Shown in pieces: positions 1-37,039 of a DNA stretch of 37,039 nucleotides; positions within the stretch are counted from its first letter, which is position 1, and each line of letters begins with the position of its first letter. The notes beneath the pieces are model-generated. The model saw nothing but the letters and a program-made list of their open reading frames with translations, was not told where the DNA came from and did not search any database. The stretch lies in assembly GCA_051961955.1 (NCBI GenBank), contig JBQCCT010000071.1, positions 1-37,039 of the forward strand. The letters are read 5' to 3'. This DNA is from Solirubrobacterales bacterium (GTDB lineage Bacteria > Actinomycetota > Thermoleophilia > Solirubrobacterales > 70-9). The translations under genes were made by a program, and so were the position numbers.

Positions 1-2
1 AA

Positions 3-845
3 TTCGACCCGATCGCGACCGGGAACGCCTGCGCGACCGCCTCCGGCGCCGACCAGGCGGGCGCCGCGAACTACCGGCTGACGGTGCCGGGCGGCGGCTT
101 CACCCTGCTCGGCGCGCCGACCGTCATCGCCGACCTCGCCACCACCGGCAGCGAGTCCGAGCTCGCCGCTCGCCTCCTCGACATCTCACCCGAAGGCAAA
201 GAGCGACTGGTCGCGCGCGGGCTGCTTCGCCCCGGCGCCGGCGGCAATGTCGTCTTCCAGTTACACCCGCAGGCCTACCGCTTTGCCGGCGGCGACACGG
301 TCAAGCTGGAGCTGTTGCCCAGCGACGCGCCCTACTCGCGGCCCTCGAACCTGCAGGCGCCGATCGCCGTCTCCAACCTCGAGCTGCGGCTACCGGTGCG
401 AGAGCAACCGGGAGCCCTCGGCGGCGTCGTCCAGCCGCCGGCGCCGAAGGTGCTGCCGCCGGGCTACACGCTGGCCGCCGGCTACGAAGAACCCGGCGCG
501 GTGCCGCTCAAAGCCGGCCGCGGGCTGACGACGGTGCGCTCGATCGCCGCCACCCCACGGGCACTGCTGGTGCGCCTGCGCTGCGGTGCCGGCGGCGAAT
601 GCTCTGGCAGGCTCGCGATCGGCGCCCGCGGGAAATCGAGGAAGCGGATGGTGCTGCTGGCGCACAGCCGGTACCTGCTCGCGCCGGGGCAGCGGCAGAC
701 GCTGCGCTTGCAACTCCGCAAAGGTGGCCGCAAGCTTCTCGCAGCGAGGCGTGGCAGCTCCCGGCGCCTGGCGGTCACGGTTCAGCTGGAAGATGCTGCC
801 CGGCCGGATCCACTGCGACTGAAGCGCAGCGTGCGCCTTCGCTAG
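3..845 (+). CDS. 5'-truncated CDS. C-terminal part of a hydrolase-like protein resembling the non-catalytic C-terminal beta-sandwich of the CocE/NonD / X-Pro dipeptidyl-peptidase family, with an Arg-rich tail.
   Basis: Frame 3 is open from the window edge to TAG at 843-845, so the listed start at 84 is internal. High-GC third-position bias. The similarity is from memory of the family pattern (L..G.P.....V.....D.....L.D..P.G....V..G.LR), not a search. Confidence 0.5.
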   Translation, partial: FDPIATGNACATASGADQAGAANYRLTVPGGGFTLLGAPTVIADLATTGSESELAARLLDISPEGKERLVARGLLRPGAGGNVVFQLHPQAYRFAGGDTVKLELLPSDAPYSRPSNLQAPIAVSNLELRLPVREQPGALGGVVQPPAPKVLPPGYTLAAGYEEPGAVPLKAGRGLTTVRSIAATPRALLVRLRCGAGGECSGRLAIGARGKSRKRMVLLAHSRYLLAPGQRQTLRLQLRKGGRKLLAARRGSSRRLAVTVQLEDAARPDPLRLKRSVRLR

Positions 846-1825
846 CCGACGGCCTCCGGCTGCAGCGACTCGGCCTCGAGCTGCGGCGCCCGCCGTCGCT
901 CCCACCAGGTCCAGGCACCCACCACCGCGCCCGCGTAGAGCCAACCGAGGAGGACGTCGAAGAAGTAATGCTCTCCGGTCGCGATCAGGGTGATGCCCAT
1001 CGCCAGCGGATACAGCAGCAACAGCGGCCGTAGCCAGGGGCGTACCCGGCCCCAGAGGAACAGCGCCACCAGCATCGTGAAGGCGGCGTGGAGCGAGGGC
1101 ACCGCGGCGACGAGGTTGACCGCTCCCTGGCCCTCGGAGAAGAGCGAAGCGGTACCGGTCCCCAGGACCTTCCAGCCTTCGCTGACGGTCCGATGGACAG
1201 GACCGAGGAGGCCCTCTTCGGCGGCCAACCACGGCGGCGCCGCCGGGAAGACGACATAGGTGGCAAGACCAGCGAGGGTGAGGGTGACGAGGCGGCGGGT
1301 GAAGCGCTGGAAAGCGACACGGTCACGCGCCCACAACACCCCCGCCAGCGCGAAGGGGACGATGAAGTAGGAGGTGTAGATAAGGGTGAAGAGGACGTCC
1401 CACCAGTGGACGACGCCCGGCGTGTAGATACGTGCCTGCAGCCATTCGGTCGGCACCTCGCCGCCGAAGACGAAGCGGTCGAAGTCAATCATCGGGTGGA
1501 CGTGGACGCCGATCCCCAGCGAGTCCGCCGCCCCGCGCGTGAAGTCGTAAGCGCAAAGGACCGACACGAGCGGCAGCCAGTCGCGCAGGAGCTCGAGGAT
1601 TTCCCGCGGCGGCCGCCCGATCGAAGCGCAGGCGAGGGCGCCACAGGTCCAGAGGATCACCAGCTCGCGCTGAACCGGGATCCCGTAGTGCGCGCTCCAG
1701 AGAATCAGCGCCACCAGGTAGAGACCGAGCGCGTAGGGCCGAAGCACCGCCCACGAGGCGAAGCGGAAGTCCTCAGCCCGCTCGCTTCTGGTCTCGGCAA
1801 CTTCCCCCGTGGCCATCGCACGCAT
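842..1825 (-). CDS. PAP2-superfamily integral membrane protein (PAP2_3 / inositolphosphotransferase-like)
   Basis: 327-aa ORF with multiple hydrophobic helices. C-terminal PAP2-like motifs are PSLHAAF and GEHYFFDVLLGW. Converges on the upstream CDS with a 4-nt overlap. Confidence 0.7.
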   Translation of the reverse strand: MRAMATGEVAETRSERAEDFRFASWAVLRPYALGLYLVALILWSAHYGIPVQRELVILWTCGALACASIGRPPREILELLRDWLPLVSVLCAYDFTRGAADSLGIGVHVHPMIDFDRFVFGGEVPTEWLQARIYTPGVVHWWDVLFTLIYTSYFIVPFALAGVLWARDRVAFQRFTRRLVTLTLAGLATYVVFPAAPPWLAAEEGLLGPVHRTVSEGWKVLGTGTASLFSEGQGAVNLVAAVPSLHAAFTMLVALFLWGRVRPWLRPLLLLYPLAMGITLIATGEHYFFDVLLGWLYAGAVVGAWTWWERRRAPQLEAESLQPEAVG

Positions 1826-1847
1826 GCTACGCAGCCCAAGACGGAAC

Positions 1848-3224
1848 TTAGCTGGCGCCGTCGATCACGCTGTGGACGATCGCAGTTAGGGACTTGCCGA
1901 TCTGGGACCAGGAGTAGCGGTCGACTGCCACGGCGCGGGCTCGCTTACCACGTTGGCGGCGGTCATCGGCATCACGGATCGCGGCGGTCATCGCGGCGGC
2001 GAGGGCGTCGCGGTCGTCGGGCGGGACCAGCCAGCCGGTCTCGGGGTCCTCGGTGATGCTGGCTGGACCACCGCGGTCGACGGCGATGACGGGAAGGCCG
2101 CAGGCCATCGCCTCGATCAGGACCTGGCCGAACTGCTCACGGACGGAGGCATGCACGAGGAGGTCGCCGGCGCGCAGGAACTCCGGCAGCTCGTCGTGGG
2201 CATGCCAACCGGCGAGGAAGACGCCATTGGCGGCGGTGCGCTGGATCGCGTCGTAGGGGTGCTCCCCCTCCCACTCGCCGGGATGGCCGCCGATCAGCAC
2301 CAGCGCCGCCGGCTCGGTCAGCCCCGCCTGCGCTTGCGCGAACGCCTCGATCAACAGCGGCAGGCGCTTGACCGCGGTGAAGCGGCTGACCGCGAGCAGC
2401 ACCGTCCCCGTCAGCGGGTCGAGGTCGCGCTCCTTATAAGAGACGCTGCCGGGGCCGCCACCGGGGCGCCAGCCACAGGGCCGCTCGAGCAGGTGCCGCC
2501 GCCAGTTGGCGCGACGATCCACCCGGCCGGGGGCGAACTCCGGGTCGAAGCCGTTGGGGATGCAAGCGAAGCGCTCCTCCCCGAGCCCCAACAGGCGCGC
2601 CGCGCGCCGCAGGCCGCCGCGGTCGTTGACGACGATCCGCGCGCATCGCGCGGCCCAAACACGCATCCGCGCCGCCCACTCCGCGGCGTGGGTCCAGCCG
2701 GGCGCCCCCGCCTCGATCCGCTCCAGCATCAGCAGCTCGGTGCCGTGGACGTGGCCGATCACCGGCAGCTCCGGCAGCACCCGCGCCGCGGCCTCGTTCA
2801 GCGGCGTCAGGTGGTGGAGATAGAGGAGGTCGGCGCCGGGCGCGGCAGCCTCAGCCAGCGCCGCGGCCCAAGCGTCCACCTGAAGCTCGAAGGTCTCCTC
2901 GCCGAGACTGGCCAGCACCGCGTCCTCGGCCCCGGGCCGATCCTCGTAGGAGCCGTGGATCGGCGCCGTCCCGGCGGGGCCCGAGTAGCGCAGCGGATCC
3001 GGTGAACGGACGGCGGGAGTGAAGTCGACCGCGCGCAGATCGAGCCCGGCGTAGAAGCTCTCCGCCAGCGCCGCGCGCCCGAGATCGCTGCGCGAGCCGG
3101 CCAGCAAGGTCACCGCGAGGCCGTTTTGGCCGAACTCCCTGGCAATCGCACGGCAGGCGTGCGCCGAGCCGCCGCGGGGATAGAAGTAGATCCCCATCAG
3201 CACTCTGTCAGCAGCAGCACCCAC
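1848..3224 (-). CDS. Glycosyltransferase family 4 (GT-B, glycosyl transferase group 1)
   Basis: 458-aa ORF. N-terminus is MGIYFYPRGGSAH. The C-terminal half carries a GT1/GT4-type E-x7-E region (VHASVREQFGQVLIEAMACGLPVIA). Confidence 0.8.
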   Translation of the reverse strand: MGAAADRVLMGIYFYPRGGSAHACRAIAREFGQNGLAVTLLAGSRSDLGRAALAESFYAGLDLRAVDFTPAVRSPDPLRYSGPAGTAPIHGSYEDRPGAEDAVLASLGEETFELQVDAWAAALAEAAAPGADLLYLHHLTPLNEAAARVLPELPVIGHVHGTELLMLERIEAGAPGWTHAAEWAARMRVWAARCARIVVNDRGGLRRAARLLGLGEERFACIPNGFDPEFAPGRVDRRANWRRHLLERPCGWRPGGGPGSVSYKERDLDPLTGTVLLAVSRFTAVKRLPLLIEAFAQAQAGLTEPAALVLIGGHPGEWEGEHPYDAIQRTAANGVFLAGWHAHDELPEFLRAGDLLVHASVREQFGQVLIEAMACGLPVIAVDRGGPASITEDPETGWLVPPDDRDALAAAMTAAIRDADDRRQRGKRARAVAVDRYSWSQIGKSLTAIVHSVIDGAS

Positions 3225-3252
3225 TGCCTGCAGCTAGCCGCCGGCGGAGCTT

Positions 3253-4038
3253 CTAAAACGCTTGGCGCGGAGCGATGTGGAGGGCAGTGGCGACCTCGCG
3301 GCCGCCGCGCAGCTCGATCCCGTGCTCCTCGCGCGGGGTGTTGACGAGGGCACCGTCGACGACGAGCGAGGCCGAGCCGCCGCCGTCGAGGTTCATCGCC
3401 ATCTCAGCGCCGACCTCGACCATTGCCGCGGCCAGCTCCTCCATCGTCAGGCCGGCCTCATCGTCGGCACGGCCTTCGCAGGCAACCGCGATCAGCTCCT
3501 GCCGCGAGAGACCGAGCGCCGCCCGTGGGTAGCGACCGTCGGTGATGTCGGAGTCGAACTGACGCGCCCCGGCTGAGAAGCCCTCGGTGTCCACTCCCGC
3601 CCGTACCTGTCGCCGGCCGTGGGCGACCAGCATCGGTCCTGCCTGCAGGAGGTCACCGCGGGGGACGCCACCGAACTCGCGCCGCGGTGCGATCCGGGCC
3701 GCGCCTTCATGCACGTGCAGGCAGGCGCGCTTACGGTGCCAGGGCTGATCGAAGGGCTCGGTCGGCAGCGCTTCCCCGTCGATCCAGACGTCTCCTAGCG
3801 CCGGACCGCCAGGCCTCATGTAGAAGCCGCCGACGATCGCGTGGGCAGCGCCGCTGCGCTCGCACCACTCACGCACCGTCGAACATGGCTCCAGCGCTAC
3901 GACCCGCGGCACGAACTCCTCGCGGGCAAAGCGGGCAACGTGCAGCGTCGTCTCCGCCCCGTCGAAGAGGCGCAGCCGGCGCCGCTCCAGCAGCGGCCGG
4001 GGCGACTCGACGTCGATGAGTGGGGGTGCCGTTCGCAT
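3253..4038 (-). CDS. Phosphodiester glycosidase family protein (DUF2233/NAGPA-like)
   Basis: Characteristic C-terminal NLDGGGSASLVVDG motif. The ORF extends to 4107, but ATG at 4038 (MRTAPPL) leaves a realistic divergent promoter gap to the gene at 4124. The start is uncertain. Confidence 0.65.
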   Translation of the reverse strand: MRTAPPLIDVESPRPLLERRRLRLFDGAETTLHVARFAREEFVPRVVALEPCSTVREWCERSGAAHAIVGGFYMRPGGPALGDVWIDGEALPTEPFDQPWHRKRACLHVHEGAARIAPRREFGGVPRGDLLQAGPMLVAHGRRQVRAGVDTEGFSAGARQFDSDITDGRYPRAALGLSRQELIAVACEGRADDEAGLTMEELAAAMVEVGAEMAMNLDGGGSASLVVDGALVNTPREEHGIELRGGREVATALHIAPRQAF

Positions 4039-4123
4039 TCCGGAAGACCTAACCCAGATCGCCCGGAATGGAACAGCACCCCCAGGACGGACTCGCGCAC
4101 GGCTCATGCCTATGGTTCGCTAA

Positions 4124-5125
4124 ATGGCACCCGCGCCCGTCCCCCTCTCAATCCTCGATCTCGCCGCAGTCGGCAGGGAGGAGACGATTGCTGAGAGCTT
4201 CGCGGGGAGCGTCAAGCTGGCGAGGGTCGCGGAGCGGAACGGCTACCGACGCATCTGGTACGCCGAGCACCACAACATCTCCTCGATCGCCTCCTCGGCG
4301 ACCGCGGTGCTGATCGCTCACATCGCCGCCCAGACCGAGACGATCCGTCTTGGCGCCGGCGGGGTGATGTTGCCGAACCACTCGCCGCTGGTGATCGCCG
4401 AGCAGTTCGGGACGCTGGAGAGGCTACACCCGGGCCGGATCGACCTCGGATTGGGGCGAGCGCCGGGGACCGACCAACGGACCTGGATGGCCCTGCGCCG
4501 CGACCCGCGGGCGAGCGACCGCTTCCCCCAAGACGTTGTCGAGCTGCAGAAGTTCCTCAGCGACGAGAGCCCGCTTGCCGGGATACGGGCGATCCCCGGC
4601 CACGGCACCCAGGTGCCCCTCTACATCCTCGGCTCCTCCCTCTTCGGCGCCGAGCTCGCGGCCGAGCTCGGACTTCCTTACGCCTTCGCCTCCCACTTCG
4701 CGCCGCGCTTCCTGCACGAGGCGATCACGCTCTACCACGAGGAGTTCAAGCCCTCCCAACAGCAGCCCGAGCCCTACGTCATCGCTGGCGTCGGCGTCAT
4801 CGCCGCCGAGACTGCGGAGGGCGCCGCCGCCCAGTTCGAGGCGGCTCGCCGCCTCCGCGCCCGCGCCCTCTTCGGTCGCGGCCAAAAGCTCAGTGAAGAG
4901 GATGTCACCGCCCTCCTCGCATCGCCCCAGGCTGCCGCCGTCGACGAAATGCTCGCCTACACCGCGGCCGGCACCCCCGACGAGGTCGCCGCCTACCTCG
5001 AGAAGTTCGCCACTGAGACCGACGCCGACGAGCTGATGACCGTCCACTATTCCGACTCGGTGCCGAACCGCCTGCGCTCGGTCGAGCTACTGGCCGGCGC
5101 GCTCAGCCCAGACCCAGCACCTTAA
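4124..5125 (+). CDS. LLM-class flavin-dependent oxidoreductase (luciferase-like, MsnO8-type)
   Basis: 333 aa. N-terminal LSILDL...YRRIWYAEHH and GGVMLPNHSPLVIAEQFGTLERLHPGRIDLGLGRAPG are hallmark LLM motifs. Confidence 0.85.
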   Translation: MAPAPVPLSILDLAAVGREETIAESFAGSVKLARVAERNGYRRIWYAEHHNISSIASSATAVLIAHIAAQTETIRLGAGGVMLPNHSPLVIAEQFGTLERLHPGRIDLGLGRAPGTDQRTWMALRRDPRASDRFPQDVVELQKFLSDESPLAGIRAIPGHGTQVPLYILGSSLFGAELAAELGLPYAFASHFAPRFLHEAITLYHEEFKPSQQQPEPYVIAGVGVIAAETAEGAAAQFEAARRLRARALFGRGQKLSEEDVTALLASPQAAAVDEMLAYTAAGTPDEVAAYLEKFATETDADELMTVHYSDSVPNRLRSVELLAGALSPDPAP

Positions 5126-5984
5126 TCGTCCGGGTCGCCATTTCCGCCTCGCCGAGGGCGTTCGGATGCACGATCACCGGATTGGTGCCTTGAAGTACGG
5201 GCTCGATCCAGCGGACGCCGATCGGTTTGCAGGCATCGTGGCCTTCCGAGACTTTGTTGAAGTTCACGTAGATCGAACCGGAGGCTGCGGCAGCGCGCCG
5301 CACGGCGTCGTTGAGCGTCGCCTGGATACCGCGGACGTAGGGGACGTCCCCTTCGGCAACCGGCATCTTGTCGAAGCAGCCTCCGCTCGGCGGCATGATC
5401 CACGGGTAACCGAGGATCGCGACCCGGGCCCGCGGCGCCTTTGCCCGCACCGCATTTAGCGCTCTCACCAGCGAGGGATAAGTCGTGTTCTTGATCGTTT
5501 CTTCGAATGAAGACCCGTAGCGGTCCCTGCAAGGACTGCCCTGGCCCAGCGTCGAGAGGCCGGCGGCGCCGCAGTCGAACAGGGTTTCGATGAAGACGTT
5601 GCTGTCGTTACCGCCGATGGTCATCGTTACGAGCTGGGTTTCGGGTCCCAGGGCGTCGAGCTGCGGCGCCACTCCCGGGTACTGCGATTCGAAGAAGTGG
5701 CTCGTCTCCGCAGCGCCGCAGGTGACGTCCTTCAGCTGCACCCCGGTCGCGCTGGCGATCACGTGCGGGTAATTGCGAAGCGAGCGCAGGCAGTCGGGCG
5801 GCGCCAACGGATCGGGTGGCAGCACTCCGGAGGCAGCGCTGTAGGAGTCGCCGAGCGCCACGTACCGCAGCGGCGAAGCTGCCGCGCTCGCCGCCTGCCC
5901 AAGGAGCGCAAGGAGAAGGACCGCCCCGACAACGGCGACGAAGGTGAGCTTGCGGGTGCGCGTAATGGGCTGACTGGTGATCAT
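5103..5984 (-). CDS. Secreted SGNH/GDSL-family lipase/esterase
   Basis: Signal-peptide-like N-terminus (LLLALLGQAASAAA). Block I is ALGDSYSA and block III is GGND. Has a Cys-rich pattern typical of actinobacterial SGNH esterases. Confidence 0.8.
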   Translation of the reverse strand: MITSQPITRTRKLTFVAVVGAVLLLALLGQAASAAASPLRYVALGDSYSAASGVLPPDPLAPPDCLRSLRNYPHVIASATGVQLKDVTCGAAETSHFFESQYPGVAPQLDALGPETQLVTMTIGGNDSNVFIETLFDCGAAGLSTLGQGSPCRDRYGSSFEETIKNTTYPSLVRALNAVRAKAPRARVAILGYPWIMPPSGGCFDKMPVAEGDVPYVRGIQATLNDAVRRAAAASGSIYVNFNKVSEGHDACKPIGVRWIEPVLQGTNPVIVHPNALGEAEMATRTIKVLGLG

Positions 5985-6068
5985 CGATTTTCAGTACTCC
6001 CGAACGCAACTCTCCCCAAAGCAGGCACCGCCCAAACATCGGGTCGGAAACCGACGCAGCTTGCGGCG

Positions 6069-6908
6069 TCAGGCCGCAGCCTCAATGACGCAGAGCATGC
6101 CGGCGCCGGGGTCTTCACCGGCCTCGGCGGCGGCGGGGTGCTCGTCGCCGCTATGCAGCCTGGCCTGCGTGAAGCCGGCCTCGAGCAGCTCGGCCTCGGC
6201 CGAATCCTCGTCGCCGCTGTAGGCGTGAATCTTGCCGCGGACGAAGGCGCTGAGGATCAGCCCGAAGGCGCGCTCGGGGACACCGGGGTCATGGCTGGCC
6301 AGACGGAGGTCGGACAGATAGACGCCCCGCGAGAAGGGCCTCAGCGCTCTCGCCAGACGGGCCCACAGGTCCGCCACAACCTCATCCTCGAGATAGACGA
6401 GCAGACCCTCGGTGATGACCGCCAATCCTCTGTCCGGATCCATGTCCTCGACCAGGGCCTCGAGGCTCCCCGCGCCGCCCTCCCGGAGCACGTCGAGATT
6501 GACGACGCGGTGGCAGTCGTCAAGCGATCCCATCTGCGCCAGTGCCGCGCGCTTGCGCTGGGCCATCGCCGGCAGGTCGGCCTCGATGTAGGTGAGCTTC
6601 TCTCCGTAGCGCTGGCTGAAGCGCCAGCCGCGAGGCGACATGCCGCAGGCAACCTCGATCACCTGGCTGGCGCCGTCGCTGATCAGGTTCTCGAGAAGGG
6701 CGTCGATGATCCGGTGCCGCGCGAGCAGAACGCCTTCGAGGGTCGGACCACCGAAGAGCCTGCTGGCCGCGTTCGGCAGGGCCATCGTGCCGTGGAAGAC
6801 GCGACCCTGCCAAGTCGCGAGACGGGGATGGGAGAGGCCGTTTCGAACCCAGGTCTCGCCGGTGTAGTGGGCGGTCGGGGAGATCGCCCCCGATCCTTCG
6901 CTTGCCAT
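6069..6908 (-). CDS. Class I SAM-dependent methyltransferase (LCMT / O-methyltransferase-like)
   Basis: The recognisable protein starts at MASEGSG (ATG complement at 6906-6908). Contains VIEVACGMSPRG (motif I-like) and ITEGLLVYL. The upstream 144 codons of the 423-aa ORF are Arg/Gly-rich shadow sequence. Confidence 0.7.
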   Translation of the reverse strand: MASEGSGAISPTAHYTGETWVRNGLSHPRLATWQGRVFHGTMALPNAASRLFGGPTLEGVLLARHRIIDALLENLISDGASQVIEVACGMSPRGWRFSQRYGEKLTYIEADLPAMAQRKRAALAQMGSLDDCHRVVNLDVLREGGAGSLEALVEDMDPDRGLAVITEGLLVYLEDEVVADLWARLARALRPFSRGVYLSDLRLASHDPGVPERAFGLILSAFVRGKIHAYSGDEDSAEAELLEAGFTQARLHSGDEHPAAAEAGEDPGAGMLCVIEAAA

Positions 6909-6935
6909 TGCCCGCAGGCTAGCGTTGAAGGGAAG

Positions 6936-7517
6936 ATGAGGCTCCCGGAGAGTGCCCATACCTCGCAGCCGTGGCGGATCCACGAGCTGACGCGTGACTT
7001 TCGCCTCGAGGACGTGTGGGCCCTGCCCACCCCCGGCGGGCCGGAGGACTTCCCGCGGCTGGTGCGGCTCGCGACCTCGCTCGACCCGGCGCAGAGCTCC
7101 TCCGCTGCCGTCCGCGCCCTCTTCGCGATCCGCTGGAAGGTCGGCGGCCTGCTCGGCTGGGACGACCCGGGCAGCGGCCTCGGCTCCAGGGTTCCGACCC
7201 TGCGGGAGCGGCTGCCGGCGGACCTGCGCGATGGCCCCTCCCCGCCTGCCCCCGAGGGGGTCCCGTTCTCGCCGCTTTACGTAACCAACGACGAGTACGC
7301 CGCCGAGATCGCCAACGGGACGATGCACGGCGTCCTCCACCTAGGCTGGGTCGCTGACGGGAGCGGCGGCTACCGCGGCCAGATGGCTGTCCTGGTCAAA
7401 CCGAACGGACACCTCGGCTTGGCCTACATGACCGCGATCGCGCCTTTCCGACACCTGATCGTCTATCCCCGGATGATGCGCGAGTTCGGCCGCGCCTGGC
7501 GACGGCAAGGCCCCTAA
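6936..7517 (+). CDS. DUF2867 domain-containing protein
   Basis: Only the C-terminal 193 codons of the 606-aa ORF look protein-like (MRLPESAHTSQPWRIHELTRDFRLEDVWALP...). ATG at 6936. Divergent from the methyltransferase with a 27-bp gap. Confidence 0.6.
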   Translation: MRLPESAHTSQPWRIHELTRDFRLEDVWALPTPGGPEDFPRLVRLATSLDPAQSSSAAVRALFAIRWKVGGLLGWDDPGSGLGSRVPTLRERLPADLRDGPSPPAPEGVPFSPLYVTNDEYAAEIANGTMHGVLHLGWVADGSGGYRGQMAVLVKPNGHLGLAYMTAIAPFRHLIVYPRMMREFGRAWRRQGP

Positions 7518-7885
7518 CCGGCCGAGGACGCGTTCAGCTCAACGGCTTCACGAATCAGCCCCTTCAGCGCCTCCGCGTCGATCTCGTCCTCCTCGTGGAA
7601 ATCGATCGCGCGCCTGGCGTTGCCCTCGAGGCTGGAGTTGAAGAGACCGGCGGGGTCCTTCAGCGAGGCGCCCTTGAGGAAGGTCATCTTCACGACTTTC
7701 TTGTAGGTCTCGCCGGTGCAGATGATTCCGGCGTGCTCCCACACCGGCGTCCCTTTCCATTTCCACTCCTCGACCACCTCGGGGTCGGCCTGCTTGATCA
7801 GAGCTCGGATCTGGGCGAGCCGCTCGCCCCGCCAGTCGCCTAGCTCCTCGATCCTTGCGTCTATCTGTTCAGCGGGAGACTTCAT
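7514..7885 (-). CDS. DUF1801 (YdhG-like) domain-containing protein
   Basis: MKSPAEQIDARIEELGDWRGERLAQIRALI...EEWKWKGTPVW matches the family pattern. ATG at 7885 overlaps the stop of the upstream VOC gene (ATGA). Confidence 0.7.
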   Translation of the reverse strand: MKSPAEQIDARIEELGDWRGERLAQIRALIKQADPEVVEEWKWKGTPVWEHAGIICTGETYKKVVKMTFLKGASLKDPAGLFNSSLEGNARRAIDFHEEDEIDAEALKGLIREAVELNASSAG

Positions 7886-8286
7886 GCCGGCGGCTGGTCG
7901 ATGCGCACGAGGTTGCCGGAGGGGTCGCGCAGGGCGAAGTCCCGCGTGCCCCATGGCCGCTCGGCCGGCTCTTCGACGATCTCGGCATCCGCGGCGCGCA
8001 CCTTCTCGAAGATCGCGTCTAGGTCGTCGGTGTGGAAGTGGACGCCGTTGAGGGCGCCCTTGGCGACGAGGGCGGCAACCGCGTCGTTGTCGGCGGGGCT
8101 GCCGTTCAGGTAGTTGGTGAGAACGATCGCGATGCTGGGCTGGGAGGCGGCGCCTACCGTGATCCAGCGGAAGCCGTCTTTGCCGACGTCGTTGCGCAAC
8201 TCGAGGCCGAGCGTGTCGCGGTAGAAGCTCAGCGCGAGGTCGGGGTCATGGACGATGACGAAGCATTGGGAGAGAGTTAGGTTCAT
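7882..8286 (-). CDS. VOC family protein (glyoxalase/bleomycin-resistance fold)
   Basis: 134 aa. N-terminal FYRDTLGLEL and C-terminal PWGTRDFALRDPSGNLVRI are typical VOC signatures. Confidence 0.8.
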   Translation of the reverse strand: MNLTLSQCFVIVHDPDLALSFYRDTLGLELRNDVGKDGFRWITVGAASQPSIAIVLTNYLNGSPADNDAVAALVAKGALNGVHFHTDDLDAIFEKVRAADAEIVEEPAERPWGTRDFALRDPSGNLVRIDQPPA

Positions 8287-8295
8287 ATCCCAAGG

Positions 8296-8769
8296 CTAGG
8301 CAGCCAGGGCCGCGGCCGTTTCTCCAATCCTGCTCGGCTTGCGAGCCGGGCGGGTGACGTCCTTGGCGACGCAACCGGGCACGCTCGCGAGCGCGCTGTG
8401 GTCGCGAGCCCCGTAACCCGTCGGCGTCTCCCCCACCAGCTCGGTGAAGCGGGCGCTGAACGAGCCGAGCGAGGTGCACCCGACCTCCATGCAGACCTCG
8501 GTGACCGAGAGATCGCCGCGGCGCAGCAGCGCCTTCGCCCGCTCGATTCGCCTCGTCATCAGGTAGGCGTAGGGAGTCTCCCCATACGCCGCCCGGAACC
8601 GCCGCGAGAAGTGCGCGGTCGACATCAGCGCCGCCCGCCCGAGCTCGGCGACCTCGAGCGGCCGCGCGTACTCGCGGTCCATCAGATCACGAGCGCGGCG
8701 CAGATGCGCGAGGTCGGCGAGCTCCTCCGGCGTCACGATTGTGAGGGTAGCGAGGGACCGTCGTAGCAT
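8296..8769 (-). CDS. Short AraC-family transcriptional regulator (HTH-only, MarA/SoxS-like size)
   Basis: Dual HTH_18-type region (AHFSRRFRAAYGETPYAYLMTRRIERAKALL...VTEVCMEVGCTSLGSFSARF). Start taken at ATG 8769 (MLRRSLATL). The longer ORF prefix is Ser/Ala/Gly shadow. Confidence 0.75.
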   Translation of the reverse strand: MLRRSLATLTIVTPEELADLAHLRRARDLMDREYARPLEVAELGRAALMSTAHFSRRFRAAYGETPYAYLMTRRIERAKALLRRGDLSVTEVCMEVGCTSLGSFSARFTELVGETPTGYGARDHSALASVPGCVAKDVTRPARKPSRIGETAAALAA

Positions 8770-8830
8770 TGGCCCTCCCTCCCCGGCGGCCCGCCCCGGG
8801 GGCGGAGTAGCTGCCACAGAGGCGCGAGCT

Positions 8831-9499
8831 CTATCCGGGCGAGCGAGGAAATGGCTGGGCACTGCCCCAGACCAGGGGCTTGACGATCGCCGGCATCCCT
8901 CGCCAGCGGCCGCGCTCGACCGACTCAACCCGCAGTTGTGACTCAATCGTCGCCAACGTCGGCCGATCGCAGCGGCAGCCGTCGGCGAAAGCGGCCCAGG
9001 GCCGCGCCGAGCGCCGCTGCCACGAACGTCGCCAACCCGGCTCCGCCTCCACGTGCTCGCAGAAGAGCAGGCGGCCTCCCGGCTTCAGGACCCGGGCTAC
9101 CTCTGTGATCGCACCCATCGGGTTAGAGACCGTGCAGAGGACGAGGGTTGAGACGACGGTGTCGAAGGTTTCCTCGGCAAAGGGGAGCTGCTCGGCGGGA
9201 GCGCGGACGAGTTTGGTTGGCACGCCGTCGGGGGCTCGCGAGAGGTCGATGCGATCCGCCATCGGCTCGCCCGGCTCAGCCAGAACGAGCTCCTCCAGCC
9301 CGGCCGGGTAATGGCGAAGGTTGAGGCCGGTCCCCGCGCCGATCTCGAGCACAGAGCCGCGGGCCTCGGCCAGGAGCTCCCGCCGTCGCGCTGCCATGCC
9401 CAGCCGCTCGCCGAGCCAGAGAAAGGGCTCGTAGAGGGCTGCGGTGAAGCGGCTTTCGGCGACTTCGACGGATGGGTTCGACGCGGTGCTAGTAGTCAT
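8831..9499 (-). CDS. Class I SAM-dependent methyltransferase (Methyltransf_11-like)
   Basis: Motif I is VLEIGAGTGLNL. Post-I and motif II/III spacing fit the family, with LKPGGRLLFCEH. First gene of a four-gene minus-strand operon. Confidence 0.8.
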   Translation of the reverse strand: MTTSTASNPSVEVAESRFTAALYEPFLWLGERLGMAARRRELLAEARGSVLEIGAGTGLNLRHYPAGLEELVLAEPGEPMADRIDLSRAPDGVPTKLVRAPAEQLPFAEETFDTVVSTLVLCTVSNPMGAITEVARVLKPGGRLLFCEHVEAEPGWRRSWQRRSARPWAAFADGCRCDRPTLATIESQLRVESVERGRWRGMPAIVKPLVWGSAQPFPRSPG

Positions 9500-9598
9500 G
9501 CCTTCGATTCAAGCGCCGCGCCGTCGTCGTCGCTTCGCCTGTTCGGGCCAAATTCGGATGGCCTTTTCGGGCCATATCTCCGGTTCTAAGCTTGGTTC

Positions 9599-10559
9599 GT
9601 GGAAGAGCAGGAGATCCGCTTCACCGAAGAGGGAGGCCACCGCATCGCTTGGGCCCGCAGTGGGGACGGGCCGCCTCTGGTGTTCTGCGGCTGGTGGATG
9701 AGTCAACTTGAGTTGAACTGGCGCGATCCGCGCTTCCGTGCCTTCGTCGAAGCTCTCGGTCAGCACCGCACGGTGATCCGCTACGACGCGCCAGGGACCG
9801 GGGTCTGCGCCGCCGATACCACCCGGGCTGCGACCGTGGACGGGGAAGTGGCGGCGCTAGCCGCCGTGGTCGAGGCGTCTGGGGCGCCGTCGATTGACCT
9901 CTTCGCCGCCTCCCGCCGACGTGCACACCCGCGAGACGATGGTCGATCTTGTCCGTGAGCACTGGGGCCTCGGGTCCCGCGCGCTCGCCGACGTCTTCAT
10001 GCCGAGCGCGAACGGAGCGGAGCGCGATGCCTTCGTCCTCTATCAACGCGGGGCAACGGGCGCGGAGAAGGCGGCCCGCTCGCTGGAGACCGTCTACAGC
10101 TTCGACGTCACCACCCGCCTAAGCGCCGTGGCAACGCCTGCGGTCGTCCTCCACCGCCGCGAGGACCGGGCGATCCCGTTCCAGCTCGGGCGGGAGCTGG
10201 CCGCCGAGCTACCGGGGGCGAGCTTCGTGGCGCTCGACGGAGCCGACCACTACCCCTGGTTCGGCGACGCTGACGCGGTCCTGCGCGCCACGCTGAAGGC
10301 GCTCGGAGTCGAGGGCGCCACCGCGGTTATGCCCGGCCCCGAAACCGATCGGGCGCCGATGGAGGGGCGAGACCTGACCAGCCGCGAGACCGAGGTGCTG
10401 GCACTCGTCGCCAGCGGCCTCTCCGACCGCGAGATCGCCGAGCGCCTCGTCCTCAGCCCCCACACGGTCCATCGCCACGTCGCCAACGTCCGCACCAAGC
10501 TCGGCCTGCCAACCCGCGCCGCCGCGGTCGCCGCGGCGGCCAGGCGCGGACTGCTGTGA
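9599..10559 (+). pseudogene. Disrupted alpha/beta-hydrolase-LuxR fusion regulator, split over two frames (9599-9958 and 9894-10559)
   Basis: The N-terminal alpha/beta-fold half ends at ...APSIDLFAAS. The second frame resumes at ...PPADVHTRETMVDLVREHWGLG and ends in a LuxR HTH (LTSRETEVLALVASGLSDREIAERLVLSPHTVHRHVANVRTKLG). The expected nucleophile elbow (G-x-S-x-G) and about 30 residues are absent at the junction near 9911-9925. Confidence 0.55.
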
Positions 10560-12041
10560 TCAGGTCTCGGCCGCTCGCTCGCCCTTTGGATGCGTACCGG
10601 TAGATCGATCGACTGGACGTGCATCCCTGGCGGGCAACGACACAACGAGCTGCGCGCCACCTAGCTCCGGCGACGTTTCGGTGATAACGGTCCCCCCATG
10701 GGATGCCGCAATCGCTTTCACCATGGCCAAACCTAATCCGGTTCCATCGCTTGCAGCGGTATCGGAGGAACTTGCACCTCGTACAAATCGCTCGAACACA
10801 TGATCTTTCAGCTCGCCAGGGATCCCTGGACCGCTGTCGGAGACGCTGAGGACAACCGCGTTGGCCTCCCGCTCCCAGCTCGTGGTTAGTGAAATTTGAG
10901 CTTCGTTCGGGGTGTACCGGACGGCGTTGTCCAGCAGATTGAGCGCAAGGCGGTGCAATTCGTCTCGATTGCCATGCACTGGAGCAGCCCGGCAATCAGT
11001 ACGCAAGGTGCGCTCGCCTAAGTTCGGCGAGATCTCGCGAGCCGCGCCTAGGGCGACGTCAGAGAGATCCAAGTCGACCTTCGGTCGTGCCTGTCCCGCA
11101 TCGTTACGCGCCAGCAGCAAGAGGTCTGACACCAAACGACTCATTCGCTGGGATGAACGAACGGCGGATGCCGCAAGTTCTTGCTCTTCCCCATAGCTGT
11201 TAACGCTTCCGAGCTGAGCTTCAAGCAGTTCAAGATTCGCCAGGATGCTCGTAAGTGGAGTGCGCAGCTCGTGCGAGGCATCAGCAACAAACTCACGCTG
11301 TTTTTGCATCGCTTTCTCGCGTTCGATCTGAGATGCATCTAACGCACTAAGCATGTCTTGCAGAGTGCTGCTGAGCTCAGCTACCTCGTCTTCCGCCGTC
11401 GGCTGTGGGAGCTTCCTCGAAGCATCCCTGGTGGCAGCTATTTCCCGGGCGCTTGACGTCAGGGTCGCAATCGGCTTCATCGCACGACGAGCCAGAGCAA
11501 CACCTGCAAGAACTGCCAGGGCGGTCCCTCCCAAGATTCCCGCCACAATGAAGAGCCAGAGCTTCGCGACGGTTGCATCTACATGACTGTCACTCCGCGC
11601 GTACTGGATATACCCAACAATTTCATTGTCAGGTCCCAATACAGGTTGGGTGGCCACTGAAACAGAACCAACAGCAGTAAGACCGAGCTTCGGCAAGCCC
11701 AGATCAGCATGGTCCTTGGGAGCTTCATCAAGAACAACTCCTTCAGTGTTGACGACTCGTGCCGTTGCACCATTTGGCAGGGATACAGCTCGCAAATCAG
11801 GGCTATAAACCGCCGGTTCCTGGAACGGCCTTTCGACAATCCGGGTCTTGCTCACTAGACGGGCCGCGGCGTCCTCTAGGTCTCGGTTGAAATCGCTACG
11901 AATGCGATTCGTGGCGACGGTTCCGACGATGCCGCCAAACACGAGGAGTATCGCAAGGGTTAACGAGGCCGACACGATCGCCAGCTTCCACCGGATCGGC
12001 CAGCGTTGAAAAGGGGGTACAGGGACCTTAAGAAGGGCCAC
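10560..12041 (-). CDS. Sensor histidine kinase (2 TM + HAMP + HisKA + HATPase_c)
   Basis: H-box FVADASHELRTPLTSI, N-box LLDNAVRYTP, G1 DSGPGIP, G2 GTGLGLAMV. GTG start at 12041. Visibly lower GC than the flanks. No response regulator is adjacent. Confidence 0.9.
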   Translation of the reverse strand: MALLKVPVPPFQRWPIRWKLAIVSASLTLAILLVFGGIVGTVATNRIRSDFNRDLEDAAARLVSKTRIVERPFQEPAVYSPDLRAVSLPNGATARVVNTEGVVLDEAPKDHADLGLPKLGLTAVGSVSVATQPVLGPDNEIVGYIQYARSDSHVDATVAKLWLFIVAGILGGTALAVLAGVALARRAMKPIATLTSSAREIAATRDASRKLPQPTAEDEVAELSSTLQDMLSALDASQIEREKAMQKQREFVADASHELRTPLTSILANLELLEAQLGSVNSYGEEQELAASAVRSSQRMSRLVSDLLLLARNDAGQARPKVDLDLSDVALGAAREISPNLGERTLRTDCRAAPVHGNRDELHRLALNLLDNAVRYTPNEAQISLTTSWEREANAVVLSVSDSGPGIPGELKDHVFERFVRGASSSDTAASDGTGLGLAMVKAIAASHGGTVITETSPELGGAQLVVSLPARDARPVDRSTGTHPKGERAAET

Positions 12042-12204
12042 GGCGCCATTCTACGGCCCGCCACCTGCCAATCAGTACTTTTAGATTTGCTTCAAGTTCC
12101 GGTTCAGCCGGCCACCCAGCGCTTCGCTTCTTCGGTGACACGAGCCAGCGCCGGGGGCAGGCCGATCGTTCCCTGGCATCCCCTCGATCCGCTCGATCAT
12201 CGAT

Positions 12205-13326
12205 TCACACCGGGTACCTCAGGATCGCCGCCGCGGGGCCGCCGCCGGGGACATCGGCGGCCCGCACGGCGAGCACCGTGCCGCCGGCGAGGATGACGCG
12301 ACGACATAGCTCGTCGATGACGCCGTAATCACCGGCCTGCTCGACATCGTCAAGCGACACCGCGCCCGAGTCCTCGTCGATCGTCCCGGCCAGCTTGGCA
12401 TCGATGTCGACAAAGAGGGTTTCGACGGCGCCAAAGGTCGCAGCGCGACCGAGGTCGTTGATCTCGACGGCGCTGCGGCCGGCGGCCGAGCGCTGCTCGA
12501 ACTGGTCGGTCAGGTCGCGTAGCTGGTCGGCGTAAAGGCCGTCGAGGACCTCGCGGGCGGCCTCCCCCAGTTCGGCGTCGGTGGAGGCCTCCGGGCTGCC
12601 CGAAAGCGATCGGTCAGCCAGACGGGGGTAGGAATTAACCGAGCGGAAGATCGCGTCGATCAGCTCGGACGCCGCCAGGATCAGCGGCACGTCGCGGCCG
12701 ACCAGCACCGTCCCCAGCGCCTTGTCAACCGCGCGTGCGTAGTTGCGGACCAGCGTCTTGCGACCCTCGGTGCCCTGCAAGCGCCGGGCCGGGGAGCGGT
12801 CGGTGATCGAGGCCTTGCCGACGGCATCCGCCGCGCCCCTCGGCAGGTCGGGCACGCGCACCTCGAAGGTCGGCAGGTCGGGAGTTACCTCCAACAAGCG
12901 CACCGAGCCCTCGGCGAGTGCCAGCACAAAGGCCGTCTGCGGGAAAGTGACAGTACGCAACAGCGGCTTTACGTAGTAACGGTCGGCGACTTGGACCGCC
13001 GCCGTCAACCGATTCGGCAGGCGAAAGCTGCGCAGGCCGTGAGCGTCGACGAAGACCGCGAGCGAGTGGGCCTGCTCCGCCCAGAACCGATGATCGTCGT
13101 GGAGGTCGTCGAGCGCCTGCTCGATCGCCTCGCGATCGGCCCTGGCACTTCCCGTATCCAACTCCGCCACCGCCTCGCCGGCGAGGTTCTTGAAGGCGAT
13201 CCGGGCCGCATCGGCCTCGGGAGTGATCGGGCTGGTCGGCAGGTAAATCGAGACAAGCTGGTCTCCACGGGCCTGCAGAAGACGCTCGATCTGACGGCGG
13301 CTCGGGATGTCGGTGTGAAGAGCCAC
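12205..13326 (-). CDS. Bacterial archaeo-eukaryotic release-factor-like (baeRF family, baeRF3-like) protein
   Basis: 373 aa. N-terminal ...LVSIYLPT..., central FRLP...DRYYVKPLL, and a C-terminus ending AAILRY match my memory of baeRF-family architecture. Not verified by search. Confidence 0.5.
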   Translation of the reverse strand: MALHTDIPSRRQIERLLQARGDQLVSIYLPTSPITPEADAARIAFKNLAGEAVAELDTGSARADREAIEQALDDLHDDHRFWAEQAHSLAVFVDAHGLRSFRLPNRLTAAVQVADRYYVKPLLRTVTFPQTAFVLALAEGSVRLLEVTPDLPTFEVRVPDLPRGAADAVGKASITDRSPARRLQGTEGRKTLVRNYARAVDKALGTVLVGRDVPLILAASELIDAIFRSVNSYPRLADRSLSGSPEASTDAELGEAAREVLDGLYADQLRDLTDQFEQRSAAGRSAVEINDLGRAATFGAVETLFVDIDAKLAGTIDEDSGAVSLDDVEQAGDYGVIDELCRRVILAGGTVLAVRAADVPGGGPAAAILRYPV

Positions 13327-13419
13327 AACCGTGACCTTAGGCGATCAGCCTGCTCTCCGAAACGCTACATGCCGGTTTTTCAAGCCCTGTGTCAGTCTTG
13401 ACTAAAGAAGCACCGATCG

Positions 13420-14316
13420 GTGCCCGATCCGATGACCAACCTTGCGCAAAGCCTGATTGACGCGCTGGCCCTTGGTGGCCTTTATGCGCTGATCGCCATC
13501 GGCGTCACCTTGATCTACACCGTGATGGGGATGATGAACTTCGCCCAAGGCGAGTTCATCATGCTCCCCGCCTACGCCCTCTACCTGTTGGCCGGAGTGC
13601 CGTTCGCCATTGCGGTCGGCGCCGCACTTGCCACGGGAATCGCGATCGCGGTCCTAGCCGAGCGGGTTGCTTTCCGCCCCGTCCGGAACGCCGACCTGGC
13701 TGCTCAGCTCGTTACGTCGCTTGCGGTGGCGACCATCCTGCAGAACGTTGTCAGCGCGACGGTAGACGCCCGCGCCCAGTCAGTGGCGACGCCTGAGCTG
13801 CTGAGCGAATCGAGCCAGATCGGCGCCCTCTCGATTCCGAACCTCGAGATCCTCACCCTCGCGCTGACCGTGGTCGTCCTCGGCGGCCTCGGCTGGCTGC
13901 TCTACCGGACCCGCATCGGCCTCGAGATGCGGGCGGCGGCGGAGAACTTCGAGATGGCCCGACTGCTCGGTGTCCGTGCCAACCGGGTGATCGCGATCGC
14001 CTTCGCGATCAGCGGCGCACTCGCGGGCATCGTGGGAGTGCTGATCGTGATGCAGACGGGTCAGGTCTCTCCGACGATGGGCCTGACGCCGGTGCTGGTC
14101 GGCTTCATTGCCGTAGTGATCGGCGGCTTCGGCAGGATTTTCGGCGCCGTGGTCGGCGGCCTCGTGCTGGGAGCCCTCTCATCGCTGCTCGGCACCTACT
14201 TGCCGGATGGGCTGGTTCCGTTCCGTGACGCGATCGTCTTCTCCCTTCCCGTAGCGATCCTGATCGTCAGGCCACAGGGCCTGCTCGGCGCGGCGACCGG
14301 GGAGGCACGCATATGA
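13420..14316 (+). CDS. livH: Branched-chain amino acid-type ABC transporter permease (LivH-like)
   Basis: 298 aa, 8-10 hydrophobic helices. N-terminal LIDALALGGLYALIAIGVTLIYTVMGMMNFAQGEF is typical of the LivH family. Confidence 0.85.
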   Translation: MPDPMTNLAQSLIDALALGGLYALIAIGVTLIYTVMGMMNFAQGEFIMLPAYALYLLAGVPFAIAVGAALATGIAIAVLAERVAFRPVRNADLAAQLVTSLAVATILQNVVSATVDARAQSVATPELLSESSQIGALSIPNLEILTLALTVVVLGGLGWLLYRTRIGLEMRAAAENFEMARLLGVRANRVIAIAFAISGALAGIVGVLIVMQTGQVSPTMGLTPVLVGFIAVVIGGFGRIFGAVVGGLVLGALSSLLGTYLPDGLVPFRDAIVFSLPVAILIVRPQGLLGAATGEARI

Positions 14317-16160
14317 ACGGCCGGGGACTGCGCTCCCCGGCCTCCGCAGCTATCTCTTTAGTCGTCCCGCTCGCCCTCGTGCTGCTAACCGCTGTGGTCG
14401 GGGCAAGTGGCACTCCCTCTTTCGAAGACACCGTCACGTTGATCCTCTGCAATCTGATCATCGTCCTCGGCCTGCAGGTCTTCATCGGCAATAGCGGCGT
14501 CTACTCGTTCGGGCAGTTGGGCTTTGCGGCAAGCGGCGCGTACATCGCAGCCCTGCTCACGATCCCCGCGATTTTCACGGCCCTGCAGGCGCCTGCGCTG
14601 CCAAAGCTGATCACCGACGCCCAGCTCAGTCCCTTGCTTTCCACCCTGATCGCCGCGGTGGCGAGCGGGTTGCTGGCAGCGGTGGTCGGCTGGCCGCTGA
14701 TGAGAACTTCGACGCTGGCGATCCCGATCTCGACCTTTGCCTTCCTGATCGTCGCCTACAACGTCCTCGCCAACTGGGACCAGGTCACCGGTGGAAGCGG
14801 CGGGCTGGTGAGCATCCCGAGGACCACCGACATTCGGTCGGCAGGGATTTGGGCCAGCGTGGCGGTCGTCGCGGTGCTCGCCTTCAAATGGTCGGCAAGC
14901 GGCTATCGGCTGCAGGCGACCCGCGAAGGGGAGGTAGCGGCACGCTCGATCGGCATCAGCCTGATGCGGGAGCGATTGATCGCGTTCACGATCAGCGCGA
15001 TGCTCTGCGGGATCGGCGGCGCCCTGGAGGTGCACCAGTCCGGGACCCTCTCTTCGAACACCTTCTACTTCGCCGCCTCGGTGACGACGATCACCATGCT
15101 GGTGGTCGGCGGCGCTCGCAGCGTCCTCGGGGCCGTCGTCGGAACCATCGCGGTGGCAACGGTCAACGAGCTGCTGCGCAACCTCGAGGAAGGCGCCCAC
15201 GTGTTCGGGCTGTTCTCGATCGGCGAAACCCCGGGCCTGGCCGCCATCGGCCTCGGCCTGATCCTGCTGGTGACGATGGTCGCGCTGCCGGACGGACTTA
15301 CTGGCGGTCGCGAGGCGGGCGAGATCGGGCCGATCCGCCGCCGGCTGCGCTTTCCCGTTCTATCGACGTCAGCCGCGGAAGCGGCGAGGGATCAAGCAAA
15401 GTCACGGTCCGCCCACGGATCGGCTGAGAGTCTTCGCGCCGAGGGGATCTCTCTTGCCTTCTCCGGATTGCAGGTGCTGAGAGGAGTAGAGCTCGAGCTG
15501 CCTCCTGGCGAGGCCCTCGGGCTGATCGGGCCCAACGGCGCCGGCAAGACGACCCTTGTCAACGTCCTCAGCGGCTTCCAGACTGCCGATTCCGGAAGCG
15601 TCTTCCTCGCTGGAGTTGAGGTGACCAGCTGGTCGCCGGCGCGCCTCGCGCGGGCAGGACTTGGGCGCACGTTCCAGGCAGCGCTCCCCTTCGCGGGGCT
15701 GACCGTGATGGAGAGCGTCGCCGTGGGGGCGATGGGTGTCGGGGTCGGCCGGCGACGCGCCGTGGAGATCGCCGCAAACGTGCTCGAGCGCCTCGGCCTG
15801 AGCGAGCGCGCGCAGAACCCCGCCGGCCTGCAGCCGCCAGGGAACCAGCGGCTGCTGGGCATTGCCCGCGCCCTCGCCACCGGGCCCCGCTACCTGCTGC
15901 TCGACGAGCCCGCGGCAGGGCTGAATGACGAGGAGTGTCGAGATCTGGTCGCGATTCTCCGCGGGGTGCTCCAGGACTTCGGCTGCGCGATCTTGCTGAT
16001 CGAGCACGACATGAACGTGGTGATGGACCTCTGCTCGCAAGTGCAGGTACTCGACGACGGTGAGACGGTCGTGGTCGGGACCCCCGAAGAAGTCCAAGCC
16101 CATCCCGCCGTGGTCGAGGCTTACCTTGGCACGTCTTATGTAGCGGGCGCCCATGCTTGA
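14313..16160 (+). CDS. Fused LivM-like permease / LivG-like ATP-binding protein
   Basis: The N-terminal ~350 aa are hydrophobic permease. The C-terminal half has Walker A GPNGAGKTT, the signature-like PPGNQRLLGIARAL and Walker B LLLDEPAAGL. The start overlaps the livH stop (ATGA at 14313-14316). Confidence 0.85.
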   Translation: MNGRGLRSPASAAISLVVPLALVLLTAVVGASGTPSFEDTVTLILCNLIIVLGLQVFIGNSGVYSFGQLGFAASGAYIAALLTIPAIFTALQAPALPKLITDAQLSPLLSTLIAAVASGLLAAVVGWPLMRTSTLAIPISTFAFLIVAYNVLANWDQVTGGSGGLVSIPRTTDIRSAGIWASVAVVAVLAFKWSASGYRLQATREGEVAARSIGISLMRERLIAFTISAMLCGIGGALEVHQSGTLSSNTFYFAASVTTITMLVVGGARSVLGAVVGTIAVATVNELLRNLEEGAHVFGLFSIGETPGLAAIGLGLILLVTMVALPDGLTGGREAGEIGPIRRRLRFPVLSTSAAEAARDQAKSRSAHGSAESLRAEGISLAFSGLQVLRGVELELPPGEALGLIGPNGAGKTTLVNVLSGFQTADSGSVFLAGVEVTSWSPARLARAGLGRTFQAALPFAGLTVMESVAVGAMGVGVGRRRAVEIAANVLERLGLSERAQNPAGLQPPGNQRLLGIARALATGPRYLLLDEPAAGLNDEECRDLVAILRGVLQDFGCAILLIEHDMNVVMDLCSQVQVLDDGETVVVGTPEEVQAHPAVVEAYLGTSYVAGAHA

Positions 16161-16848
16161 GCTCCGCGACTTGAAGGTCGCCTACGGCGGCGTCGAGGTT
16201 CTCCACGGCGTCGAGATGAGCCTCGACGAGGCGGAAGTCGTCGGCATGGTCGGCCCCAACGGCGCCGGCAAGAGCTCGCTTTTGCGCGCGATCTGTGGCC
16301 TCACGCGTGCGAGCGCCGGCGAGATCAGCTTCGAAGGCAGACCTCTGCGTGGGCTTGCACCGGAGGAGATCGCAAGGCTGGGAATCGCGCTGGTGCCCGA
16401 GGGCCGTCAGATCTTCGGCACGCTGACCGTGGCGGAGAATCTGCACCTGGCTGCACAAGGCAACGGCAGCGAAACGATGAAGCAGGTCCTGGAGCGGCTG
16501 CCGATTCTGCGCGAGCGAGCCGGACAGCGTGCCGACCGCCTTTCGGGTGGTGAGCAGCAACAGCTCGCAGTGGCCCGCGCCCTGCTGCGCAAGCCACGGC
16601 TGCTGATCCTCGACGAGCCCTCGCTCGGCCTCGCGCCGAAGATGATCGACGTCATCTATGGGCTGCTGGAGGAACTTCGCACGGAGGGAGCGACGATGCT
16701 CCTCGTCGAGCAAAACGCGGCGCGGACGATTGACTTTTGCCAGCGAAGCCTGGTGCTGGCCGGTGGCAAGGTTCGCGCCAGCGGCAGGCGTGAGGAGCTG
16801 CAGCGCAACCCCGAGGTCCTGCGTGCTTACATGGGGAGACAGCTATAA
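16153..16848 (+). CDS. livF: ABC transporter ATP-binding protein (LivF-like)
   Basis: Walker A GPNGAGKSS, signature LSGGEQQQL, Walker B LILDEPSLGL. Overlaps the upstream gene by 8 nt. Confidence 0.9.
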   Translation: MLELRDLKVAYGGVEVLHGVEMSLDEAEVVGMVGPNGAGKSSLLRAICGLTRASAGEISFEGRPLRGLAPEEIARLGIALVPEGRQIFGTLTVAENLHLAAQGNGSETMKQVLERLPILRERAGQRADRLSGGEQQQLAVARALLRKPRLLILDEPSLGLAPKMIDVIYGLLEELRTEGATMLLVEQNAARTIDFCQRSLVLAGGKVRASGRREELQRNPEVLRAYMGRQL

Positions 16849-16861
16849 ATGTCAGAGAGAG

Positions 16862-17902
16862 ATGACTGATCAATCTTTCTTGTCGCCAAGCAGTGAAGAC
16901 GTGACGCTGGCGCTGCGCCACTGCTGGCAGCCGGTGGCAAGGCTGGAGGACCTCAAGGAGGGGCCCCAGCGGGCGGTCCTACTGGATGAGCCCCTTGCCG
17001 TCTTCCTCACCGAGAACGGTGAGGCGGCCGTGGTCGCCGACCGCTGCGCCCATCGTGGCGCCTTGCTCTCGATGGGCAAGGTCTGCGGCGAGAGCATTCA
17101 GTGCCCCTATCACGGCTGGGAGTGGGCGGGCGACGGCTCTTGCAGCCGGATTCCCTCGCTTGCCGACCAGCGTCAGATCCCCCCACTCGCCCGGATTCCG
17201 TCATATCCCGTGCGTGTGCACTGGGGGCTTGTCTGGACGACGCTCGAGGAGCCGCTGACCGACGTGCCCGACGTTCCCTGGTTCGACGAAGACGAGTGGA
17301 CGTGGGGTCACGGCGCCCCCTTTGAGCTGCCGGTCGCATTCGGGTTGATGATCGAGAACTTCCGCGACGTCTCCCATTTCGCCTTCGTCCACCAGGACAC
17401 CATTGGGCCTCAACCCGAGGTGATCGAGCCACTGATGCCAGAGAAGAATGGGCTCGAGGTGACGCTGCGCCGCAACATGGAATGGGGAGGCGGAGCAGGC
17501 GAAGCGTGGGGGCCGTTGCGAGAAATGGGTTACCACACGATCGCGCCTAACTTCACCTCGGCGAGGATGTTCACCGACGACGGCGAGCGCTGCTTGCTTC
17601 ACTCCGCACGCGCGATCAGCGCAACCGAGTCGATCCACTACTGGATCGAGGCGGGCCTCGAGAATTTCGACCGGGAGCAGCTCGAGAAAGTGATCGCCTA
17701 CGACGCCGGCATCTATGCCGAGGACGTGGGGGTCATCTCAAAGATCGAGACGCCCGAGCTGCCGTTGGATCCCAACGCAGAGGTCAACACGCTTGCCGAT
17801 CGGTACACGCTCGCCTACCGAGAGGCGTTTGTGGAGTTCGTCAACCGAGCCCTCGCCGCGCGCTCCACTCAAACCGGCGCAGCGGCAGCTGAGCCCTCCT
17901 AG
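16862..17902 (+). CDS. Rieske [2Fe-2S] non-haem-iron oxygenase alpha-type subunit (PaO/VanA-like)
   Basis: Rieske motif CAHRGALLS...CPYHGWEW. Start taken at ATG 16862 (MTDQSF), 13 nt after the livF stop and preceded by a purine-rich stretch. The ORF prefix overlaps livF out of frame. Confidence 0.8.
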   Translation: MTDQSFLSPSSEDVTLALRHCWQPVARLEDLKEGPQRAVLLDEPLAVFLTENGEAAVVADRCAHRGALLSMGKVCGESIQCPYHGWEWAGDGSCSRIPSLADQRQIPPLARIPSYPVRVHWGLVWTTLEEPLTDVPDVPWFDEDEWTWGHGAPFELPVAFGLMIENFRDVSHFAFVHQDTIGPQPEVIEPLMPEKNGLEVTLRRNMEWGGGAGEAWGPLREMGYHTIAPNFTSARMFTDDGERCLLHSARAISATESIHYWIEAGLENFDREQLEKVIAYDAGIYAEDVGVISKIETPELPLDPNAEVNTLADRYTLAYREAFVEFVNRALAARSTQTGAAAAEPS

Positions 17903-18747
17903 GCGCCGCTCCGTCCGCGCCGCCGTTCAAGCAAGCCGGTGGCCTCCTCGTAGTGAAACTGGGAGATGTCGCTGCGGGCGACGATGCGGGTCAGCTCGAC
18001 GGGGCACTCTCGGCTCTGATCCGCGGGAATGCCGTACTGGAGGAGCCGGCCGACCAAGACCGGGTCGCCGGTGCGGACCCCGAGGATTTTGGCGGTCCAA
18101 GGTCCGCACGAGGAACCCTCGAACGAAACGTCGATACGGGTGAGCCGCAGCGGCTCGCCAAGGGCCGGCTGTTCGCCGCCCTGGAGCGAGACCGCAGCGC
18201 CCAGCAACCAGGGCACCCGCTCGAGGGGGAAAAAGCAGTCGAGCCAGCAGATCGGTTTGTCGATGCGGAGGATCGAGGTGACCTGAGCGACGGTCTCCCC
18301 ACGGGAGAGGTCGAGAGAGTCGGCCATCGTCTGGTCATTCGTCTCCTGGCGAATGCGCAGGACGGCGATCCGCGAGTCGCCGAGGCGACTCTCCTGCAGG
18401 GAGCGGATCAAGCCCCTGATCGGCACCAGGCGCTTGGGCTCGGCGACGTAGGTCCCCGACCCGCGGCGGCGATAGATGACCCCATCGCGTTCGAGCAGGC
18501 TGAGGGCCGGGCGGACGACCGCGCGCGAGACTTCGAAATACTCTTCGAGCTCACGCTCCGAGGGAAACAAGGTCCCGGACGCCCAGGCACCCTCGTCGAG
18601 CTTCTCCTTGAGGATCTCGCCAAGCTGGTAGTAAAGGGGGACTCCGCCGCCCCGCTCAGGCCGGCGGAGCCCCTCGAGGCCGATTACAGAGGGTCGCTTG
18701 CGGCGACCTGCGCGGCGGCCCCCCGAGGCGGGATGCTCAGGCTCCAA
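17899..18747 (-). CDS. GntR-family transcriptional regulator (HutC/UTRA-type)
   Basis: Winged-helix PLYYQLGEILKEKLDEG...LFPSERELEEYFEVSRAVVRPALSLLERDGVIYRRRGSGTYV followed by a UTRA-like C-terminal domain. Confidence 0.85.
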   Translation of the reverse strand: MEPEHPASGGRRAGRRKRPSVIGLEGLRRPERGGGVPLYYQLGEILKEKLDEGAWASGTLFPSERELEEYFEVSRAVVRPALSLLERDGVIYRRRGSGTYVAEPKRLVPIRGLIRSLQESRLGDSRIAVLRIRQETNDQTMADSLDLSRGETVAQVTSILRIDKPICWLDCFFPLERVPWLLGAAVSLQGGEQPALGEPLRLTRIDVSFEGSSCGPWTAKILGVRTGDPVLVGRLLQYGIPADQSRECPVELTRIVARSDISQFHYEEATGLLERRRGRSGA

Positions 18748-18764
18748 TCAACTCACCGCGCGGC

Positions 18765-19967
18765 TTACTGTTCGTATTCGGGCACGTATGCGGGCTTGAC
18801 CCGCTTGAGGAGCTTCGGCTTGCGGTCGGGGTATTCGTAGATGTACCACGGACCCGAGGGTAAGTGATTGTTGGCCGTGTAGCCAAGCGAGCCCATGACA
18901 GTCTGATGTGGCTTCGCTTCCAAGGCGGTGGCGAGCTTGGCGCCGTCGGTGGTGCGGGTTTCGCGGATCGCGTCGAGCATCAGCTGCCCGGCGGCGTAGG
19001 AAGCCAGCAGGTTGCCGGAAACATCAGTATTAACTCCGGCGCGCTTCAGCCTTTCAAACAGTTTGGCCGTTTGCCTATTGGTTGGGTCATAGGCGGAGCC
19101 ATTGTCCGTTACGTACACATTCTTCGTGTCGGGGACGCTCTTCAGCCAGAACGTACCGTCGAAGGCGCTCGTCGCGGTGATCGGCAGGTCGATGCCGGCG
19201 GCGCGAATCTGCTTGATCGCCGCAGCTCCCCCCGGCGGATAGGAGCTGATGTTGATCGCGTCGGCACCGGAGCGCTTGATCTCGGCGATCTGGGAGGCAA
19301 TCGACAGGTCTTCGTTCTTGAAGTCGGCCTGCCCGGCGAGCTTGCCACCGAGGTGTTCGAAGGTCTTCTGGAAACCGAACTGGTCGATCCTGCCGAGCAG
19401 GATCTGGGTGTCAGTCAGCTCGAATGGATGGCGGATGCCCCGTTCCCAGAGGAAGGTGGCGCGGGTGGAGGCCTCGCTGATCAGGCTGCGGTTGGCGCTG
19501 AAGGAGAGCCGGCCGGTGTAGGGCGGGCCGAAGCCGGGTTCGCTGGCGCAGAGGGTGAAGTTGAGCTCGTCGTGTTCTTCCGCGATCGGGGCGCCGGCTG
19601 CGGCGATCGGCACTTCGCAGCTGACGATGAGGACGTCGGCGCCGTCTTCGATCACCTTCTGGACGGCGACCGGCTGCTGCTGGGGTTCGGAGCGGTTGTC
19701 GACGGTCACGAAACGGAGCTTGGAGCCGTCGATGCCGCCATGGGCGTTGGTTTCCTTGACCAGTTGTTCGATCGCGGCGATGTTGGCGTCGTAGGGGACG
19801 AGGTAGCCGCTCTTGGCGATCGCGGCGCCGATCACGATTTCCTTCGGCAATCCGCTTGCCGAGGTATGCGGGTCGCCGCCGGAGCCGCAGCCGGCGAGGA
19901 GTGCGAGGCCGAGGGCAAGGGCAATTACAAGCCGTGATCGAAGGGCGCGCAGCATTGAAAACGACAT
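18765..19967 (-). CDS. ABC transporter substrate-binding lipoprotein (type 1 periplasmic binding fold, LivK-like)
   Basis: Lipobox LLAGCGSGG. 400 aa with a Leu/Ile/Val-binding-protein-like pattern. Lies 17 bp upstream of the GntR gene on the same strand. Confidence 0.8.
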   Translation of the reverse strand: MSFSMLRALRSRLVIALALGLALLAGCGSGGDPHTSASGLPKEIVIGAAIAKSGYLVPYDANIAAIEQLVKETNAHGGIDGSKLRFVTVDNRSEPQQQPVAVQKVIEDGADVLIVSCEVPIAAAGAPIAEEHDELNFTLCASEPGFGPPYTGRLSFSANRSLISEASTRATFLWERGIRHPFELTDTQILLGRIDQFGFQKTFEHLGGKLAGQADFKNEDLSIASQIAEIKRSGADAINISSYPPGGAAAIKQIRAAGIDLPITATSAFDGTFWLKSVPDTKNVYVTDNGSAYDPTNRQTAKLFERLKRAGVNTDVSGNLLASYAAGQLMLDAIRETRTTDGAKLATALEAKPHQTVMGSLGYTANNHLPSGPWYIYEYPDRKPKLLKRVKPAYVPEYEQ

Positions 19968-20111
19968 CCTAGGTACAGCTATCGCTGCGCCCTCAGGCGC
20001 CCGGTGCCAGGCCGACTAGTTGTTACTACAGGAACTTGATTCAACTTGACCATTGCGTTGAGTGTGTCACCGTGCAGATTGTCTGTAGTCCCTTGCCGCC
20101 CAGGCGCGGCA

Positions 20112-20140
20112 GCAGCGCCCTGACCGAGTCAGGGCGCTGC
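20112..20140. promoter_or_regulatory. Perfect 12-bp inverted repeat with a 5-nt spacer (GCAGCGCCCTGA-N5-TCAGGGCGCTGC) in the divergent intergenic region
   Basis: Read directly from the sequence. Sits between the divergently transcribed binding-protein gene (start 19967) and the cupin gene (start 20211), so it is not positioned as a terminator. Candidate operator or RNA stem. Confidence 0.3.
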
Positions 20141-20210
20141 GCCGTTAGGGCTATCGCTCCGCGCAGAGACGTTCGCGGGGCCCGTCGACCCCGGGGCATA
20201 GGATTGCGGC

Positions 20211-20612
20211 GTGCCGTTCACTCTCAGGAACCTGAAGGAGAACGTGGCGGACGTTGGGTCCAACTTCGACGGTGCCCCGGATCTGGAGTTCCGGTTGGCA
20301 ACCGGACCTCTCGAGCTCGAGAGGTCCGGCCTGGGCTACCAGCGCGTCCCGCCCAGCTATCGCTTCCCGTACGGCCACGTACACAAGATGCAGGAGGAGG
20401 TCTACGTGGTCCTACGTGGGAGCGGGCGGATGAAGCTCGACGACGAGATCATCGAGCTCAGGGAATGGGACGCGGTGCGCGTCCCGCCCGGAACGTGGCG
20501 AGGCTACGAGGCTGGGCCGGAGGGCCTCGAGATCCTCGTCATCGGCGCACCCAATCTCGGCGAGTCTCCGCGCGACGACGTCGAGGGCCGGCGCGACTGG
20601 TGGACTGACTAG
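20211..20612 (+). CDS. Cupin domain-containing protein
   Basis: 133 aa, GTG start. Cupin motifs GHVHKMQEEVYVVLRGSG and WDAVRVPPG. Confidence 0.75.
   Translation: MPFTLRNLKENVADVGSNFDGAPDLEFRLATGPLELERSGLGYQRVPPSYRFPYGHVHKMQEEVYVVLRGSGRMKLDDEIIELREWDAVRVPPGTWRGYEAGPEGLEILVIGAPNLGESPRDDVEGRRDWWTD
20302..20329. repeat. Perfect 28-bp palindrome CCGGACCTCTCGAGCTCGAGAGGTCCGG inside the cupin CDS. It overlaps a 15-nt palindrome at 20291-20305.
   Basis: Verified base by base: the reverse complement of the first 14 nt equals the last 14 nt. It encodes PLELERSG. Confidence 0.9.
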
Positions 20613-20686
20613 AGCCTGCATAGCCGCGTTCGTTCGGGTATCTTTACCTAAAAGTTGGTAGAGATACGACTCCAGGAGGTTCACCG

Positions 20687-22264
20687 ATGCGGCGATGGCG
20701 TGCGATGCGGGTGCTTGTCCTCGGTCTGGCCATCGCCATATGTGGTGTCTCCGCCGCGCACGCGAGCGTCCTGCGGGTTGGCACCTGGAACCACATCCCG
20801 GGGCAGTTCAGGACGATCCAGGCAGCCGTCGACGCGGCCCAGCCGGGCGACTGGATCCTGGTCGGCCCCGGCGACTACAAGGAACTCGGCAATCCTGGCG
20901 GCGAAGAGCCCGCCGGAGTTCTGATCACCACGCCGAACGTGCACCTACGGGGCATGAACCGCAACGCGGTCGTCGTCGACGGCACGAGGCCGGGGACGCC
21001 GCGCTGCTCCGCGCGCCCGCTCGACCAGGGGCCGCTGAACCGCAACGGCATCGACGTTTACGAAACCGACAACACCTGGATCGAAAACCTCACCGTCTGC
21101 AACTACCTCAACGGGGGCGAGGAGGGCAACCAGATCTGGTGGAACGGCGGCGACGGCACCGGCCACATCGGCCTCAGCGGCTTCTGGGGCAACTACCTGA
21201 CCGCGACCTCCAGCTACTCGAGCACCGTCTCGGGCGTGCTCGCCCCCTGCTGCGGGGTCGACTACCCGGCCGGGGACTACGGGATCTTCACCAGCAACTC
21301 GACCAACGGCTTCTTCAAGCACTCCTACGCCAGCAACATGGCGGACTCCGCCTACTACATCGGTGCCTGCCAGCAGGCCTGCAACCAGGTGATGGAAGAC
21401 GACCAGGGCGAGAACAGCGCGCTTTGCCTCTCGAGCACCAATGCCGGGGGATACCTGCTGGTCAAGCACAACGAGTGCGACAACAACAAGAGCGGCCTGG
21501 TCTCGAATTCGCAGAACAACGACGACTGGCCCTCGCCTCAGATCGGCCTCTGCCCGCCTGGCCAAAGCGGGCCGCTCGGAACCCAGTCGTGCACGGTCTG
21601 GGCCGACAACTACATCCACGACAACAACAACCCGAACGTGCCCGGCAACGGCTCCGGCCTCGCCGGCGGCTCGCCGGTCGGCACCGGCATGGTTCTGGCC
21701 GGCAGCACCTACATGACGCTCTCGGGCAACACCGTCACCCACAACGGCTCCTGGGGGGAGCTGATCGCCGACCTGCCCGACCAGGAGACCCCGCCCGCCG
21801 ACGTCACGACCCCGTGCCAGGGCGGCACCTACGTGCCGGTTCCGGAAGGCGAAACCTGTTACTTCCCTGCCTACGGCAACGTCAGCGAGAACAACGCGTT
21901 CTCGGGCAACGGCTTCTTCGGCAATCCGAGCAACGGCGACATCGGCCTGGCGACGATGCTCCACAACCCGGGCAACTGCTTCGCCGGCGACAGCGTCCCG
22001 GACGGGACCGATCCGCCCGGCATCGAGACCAACCCGATCTACCAGCCCTCAGGAGGGATGTGCGAAAGCCCGAACTCAGGCGACCAGGCCGTCCTCGCCG
22101 CCGAGGTCCTCTGCGCAAGCCAGCTGGTCGCCCCGTGCCCGGGGCTGCCCGGGGCGAGTTACCCACGGCCGGCGGCCCAGTTCTCGCTACCCCCGGTGCC
22201 CTCGAACCTGCCGAGCATGCCCGAACCCTGCGCCGACGTGCCGAAGAACCCCTGGTGCACCTGA
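20687..22264 (+). CDS. Secreted right-handed parallel beta-helix repeat protein (pectate-lyase-fold, function unknown)
   Basis: Signal peptide MRRWRAMRVLVLGLAIAICGVSAAHA. Good SD (CCAGGAGG) 7 nt upstream. Has a PGDWILVGPGDY start and repeated N/G-rich turns (NNxxSG, HDNNNPN, VTHNGSWG). Confidence 0.7.
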   Translation: MRRWRAMRVLVLGLAIAICGVSAAHASVLRVGTWNHIPGQFRTIQAAVDAAQPGDWILVGPGDYKELGNPGGEEPAGVLITTPNVHLRGMNRNAVVVDGTRPGTPRCSARPLDQGPLNRNGIDVYETDNTWIENLTVCNYLNGGEEGNQIWWNGGDGTGHIGLSGFWGNYLTATSSYSSTVSGVLAPCCGVDYPAGDYGIFTSNSTNGFFKHSYASNMADSAYYIGACQQACNQVMEDDQGENSALCLSSTNAGGYLLVKHNECDNNKSGLVSNSQNNDDWPSPQIGLCPPGQSGPLGTQSCTVWADNYIHDNNNPNVPGNGSGLAGGSPVGTGMVLAGSTYMTLSGNTVTHNGSWGELIADLPDQETPPADVTTPCQGGTYVPVPEGETCYFPAYGNVSENNAFSGNGFFGNPSNGDIGLATMLHNPGNCFAGDSVPDGTDPPGIETNPIYQPSGGMCESPNSGDQAVLAAEVLCASQLVAPCPGLPGASYPRPAAQFSLPPVPSNLPSMPEPCADVPKNPWCT

Positions 22265-22599
22265 TCCCGCGTGCGGGCTGTGCGGCGCACCCGGACCGGG
22301 GGTGCCTCCCCTCGCGAGAGCTGGCCCTAGCTCCAGAACTCGTCGAAGACGTACTGATCCAGAGGACGCTCACGCGCGTGTCGCTTGCCATGACGTCTTC
22401 TACGACAACACGGTAGATGTCGCCGCTCGACCTCGGCGTCGTAGGTCGGGTCTCCGGGGTGGCCCGCGAGCCCTTCCGCGTTAGAGATCGGTTGCACCCG
22501 GACGGGAGCAGCACAAGCGGCGGCTCGCCGGCCCCCGTCCTGCGAATCCGACCTGCTCGCTGAACCTCAGGCCGCTACCGGTCCTAAGCAGCACTAGAG

Positions 22600-23163
22600 A
22601 TGCGAATCGCTGCGGAGAAGCGAGCGCAGGTCGGGCAGGCGGGTAGTCGAACTCGTCGAGCGCGAGCCGCGGTCGCGCTGCTCCTCCTCGCCGCGGCGGT
22701 TGCCTCGGGCTGCGGGAGTGCCATCCCATCGTCGCAGGGCGGGCCGGCAAAGGTCAGCGCCGATCGCTCTGCCGCGGGGACTTACCTCGTCGATGGAGAA
22801 GGCCATGCGCTGTACCTGTTCCTGGCCGACGGGAAAGGGCACAGCGCGTGCACGGAGGCCTGCGCCTCGGTCTGGCCTCCGTTCGAGACCAGCGCGCCGC
22901 CCGTGGCCGGTCCGGGCGTCTCCCAGGCGAAGCTGGGGACGATAAGTCGCGAAGGTGTCATGCAGGTGACCTACGCCGGTGTGCCCCTCTACTACTACGC
23001 AGGAGACGGCAGCAGCCCCGATGCGACCAGCGGCGAGGACATCGAACAGTTCGGCGCCCCCTGGTACCTGGTGTCACCGAAGAATGCGGAACCGGCGGAG
23101 GAAGCAAGCAGCGAAGGTGAAAGCGGCGGCCAGGGCCACGGCGGCGGAGGGTACGGCTCCTGA
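22600..23163 (+). CDS. Predicted lipoprotein with 'secreted repeat of unknown function' (PF03640/COG4315-like)
   Basis: Lipobox AAAVASGCGS. Two repeat units are YLVDGEGHALYLFLADGKG...C...CASVWPP and VTYAGVPLYYYAGD. Confidence 0.7.
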   Translation: MRIAAEKRAQVGQAGSRTRRARAAVALLLLAAAVASGCGSAIPSSQGGPAKVSADRSAAGTYLVDGEGHALYLFLADGKGHSACTEACASVWPPFETSAPPVAGPGVSQAKLGTISREGVMQVTYAGVPLYYYAGDGSSPDATSGEDIEQFGAPWYLVSPKNAEPAEEASSEGESGGQGHGGGGYGS

Positions 23164-23165
23164 CG

Positions 23166-23627
23166 ATGCAAGCCGAAGCGCGACGTCCTCCGTATCTCCT
23201 GCGCCTCCTGGCGGCCCTGGCGCTCCTTGGTGTCGGCGCCGTGCACATCGATCAGTACTACGCCGTGCATTACGAGGTCATTCCGGTGATCTGGACGCTA
23301 TTCGTATTGAATCTGGTCGGCGCGGTCATCCTGGCGCTGCTCCTGATCCTCCCCACCGATCGGCTCGTCGACCGGGTCCTGGGCGGGGGCGGGGAGTTCG
23401 CCCTTGCTGCCGTCGCCCTCGGTGGAATCGCACTGGCCGCCAGCTCCGCAGTCTTCCTGCTGATCTCCGAGCACACCGAGCTCTTCGGCTTCATGGAGCA
23501 CGGCTACCGGACCGCGATCGTGCTCTCCTTCATCGCCGAGGCCGCGACGATCGTCCTACTCCTCACCTATCTGGTTCTGCTGGTGCGCTCGCAGCGGCCA
23601 ACCTCTAGGCAGAGGGCTCCGGCGTAG
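23166..23627 (+). CDS. Small integral membrane protein (4 predicted helices)
   Basis: 153 aa, hydrophobic throughout. Starts 3 nt after the lipoprotein stop, so likely co-transcribed. Confidence 0.6.
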   Translation: MQAEARRPPYLLRLLAALALLGVGAVHIDQYYAVHYEVIPVIWTLFVLNLVGAVILALLLILPTDRLVDRVLGGGGEFALAAVALGGIALAASSAVFLLISEHTELFGFMEHGYRTAIVLSFIAEAATIVLLLTYLVLLVRSQRPTSRQRAPA

Positions 23628-23632
23628 GACCT

Positions 23633-24163
23633 CTAGCCGCGCCGGCGGTAACGCAAGTACGCAGTCGCCCCGAACGTACGCGTCTCGACCAGTTCGAGGT
23701 CGAGATGCACGTCCGGCGGGAAGTACGGCGTGCCGCCACCTACCACGATCGGGATGACGAACAGTTCGAACTCATCGATCAGCCCGAGCCGCATGCATTC
23801 CGCCGCGAGGCCGGCACCGCCGACCGCGATCCTCCGGTCCCCGAGCGCGGCGATCTCCTCCTCGAGCGTCCCCGTGGCCAGGCGGTTGCTGCCCTCGACG
23901 CTCGTCAGCGTGGTCGAGAACACGATCTTCTCGAGCGGGCGCCAGATATCGGCGAACTCCGCCATCACGGGGTCGGAGAACTCCTCGGTGTCCCACACGA
24001 GCATCGTCTCGTAGAGGCGCCGGCCGAGTAGCTGGGCGTCGACCGCGGCGACCCGCTCGTTGTGGAACCGGTGCAGCCCCCGGCTGGGCACCGCCCACTC
24101 GAAGCTTCCGTCGGGTCCCGCGATATAGCCGTCGGCCGACAGGCTCATGGAATAAGTGATCAC
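23633..24163 (-). CDS. Dihydrofolate reductase family protein (RibD C-terminal domain)
   Basis: ITYSMSLSADGYIAGPDGSFEW...IAVGGAGLAAECMRLGLIDEFELFVIPIVVGGGTPYFP. GTG at 24163 gives the canonical N-terminus. The ORF prefix up to 24343 is not family-like. Confidence 0.75.
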   Translation of the reverse strand: MITYSMSLSADGYIAGPDGSFEWAVPSRGLHRFHNERVAAVDAQLLGRRLYETMLVWDTEEFSDPVMAEFADIWRPLEKIVFSTTLTSVEGSNRLATGTLEEEIAALGDRRIAVGGAGLAAECMRLGLIDEFELFVIPIVVGGGTPYFPPDVHLDLELVETRTFGATAYLRYRRRG

Positions 24164-24326
24164 AGGGACGCAGTAAACCGCGTCGAGACGCCGGCCTCGT
24201 TGTCCGTGTGGCAAACCAGATTCGCACAGAACCCGCTTATAGTGTTCTATGTCCGCCAGGTCGCGCGCCGGATGTGCGTGATCCCTCCAGCCACCGACGT
24301 ACCGCTGAAACTCCAAGCACCCTGAC

Positions 24327-25343
24327 GTGAAGATCGGCCGCAATCACGGGGTCACCCTGCCTGATCAGCTGAGTCGGTTCCAAGACAAGCTGGATCTTTA
24401 CGCAACGGACACCTATTTCCTTGAGAGCTGGGAGGACCTGCTTGCCGTAGCAGGTAATCAATCGCTTGCCTCCCTGTCCCGGTTCGCATCGCTCACGCTG
24501 AAGCCCGACGCGGTGGTGGGACGTACCCTCAAGCCGACGATGAAGTGGCTCGTCGACCATGGTTTCTCCATCGTCGCCGCCGAGCTTGTTTACTTCGACC
24601 GCCACATCACGCGCGGCATCTGGCATTACTCGTGGAACGTCGCCAGTCGCGATCGCAAGGACGTCGTCGACATGCTTCTCCCGGCGACCCCCTCCCTGTT
24701 CCTGGCGCTTCGTGGTCCCGAGGATGCGTCTTTGTGGCTCAGCGCAAACAAGGGCCCGGCCAATCCGAAGTACCGCCAACCGGGCCAACTCCGTTACGGC
24801 CTCGGTTATTTCAGCACCCTGCTCAACTTTGTACATACCTCCGACGAGCCAGCCGACGTCATTCGGGAGCTGGCGGTGTACTTTCCGGCGCCGACCAGAC
24901 GACGCATCTACCAAGCCATGAACTCGGGGGATGCGCTGCAGCACGCGGAAGACCTGGCCAGCGAACTGGAAGATCGATTTCTCCCGCACGACCTTGCGCT
25001 CGACGCCTCGATCGAGCGGATCCGTGTGCTGGTAGATGCTGGCCAGAACGGTGGCAGCCGCGACCGCACGGCCTTGAGGAGCCATCTCGACGAGATAGCC
25101 AACGGAGGTACCCGCGATTGGAAGACGCTCTTTAGCTTGCTCGAGGCAGTCGGAGTTCCTTGCGAGCCCTGGGACCTGATCGTTGTCGCAACTAATCTGG
25201 TTCAGATAGACAATCCGGATGTCGACCCGATGCTGCCAGCTATCAGCTCGTTGAATCTGCCGACCGCGGCGACCGAAATCGAGATAGCAACAGCAAAGGG
25301 CGGTGCTGCCACGGAGCTCCAGAGAGCGCCTACACGAGGGTAG
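24327..25343 (+). CDS. Nucleoside-diphosphate-kinase-fold protein with an unknown ~150-aa C-terminal extension
   Basis: Residues ~53-186 align by eye to NDK: TLKPDAV (cf. IKPDAV), GFSIVAAEL, GPANP...PGQLR, and NFVHTSD (cf. N.[IT]HGSD, His codon at 24834-24836). Lower GC than upstream genes. GTG start. Confidence 0.6.
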   Translation: MKIGRNHGVTLPDQLSRFQDKLDLYATDTYFLESWEDLLAVAGNQSLASLSRFASLTLKPDAVVGRTLKPTMKWLVDHGFSIVAAELVYFDRHITRGIWHYSWNVASRDRKDVVDMLLPATPSLFLALRGPEDASLWLSANKGPANPKYRQPGQLRYGLGYFSTLLNFVHTSDEPADVIRELAVYFPAPTRRRIYQAMNSGDALQHAEDLASELEDRFLPHDLALDASIERIRVLVDAGQNGGSRDRTALRSHLDEIANGGTRDWKTLFSLLEAVGVPCEPWDLIVVATNLVQIDNPDVDPMLPAISSLNLPTAATEIEIATAKGGAATELQRAPTRG

Positions 25344-25464
25344 TGGGCCGGAAGGATCTCTGCGACCTTCGGGTTATGAGGTCTCTGGTGCTGGTTGACT
25401 GGGCTGCTTTTTGGCTTGCTGAAGCGGTTCGAGTTGGTCCGAGTTGGACTGAATTGCGCTCAAC

Positions 25465-25482
25465 TTAGTACCCACTTAGTAC
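25465..25482 (+). repeat. Left copy of the 18-bp direct repeat TTAGTACCCACTTAGTAC
   Basis: Exact match to 32372-32389. Imperfect similarity continues about 12 nt to the right (CGC..GCGAT). Confidence 0.9.
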
Positions 25483-25503
25483 CCGCCGCGATGCCGAGCG
25501 GGG

Positions 25504-25794
25504 TCAGACGCGGGCGATCGCAGCGTCGGACGTCCGAGCGTCGTGGAAGGCGATAACAACGACACGATCCTTGGCCTCGACGTACATGTAGACGACGATC
25601 AGCCAGCCCCAAGGACCGATCAGCGCCCGACAGTCCCGCCAGACACCCGAGAGCTGCTTGCCGGCGCGCGGAAACTCCTCCAACATGAGCAACGTGCGCG
25701 AGACCCGTTCGCGCGTGTCGACCGGAAGCTGGCGAGTCTCGATGAGCTCATGAAGCTCGTCACGCGCCAAGCGCGTGACCTCGATCGTCGCCAT
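25504..25794 (-). CDS. Type II toxin-antitoxin system toxin, RelE/ParE family
   Basis: 96 aa. Lies 3 nt downstream of a ribbon-helix-helix gene. The size and the pattern ...EFPRAGK...RALIGPWGWLIVVYMYVEAKDRVVVIAFHDAR are ParE/RelE-like. Confidence 0.7.
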   Translation of the reverse strand: MATIEVTRLARDELHELIETRQLPVDTRERVSRTLLMLEEFPRAGKQLSGVWRDCRALIGPWGWLIVVYMYVEAKDRVVVIAFHDARTSDAAIARV

Positions 25795-25797
25795 CGA

Positions 25798-26055
25798 CTA
25801 CAGCTCGGAGAGTGGCACCGTCTCGCCACCCCGAGCCTGCTCGATCGAAGCCTGCGCCCTCTCCCATGCTCCAGGAATCCCGTCGAGGATTTCAGTGATC
25901 CGCCACGCATCGGGGTCGGCTTCGTCGAGCGCGCTGGAGAGGAGCGAGCGAGCCAGGGTTCCCTCCTGCACATGCGTGCGCTCCGCCAGGCTCGCCAGCT
26001 TCTGCGCGTAGTCCGGCTCGAGGGTGACGTTGATTCGGCGGTTTCGCTCAGCCAT
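25798..26055 (-). CDS. Ribbon-helix-helix (CopG-like) antitoxin
   Basis: MAERNRRINVTLEPDYAQKLASLAERT is a typical RHH N-terminus. ATG at 26055 is preferred over 26091, because the extension would be encoded by the tandem operator-like repeats. Confidence 0.7.
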   Translation of the reverse strand: MAERNRRINVTLEPDYAQKLASLAERTHVQEGTLARSLLSSALDEADPDAWRITEILDGIPGAWERAQASIEQARGGETVPLSEL

Positions 26056-26059
26056 ATCC

Positions 26060-26090
26060 CAAGGGTACACGCAAGGGTACACGGCGTACA
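26060..26090. promoter_or_regulatory. Tandem 12-bp direct repeat CAAGGGTACACG x2 plus a partial third GTACA core, in the divergent TA/methyltransferase promoter region
   Basis: Read directly: 26060-26071 equals 26072-26083. It sits in the 65-bp gap between the antitoxin start (26055) and the small ORF start (26121). RHH antitoxins classically bind such repeats. Confidence 0.55.
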
Positions 26091-26120
26091 AAACACAAGA
26101 AATCGCGGTAGCCTCAATTT

Positions 26121-26303
26121 ATGGCTCACCACAAGCGCAAACGACCTAAGCACCGCCGGAGCGGTTGTCTCCTCTGCAAGCCTCAGAAGCTGGCGGCGAA
26201 TCGGAAGGCCGCGCGTCGGCGAGCCAACAGCTCTTGGCATCGGCATGAGGCGCTTGCGCATGACGATCCGCCTCATGGCCCCTTTGGCAGGAGTGGACCT
26301 TGA
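26121..26303 (+). CDS. Small highly basic protein with a CxxC pair (60 aa), function unknown
   Basis: MAHHKRKRPKHRRSGCLLCKPQK... Its TGA (26301-26303) overlaps the TTG (26300-26302) that opens the methyltransferase ORF, suggesting coupling. There is no clear SD, so coding status is tentative. Confidence 0.4.
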   Translation: MAHHKRKRPKHRRSGCLLCKPQKLAANRKAARRRANSSWHRHEALAHDDPPHGPFGRSGP

Positions 26304-27568
26304 GTCGAGACGCAACCTCCGAGACCTTCGTGAATCCGAAGGTGGGCGCAAGCTGTGATGCGGTGGACTCGTGGTACCGCTATTACGCGGGTTACTCCGC
26401 CAGCTTCGTCGAACAAGCTCTGAACAAGCTCCCCACAACGACGCAACTAGCACTGGATCCTTGGAATGGCACCGGAACGACCACGGTCGTCGCTGCCAGC
26501 AGAAAAATCTCGGCGGTCGGTTTTGATGTCAATCCAGCGCTAGTCGTGGTTTCTCGAGCCAGGTTGCTGGGCGCGGGAGTGTGGGCAAGCATCAATCCGC
26601 TTGGAGACGATGTGATCGCCCACGCGACTGCGACCGAGCTAGACAATGATGCACTTCGGTTTTGGTTCACGGAGCGCGCAGCCAACTCAATCCGAGGTCT
26701 TCAACAAAGCGTCCACCGCCTTCTCGTTGATAGTGGCACCGCCTCTCAGCCTGCCTATAAGACCTCGCCTGAAATGAGCACGCTCGCCGCTTTCTTCTAC
26801 ACGGCGCTGTTCCGCACCGTGCGGGTACTGATAGCCCCGAGGGGCGGGACCAACCCGACCTGGTGGAAGCGAGTTGCTAAAGCAGATCTTCTAGATCCGC
26901 GCCCTAAGGAGATCGTGAATCACTTCCGAGAGTCCACTCGGGAGTTGGCAAGAGGTCTGCACCGGGACAATTTCGACGGTGGTGTTGATGTCCGAGTGGG
27001 GCTGGCCGACAGTCGCAAGCTCCCGCTGGGCGATGACTCGATCGACGTTGTTGTCGGCTCGCCGCCGTACTGCACGCGAATCGATTATGGGGTAGCTACG
27101 CGCCCTGAGCTAGCGGTGCTTGGCGCAGGGGAGAGTGACGTCAAGCTCTTACGAAACAAGATGGTCGGCACGCCAACGATGACGGAGGACCGAGGGACCC
27201 CCGAGCGATGGGGACCAGCCGCGTCTGCGTTCCTCAAAGGCGTGGCGGGACATACCAGCAAGGCCTCAAGTGGTTATTACACGAACTACTTCCGCCAGTA
27301 TTACTCTGGAATGTGGAGTTCCCTCGGCGAGTTGCGCCGAGTAATGCGAGAAAACGCTTTCGCAGTCTTGGTTGTGCAAGACAACTACTACAAGGACCTC
27401 CACAACGACACCGCTGAGATCTTGGGAGAGATGGCAGTCGCGCGTGGCTTCGAGTCCGCCGAGCGCCACGATTTTCCGGTGATTCGGAACCGGGCGAGCA
27501 TGAATCCCCGCGCCCGTCGGTACCGCGCCAAAGCTTCAGCCGTTGAGAGCGTTCTCGTCCTTCGATAA
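26300..27568 (+). CDS. DNA methyltransferase, amino-MTase type (N4-cytosine or N6-adenine), motif I before motif IV
   Basis: Motif I is LDPWNGTGTT (26456-26482). Motif IV is SPPY (27059-27070), about 190 aa downstream. The exact start is uncertain: TTG at 26300, or an internal GTG. Confidence 0.8.
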   Translation: MSRDATSETFVNPKVGASCDAVDSWYRYYAGYSASFVEQALNKLPTTTQLALDPWNGTGTTTVVAASRKISAVGFDVNPALVVVSRARLLGAGVWASINPLGDDVIAHATATELDNDALRFWFTERAANSIRGLQQSVHRLLVDSGTASQPAYKTSPEMSTLAAFFYTALFRTVRVLIAPRGGTNPTWWKRVAKADLLDPRPKEIVNHFRESTRELARGLHRDNFDGGVDVRVGLADSRKLPLGDDSIDVVVGSPPYCTRIDYGVATRPELAVLGAGESDVKLLRNKMVGTPTMTEDRGTPERWGPAASAFLKGVAGHTSKASSGYYTNYFRQYYSGMWSSLGELRRVMRENAFAVLVVQDNYYKDLHNDTAEILGEMAVARGFESAERHDFPVIRNRASMNPRARRYRAKASAVESVLVLR

Positions 27569-27601
27569 GATTTTCATGGAAAACATGGAAGACGTGGTAA
27601 C

Positions 27602-28429
27602 ATGGATTCCATGGAACGAGTCGAAGATCTAATAGAGGTCGTTACTGCCCTCCGACTCGCCAACGAGGCTTTGGTCGAGGCGACTTCGTCCGGCGATACC
27701 GCTGAGGCGACTCGACTACTCGAGGATGTGGCCATCCTCGAGCGCCGCAGGAACCGCCTGGTGCACAAGAGCAACCCGAAGGTGGCCCCAGCCGGATCGT
27801 CATACGAGTCTTCGATCCCCCTGCGAGATCAGCTGATCCGGACCCTGCGGCTTACGAAACGCCCTTCTAGTGCCCGCTTGGTCTCGGATGTAACGAAGTC
27901 TCGCTGGGGCGAGTCGGTGGATACGCGCAAGCTGTCCTCCCTGCGCCGTGACGAGGCGCGAAGCTGGCGAAAATCTCAAGGGCTACCAGGGCGGCGAGCT
28001 CGCGACGTCTACGTTGTGCCGGCGCTGGCCTTCGACCGGTTCACTCCCGTACGCGGAACGATCGCGCTCTCCACCTGGCCGACCAGTCTGCGGCTAATCG
28101 CCCCGCTCTCGCCTCGGGTCGACATGTTGCACAGCACGATCTCACTCGCCGAAGAGGCGTCGGCCGTAACGGGAACGACCTACGAGGACCCGATGATCCG
28201 TCTGGTGGCCCGCCTTGGCGCGACCATTCCAGGAATCAAACCCTTCGGCGCCGATCCCGAGGCCGTAGCTGAGGGCGCTCGAACGGAGCTAATGGAGATC
28301 GAGGCGAATGATGAACTCGAACGCTCTATGGCCGCGAAGCGAGCTGAATCCCAGCTCGATGCAGAGGCCCTTTTGTTCGGTACTCAGATTCAAACGGTCG
28401 CCCTACACGCCACCGGAGAGTCCCGATGA
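27602..28429 (+). CDS. Hypothetical protein (275 aa), no recognisable motif
   Basis: Clean ORF with codon usage consistent with its neighbours. Its stop overlaps the next start (ATGA at 28426-28429). N-terminal helical/coiled region and a basic central region. Confidence 0.6.
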   Translation: MDSMERVEDLIEVVTALRLANEALVEATSSGDTAEATRLLEDVAILERRRNRLVHKSNPKVAPAGSSYESSIPLRDQLIRTLRLTKRPSSARLVSDVTKSRWGESVDTRKLSSLRRDEARSWRKSQGLPGRRARDVYVVPALAFDRFTPVRGTIALSTWPTSLRLIAPLSPRVDMLHSTISLAEEASAVTGTTYEDPMIRLVARLGATIPGIKPFGADPEAVAEGARTELMEIEANDELERSMAAKRAESQLDAEALLFGTQIQTVALHATGESR

Positions 28430-29595
28430 CCAACACGCCAAGTCGGCTCGAAAGTTTCCGTGGAGAATTCCCCCGGCAACAGCTCAATGCGCGCCGCGTC
28501 GCGGGTGCGCTTGAGGCCCCAGGGTGCGAGCGCCGCACCGCGCTTGATGCGGCAGGGGTCAATCTGGACAAACTCGGAAGCTTGGTGAGCGGTCTCCCAA
28601 GGGATCGGCAGTCGCCGTTCGCCATCGCCCGCGGCAACCAGTTCGAGCAACAAGTATTGGCGAACGGGATGGCAGAGATCGTACGTCTTGCGCGACGTCA
28701 TCTTGACCTTGAGATTCCCGAAGTGCGCCAGCTTGACCTCTCCGCATCCGGGCTAAGAGAAGCCTATCCCGGGATGACCGGAAGCAGGATGAATGAGCTG
28801 CGAGCGACGCTTACGCGCCAGCGAGCGCAGGAGATGCTCGACGACCCGACCCACGCACCCAATCTGATCCGGCACGCCATGACCCGTCTCGACTTCGGTG
28901 GCGAGACCGTCTACCTCGAGCAGGACGTACTCGCCTTCGCCATCAACGGGCGGATTCACGTCATCGAGATCAAGTCCTACCCCCGCATTGATGGGCGCGC
29001 TGATCCAGTCCAAGCCTCGGCGACGGTCCGCCAGACCGCGGTATACGTCCTGAGCCTCCAGCAACTCATGCTCGAGATCGGCGCATCCCGAGATCTCGTC
29101 AATACCGTCACGATGATCGTGCTGCCCGAAAACCTGTCCTTTCAGCCGACTGCGGTGCCTATTGACATCGACATGCAGGTCCGCCGACTGCAACGTCAAT
29201 TGGCGACGGTCCCGCGGGCAGATGAGATCCTCGACGCCATCCCTGCCGGAACCCAGCTGCCACCGCACCCTGTTGGCGGGGCCAGTCCTGACGAGATAGC
29301 AACAGCAGTGACGGCCGCCAAAGAGGCCCTCGCACCACTGTCCCCCCGGTTTACGGACGGATGCGTTTCCTGCCCACTGTTCTCCCACTGCCGGGGCGAG
29401 GCGGAGCTCCATCGCTCCACTGCACGACTCGGCTCCGCCGTGGCGGGCGCCTGCGGCAACGTGACCGACATCGGCGCCGTCCTCGACTTGGCCGAGGGCG
29501 GCCGGGGCCCAGCCGACACCTCCGAGCTGGCAGTTGCGGCGGCCCTTGGGCGCGCTGCCGCCGCGGCCCGGCTCGCAACGAGAGGAATCGCGTGA
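28426..29595 (+). CDS. Cas4/RecB-like PD-(D/E)XK nuclease with a predicted 4Fe-4S cluster
   Basis: D167 (28924-28926), E181-I-K183 (28966-28974), Q203xxxY207. C34 plus C313-x2-C316-x5-C322 (29362-29391) is the Cas4/AddB-type cluster pattern. SD GGAGAG upstream. Confidence 0.75.
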   Translation: MTNTPSRLESFRGEFPRQQLNARRVAGALEAPGCERRTALDAAGVNLDKLGSLVSGLPRDRQSPFAIARGNQFEQQVLANGMAEIVRLARRHLDLEIPEVRQLDLSASGLREAYPGMTGSRMNELRATLTRQRAQEMLDDPTHAPNLIRHAMTRLDFGGETVYLEQDVLAFAINGRIHVIEIKSYPRIDGRADPVQASATVRQTAVYVLSLQQLMLEIGASRDLVNTVTMIVLPENLSFQPTAVPIDIDMQVRRLQRQLATVPRADEILDAIPAGTQLPPHPVGGASPDEIATAVTAAKEALAPLSPRFTDGCVSCPLFSHCRGEAELHRSTARLGSAVAGACGNVTDIGAVLDLAEGGRGPADTSELAVAAALGRAAAAARLATRGIA

Positions 29596-31010
29596 ACGCC
29601 CTGCGTACCCATCAGGCTCTTCGCGCTGCTGACGAGGGCCAAGCCATCGCGAAGACGACTCGGCGTCACATCCATCTAAGCCCACGCCCACTTGTCATCG
29701 TCGGCTACCACCTCGCCGGTGATCCCGGTGCACCACTCGCGTTGATGTGGGGAACCAGAAACGATGAACCCCCTCATTGCATGATCGTCCCGGAGCCTCG
29801 TAACCGTGGCCTCCGGTTCGAGGTCCTTGCCGAATTCGCCACCGAGTTCCTGGCCTATCTCGCCAGGTTCGAAAACCGCGACGAAGCCGGGATATGCCTA
29901 GATGCACCCCAACTCGTCGTTCCCAACGCCCCCACCGCCTCATGGCTAAGCGGAATCGTCGGCCGCTTCACCCGCAACCTGCAGACCGACGGCGACTCCC
30001 CAACGCCACTTTCAGTTCCGCTGGCCGGAAAGCATCTTTCCTTCTTCGTCGACCCTATGCCCGGAAGCTGCCTCGTCCTAGCTGCCACCGAGGTCCTTAC
30101 CACGCACTGGCAAACTGGTCAGCTTCCCTCAGAGGACCTCAATCTGGCAGCCCAACTCGGCTGGATCGATCCTCCGGCAGGCAAGAGCGGCCCGCAAGCC
30201 GCCAAGGAAGGAGAGGCGTCACCCCCAGCCGGCCCTAATTCTGACCCCAACTGGGATGCCGAAACCTTGGTCGAACTGATCCAGGATTGGCATGTCGCCA
30301 GAGACGATTCTGCCCGGGCCTCCGTAAGGCGTGATCTGGAGGGGGAGATTCGCGAGCAGCTCACCCCGGCGTGGAGGGACTGCTGGCGAACTCTGGCTTG
30401 CCTTGACTCCCTGCCAGTCGCGGACCACGTCGCTGAGCGGTGGAAATCGGACCGAGAAGATTGGACCTACCACCTCGATCGAGTCACCGAGGGTCGAGCG
30501 TACTTCCGAAACATCCCCACGCCGACCCAAAACGCAAGCCGGCTGGCCTTTCTGGAGGCCCGAACCGATGAGCTTCAGCGCGAGATGGCTTGGGACGATC
30601 CGCTCGTGATGGCAGCGGTAGTAGCCAGTGGCGAGGCCCTCGCTGGGCACGTTGTGGCAGTGGATCCTGACCGCAGAACCCCGAACTCCAATAACTGGAT
30701 GGTGCGCCGACCCTTGATCACGATCGAGCCGGAACTTGAGTTCAGCCGACCGGCCGGGACGATTCTCTTTCTCTCGACTAACCCTGGCGTAAAGCTGAAA
30801 GTGCTGCCATCGGATCCGGATGGCCTGATCCGCACCGAGGTTCTCAAGGGGGCTAACCAAACCTCGACGATCGGGCGTCTCCCCGATTCCGGCGACGACG
30901 TAGTACTCAGCCCATTTGGAAAGCCCGAGCGCTATCAGCGGCCAAAGGTCGAAGGCATCCCTTGGACGCACCAGCAGATCCCTGAAGTTGACTTTGGGGA
31001 CGCCCAGTGA
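29592..31010 (+). CDS. Hypothetical protein (~472 aa), no recognisable motif
   Basis: GTG at 29592 overlaps the nuclease stop (GTGA), and its stop overlaps the helicase start (GTGA at 31007-31010). The ORF prefix from 29361 overlaps the nuclease out of frame and is Arg-rich shadow. Confidence 0.6.
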   Translation: MNALRTHQALRAADEGQAIAKTTRRHIHLSPRPLVIVGYHLAGDPGAPLALMWGTRNDEPPHCMIVPEPRNRGLRFEVLAEFATEFLAYLARFENRDEAGICLDAPQLVVPNAPTASWLSGIVGRFTRNLQTDGDSPTPLSVPLAGKHLSFFVDPMPGSCLVLAATEVLTTHWQTGQLPSEDLNLAAQLGWIDPPAGKSGPQAAKEGEASPPAGPNSDPNWDAETLVELIQDWHVARDDSARASVRRDLEGEIREQLTPAWRDCWRTLACLDSLPVADHVAERWKSDREDWTYHLDRVTEGRAYFRNIPTPTQNASRLAFLEARTDELQREMAWDDPLVMAAVVASGEALAGHVVAVDPDRRTPNSNNWMVRRPLITIEPELEFSRPAGTILFLSTNPGVKLKVLPSDPDGLIRTEVLKGANQTSTIGRLPDSGDDVVLSPFGKPERYQRPKVEGIPWTHQQIPEVDFGDAQ

Positions 31011-32329
31011 GTGGCGCCGAAGCCGCTGCGAACGCTCGTGAGGAAGTGTGGAATGCCGTCGCGGCGGGCACTCGGTCCATCCTGGTCGACAGTCCCCCCG
31101 GCGCCGGCAAGTCGACCCTCGTGCGAGAGATCAGCCGCCGTGCGAAAGCACGCGCTCAGGTGCCCATCATCGTCCAGACGAATGATCAGGCCGACGACAC
31201 GATCCGTGGCTTCCTTGTCGACCAGGAACGCGGCGAGCCAGCCGTGCGGGTCGGCCGTCTCCACGGACACGACTACATACCCCCCGCTGAATTCGGCTCG
31301 CAGCCAGGAGTGACGTTCAGTCAAGCCATTAACGACCTCCATGACAGCGATCTGATTGTCGCCACTGCCGCAAAGTGGGCGACTGTCAACTTCGACCGAA
31401 CCTGGCCTTTTGCCATCGTGGACGAGGCGTACCAGATGCGGTCGGATCTACTGCTCCCAATCGGAGCACTTATGGAGTCGCTCCTCTTGGTCGGCGACCC
31501 GGGTCAGCTGGCCCCGTTCACCACCGCCGACGATACGCAATTCCGAGGCAGACCACTTTCGCCGGTCGAGACGGCGGCCGCAACGATCCTGACGACCCAA
31601 CCGGCGACCGCTCGCTTTGCCCTACCGATCTCCTGGCGCCTACCCAGCCACGCGACGAACTTGATTTCCGACGCTTTTTACGAGATCCCTTTCAGCGCCG
31701 GCACTAGATCAGAACAACGGCGCTTACAACGTGGCGTCATCCCGCTGCATCGCCGACGGGGGGCGGACGCAGTCGACAGTGCTGCACGCCACGGGTGGGC
31801 TTACATCGAGCTCGACGATCTGCTTATGCCTCAGACTGATCCCGACGCCATCGAGGCGATCGTTGAAGTCGTAGAGGAGACCTTGGAAGCCGACATCACG
31901 ATCGAAGACGAGCATGGAAGCAGGGGCCTCCGCCCCAGCGATGTCGCCGTCGGCGTTACGCATCGAGACCAACGAGAGCAACTCCGCACCGCACTTCAGA
32001 ACTCCGGTATGCAGACCGGGCTGCCCGTCGATGGCGTGGTTGTCGACACTGCCAACGTCCTGCAGGGACGCGAGTTCGAGGTTGTCATCGTCTGGCACCC
32101 GCTTTCCGGCCGCCGAGACGCCGGAGAGTTCCATCTCGACGCTGGTCGGCTATGCGTCCTCTTGAGCCGACATCGACATGCCTGCATCGTCGTCTCCCGC
32201 GGCGGGATCCGCAACCAACTCGCCGGCCACGCCCCAACCGAGCCTGTTTGGTTGGGCGAGAAACCGACCGTCGACGGGTGGCACGCTCACCTCACTGTGC
32301 TCGACCACCTCGTTGAGCACGCGGTCTAA
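31007..32329 (+). CDS. Compact superfamily-1 helicase / P-loop ATPase (Upf1/DNA2-like, AAA_11/AAA_12-type)
   Basis: Walker A PPGAGKST (31100-31117), motif II VDEAYQ, motif III LVGDPGQLAP, motif V TANVLQGREFEVVIV, motif VI-like CVLLSRHRHACIVV. Confidence 0.8.
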   Translation: MSGAEAAANAREEVWNAVAAGTRSILVDSPPGAGKSTLVREISRRAKARAQVPIIVQTNDQADDTIRGFLVDQERGEPAVRVGRLHGHDYIPPAEFGSQPGVTFSQAINDLHDSDLIVATAAKWATVNFDRTWPFAIVDEAYQMRSDLLLPIGALMESLLLVGDPGQLAPFTTADDTQFRGRPLSPVETAAATILTTQPATARFALPISWRLPSHATNLISDAFYEIPFSAGTRSEQRRLQRGVIPLHRRRGADAVDSAARHGWAYIELDDLLMPQTDPDAIEAIVEVVEETLEADITIEDEHGSRGLRPSDVAVGVTHRDQREQLRTALQNSGMQTGLPVDGVVVDTANVLQGREFEVVIVWHPLSGRRDAGEFHLDAGRLCVLLSRHRHACIVVSRGGIRNQLAGHAPTEPVWLGEKPTVDGWHAHLTVLDHLVEHAV

Positions 32330-32371
32330 GCGGTTTGCCGAACCCTCGGGCTGTCGACCCGAAGGTCGAAA

Positions 32372-32389
32372 TTAGTACCCACTTAGTAC
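32372..32389 (+). repeat. Right copy of the 18-bp direct repeat TTAGTACCCACTTAGTAC
   Basis: Exact match to 25465-25482. Confidence 0.9.
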
Positions 32390-32423
32390 TCGCGGGCGAT
32401 ACGACGCGAGCGCCCCAGGCGCG

Positions 32424-32450
32424 AAAAGTCCCCATTTCCGGGGCCTTTTC
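32424..32450 (+). terminator. Weak hairpin followed by a T-run, downstream of the helicase gene
   Basis: AAAAGTCCCC-ATTTCC-GGGGCCTTTT. There are four G:C pairs plus an A/T extension with one mismatch. The T-run partly participates in the stem, so the call is tentative. Confidence 0.3.
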
Positions 32451-33035
32451 TAATAGCGGGGGCGGGTTTTGAACGGATATCCGCGACCGCGTACCGGCTC
32501 ACGGCGACCTGGAACTTGACTCAATCACGCGTTCGCGAGCCGCGGCCACAATGGCCCCATCATCCAGGCCCTTCAGCAGCGTGTCGTGGGCCGCGTGAAG
32601 GCGGGGGGAGCCGGCCCCTTGGCGAGTAGTCGTTGTCTCATGTGAGCACACGGACCAAAAGCCTCGCTGAACCGCCCAGGAGGGCCGACCTTAAGTGCCG
32701 AGTGCTTAGACACCGATCTTAGTAGGCGTTAGCCCCCCGCTCCAGAATCACTGCGCGGTTCGTTTCTAACGCCCTGCCGGGAGATCACGACGAGCCTAGT
32801 CAACTGGCGACGGCTTGCGCCTTCCGGATTGGCTTTGGAGTGGATCGAGCCTCTGCGCCCCGGGGCGCCCGAGCAAACCGCTGGGCTGCCCCAGCTCCCG
32901 TGGCTCGGGTCACGAGGCGATAATCGCGTCCTCCTGGTCCTTCAAGTCGGGGTGCAGTGGAAACGTGGTCAGCGGTCGCGGATCTGCCCCTCGTTTCGGC
33001 CTCTCAGCCCACCTTCAAGTACCGTGCTATTCAAT

Positions 33036-33609
33036 GCCTTTGAGATCGAGGTCTAGGCCGAATTCTTCCCTGAACGTGGCGACTTCTTCGAAGGTTGGGG
33101 GTTCGTCGGCTCCGGGTTCGGGGGCGGCGTGTAGGGGACGTTGACCCAGAAGCGCGAGCTTTCCGTGTTGCCCCAGCGGCCCTAGACGATGACTTCAAGC
33201 TGGAGGATGCCGGGAGGCCAGTTGGCGGTGTTCGTCACCCAGGGTCTGATGGAAGTCGCATCGACCGCTACCCCCGCAAGGTTTTCCAGCCCAGAAAGAA
33301 AGAACTATTCAATGCCACTTCCATCCAGGTTGGCGCGCGCGATCGAACCGTGATCTGGTTCAGACCAGTAGATATGCGAGGCGTCAACGGCAACACCTTC
33401 ACAAGCCGCATCGGCGTCGGAAGTAGTGATCGGACATCCGCAATAAATTCGCCATCGAGTTCAGAGCCATTCGTGTTGACCCGTGCCAACCCATATCCAA
33501 ATCCGTGGGGTCCATAAAGCGCCCCGTGAGCGCGACTGGCCGGCGACGTCAGCATCGCAGCAAACACGACTGCCACCATCAGCATTCTGCAGCAGCTCTT
33601 TGCCGACAT
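33036..33609 (-). pseudogene. Decayed gene: signal peptide, YWTD/beta-propeller-like blades, and a fragment paralogous to the megaprotein at 35510-35730
   Basis: 33036-33255 aligns to 35510-35730 at roughly nine in ten positions. It has a 1-nt deletion and an in-frame TAG (complement of 33182-33184, VIV* versus VIVKD). Upstream, the frame must shift to read ACEGVAVDASHIYWSEPDHGSIARANLDGSGIE, which then hits a stop. Confidence 0.6.
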
Positions 33610-33632
33610 GCGGAAAAGCCTCTTGCCAGGGG

Positions 33633-34139
33633 CTAACTCATCACGCGAAAGGTCGCCCGCATTACAGTTCTTGGGCGATCATGTTTTGCGGCTGCCGGCC
33701 AGGCCTCCTTGGACACCCGGTAGATTCCAGGCGTAGCTGACTTTGTCATGTGAATCGCCTGACATCTTCCAACGCTCCCCGATCGAAGGGTCAATCTGGG
33801 CATAAAAAACGAGCCCACGGGCTGGTTGATCCACGAGTTTCGCGCACGTCTTTGTAGCCGATAGGGCAGGCTATAAGCTGCATCGACAGTTCCATGATTC
33901 TCGATGCGGAAACGAATCACGCCGCCAAGTGGCACGGTCTTTCTGGAGCTTACAAGACGCACGTTGAACTTCGTGTTGGGATTGACCTTGACGGCCCTCG
34001 TGACACAGAATGGCCTAATAGCATGTTCTGGCTGCCTCGCGGCACCATCGGTTGGCAACGAAAACCATGCCGCTAGGCCGACCAGCCCCAGCACAACAGT
34101 AGCTTTAATTTCTCTCTGAATTGAAAACATCAAGCTCAC
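33633..34139 (-). CDS. Small membrane-anchored/secreted beta-sandwich-like protein (168 aa), function unknown
   Basis: N-terminal hydrophobic helix (ATVVLGLVGLAAWF), then an alternating beta-strand pattern (VPLGGVIRFRIENHGTV...TPGIYRV). Low GC. Lies 53 bp downstream of the protease gene on the same strand. Confidence 0.55.
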   Translation of the reverse strand: MSLMFSIQREIKATVVLGLVGLAAWFSLPTDGAARQPEHAIRPFCVTRAVKVNPNTKFNVRLVSSRKTVPLGGVIRFRIENHGTVDAAYSLPYRLQRRARNSWINQPVGSFFMPRLTLRSGSVGRCQAIHMTKSATPGIYRVSKEAWPAAAKHDRPRTVMRATFRVMS

Positions 34140-34192
34140 CTCTCAGTGCCTCGCAGATTCCTTAGGACGAGCCTAGACCTCTAACTTTACGT

Positions 34193-37039
34193 CTAGGGCT
34201 TCCACTTCACAATGTGGAGCGGTTCTTTGTCTTCCAGCGCTTGCAACGTTCCCGGGGCCGAGGGGTAGGCCGGCAGAGGCATCAGGGGCGTAAAGTAACT
34301 TTCGGCTTCTATTTCGTTGCCAGCCGTAAGCGTTCCCAGGGCAAGCCCGGTTCCACGCTCCCAGATCGGACCACCACTGTCGCCCCCTTTTGAATTGATT
34401 GCGAACGGAACCGTCGTCAGAATCGGGTTTCCGTCTCCGTGCTCTTCTCCCCAGCGCCGCGTATCTGGAGGCCACTGCATCGCTCCACACTTACTGTGGC
34501 CACGGGTAGAGCCCGCCACGCATACAACCATTCCCTCCTTGGGAGTGGTCACCCCCATGATTCTGATGTCCTGATCTGGCGACCAACGGATCACCCGTGG
34601 CACCATAGCCGGATCTTCTAGACGAATCGCCTCGCCGTCAGTCCCGTATCCCGATTCGTGGGCAACCATGGCGCTCCGTCGCACGTAACCGATCGTTCGT
34701 TCCCAGCAGCCTTCCAGACTTTCGTTTAGCGGGCAGTTGAACTGGTATACCCGGTCGCCGGATAGATAACAGTGACCAGCCGTTAGAAGGAAGCGCCTGT
34801 AGATAGCCGATCCGTCGGGGTTTTGCCCGCCTTTGTCCCAAGCGCCAAAACCAGCCGAACAAGCGGTGGAACCGCGCCCCCAGAGGCGCGTTGCGGCTTT
34901 GACCGCTCCGGTTGGTTCGCCCCAGGCCGAAGTTGACTTAAAGGTGGCCGCTTCGCTCTGCAGATAGACGTGGATCGGTTCTGATCCAAACAGAGCTTCG
35001 AGTTGTTGTGTCACTTCGGCTACGTTCGTAGCGCCGACGTCCACGCGGTTCTGTTCGACGTTGATCTGCACATCAACCAGCCCAGGAATTGAACCTGCAT
35101 CGGCGAGCACCGACCTTTCCAACGATTCCAGAGAACTCAACGAATGAGTTGGGAAACTCGGGAACGGGTGAATGCGGTTAGGTGCAATCAGCCCGCTCGC
35201 TTCCTGAAGCGCCGCCACTGTTTTCGCCTGGGCGGCGGTGAAGCCAACGTAGATGAGTCCTCCATCTCGGTGGCTCACATAGTACCCGGCGTAAACGGAA
35301 ATCGCCCCATTCGCTTCAACCCATTTAGGAATGGCCGTGGCCGCCTGATCGATGTACCTTTCCCTGTATTCCATCTCCGCCGCGTCGACCGCGCGAAGCG
35401 GAACGCCCCAAGTTTCGGAAGTCGCCCGCGCCACTTCCCCCGCCGGCGTCTGCGGGTTGTACCAGTCGCCGATCAGGTTGAAGATCCGTTCGTCGATCGC
35501 GATCTCGTTGCCTTTGAGGTCGAGGTCGAGGCCGAATTCTTCCCTGAACTTGGCGACTTCTTCGAAGGTCGGCGGTTCGGGCGCTTCCGGGTTCGGCGGC
35601 GGCGTGTAGGGGATGTTGACCCAGAATCGCGAGCTTTCCGTGTTGCCCCAGCGGTCCTTGACGATCACTTCGAGCTGGAGGATGCCGGGTGGCCAGTTGC
35701 CGGTGTTGGTCACCCAGGGGTCTTCGAAGGTTTTGCAGTTCGTCGTTTCGGTCACTTCGCAGGTCTTTTCGTCGACAAGCTGGTTGCCGTTGGCGACGAT
35801 CTTGATCGAAGCGATCCCGGGTTCCGCCGAATGGGCTTGGACCAAGAGCTCGTAGTCCCCCGCTTCGATCGGCGTCGCGGTTTCCTTGTTCGCGTAGAGG
35901 CTGCCCGAGAGGTTCTCGATTTCCGGGGCGAGCTGCGTGTTCCACCACTTGAGCACGGAGCCGTCGGGGGCGATGTCGTAGACGGTCGCCAGTTCCCCTT
36001 CTGGCGAGACCGTGGTCCGCTTCGGTTCGGTTTTGTATTTGAAGGTCGTGGTCTTGGCTTTGGCGCCTTCGACCGAGACGCTCACCGATTCGACTCGGCC
36101 GTAGGCTTCGTATTTGACTTCCCCCCAGGTGCCGTTGGGAAGCGTGACTTTGGTCAGGCGTTGCTGGGAGTCGTAGGTGTATTCGGTTTTGCCCCGTGAT
36201 CCGCTGACGGAGGTGAGCAGCTGGCCCTGGTGGGAATAGGTGGTGGCTCCGGCCTTTTCCCCTTCGACGCTGGTGACGAGGCCGGAGGACGTTTTGACCG
36301 CGACGGCGGGATCGGGTTCGACCGGGGCGGTCGCCGTGCTCGGCGCGGTGCTTCGAGCCACCCACCTCTCGATCCGGTTGTTGCCGGGATCCGTCACCCG
36401 GATGTTGCCGTTTGCTTCGATTGCCACACCGGCCGGGTCGCTGAGGCTGAACTGGCCCGTCCCGGCGCCGCTCGAGCCGAACTTGCTGACGTATTTGCCC
36501 GCTTCGGAGAGCTCCTGGACGCGCCCGTTGCCCTGGTCGGCGACGAAGACGTTGCCTTCGGCGTCGGTCTCGATCGCGTCGGGGTGTTTGAATTCGCCGT
36601 TGCCCGTCCCTTCTTTGCCCACCGTGCGTTTGTAGGCGTAGGAAGAGGTCCACTCCTCGATCCGGTTGTTCCCGGTGTCGGCGACCCAGAGGTAGCCGTT
36701 GGGGGCGGTGGCGATCGCGGTCGGTTCTTTCAACTGGCCTTCGCCTGAGCCCAGCGAGCCGAAGTGGGTGAGCAGTTCGCCGTTCGTGTTGAACTTCTCG
36801 ACCCGGTTGTCGGTCTTCTCGACGACGAAGAAGTTGCCGCCGCCGCTGGTCGTGATCCCGATCGGCGCTGCCATCAGGCCTTCGGCTGAGCCGGTGCTGC
36901 CGGCCTGGCAGACGTTGCCTGAGGAGGCGGTGCAGTGGTTCTTTTCGGCCAGGGTGCCGCCGGATTCGACCTTGGTCTTGTTGACGTTGGCGCCGACCGC
37001 GGAGACGAATTCCCCTTTTTCGTTGAAGCGCACGACGCG
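34193..37039 (-). CDS. Large secreted multidomain protein, 5'-truncated by the window edge: NHL repeats, YD repeats, Ig-like region, alpha-lytic-type pro-region and S1 (chymotrypsin-fold) serine peptidase
   Basis: NHL blades (GSGEGQLKEPTAIA...WVADTGNNRIEEW and two more). YD repeat TEYTYDSQQRLTKVTLPNG. Catalytic LLTAGHC (His) and KGGDSGGP (Ser) are at the C-terminus. The ORF is open to the end of the window. Confidence 0.8.
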   Translation of the reverse strand, partial: RVVRFNEKGEFVSAVGANVNKTKVESGGTLAEKNHCTASSGNVCQAGSTGSAEGLMAAPIGITTSGGGNFFVVEKTDNRVEKFNTNGELLTHFGSLGSGEGQLKEPTAIATAPNGYLWVADTGNNRIEEWTSSYAYKRTVGKEGTGNGEFKHPDAIETDAEGNVFVADQGNGRVQELSEAGKYVSKFGSSGAGTGQFSLSDPAGVAIEANGNIRVTDPGNNRIERWVARSTAPSTATAPVEPDPAVAVKTSSGLVTSVEGEKAGATTYSHQGQLLTSVSGSRGKTEYTYDSQQRLTKVTLPNGTWGEVKYEAYGRVESVSVSVEGAKAKTTTFKYKTEPKRTTVSPEGELATVYDIAPDGSVLKWWNTQLAPEIENLSGSLYANKETATPIEAGDYELLVQAHSAEPGIASIKIVANGNQLVDEKTCEVTETTNCKTFEDPWVTNTGNWPPGILQLEVIVKDRWGNTESSRFWVNIPYTPPPNPEAPEPPTFEEVAKFREEFGLDLDLKGNEIAIDERIFNLIGDWYNPQTPAGEVARATSETWGVPLRAVDAAEMEYRERYIDQAATAIPKWVEANGAISVYAGYYVSHRDGGLIYVGFTAAQAKTVAALQEASGLIAPNRIHPFPSFPTHSLSSLESLERSVLADAGSIPGLVDVQINVEQNRVDVGATNVAEVTQQLEALFGSEPIHVYLQSEAATFKSTSAWGEPTGAVKAATRLWGRGSTACSAGFGAWDKGGQNPDGSAIYRRFLLTAGHCYLSGDRVYQFNCPLNESLEGCWERTIGYVRRSAMVAHESGYGTDGEAIRLEDPAMVPRVIRWSPDQDIRIMGVTTPKEGMVVCVAGSTRGHSKCGAMQWPPDTRRWGEEHGDGNPILTTVPFAINSKGGDSGGPIWERGTGLALGTLTAGNEIEAESYFTPLMPLPAYPSAPGTLQALEDKEPLHIVKWKP

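What the first reader, a model, noticed from the sequence alone, without database searches (positions are those of the whole stretch)
25465..32389. Perfect 18-bp direct repeats precisely bracket the TA + defence cassette, with no recombinase inside
TTAGTACCCACTTAGTAC occurs at 25465-25482, 22 bp past the toxin stop, and again at 32372-32389, 42 bp past the helicase stop. Weaker similarity continues for about 12 more nt (CGC..GCGAT).

An exact 18-mer recurring by chance in 37 kb is very unlikely (on the order of 10^-2). Both copies sit exactly at the outer ends of the outermost genes.

This looks like attL/attR, or a duplicated target, of a site-specifically inserted islet. However, I found no integrase, transposase or tRNA in or beside it. 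The element may therefore be mobilised in trans, or may be a fossil.

The repeat itself is an internal near-tandem: TAGTAC-CCACT-TAGTAC.
Basis: seen in the sequence. Interest (0 to 1): 0.75.

Follow-up and report, generated by a model that had tools for sequence, protein, structure and literature searches.

The report
Integrase arm sites flanking a decayed island
The two 18-bp repeats are real, but they are conserved end sequences (most likely integrase-binding "arm" sites) of a family of mobile islands that insert into the initiator tRNA gene of Solirubrobacterales bacteria; the copy in this window has lost its integrase and is a fossil carrying a toxin-antitoxin pair and a later-inserted defence-like gene cassette.

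Summary
The exact 18-mer is at 25465-25482 and 32372-32389, as reported.

It is not a target duplication or a crossover core. It occurs in about 140 other Solirubrobacterales loci, always in one of two fixed contexts beside a tRNA-fMet gene or its displaced 3' half.

The motif is a tandem pair of 11-mers, TTAGTACCCAC/TTAGTACCCGC. It marks the inner, cargo-side edge of both att arms. At least four sister element families carry different tandem 11-mers at the same distances. Seven relatives with this motif encode a tyrosine integrase of one closely related type (85-94% identical).

This is the architecture of arm-type integrase sites. Binding itself is inferred, not shown.

In the window, decayed tRNA-fMet halves lie just outside each repeat (about 25339-25380 and 32453-32489). 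There is no integrase, and the right-hand core has lost its anticodon-loop segment. The islet is therefore a CIME-like fossil.

A relative (L075) has both 18-mers only 779 bp apart, around the toxin-antitoxin pair alone. The 6.1-kb methylase/Cas4-like nuclease/helicase cassette (26216-32346) is therefore a secondary insertion. The same cassette rides on tRNA-Leu, tRNA-Pro and tmRNA elements elsewhere.

Its mechanism, and the claim that no tRNA is present, are wrong.

The parts
25339..25380 (-). Left tRNA-fMet 3'-half remnant (displaced copy). The anticodon loop to the start of the T-stem is intact. The T-loop and acceptor have decayed and overlap the stop codon of the NDK-like ORF.
   Evidence: Exact match to CTGCGACCTTCGGGTTATGAG at 25360-25380. 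Alignment to intact tRNA-fMet genes of L054 and L023.
25381..25464 (+). Proximal part of the P arm of the family-I att site. It includes tandem 10-mers CGAGTTGGtc/CGAGTTGGac at 25430-25449, which are candidate excisionase (RDF) sites.
   Evidence: 85-91% identical over window 25360-25488 in about 30 genome loci. Tandem found. Conservation profile.
25465..25486 (+). Repeat copy 1: tandem 11-mers TTAGTACCCAC TTAGTACCCGC. This is the innermost conserved block of the P arm and a putative arm-type integrase site pair.
   Evidence: It starts 85 nt from the anticodon-loop junction, as in all family-I P arms (GTACC core at offset 87).
25504..25794 (-). ParE/RelE-like toxin gene (96 aa).
   Evidence: Pfam ParE_toxin E=4e-4, below the curated cut-off. 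84-92% aa-identical homologues lie directly next to the same repeat in about 20 other loci.
25798..26091 (-). Antitoxin gene. The longest ORF is 97 aa; a public gene call on the identical Logan contig gives 85 aa (25798-26055).
   Evidence: Weak RelB-like/HTH hits. Conserved with the toxin in relatives. Gene call.
26121..26303 (+). Small basic ORF (MAHHKRKRPKHRRSGCLLCKPQKL...). Its 3' part was replaced by the cassette insertion at 26215/26216. In L075 the intact ORF ends at the TAG inside repeat copy 2.
   Evidence: No family hit.
26216..32346 (+). Secondary insertion of 6131 bp carrying the five-gene cassette. It is absent from the otherwise collinear TA-only islet of L075.
   Evidence: L075 positions 1-751 align to window 25465-26215 (86%) and 755-801 align to 32347-32393 (44/47). 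Homology to cassettes in L063-L070 spans 26105/26315 to 32311-32331.
26300..27568 (+). N6/N4 DNA methyltransferase (422 aa).
   Evidence: Pfam N6_N4_Mtase E=2e-7. PADLOC MTase_II E=2.5e-18, full length.
27602..28429 (+). 275-aa protein of unknown function; part of the cassette.
   Evidence: No Pfam, PADLOC, NCBIfam or PDB-sequence hit. Conserved in every cassette copy.
28426..29595 (+). 389-aa Cas4/Exo5/MGME1-like PD-(D/E)xK nuclease with a four-cysteine (Fe-S type) signature.
   Evidence: AlphaFold2 model with pLDDT 91.2. Foldseek probability 1.0 to 9iac, 7lw9 and 3l0a, though with low TM-scores of 0.26-0.30. Invariant C34, C313, C316 and C322, and a D...EIK motif.
29592..31010 (+). 472-aa protein of unknown function; part of the cassette.
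   Evidence: No hits. Gene length as called on public contigs.
31007..32329 (+). SF1B (Dna2/Upf1-like) helicase-like ATPase (440 aa).
   Evidence: Pfam AAA_11 and AAA_12. PDB Dna2 and Nam7.
32347..32371 (+). Distal extension of the P' arm (cgggctgtcgacccgaaggtcgaaa). It is shared with L007, L017, L054 and L075, and in L075 it is the 3' end of the small ORF.
32372..32393 (+). Repeat copy 2: tandem 11-mers TTAGTACCCAC TTAGTACTCGC. This is the innermost conserved block of the P' arm.
32394..32452 (+). Variable spacer followed by a bidirectional terminator hairpin (stem-loop 32428-44) that follows the tRNA gene in relatives.
32453..32489 (-). Right tRNA-fMet remnant. The acceptor and T-loop are retained with a 6-nt insertion. 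The anticodon stem-loop, which is the presumed crossover region, is missing.
   Evidence: ATAGCGGGGGCGGGTTTTGAAC matches with 2 mismatches. No TTCGGGTTATGAG nearby. Alignment shows a homologous decayed copy in L010.

Best explanation
The 18-mers are the core of a 22-bp tandem pair of 11-mers, TTAGTACCCAC/TTAGTACCCGC. This pair forms the innermost conserved block of both arms (P and P') of the attachment site of one family ('family I') of tyrosine-integrase elements. These elements integrate into the initiator tRNA-fMet gene of Solirubrobacterales.

In such elements the integrase exchanges strands within the tRNA 3' half; the homology break is at the anticodon loop. Its second DNA-binding domain most likely binds the arm 11-mers on both sides to assemble the recombination complex.

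After integration one arm lies at each end of the element, just inside a copy of the tRNA 3' half. Everything the element carries is therefore bracketed by the two 22-mers.

The window holds a decayed, integrase-less derivative of this kind, in this order:
- tRNA-half remnant
- P arm
- ParE-like TA pair
- small ORF
- P' arm
- terminator
- tRNA remnant

A 6.1-kb methylase/nuclease/helicase cassette was later inserted into it, 25 bp before the second repeat.

The right-hand core has lost its anticodon-loop segment, so the islet is most likely immobile now. It probably persists because of the addictive TA pair and a selectable defence cargo.

**Shown:**
- the conserved two-context architecture
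- the tRNA halves
- the family-specific tandem 11-mers at fixed distances
- the link between arm family and integrase family
- the empty-site comparison for the cassette

**Inferred:**
- that the integrase, rather than another protein, binds the 11-mers
- loss of mobility
- the defence function
For: 1. **Two fixed contexts.** About 140 copies of the 18-mer fall into two classes.
   - Class A has a conserved 85-nt upstream arm preceded by the reverse complement of the tRNA-fMet 3' half.
   - Class B is followed by a variable spacer of about 25 nt, a terminator, and then an intact tRNA-fMet or its 3' half.
   - Intact tRNA genes were confirmed by ARAGORN and Rfam.
2. **Edge of conservation.** Conservation stops exactly at the cargo-side edge of the 22-mer in both classes. 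Positions outside the search pattern (cgAAC before it, CCGC after it) are conserved, while the adjacent spacer or cargo is not.
3. **Variants keep the core.** Diverged copies keep the GTACCC core and the 11-nt spacing.
   - L042: TTGGTACCCGC x2
   - L037: ATAAGTACCCGAAGTAGTACCCGC
   - L016: TTAGTACCCGAATTAGTACCCGC
4. **Sister families.** Other arms at the same tRNA halves carry different tandem motifs at the same distances, and for several families in both arms.
   - Motifs: TTGCCCCA x2, TGACGGCA x2, AGACGAC x2, ATGGGGCC x2.
   - They lie 84-100 nt from the junction.
5. **Integrases.**
   - Tyrosine integrases (Pfam Phage_integrase, E=2e-35) sit 2-5 kb inside the family-I P arm in L014, L041, L044, L094, L112, L132 and L150.
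   - These seven are 85-94% identical to each other.
   - Integrases next to other arm families are only 47-55% identical.
6. **attP-like junction.** L003 shows P'-core-P contiguous within 226 bp.
7. **Window anatomy.**
8. **Empty site for the cassette.** L075.
Against: - No binding data exist.
- Pfam assigns no arm-binding domain to the N-terminal ~95 residues of the family-I integrase.
- All loci were ascertained through the exact 18-mer. Family I is therefore over-represented, and conservation inside the 18 nt cannot be measured from these hits.
- In L019, L036 and L038 a core-looking RibD gene abuts the P' unit directly. It is therefore unresolved whether the 22-mer plus terminator downstream of the tRNA is ancestral chromosomal sequence or always element-borne.
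- No hit in IMG/VR and no free circular form was seen.
- Every family-I islet seen end to end within the fetched DNA, and examined for it, lacks an integrase. This could mean something other than repeated decay.
Confidence: 0.75

Rival explanations
1. The 22-mer is bound not by the integrase but by another protein of the recombination complex, such as an excisionase (RDF), a host nucleoid protein or an element-encoded regulator. The att-arm context is the same, but the binding partner differs.
For: - No named arm-binding domain was found in the integrase N-terminus.
- An HTH protein is encoded directly upstream of the integrase in L014.
- Tandem direct repeats are also typical of Xis sites.
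Against: - The motif is in both arms, whereas Xis-type sites are classically in one arm only.
- A separate tandem 10-mer (CGAGTTGG x2; TCGGCTGGGA x2 in family II) exists in the P arm only. It is the better RDF candidate.
- Arm family co-varies with integrase family.
Confidence: 0.15
2. The 22-mer plus terminator is native chromosomal sequence downstream of tRNA-fMet, for example a regulatory or termination-associated site. It was copied into elements only as part of an unusually long attP/attB homology and has no role in recombination.
For: - The class-B unit follows an intact tRNA-fMet in at least 30 loci.
- In L019, L036 and L038 it abuts the core-like RibD gene.
Against: - The same tandem also lies on the other side of displaced tRNA halves in a different context, the P arm.
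- Sister families have analogous but different tandems in both arms.
- L002, L037 and L116 show a different flank on the acceptor side of the displaced half, while P'(I) sits next to the restored tRNA. This is as expected if P'(I) is element-borne.
Confidence: 0.08
3. The 22-mers are themselves recombination sites for exchange of cargo cassettes, in an integron-like or dif-like system. The TA plus defence cassette entered by recombination at the 18-mer.
For: - Variable cargo lies flush between the two copies.
- Three 'hybrid' copies have a variable upstream flank joined to the toxin downstream flank exactly at the 18-mer edge (L075, L078, L081). This shows that recombination or deletion can end at the motif.
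Against: - No copy combines the A-type upstream arm with the B-type downstream terminator, which integration at the 18-mer would create. None was seen among about 140 copies; the two flagged are false A calls.
- L075 has both copies without the cassette.
- The cassette's homology to copies elsewhere ends at its coding limits, not at the 18-mers.
- There is no hairpin-forming attC-like structure and no IntI.
- The hybrids are explained by deletion between directly repeated 22-mers of adjacent elements.
Confidence: 0.05
4. The repeat is a chance coincidence.
For: 7.7% of Markov-simulated windows contain some exact repeat of at least 18 nt.
Against: About 140 occurrences lie in the same two structured contexts in one bacterial order.
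Confidence: 0.01

Closest known systems
Arm-type sites in the attP of heterobivalent tyrosine integrases (lambda Int P1/P2 and P'1-3, mycobacteriophage L5, pSAM2), cited from my own knowledge of the field
   Same: - Short direct repeats, often adjacent pairs, lie in both arms about 60-130 bp from the core.
- They are specific to each integrase family.
- After integration one set lies at each end of the element.
- A separate tandem between core and arm sites on one arm only resembles Xis sites.
   Different: - Binding is untested here.
- The integrase N-terminus has no recognisable Pfam arm-binding domain.
- The target is the initiator tRNA, in an uncultured order.
[quoted passage not shown]
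   Same: A tyrosine integrase (with an excisionase-like HTH gene next to it in L014) recombines an identity segment that overlaps the 3' end of a tRNA gene and keeps the tRNA functional. Remnants are common.
   Different: - No replication or transfer genes were identified in the pieces seen.
- In this family, variable defence cargo sits between the P arm and int.
- The window copy has neither int nor an intact tRNA.
[quoted passage not shown]
   Same: - An integrase-less islet still bounded by both att arms.
- It is embedded in a tandem array (accretion) at a tRNA gene where related integrase-bearing elements insert.
   Different: - The right core site has lost its crossover segment, so even cis-mobilisation is doubtful.
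- Mobilisation has not been observed.
Defence-gene hotspots in integrated mobile elements (PMC10201445; also P2/P4 prophage hotspots, from my own knowledge)
   Same: The position just inside the P arm holds different defence systems in different relatives:
- Septu plus AbiE
- Mrr plus PD-Lambda-5
- RosmerTA
   Different: The cassette here matches no catalogued system beyond its methylase and generic helicase hits.
Integron gene cassettes (attC)
   Same: Promoter-proximal variable cargo sits between repeated sites, and TA cassettes stabilise the arrays.
   Different: - The repeats here are direct tandem 11-mers, not imperfect palindromes.
- The crossover is in a tRNA half.
- There is no IntI and no attI.

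Membership tests
attL/attR of a tRNA-targeting tyrosine-integrase element | A direct repeat of the tRNA 3' part at both ends of the element | tested here: inconclusive
   Both ends carry tRNA-fMet-derived sequence, but the two remnants retain different parts: anticodon loop/variable region on the left, T-loop/acceptor on the right. No intact identity segment is shared. Relatives (L037, L116, L062+L054) show the full repeat.
attL/attR of a tRNA-targeting tyrosine-integrase element | A cognate tyrosine integrase encoded in the element | tested here: not met
   No integrase in the window. It is present in seven related family-I elements.
attL/attR of a tRNA-targeting tyrosine-integrase element | An intact target tRNA restored at one junction | tested here: not met
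   ARAGORN finds no tRNA in the window, and the right remnant is decayed. The feature is met in L017, L023, L024, L035, L040, L052, L054 and many metagenome loci.
Arm-type integrase binding sites | A repeated short motif in both arms, at a fixed distance from the core, specific to the integrase family | tested here: met
   At least five arm motifs lie at 84-100 nt from the junction. Family-I integrases are 85-94% identical to each other, against 47-55% for those next to other arms.
Arm-type integrase binding sites | Bound by the N-terminal domain of the integrase | not testable with these tools
   Pfam gives no domain for residues 1-95. The structure tool does not accept this sequence.
CIME (cis-mobilizable element) | [quoted passage not shown] | tested here: met
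   Between the repeats lie only the TA pair, the small ORF and the five-gene cassette.
CIME (cis-mobilizable element) | Retains functional attL and attR | tested here: inconclusive
   Both arms are well preserved, but the right core lacks the anticodon-loop segment.
CIME (cis-mobilizable element) | Can be mobilised by an element that integrates next to it | not testable with these tools
   This needs excision or transfer assays, or read-level junction evidence.
Integron cassette / attC | An imperfect inverted-repeat attC site and an adjacent IntI integrase | tested here: not met
   The repeats are direct tandems and no integrase is in the window.
Target-site duplication of a transposon | The duplication is created by the insertion, so relatives without the insert carry one copy | tested here: not met
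   L075 lacks the cassette but has both copies. No transposase is present.

The most novel reading that the evidence does not exclude
The many small integrase-less islets that keep both family-I arms may not be mere wreckage. Examples are the TA-only islets of about 0.8-1 kb and the 2-8-kb islets carrying Septu/AbiE, Mrr/PD-Lambda-5 or this cassette.

They could form a pool of att-flanked cassettes. The family-I integrases of co-resident elements would excise, capture and re-insert them, in trans or in cis. That would amount to an integron-like exchange system for defence and TA genes at the initiator-tRNA locus of Solirubrobacterales.
Probability: 0.15. Interest if true: 0.6.

Novelty: new member of a known kind. 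Interest (0 to 1): 0.4.

Why it matters
- **Annotation warning.** A perfect repeat that brackets a cassette need not mark the recombination crossover. Here it marks protein-binding arms, and the real core is a decayed tRNA half that tRNA finders miss.
- **New map of a hotspot.** The work defines an unstudied integration hotspot, initiator tRNA-fMet, in an uncultured soil actinobacterial order. At least five element families there are distinguishable by their arm 11-mers.
- **Practical use.** This gives a signature for delimiting islands and defence hotspots in these genomes.
- **Candidate defence module.** The work also flags a widely travelling five-gene methylase / Cas4-like nuclease / SF1B helicase module as a candidate uncharacterised defence system.

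Tried and rejected
- **Known ncRNA.** Rfam gave only a sub-threshold DUF3800-IX hit at 32411-32468 (27.3 bits against a cut-off of 36.8). It was not reproduced in eight related loci and was rejected as a terminator-hairpin artefact.
- **Integration at the 18-mer itself.** This predicts copies with an A-type upstream flank and a B-type downstream flank. None was seen.
- **Phage origin.** The 18-mer is absent from IMG/VR.
- **Integrase relic in the window.** tblastn and an HMM profile found nothing. One 36-residue stretch at 33186-33350 (11 bits, E=0.004 before correction for 13 queries) is treated as noise.
- **Arm-binding domain.** A Pfam search of the integrase N-terminus at E<=10 found nothing.
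- **Middle cassette proteins.** Pfam, PADLOC, NCBIfam and PDB-sequence searches of the 275-aa and 472-aa proteins found nothing.
- **Source genome.** Only a 6.6-kb Logan contig identical to window 24627-31216 was found, so the rest of the genome could not be searched for a trans-acting integrase.
- **'tRNA-like' piece upstream of copy 2.** I first read 32347-32371 this way. L075 shows it is the 3' end of a small ORF.

Full report
**1. Observation**

The 18-mer TTAGTACCCACTTAGTAC is present exactly twice, at 25465-25482 and 32372-32389 on the + strand. No further match exists with up to three mismatches.

- Copy 1 lies 21 nt from the stop codon of a ParE/RelE-like toxin gene (25504-25794, minus strand).
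- Copy 2 lies 42 nt past a helicase-like gene that ends at 32329.
- Pairwise similarity extends only to A.[18-mer].CGC, so the unit is a 22-mer made of two 11-mers.
- Simulation shows that some exact repeat of at least 18 nt arises in 7.7% of composition-matched windows. The decisive evidence is comparative.

**2. The motif is lineage-wide and occurs in two fixed contexts**

A scan of one genome per species found the 18-mer in 61 stretches, almost all from Solirubrobacterales MAGs of many species. A metagenome scan found 96 more stretches, about 11 of them unrelated low-GC chance hits. IMG/VR has none.

The copies fall into two classes.

- **Class A**, like window copy 1. It has a conserved upstream arm of about 85 nt (...ggcttgttcaagcggttCGAGTTGGtcCGAGTTGGacctagtttcgctcaac). 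That arm is preceded by the reverse complement of the 3' half of a tRNA, ending at ...GACCTTCGGGTTATGAG. What follows the motif is variable.
- **Class B**, like window copy 2. What precedes the motif is variable. It is followed by CCGC, a variable spacer of about 25 nt, a bidirectional terminator hairpin, and then the reverse complement of the same tRNA.

The tRNA after class-B copies is either intact or only its 3' half, broken at the anticodon loop. It is intact in L017, L023, L024, L035, L040, L052, L054 and many metagenome loci.

The tRNA is the initiator tRNA-fMet. It has a C1xA72 mismatch and GGG/CCC in the anticodon stem.

In L003 a B copy and an A copy lie 208 bp apart with one tRNA half between them. 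This is the contiguous P'-core-P arrangement expected of an attP or of a junction between tandem elements.

**3. Why I read the 22-mer as an arm-type site pair**

- **a. Conservation stops at the motif.** Conservation ends exactly at the cargo-side edge of the 22-mer in both classes. Flanking positions that were not part of the search pattern (cgAAC before, CCGC after) are conserved, whereas the adjacent spacer or cargo is not.
- **b. Diverged copies keep the core.** Copies found through their tRNA half rather than through the 18-mer keep a GTACCC core at 11-nt spacing:
  - TTGGTACCCGC x2
  - ATAAGTACCCGAAGTAGTACCCGC
  - TTAGTACCCGAATTAGTACCCGC
- **c. Other arm types share the geometry.** Other arms at the same tRNA halves carry different tandem motifs at the same places, for several families on both sides of the core. 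They start 84-100 nt from the anticodon-loop junction, or lie about 60-70 nt beyond the tRNA 3' end.
  - TTGCCCCA x2, with inverted TGGGGCA
  - TGACGGCA x2
  - AGACGAC x2
  - ATGGGGCC x2
- **d. Mixed arm families.** Arms of different families are combined on the two sides of one tRNA half (for example II|I, I|II, III|I, I|IV). This is what successive integrations into the same tRNA predict.
- **e. Integrases track arm family.**
  - Tyrosine integrases (Pfam Phage_integrase, E=2e-35) lie 2-5 kb inside the family-I P arm in seven elements.
  - All have the same orientation and are 85-94% identical to one another.
  - Integrases next to other arm types are 47-55% identical.
- **f. A second tandem on one arm only.** A second tandem occurs only in the P arm, between core and 22-mer: CGAGTTGG x2 in family I and TCGGCTGGGA x2 in family II. 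This is where excisionase sites usually lie.

Binding itself is not shown. Pfam gives no domain for the integrase N-terminus.

**4. Anatomy of the window**

From left to right:

| Coordinates | Feature |
|---|---|
| to 24343 and 24327-25343 | RibD-like and NDK-like genes |
| ~25339-25380 | Decayed tRNA-fMet half; anticodon loop to T-stem start intact |
| 25381-25486 | P arm ending in copy 1 |
| 25504-26091 | Toxin and antitoxin |
| 26121-26303 | Small basic ORF |
| 26300-32329 | Five-gene cassette |
| 32347-32452 | P' arm starting with copy 2 at 32372, then spacer and terminator |
| 32453-32489 | tRNA remnant keeping acceptor and T-loop but lacking the anticodon stem-loop |

- A homologous decayed copy of the right remnant exists in L010, so it is old.
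- No integrase or other recombinase is detectable in the window.
- GC content drops from 0.68-0.72 to 0.57-0.65 from about 24 kb to the window end. The whole right-hand part therefore looks like an island array.

**5. The cassette is a secondary insertion**

The ParE-like TA pair sits directly against the class-A copy in about 20 loci, at 84-95% amino-acid identity.

L075 has both exact 18-mers 779 bp apart around the TA pair and the small ORF only. It aligns to window 25465-26215 (86%) and 32347-32393 (44/47), leaving 3 nt unaccounted for. Window 26216-32346 (6131 bp) is therefore an insertion into a pre-existing mini-islet. It cut the 3' end of the small ORF, which in L075 ends at the TAG inside copy 2.

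L116 and L037 show TA islets next to an intact tRNA-fMet.

**6. What the cassette is**

The genes are:
- an N6/N4 methyltransferase
- a 275-aa protein with no hits
- a 389-aa protein modelled at pLDDT 91 that matches Cas4/Exo5/MGME1-type PD-(D/E)xK nucleases
  - Foldseek probability is 1.0 but TM-scores are low.
  - It has four invariant cysteines and a D...EIK motif.
- a 472-aa protein with no hits
- an SF1B Dna2/Upf1-like helicase

The block is 74-84% identical at the DNA level from methylase start to helicase stop in other contigs. There it rides on elements with other integration modules, and none has the 18-mer:
- tRNA-Leu plus integrase (L064)
- tmRNA plus a large serine recombinase (L065)
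- tRNA-Pro plus int/xis (L067)

L064 shares even the small-ORF junction and a toxin remnant.

Homologues of the nuclease reach Chloroflexota and a gammaproteobacterial MAG.

In relatives, the equivalent position inside the P arm holds Septu plus AbiE, Mrr plus PD-Lambda-5, or RosmerTA. This supports a defence role by association only.

**7. Mechanism and status**

*Shown:* the att architecture, the tRNA halves, the family-specific tandems, the link with integrases, and the cassette's empty site.

*Inferred:*
- The integrase arm-binding domain binds the 22-mers.
- The islet arose by loss of int and the element body, which makes it CIME-like as defined in PMC5704250.
- It is now immobile because the right core lacks the crossover segment.
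- TA addiction and defence benefit maintain it.

Three hybrid copies (L075, L078, L081) have a variable upstream flank joined to the toxin exactly at the motif edge. This indicates that deletions between directly repeated 22-mers of neighbouring elements fuse islets.

**8. Unresolved**

It is not settled whether the 22-mer plus terminator downstream of tRNA-fMet is ancestral chromosome or always element-borne.
- For the ancestral reading: RibD abuts it directly in L019, L036 and L038.
- For the element-borne reading: L002, L037 and L116 show a different flank at the displaced half.

It is also unknown how the cassette inserted. There is no target duplication and there are no terminal repeats.

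**9. Verdict**

The 'inserted islet' reading is partly right. The repeats are arm sites, not the crossover site, and the cassette came later.

This is a new example of well-known biology: tRNA-targeting tyrosine-integrase elements, tandem accretion and CIME-like decay. The setting is an unstudied lineage, and the cargo is an interesting uncharacterised defence-like module.

Noticed in passing
window 26300-32329; loci L063-L070: A five-gene block is conserved at 74-84% nucleotide identity. It comprises a methylase, a 275-aa unknown, a Cas4/Exo5-like Fe-S nuclease, a 472-aa unknown and an SF1B helicase.

It is carried by elements with four different integration modules. Homologues occur in Actinomycetota, Chloroflexota and a gammaproteobacterial MAG.

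No catalogued defence system matches it, so it is a candidate new system.
   Followed up: partly
window 26121-26303; L075, L116: A small, very basic ORF (MAHHKRKRPKHRRSGCLLCKPQKL...) is conserved, divergently oriented, next to the ParE-like TA pair in TA-only islets. In L075 it ends at the TAG inside the second 18-mer. It has no family hit.
   Followed up: partly
L006, L013, L014, L016, L019, L020, L009, L004 and other related loci: At least four further arm families occur at the same tRNA-fMet halves. Each has its own tandem 11-mer: TTGCCCCA, TGACGGCA, AGACGAC or ATGGGGCC. tRNA-fMet is thus a multi-family integration hotspot in Solirubrobacterales.
   Followed up: partly
L062+L054 (DASSBJ010000096.1), L016, L014: Known defence systems lie just inside the family-I P arm:
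- Mrr-type IV restriction enzyme plus PD-Lambda-5 A/B
- Septu PtuA/PtuB plus AbiEi/AbiEii
- RosmerTA RmrA
   Followed up: yes
window 34193-37033 (-) and 33030-33244: A 946-aa ORF has NHL, RHS and trypsin-like domains. Its residues 439-510 are repeated, at 84-86% amino-acid identity, about 1 kb downstream of its stop, like an orphan fragment of a polymorphic-toxin locus. L082 also has an RHS-like gene between two class-B units.
   Followed up: partly
window 24327-25343 (+): An NDK-like ORF (Pfam NDK, E=1e-11) ends exactly at the decayed acceptor end of the left tRNA half. It has no counterpart in the 61 genome loci compared by blastn or the 96 metagenome loci compared by tblastn. It occupies the place where relatives have terminator plus 22-mer.
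   Followed up: no
L018 ~5190-6799 and L026 ~4122-5700: IS66-family insertions sit at the same position, between the spacer and the terminator of the P' arm, in two different MAGs.
   Followed up: no
L075, L078, L081: In these 'hybrid' copies a variable upstream flank is joined to the toxin gene exactly at the 18-mer edge. In L081 the tRNA half is fused directly to '...ctcaac' plus the 18-mer. These look like deletions between or next to the repeated 22-mers.
   Followed up: partly
window 32411-32468: A sub-threshold Rfam hit to DUF3800-IX RNA (27.3 bits, cut-off 36.8) overlaps the terminator hairpin. It was not reproduced in eight related loci and is judged spurious.
   Followed up: yes
window 33186-33350 (+): A 36-residue stretch weakly resembles the beta-hairpin region of the family-I integrase (11 bits, E=0.004 before multiple-test correction). 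It is probably noise but could be an integrase relic.
   Followed up: partly
window 10500-12500: A second low-GC segment (0.57-0.61) contains a 493-aa minus-strand ORF at 10560-12041. It was not examined.
   Followed up: no

Follow-up and report, generated by a model that had tools for sequence, protein, structure and literature searches.

The window, by which we mean the whole stretch of 37,039 nucleotides analysed here, carries a conserved unit of five genes on the + strand at 26300-32329 (~6 kb), encoding a methylase, a predicted nuclease, a helicase and two proteins without a known family (Table 1). The 4-nt overlaps reported in a sequence-only reading of this DNA are present (TTGA at 26300-26303, ATGA at 28426-28429, and GTGA at 29592-29595 and 31007-31010), and on this basis the five cassette genes are translationally coupled. 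That reading had described a compact unit of six genes. The block is indeed compact and conserved, but with five genes: the sixth, a 60-aa ORF (26121-26303), is absent from 40 of the 42 compared loci (L001-L042). Its homologue in L005 and L015 lies on the opposite strand, 0.8-1.5 kb upstream, and nucleotide homology with every five-gene locus begins only at 26311-26363. A hairpin found by pattern scan may mark the end of the operon; it is suggestive at most, because the region has no more hairpins of this kind than chance would give.

Table 1. Coding regions of the cassette and a possible terminator, in window coordinates
Feature	Positions	Strand	Remarks
Methyltransferase ORF	26300-27568	+	422 aa
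275-aa protein ORF	27602-28429	+	275 aa
Predicted nuclease ORF	28426-29595	+	389 aa
472-aa protein ORF	29592-31010	+	472 aa, GTG start
Helicase ORF	31007-32329	+	440 aa
Terminator-like GC hairpin followed by a T-run	32428-32454	+	pattern scan; ~100 nt past the helicase stop

The GC content of the cassette is 62.2%, versus 67.3% for window positions 1-24000. The lower GC noted from the sequence is thus confirmed; the lower-GC stretch spans from ~24 kb to the window end. The adjacent TA pair of the same reading is weak evidence: its ParE match (21.3 bits, E = 4e-4) falls short of the Pfam cut-off of 23 bits, and Pfam finds nothing in the partner protein.

The methylase gene starts at a TTG with AGGAG just upstream, at 26289-26293. 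Its product was proposed to be an amino-type DNA methyltransferase, and motifs, Pfam and PADLOC matches agree on this. Motif I (DPWNGTGTT) stands near the N-terminus at residue 53 and motif IV (SPPY) at residue 254; the ~200 aa from motif I to the later motif IV indicate the alpha-type motif order. SPPY is unchanged in all 18 methylase homologues and DPWNGTGTT in 17 of them, the remaining one having DPWNGSGTT. The Pfam match is N6_N4_Mtase (2.2e-7) and the PADLOC match is MTase_II PDLC03306 (2.5e-18), which is full-length (residues 21-398); the closest solved structures are N4-cytosine methyltransferases, over motif I only (E = 1e-3). A relative with 35% identity on a Roseomonas plasmid heads a different operon, with DUF262 and HEPN nucleases, and therefore the methylase family would be the modification arm for interchangeable effectors.

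The 389-aa protein had been read as a PD-(D/E)XK nuclease with a Cas4/AddB-type cysteine cluster. The motifs are well conserved: across 35 divergent members (21-36% identity) of a family with at least 648 clusters (50% identity, E <= 1e-3), the invariant residues are exactly C34, D167, K183, C313, C316 and C322, while E165, E181 and Q203 are near-invariant. These positions make up the four-cysteine cluster (C34 ... C313-x2-C316-x5-C322, Cas4/AddB/Dna2-style) and the putative catalytic residues (E165/D167, E181-x-K183, Q203xxxY). An Fe-S PD-(D/E)XK signature is common to Dna2, AddB and Cas4. The nuclease fold is read from these motifs: Pfam, NCBIfam, PADLOC, PHROGs and PDB gave nothing beyond weak NERD/PDDEXK_1 matches, and similarity to the Dna2 nuclease domain is not detectable by sequence. 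We therefore refer to this protein as a predicted Fe-S nuclease, assigned from motif conservation.

The motifs listed earlier for a minimal SF1 helicase are all found in the 440-aa protein (Walker A GAGKST with K35, DEAYQ, GDPGQL and QGREF) and are kept or conservatively substituted in 38 homologues. It matches the Pfams AAA_12 (7e-10) and AAA_11 (8e-9), and among PDB sequences it comes closest to DNA2 (7e-5) and NAM7/Upf1, as would befit a minimal SF1B (Dna2/Upf1-like) helicase.

The two remaining proteins had been described as lacking any recognisable motif, which profile searches bear out. For the 472-aa protein, neither Pfam, NCBIfam, PADLOC, PHROGs nor PDB gave a match, and none of its 1392 homologues is annotated. 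Its GTG start, rather than that of a longer 549-aa ORF, is backed by 18 aligned homologues beginning MNxLxTY. The gene is always found between the nuclease and helicase genes, and distant triads too have a homologue of it in the middle position. In the AF2 model, which is confident (pLDDT 87, pTM 0.84), an alpha/beta domain at the N-terminus is followed by a long helical stretch, and a beta-barrel at the C-terminal end by a disordered tail that holds an invariant PWTH motif. Foldseek searches of PDB and BFVD with this model found no match at E <= 1e-3; local matches were confined to the barrel (riboflavin synthase, FAD-binding and F1 crown domains), apart from RNase H/RuvC-like matches at low probability.

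The 275-aa protein likewise had no match in Pfam, PADLOC, NCBIfam, PHROGs or PDB, and its 164 homologues are all labelled 'hypothetical'. Their alignment shows two strongly kept central motifs, LSSLRRDExRSW and APLSPRV. The AF2 model is poor (pLDDT 61), being largely helical with an N-terminal helical (coiled-coil) hairpin, and a Foldseek search with this low-confidence model found nothing. Type II REases are often 250-300 aa long and unrecognisable by sequence. One could suppose two adjacent independent units, a type II R-M pair (the methylase with the 275-aa protein as its REase) and a separate three-gene helicase-nuclease module; the full-length match of the methylase to PADLOC type II methylase models and the occurrence of the triad alone elsewhere agree with this. 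We consider such an arrangement very improbable. Twelve four-gene loci carry the 275-aa gene and no methylase, which would kill the cell if the product were a type II REase. The gene also overlaps the nuclease gene by ATGA; the protein model, low in confidence, has no alpha/beta nuclease core; and all five genes are transferred together as an exact block.

This block transfer is plain in the nucleotide comparisons. Each of 13 other loci, whose hosts include Solirubrobacterales, Mycobacterium, Phycicoccus and Dehalococcoidia, matches the window by blastn as a single HSP, running from 26311-26363 to 32310-32333 with 69-79% nucleotide identity, and never reaching into the window flanks; only eight of 120 locus pairs share any flank. 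A proposed check on gene order, whether it recurs across genomes, came out positive: the same five genes are found in the same order in many genomes. The cassette has been exchanged between phyla as one block, whose limits are those of the coding region.

The carriers are Tn7-like transposons, relaxase-bearing integrative elements, and integrase or resolvase islands. Tn7-like TniB/TniQ genes accompany L003 and L043, a serine recombinase with Replic_Relax and TrwB accompanies L044, and in L001 the cassette is flanked by a resolvase, an integrase and transposases; in the flanks of 11 further loci, the families seen most often were Phage_integrase, Resolvase/Recombinase and Replic_Relax. The immune-type setting claimed from the sequence holds in that this context is typical of mobile defence cargo. 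Among methylase-less family members, some adjoin Wadjet JetABC, and a pAgo with a DpnII-like REase, a DruE-like DEAD/MZB helicase (Druantia-like) and type I MTase and S genes were found near others. In the immediate flanks of five-gene loci, recombinases and TA genes are commoner than recognised defence genes, which counts against a defence reading. Viral contigs and phage genomes yielded no relatives, in keeping with a cassette that is not viral.

These surroundings might also suit a selfish maintenance or competition module of the carrier, acting by addiction (post-segregational killing after loss of methylation) or by attacking rival mobile elements rather than in antiviral immunity of the host. 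The cassette always lies on or beside integrative or transposable elements, with TA genes (PIN/Phd and ParE-like pairs), the anti-plasmid system Wadjet is among the neighbours, and addictive R-M systems are classically built from a methylase and a nuclease. We judge this quite unlikely as a distinct explanation: mechanistically it is the same as the one we favour, because R-M systems are both selfish and defensive, and it leaves the methylase-less forms with an intact nuclease unexplained.

Those methylase-less forms show that the nuclease, the 472-aa protein and the helicase constitute an older triad, and that the methylase does not belong to the core itself. The triad is also found with the 275-aa protein only, with SbcCD replacing the methylase, or alone. 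The 275-aa gene is present in five- and four-gene loci and missing from three-gene loci; it is confined to triads that have a partner module or have lately lost one. Partnerless triads have a degenerate nuclease site (ExK->ExR, Y->H/V/T, D lost), and the site is intact where a methylase or SbcCD accompanies the triad, except at two five-gene Microbacterium loci (L020 and L042), whose nuclease motifs are degenerate although the methylase is present. Such partner-dependent intactness is as expected if an uncontrolled nuclease is hazardous. One triad lineage is syntenic across all ten Catellatospora species sampled, between dapD/dapE-like genes, and is inherited vertically at this housekeeping locus, which means that the family does not consist of accessory immune modules only.

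A possible objection is that the triad, whether or not joined by the 275-aa protein, serves DSB end resection and repair as a bacterial split Dna2 acting downstream of SbcCD (Mre11-Rad50), with the methylase an unrelated or regulatory passenger in the mobile variant. Of the 12 four-gene loci without a methylase, eight have SbcD/SbcC next to them, arranged in two different ways, and SbcD divergence follows that of the cassette, from 94/89% down to 39/28% identity; this recurrent co-diverging partner points towards DNA-end processing or repair. DNA2 as the closest helicase match, the Fe-S signature of the nuclease and the vertical Catellatospora triad speak for the same. As in Mre11-Rad50 plus Dna2 resection and the archaeal mre11-rad50-herA-nurA operon, the stable linkage of these relatives to sbcD-sbcC thus pairs an end-opening nuclease with a helicase-nuclease motor; the window cassette differs in having a methylase and no SbcCD. 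We nevertheless regard repair as an unlikely primary role. First, Tn7-like transposons and integrative elements carry the five-gene form as cargo, and it moves across phyla as a block with exact limits, which is unusual for repair genes. Second, SbcCD-linked relatives lie on plasmids or beside Wadjet, and the Streptomyces ones are extra, plasmid-borne copies with Wadjet alongside. Third, the vertically inherited Catellatospora copies have a degenerate nuclease site, resembling decay rather than a maintained repair enzyme. Fourth, the methylase gene abuts the remaining block in every five-gene locus, with its motifs essentially invariant.

Searches of PADLOC-DB 2.0, NCBIfam 20 and Pfam with the component set matched no named system, in line with the initial impression, and full-text literature searches found no description of such a set. 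Matches to defence HMMs are limited to the generic methylase and part of the helicase, a point that weighs against a defence reading. Among the closest known systems are Dna2 and, in bacteria, the Dna2-like enzyme Bad, a helicase-nuclease of Geobacillus stearothermophilus (PMC7430649). In each, a PD-(D/E)XK nuclease that holds an Fe-S cluster through four cysteines is joined to a helicase of the SF1B (AAA_11/AAA_12) type, as in the cassette with its predicted nuclease, but they are single polypeptides, whereas the cassette has separate nuclease and helicase genes with the 472-aa gene obligatory between them, and is linked to a methylase and mobile elements. Classical R-M systems, above all the ATP-dependent types I/III, and DISARM/BREX also join an amino-methyltransferase to a helicase and a nuclease in one operon that is mobile, patchily distributed and often in defence neighbourhoods. 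The cassette lacks HsdS, HsdR or Res (SF2) subunits as well as DrmA/B/C, PglZ, BrxC and PglX; it differs further in its SF1B motor, its predicted Fe-S nuclease, its two subunits from unannotated families, and an effector module that is also found with no methylase. Nhi and Mokosh share the Upf1-like AAA_11/AAA_12 helicase type, but Nhi is a single fused nuclease-helicase protein, and Mokosh has a PLD nuclease and very large proteins. In PADLOC the helicase matched only MkoA/MkoC (best 7e-10) and mad8, and the nuclease nothing; these matches, and one to PLuB_AAA, are partial, the Mokosh ones covering part of the core only. AddAB, AdnAB and RecBCD likewise use a helicase and a nuclease to degrade linear DNA from its ends, and the nuclease domain of AddB (RecB family, Fe-S-stapled) is of the type predicted here; they differ in their SF1A UvrD-like motors fused to nucleases and have no methylase or counterparts of the 472-aa and 275-aa proteins, and we found no sequence match between them and the cassette proteins.

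On balance, then, the genes at 26300-32329 probably form a mobile and so far unnamed restriction-like cassette with a split Dna2-like effector, whose defence role we infer from composition and context. The modification-linked defence operon first proposed is partly supported. The methyltransferase would mark host DNA at recognition sites, and the four downstream proteins would form a single effector complex, equal to Dna2 or Bad split into separate polypeptides, in which the SF1B helicase would translocate 5'->3' on single-stranded DNA and feed the Fe-S PD-(D/E)XK nuclease. Within the triad, the 472-aa protein would be an obligatory subunit that acts as a bridge or in DNA recognition, and the 275-aa protein would link the triad to whichever partner module it has (here the methylase, in other lineages SbcCD). 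Phage, plasmid or conjugative DNA that enters unmethylated would be unwound and degraded, and methylated host DNA spared. The triad needs no methylase, and therefore target discrimination may not be methylation-based.

Because the block is real, has been transferred between distant bacteria and matches no named system, it is a credible candidate for a new restriction-like immune cassette. The triad would be the ancestral engine of the family, and the methylase-linked form one of at least two ways of equipping it.

The sequence-only reading had proposed a six-ORF modification-linked defence operon at 26121-32329. All six same-strand ORFs are present on the + strand at 26.1-32.4 kb, and the claimed 4-nt overlaps can be read directly from the sequence (TTGA at 26300, ATGA at 28426, GTGA at 29592 and GTGA at 31007). 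An AGGAG lies 6 nt upstream of the methylase TTG. The five large genes, which we call the cassette, have GC values by codon position typical of real genes, with GC2 at ~0.5 and GC1 and GC3 at 0.62-0.73. Its last three genes, encoding the predicted nuclease, the 472-aa protein and the helicase, are referred to below as the triad. Mechanical ORF calling gave the fourth gene a 549-aa product from an ATG at 29361; this version was dropped because 18 of 18 homologues begin where the GTG at 29592 lies (MNxLxTY...). GC content is 62.2% in the cassette and 67.3% in the first 24 kb, and the lower-GC stretch extends beyond the cassette to the window end. A pattern scan for promoters and terminators yielded site counts no higher than chance.

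Genes of the cassette and the small ORF preceding it
Feature	Coordinates	Strand	Basis
60-aa ORF	26121-26303	+	ORF call
Methylase, 422 aa	26300-27568	+	ORF call, TTG start
275-aa protein	27602-28429	+	ORF call
Predicted nuclease, 389 aa	28426-29595	+	ORF call
472-aa protein	29592-31010	+	GTG start, homologue alignment
Helicase, 440 aa	31007-32329	+	ORF call

The conserved unit is five genes, moving as a block. Scanning one genome per species gave 38 loci, to which database look-ups added more; typing by tblastn with the six window proteins as queries revealed three architectures, namely five-gene (methylase, 275-aa protein, nuclease, 472-aa protein, helicase), four-gene (the same minus the methylase) and three-gene (nuclease, 472-aa protein, helicase). 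Gene order, whose conservation had been suggested as a check, is the same in five-gene loci across genomes, and for 13 of them the DNA similarity to the window is block-exact: each aligns in a single HSP running from 26311-26363 to 32310-32333 at 69-79% identity (one is shortened by its own contig end), with no DNA similarity outside those limits. Flank homology was found for 8 of the 120 pairs among 16 five-gene loci, all 8 inside one group of close relatives. Hosts of the five-gene form include Solirubrobacterales, Mycobacterium, Phycicoccus, Nostocoides, Propionibacteriaceae, Nocardioidaceae, Ornithinimicrobium, Blastococcus, Microbacterium, a Dehalococcoidia MAG and the alphaproteobacterium Tardiphaga; the gammaproteobacterium Candidatus Thiodiazotropha has 472-aa and 275-aa homologues. 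The 60-aa ORF, originally counted as a sixth component, falls outside the block: its homologues (50-55% identity) occur at two loci only (L005 and L015), 0.8-1.5 kb upstream of the cassette and on the opposite strand. It encodes a very basic product (MAHHKRKRPKHRRSGCLLCKP...) in the divergent gap between the ribbon-helix-helix (RHH)-like and methylase genes, and is probably a genuine small gene belonging to the neighbourhood rather than to the cassette.

The methylase has matches to Pfam N6_N4_Mtase (2e-7) and, spanning the whole protein, to the PADLOC type II methylase model MTase_II (2.5e-18). DPWNGTGTT (motif I, residue 53) lies ~200 residues ahead of SPPY (motif IV, residue 254), the alpha-type order; SPPY is kept in 18 of 18 homologues and motif I is identical in 17 of them. 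The closest solved structures are N4-cytosine methyltransferases, at E = 1e-3 and over motif I only. A full-length relative at 35% identity heads an operon on a Roseomonas plasmid whose other members include a DUF262 protein and a HEPN-like nuclease, which suggests that the window-type methylase family is a modification arm for differing effector modules. That locus (L049:6201-10054, Roseomonas mucosa plasmid NZ_CP025192) comprises a RelE/ParE toxin, a regulator, the methylase relative, the DUF262 protein and a MAE_28990-family HEPN-like nuclease, and is apparently another modification-linked nuclease module. At the other end of the cassette, the helicase is a minimal SF1B motor: it matches Pfam AAA_11/AAA_12, and DNA2 (7e-5) and Upf1/NAM7 are its closest sequence matches in PDB. 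Its partial matches to MkoA/MkoC, mad8 and NCBIfam 'PLuB_AAA' are far under the family cut-offs, and its motifs are retained across all locus architectures compared.

The three middle proteins have no match in Pfam, NCBIfam, PADLOC or PHROGs, and every one of their database relatives is a 'hypothetical protein'; the detected family sizes are at least 1392 (472-aa), 648 clusters (389-aa) and 164 (275-aa). For the 389-aa family, the 648 clusters at 50% identity came from an exhaustive HMM search among 1.84 billion representatives. When 35 members at only 21-36% identity to the window protein were aligned, the fully invariant columns were exactly C34, D167, K183, C313, C316 and C322, with E165, E181 and Q203 near-invariant. 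These columns correspond to the E/D...ExK...QxxxY active site of RecB/Cas4-type PD-(D/E)XK nucleases and to C...Cx2-3Cx5C, the Fe-S-ligating cluster of Cas4, AddB and Dna2. The cluster also occurs in Bad (PMC7430649). By its motifs the 389-aa protein is a strong candidate for an Fe-S PD-(D/E)XK nuclease. It has no sequence match to solved Cas4, AddB or Dna2 structures, whether searched as a single sequence or as a 19-sequence profile; Pfam scans of 19 and of 35 single relatives gave stray NERD/PDDEXK_1 matches only (PDDEXK_1 in 1 of 19, E = 0.06); and a search for remote-homologue bridges, by profile against 5.8 billion proteins and by HMM against the 1.84 billion representatives, returned the unannotated family only.

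In the confident model of the 472-aa protein (pLDDT 87, pTM 0.84), an alpha/beta domain at the N-terminus is followed by a long helical region, then by a C-terminal beta-barrel and finally by a tail that is disordered. Foldseek against PDB and BFVD found no whole-fold match, returning local barrel similarities and low-probability RNase H/RuvC-like matches only. The tail is variable and modelled at pLDDT < 50 except for an invariant PWTH (residues 457-460, window 30960-30971), placed as a short linear docking motif for another subunit would be. The 275-aa model is poor (pLDDT 61) and mostly helical, and a fold search from it was uninformative. Could this protein be a type II endonuclease, and the block two merely adjacent units? 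We ruled out that enzymatic role because the gene is found in 12 loci without a methylase, and the same observation makes the two-unit explanation very improbable. The 275-aa protein is limited to architectures with a partner module, present or recent, this being the methylase or SbcCD.

The second partner emerged from the methylase-less four-gene loci, 8 of 12 of which adjoin sbcD-sbcC. The pair is divergent and upstream in Micromonospora, Frankia, strain KLBMP 9797 and two Streptomyces linear plasmids (L022, L032, L039, L040, L047 and L048), lies downstream in an Acidimicrobiales MAG (L031:11972-13700) and persists as remnants on a third plasmid (L046). Paired identities for SbcD and the 472-aa protein were 94/89, 80/75, 66/58 and 39/28%; because SbcD identity tracks cassette identity over this wide range, the linkage appears to be old and maintained. 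This suggests that the four-gene cassette and sbcD-sbcC make up a six-gene unit, pairing a Mre11-Rad50-type nuclease with a Dna2-like triad.

The triad genes remain together even at 23-31% identity (L050-L053). Two of these very distant triads (L052:7732-12984 and L053:128-7594) each adjoin a 453/462-aa protein, a 120-aa protein, a type I methylase and a specificity subunit, a block that is downstream of the triad in one and divergent upstream in the other, with further unannotated genes after it in L053; this may be a second, independent methylase partnership. Ten Catellatospora species (L026-L038, ~9000-12900 in each) carry a bare triad in synteny between dapD-like and M20/dapE-like genes. 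It is vertically inherited, and may be a domesticated or decaying copy: the catalytic Asp is lost and ExR replaces ExK, with the four cysteines and all helicase motifs kept.

Nuclease motifs were tabulated by architecture. Apart from two five-gene loci from Microbacterium and a single frameshifted copy, D...ExK...QxxxY is intact wherever the cassette has five genes, at every SbcCD-linked locus and in the distant triads. All three-gene loci that lack a partner have a degenerate site, as do four-gene loci without SbcCD, through K to R and Y to H/V/T changes in addition to the Asp loss in Catellatospora. The cysteines are retained in all architectures, including the degenerate-site copies. In the two Microbacterium loci (L020 and L042, M. 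paulum and M. lacticum) the methylase is retained and the nuclease motifs are degenerate, reading LVMVKTF and VVAIRNF. On the simplest reading of these motif patterns, the nuclease would be real and potentially dangerous, its active form being kept only alongside the methylase or SbcCD.

The surroundings of family members are those of mobile and defensive DNA. Five-gene cassettes lie on Tn7-like elements with TniB/TniQ (L003, L043), in a Mycobacterium island of resolvase, integrase and transposase genes (L001), and, in L044, on an integrative element that also encodes a large serine recombinase, Replic_Relax and a TrwB-like coupling protein. The commonest flank Pfams at 11 further loci were Phage_integrase (4), Resolvase/Recombinase (3), Replic_Relax (3), PIN (2) and SmpB (2). 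Wadjet JetABC stands beside family members on two Streptomyces plasmids; other defence neighbours of the family are a pAgo with a DpnII-like endonuclease, DEAD/MZB (DruE- or DrmAB-like) helicases, and type I methylase and specificity genes. The Wadjet genes (DUF3375 JetA, DUF4194 JetB and SbcC/MukB-like JetC) are directly downstream of the four-gene cassette in L046:7362-11778 (NZ_CP027023) and L048:9014-13452 (NZ_CP108489). Two of the plasmids are recorded as linear, with the cassette match ~5 kb (NZ_CP060826) and ~13 kb (NZ_CP108489) from a record end. No cassette relatives were found in IMG/VR viral contigs or GenBank phages, and no cas genes among the called or scanned genes of the examined loci.

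An alternative is that the genes encode a machine for double-strand-break end resection or repair, as the SbcCD linkage and the Catellatospora synteny would fit. We consider this unlikely given the mobility of the cassette, the plasmid-borne extra SbcCD copies beside Wadjet and the fact that copies inherited vertically have decayed. A selfish module for addiction or for competition between elements, which we rate lower still, is mechanistically not distinct from an R-M-like immune cassette.

Within the window, the toxin-antitoxin pair mentioned earlier holds up in part; it lies at 25504-26091 (-). The 96-aa product matches ParE_toxin below threshold (21.3 bits against a cut-off of 23), and its upstream partner of ~85-97 aa has a ribbon-helix-helix antitoxin-like N-terminus and no Pfam match, so the pair is plausibly, and only tentatively, such a module. 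Upstream of it in the lower-GC stretch is a 338-aa protein (24327-25343, +) with an NDK-like domain (Pfam NDK, 1.3e-11), the remainder being unmatched. On the far side of the cassette no convincing gene was found at 32.4-33.6 kb. Beyond, in the lowest-GC part of the window (57-60%), a 946-aa ORF (34193-37033, -) with NHL repeats, an RHS repeat and a C-terminal trypsin-like domain ends 6 nt from the window end and is followed by a 168-aa Big_14 Ig-like protein (the two spanning 33633-37033, -).

The cassette is real and sharply bounded, and is not accounted for by any catalogued system. The earlier claim to this effect agrees with scans of the six ORFs against PADLOC-DB 2.0 (2023), Pfam (2025), NCBIfam 20 (2026) and PHROGs, which gave generic methylase and helicase matches only. 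No description of the gene set was found in the literature searched in full text; one may exist outside that library or in other tools. The cassette shares with type II R-M a DNA methyltransferase whose catalytic and SAM-binding motifs are essentially invariant, but has no stand-alone cognate restriction endonuclease: the 389-aa nuclease is in every case accompanied by the 472-aa protein and helicase, and the sole remaining candidate is the predicted helical 275-aa protein. Unlike type I R-M, which has an HsdS specificity subunit and the SF2 helicase-nuclease HsdR, it has no Methylase_S, ResIII or HsdR matches and its helicase is SF1B. Type III Res is an SF2 helicase-PD-(D/E)XK fusion acting with Mod, whereas the cassette helicase is of the AAA_11/AAA_12 type (ResIII at E = 0.038, under the cut-off) and the nuclease is a separate, predicted Fe-S protein. 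The five proteins have no PADLOC or Pfam match to DrmA (SF2 helicase), DrmB (DUF1998/MZB) or DrmC (PLD) of DISARM, nor any to the PglZ phosphatase, BrxC ATPase or PglX methylase of BREX/Pgl. MADS (mad1-mad8) gave marginal partial matches only (methylase against mad2, 1.4e-4 over 44 residues; helicase against mad8, 2.6e-5 over the Walker A region), three of the five proteins having none. Mokosh differs in that the cassette lacks a PLD, and matches are limited to part of the helicase core (MkoA/MkoC, helicase residues 113-397 and 319-397 against profiles of 1100-1600 positions); PADLOC reported only MkoA/MkoC and mad8 on the helicase and nothing on the nuclease. Nhi is a single nuclease-SF1 helicase polypeptide, whereas the cassette genes are separate with the 472-aa gene between them. 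The 389-aa protein has no Cas_Cas4 match, and AddAB/AdnAB consist of two UvrD-like SF1A motors fused to RecB-type nucleases, whereas the cassette motor is SF1B and unfused (UvrD_C_2, E = 0.069 only).

The closest likeness is to Dna2 and Bad, with which the cassette shares an SF1B helicase core (DNA2 and AAA_11/AAA_12 matches) and whose four-Cys PD-(D/E)XK nuclease fits the 389-aa motif pattern and invariance, though with no profile or PDB sequence match. Because nuclease and helicase are separate polypeptides, because of the extra obligatory subunit and because nuclease sequence homology is undetectable, the cassette is not a member of Dna2/Bad as defined; it is most like Dna2 or Bad under R-M-like control.

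We find an R-M-like immune cassette the best explanation and lean modestly towards it. It would represent a form of modification-linked restriction whose helicase-nuclease effector consists largely of unannotated families. The methylase would mark host DNA; the other four proteins would constitute a split Dna2-like motor-nuclease, unwinding incoming DNA that lacks the mark and degrading it, with the 472-aa protein as the engine's obligatory third subunit and the 275-aa protein as the adaptor to the partner module. The coupling of the genes, their co-conservation and transfer as a block, the conserved motifs and the genomic context are observed; complex formation, DNA degradation, methylation-dependent discrimination and protection are inferred, the support for function being comparative. 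A broader and more speculative proposal, to which we give a minority share of our confidence, is that the triad is an unrecognised bacterial split-Dna2 resection engine turned modular immune effector, with the 275-aa protein adapting it to either partner. In the methylase configuration, the dedicated methylase would license the engine by marking self DNA. The SbcCD configuration would be a mobile anti-plasmid/anti-phage version of 'Mre11-Rad50 opens the end, Dna2 resects', as in eukaryotes.

If phage or plasmid protection holds true, this would be a new modification-linked immune system in which three of the five components are large protein families without annotation. The cassette is found in Actinomycetota, Chloroflexota and Pseudomonadota and is carried by Tn7-like and integrative elements. 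Specialists would find both the components and their modular pairing with either partner surprising, and both can be tested directly. As a reagent, a minimal Dna2-like machine split into separate proteins and served by its own accessory subunit would offer a tractable way to study how Fe-S nucleases and helicases are coupled. The triad with either partner amounts to a natural experiment in which one helicase-nuclease engine is placed under different control modules, and it bears on how immune systems are assembled from DNA-repair parts, as Lamassu and Wadjet are from SMC/Rad50.
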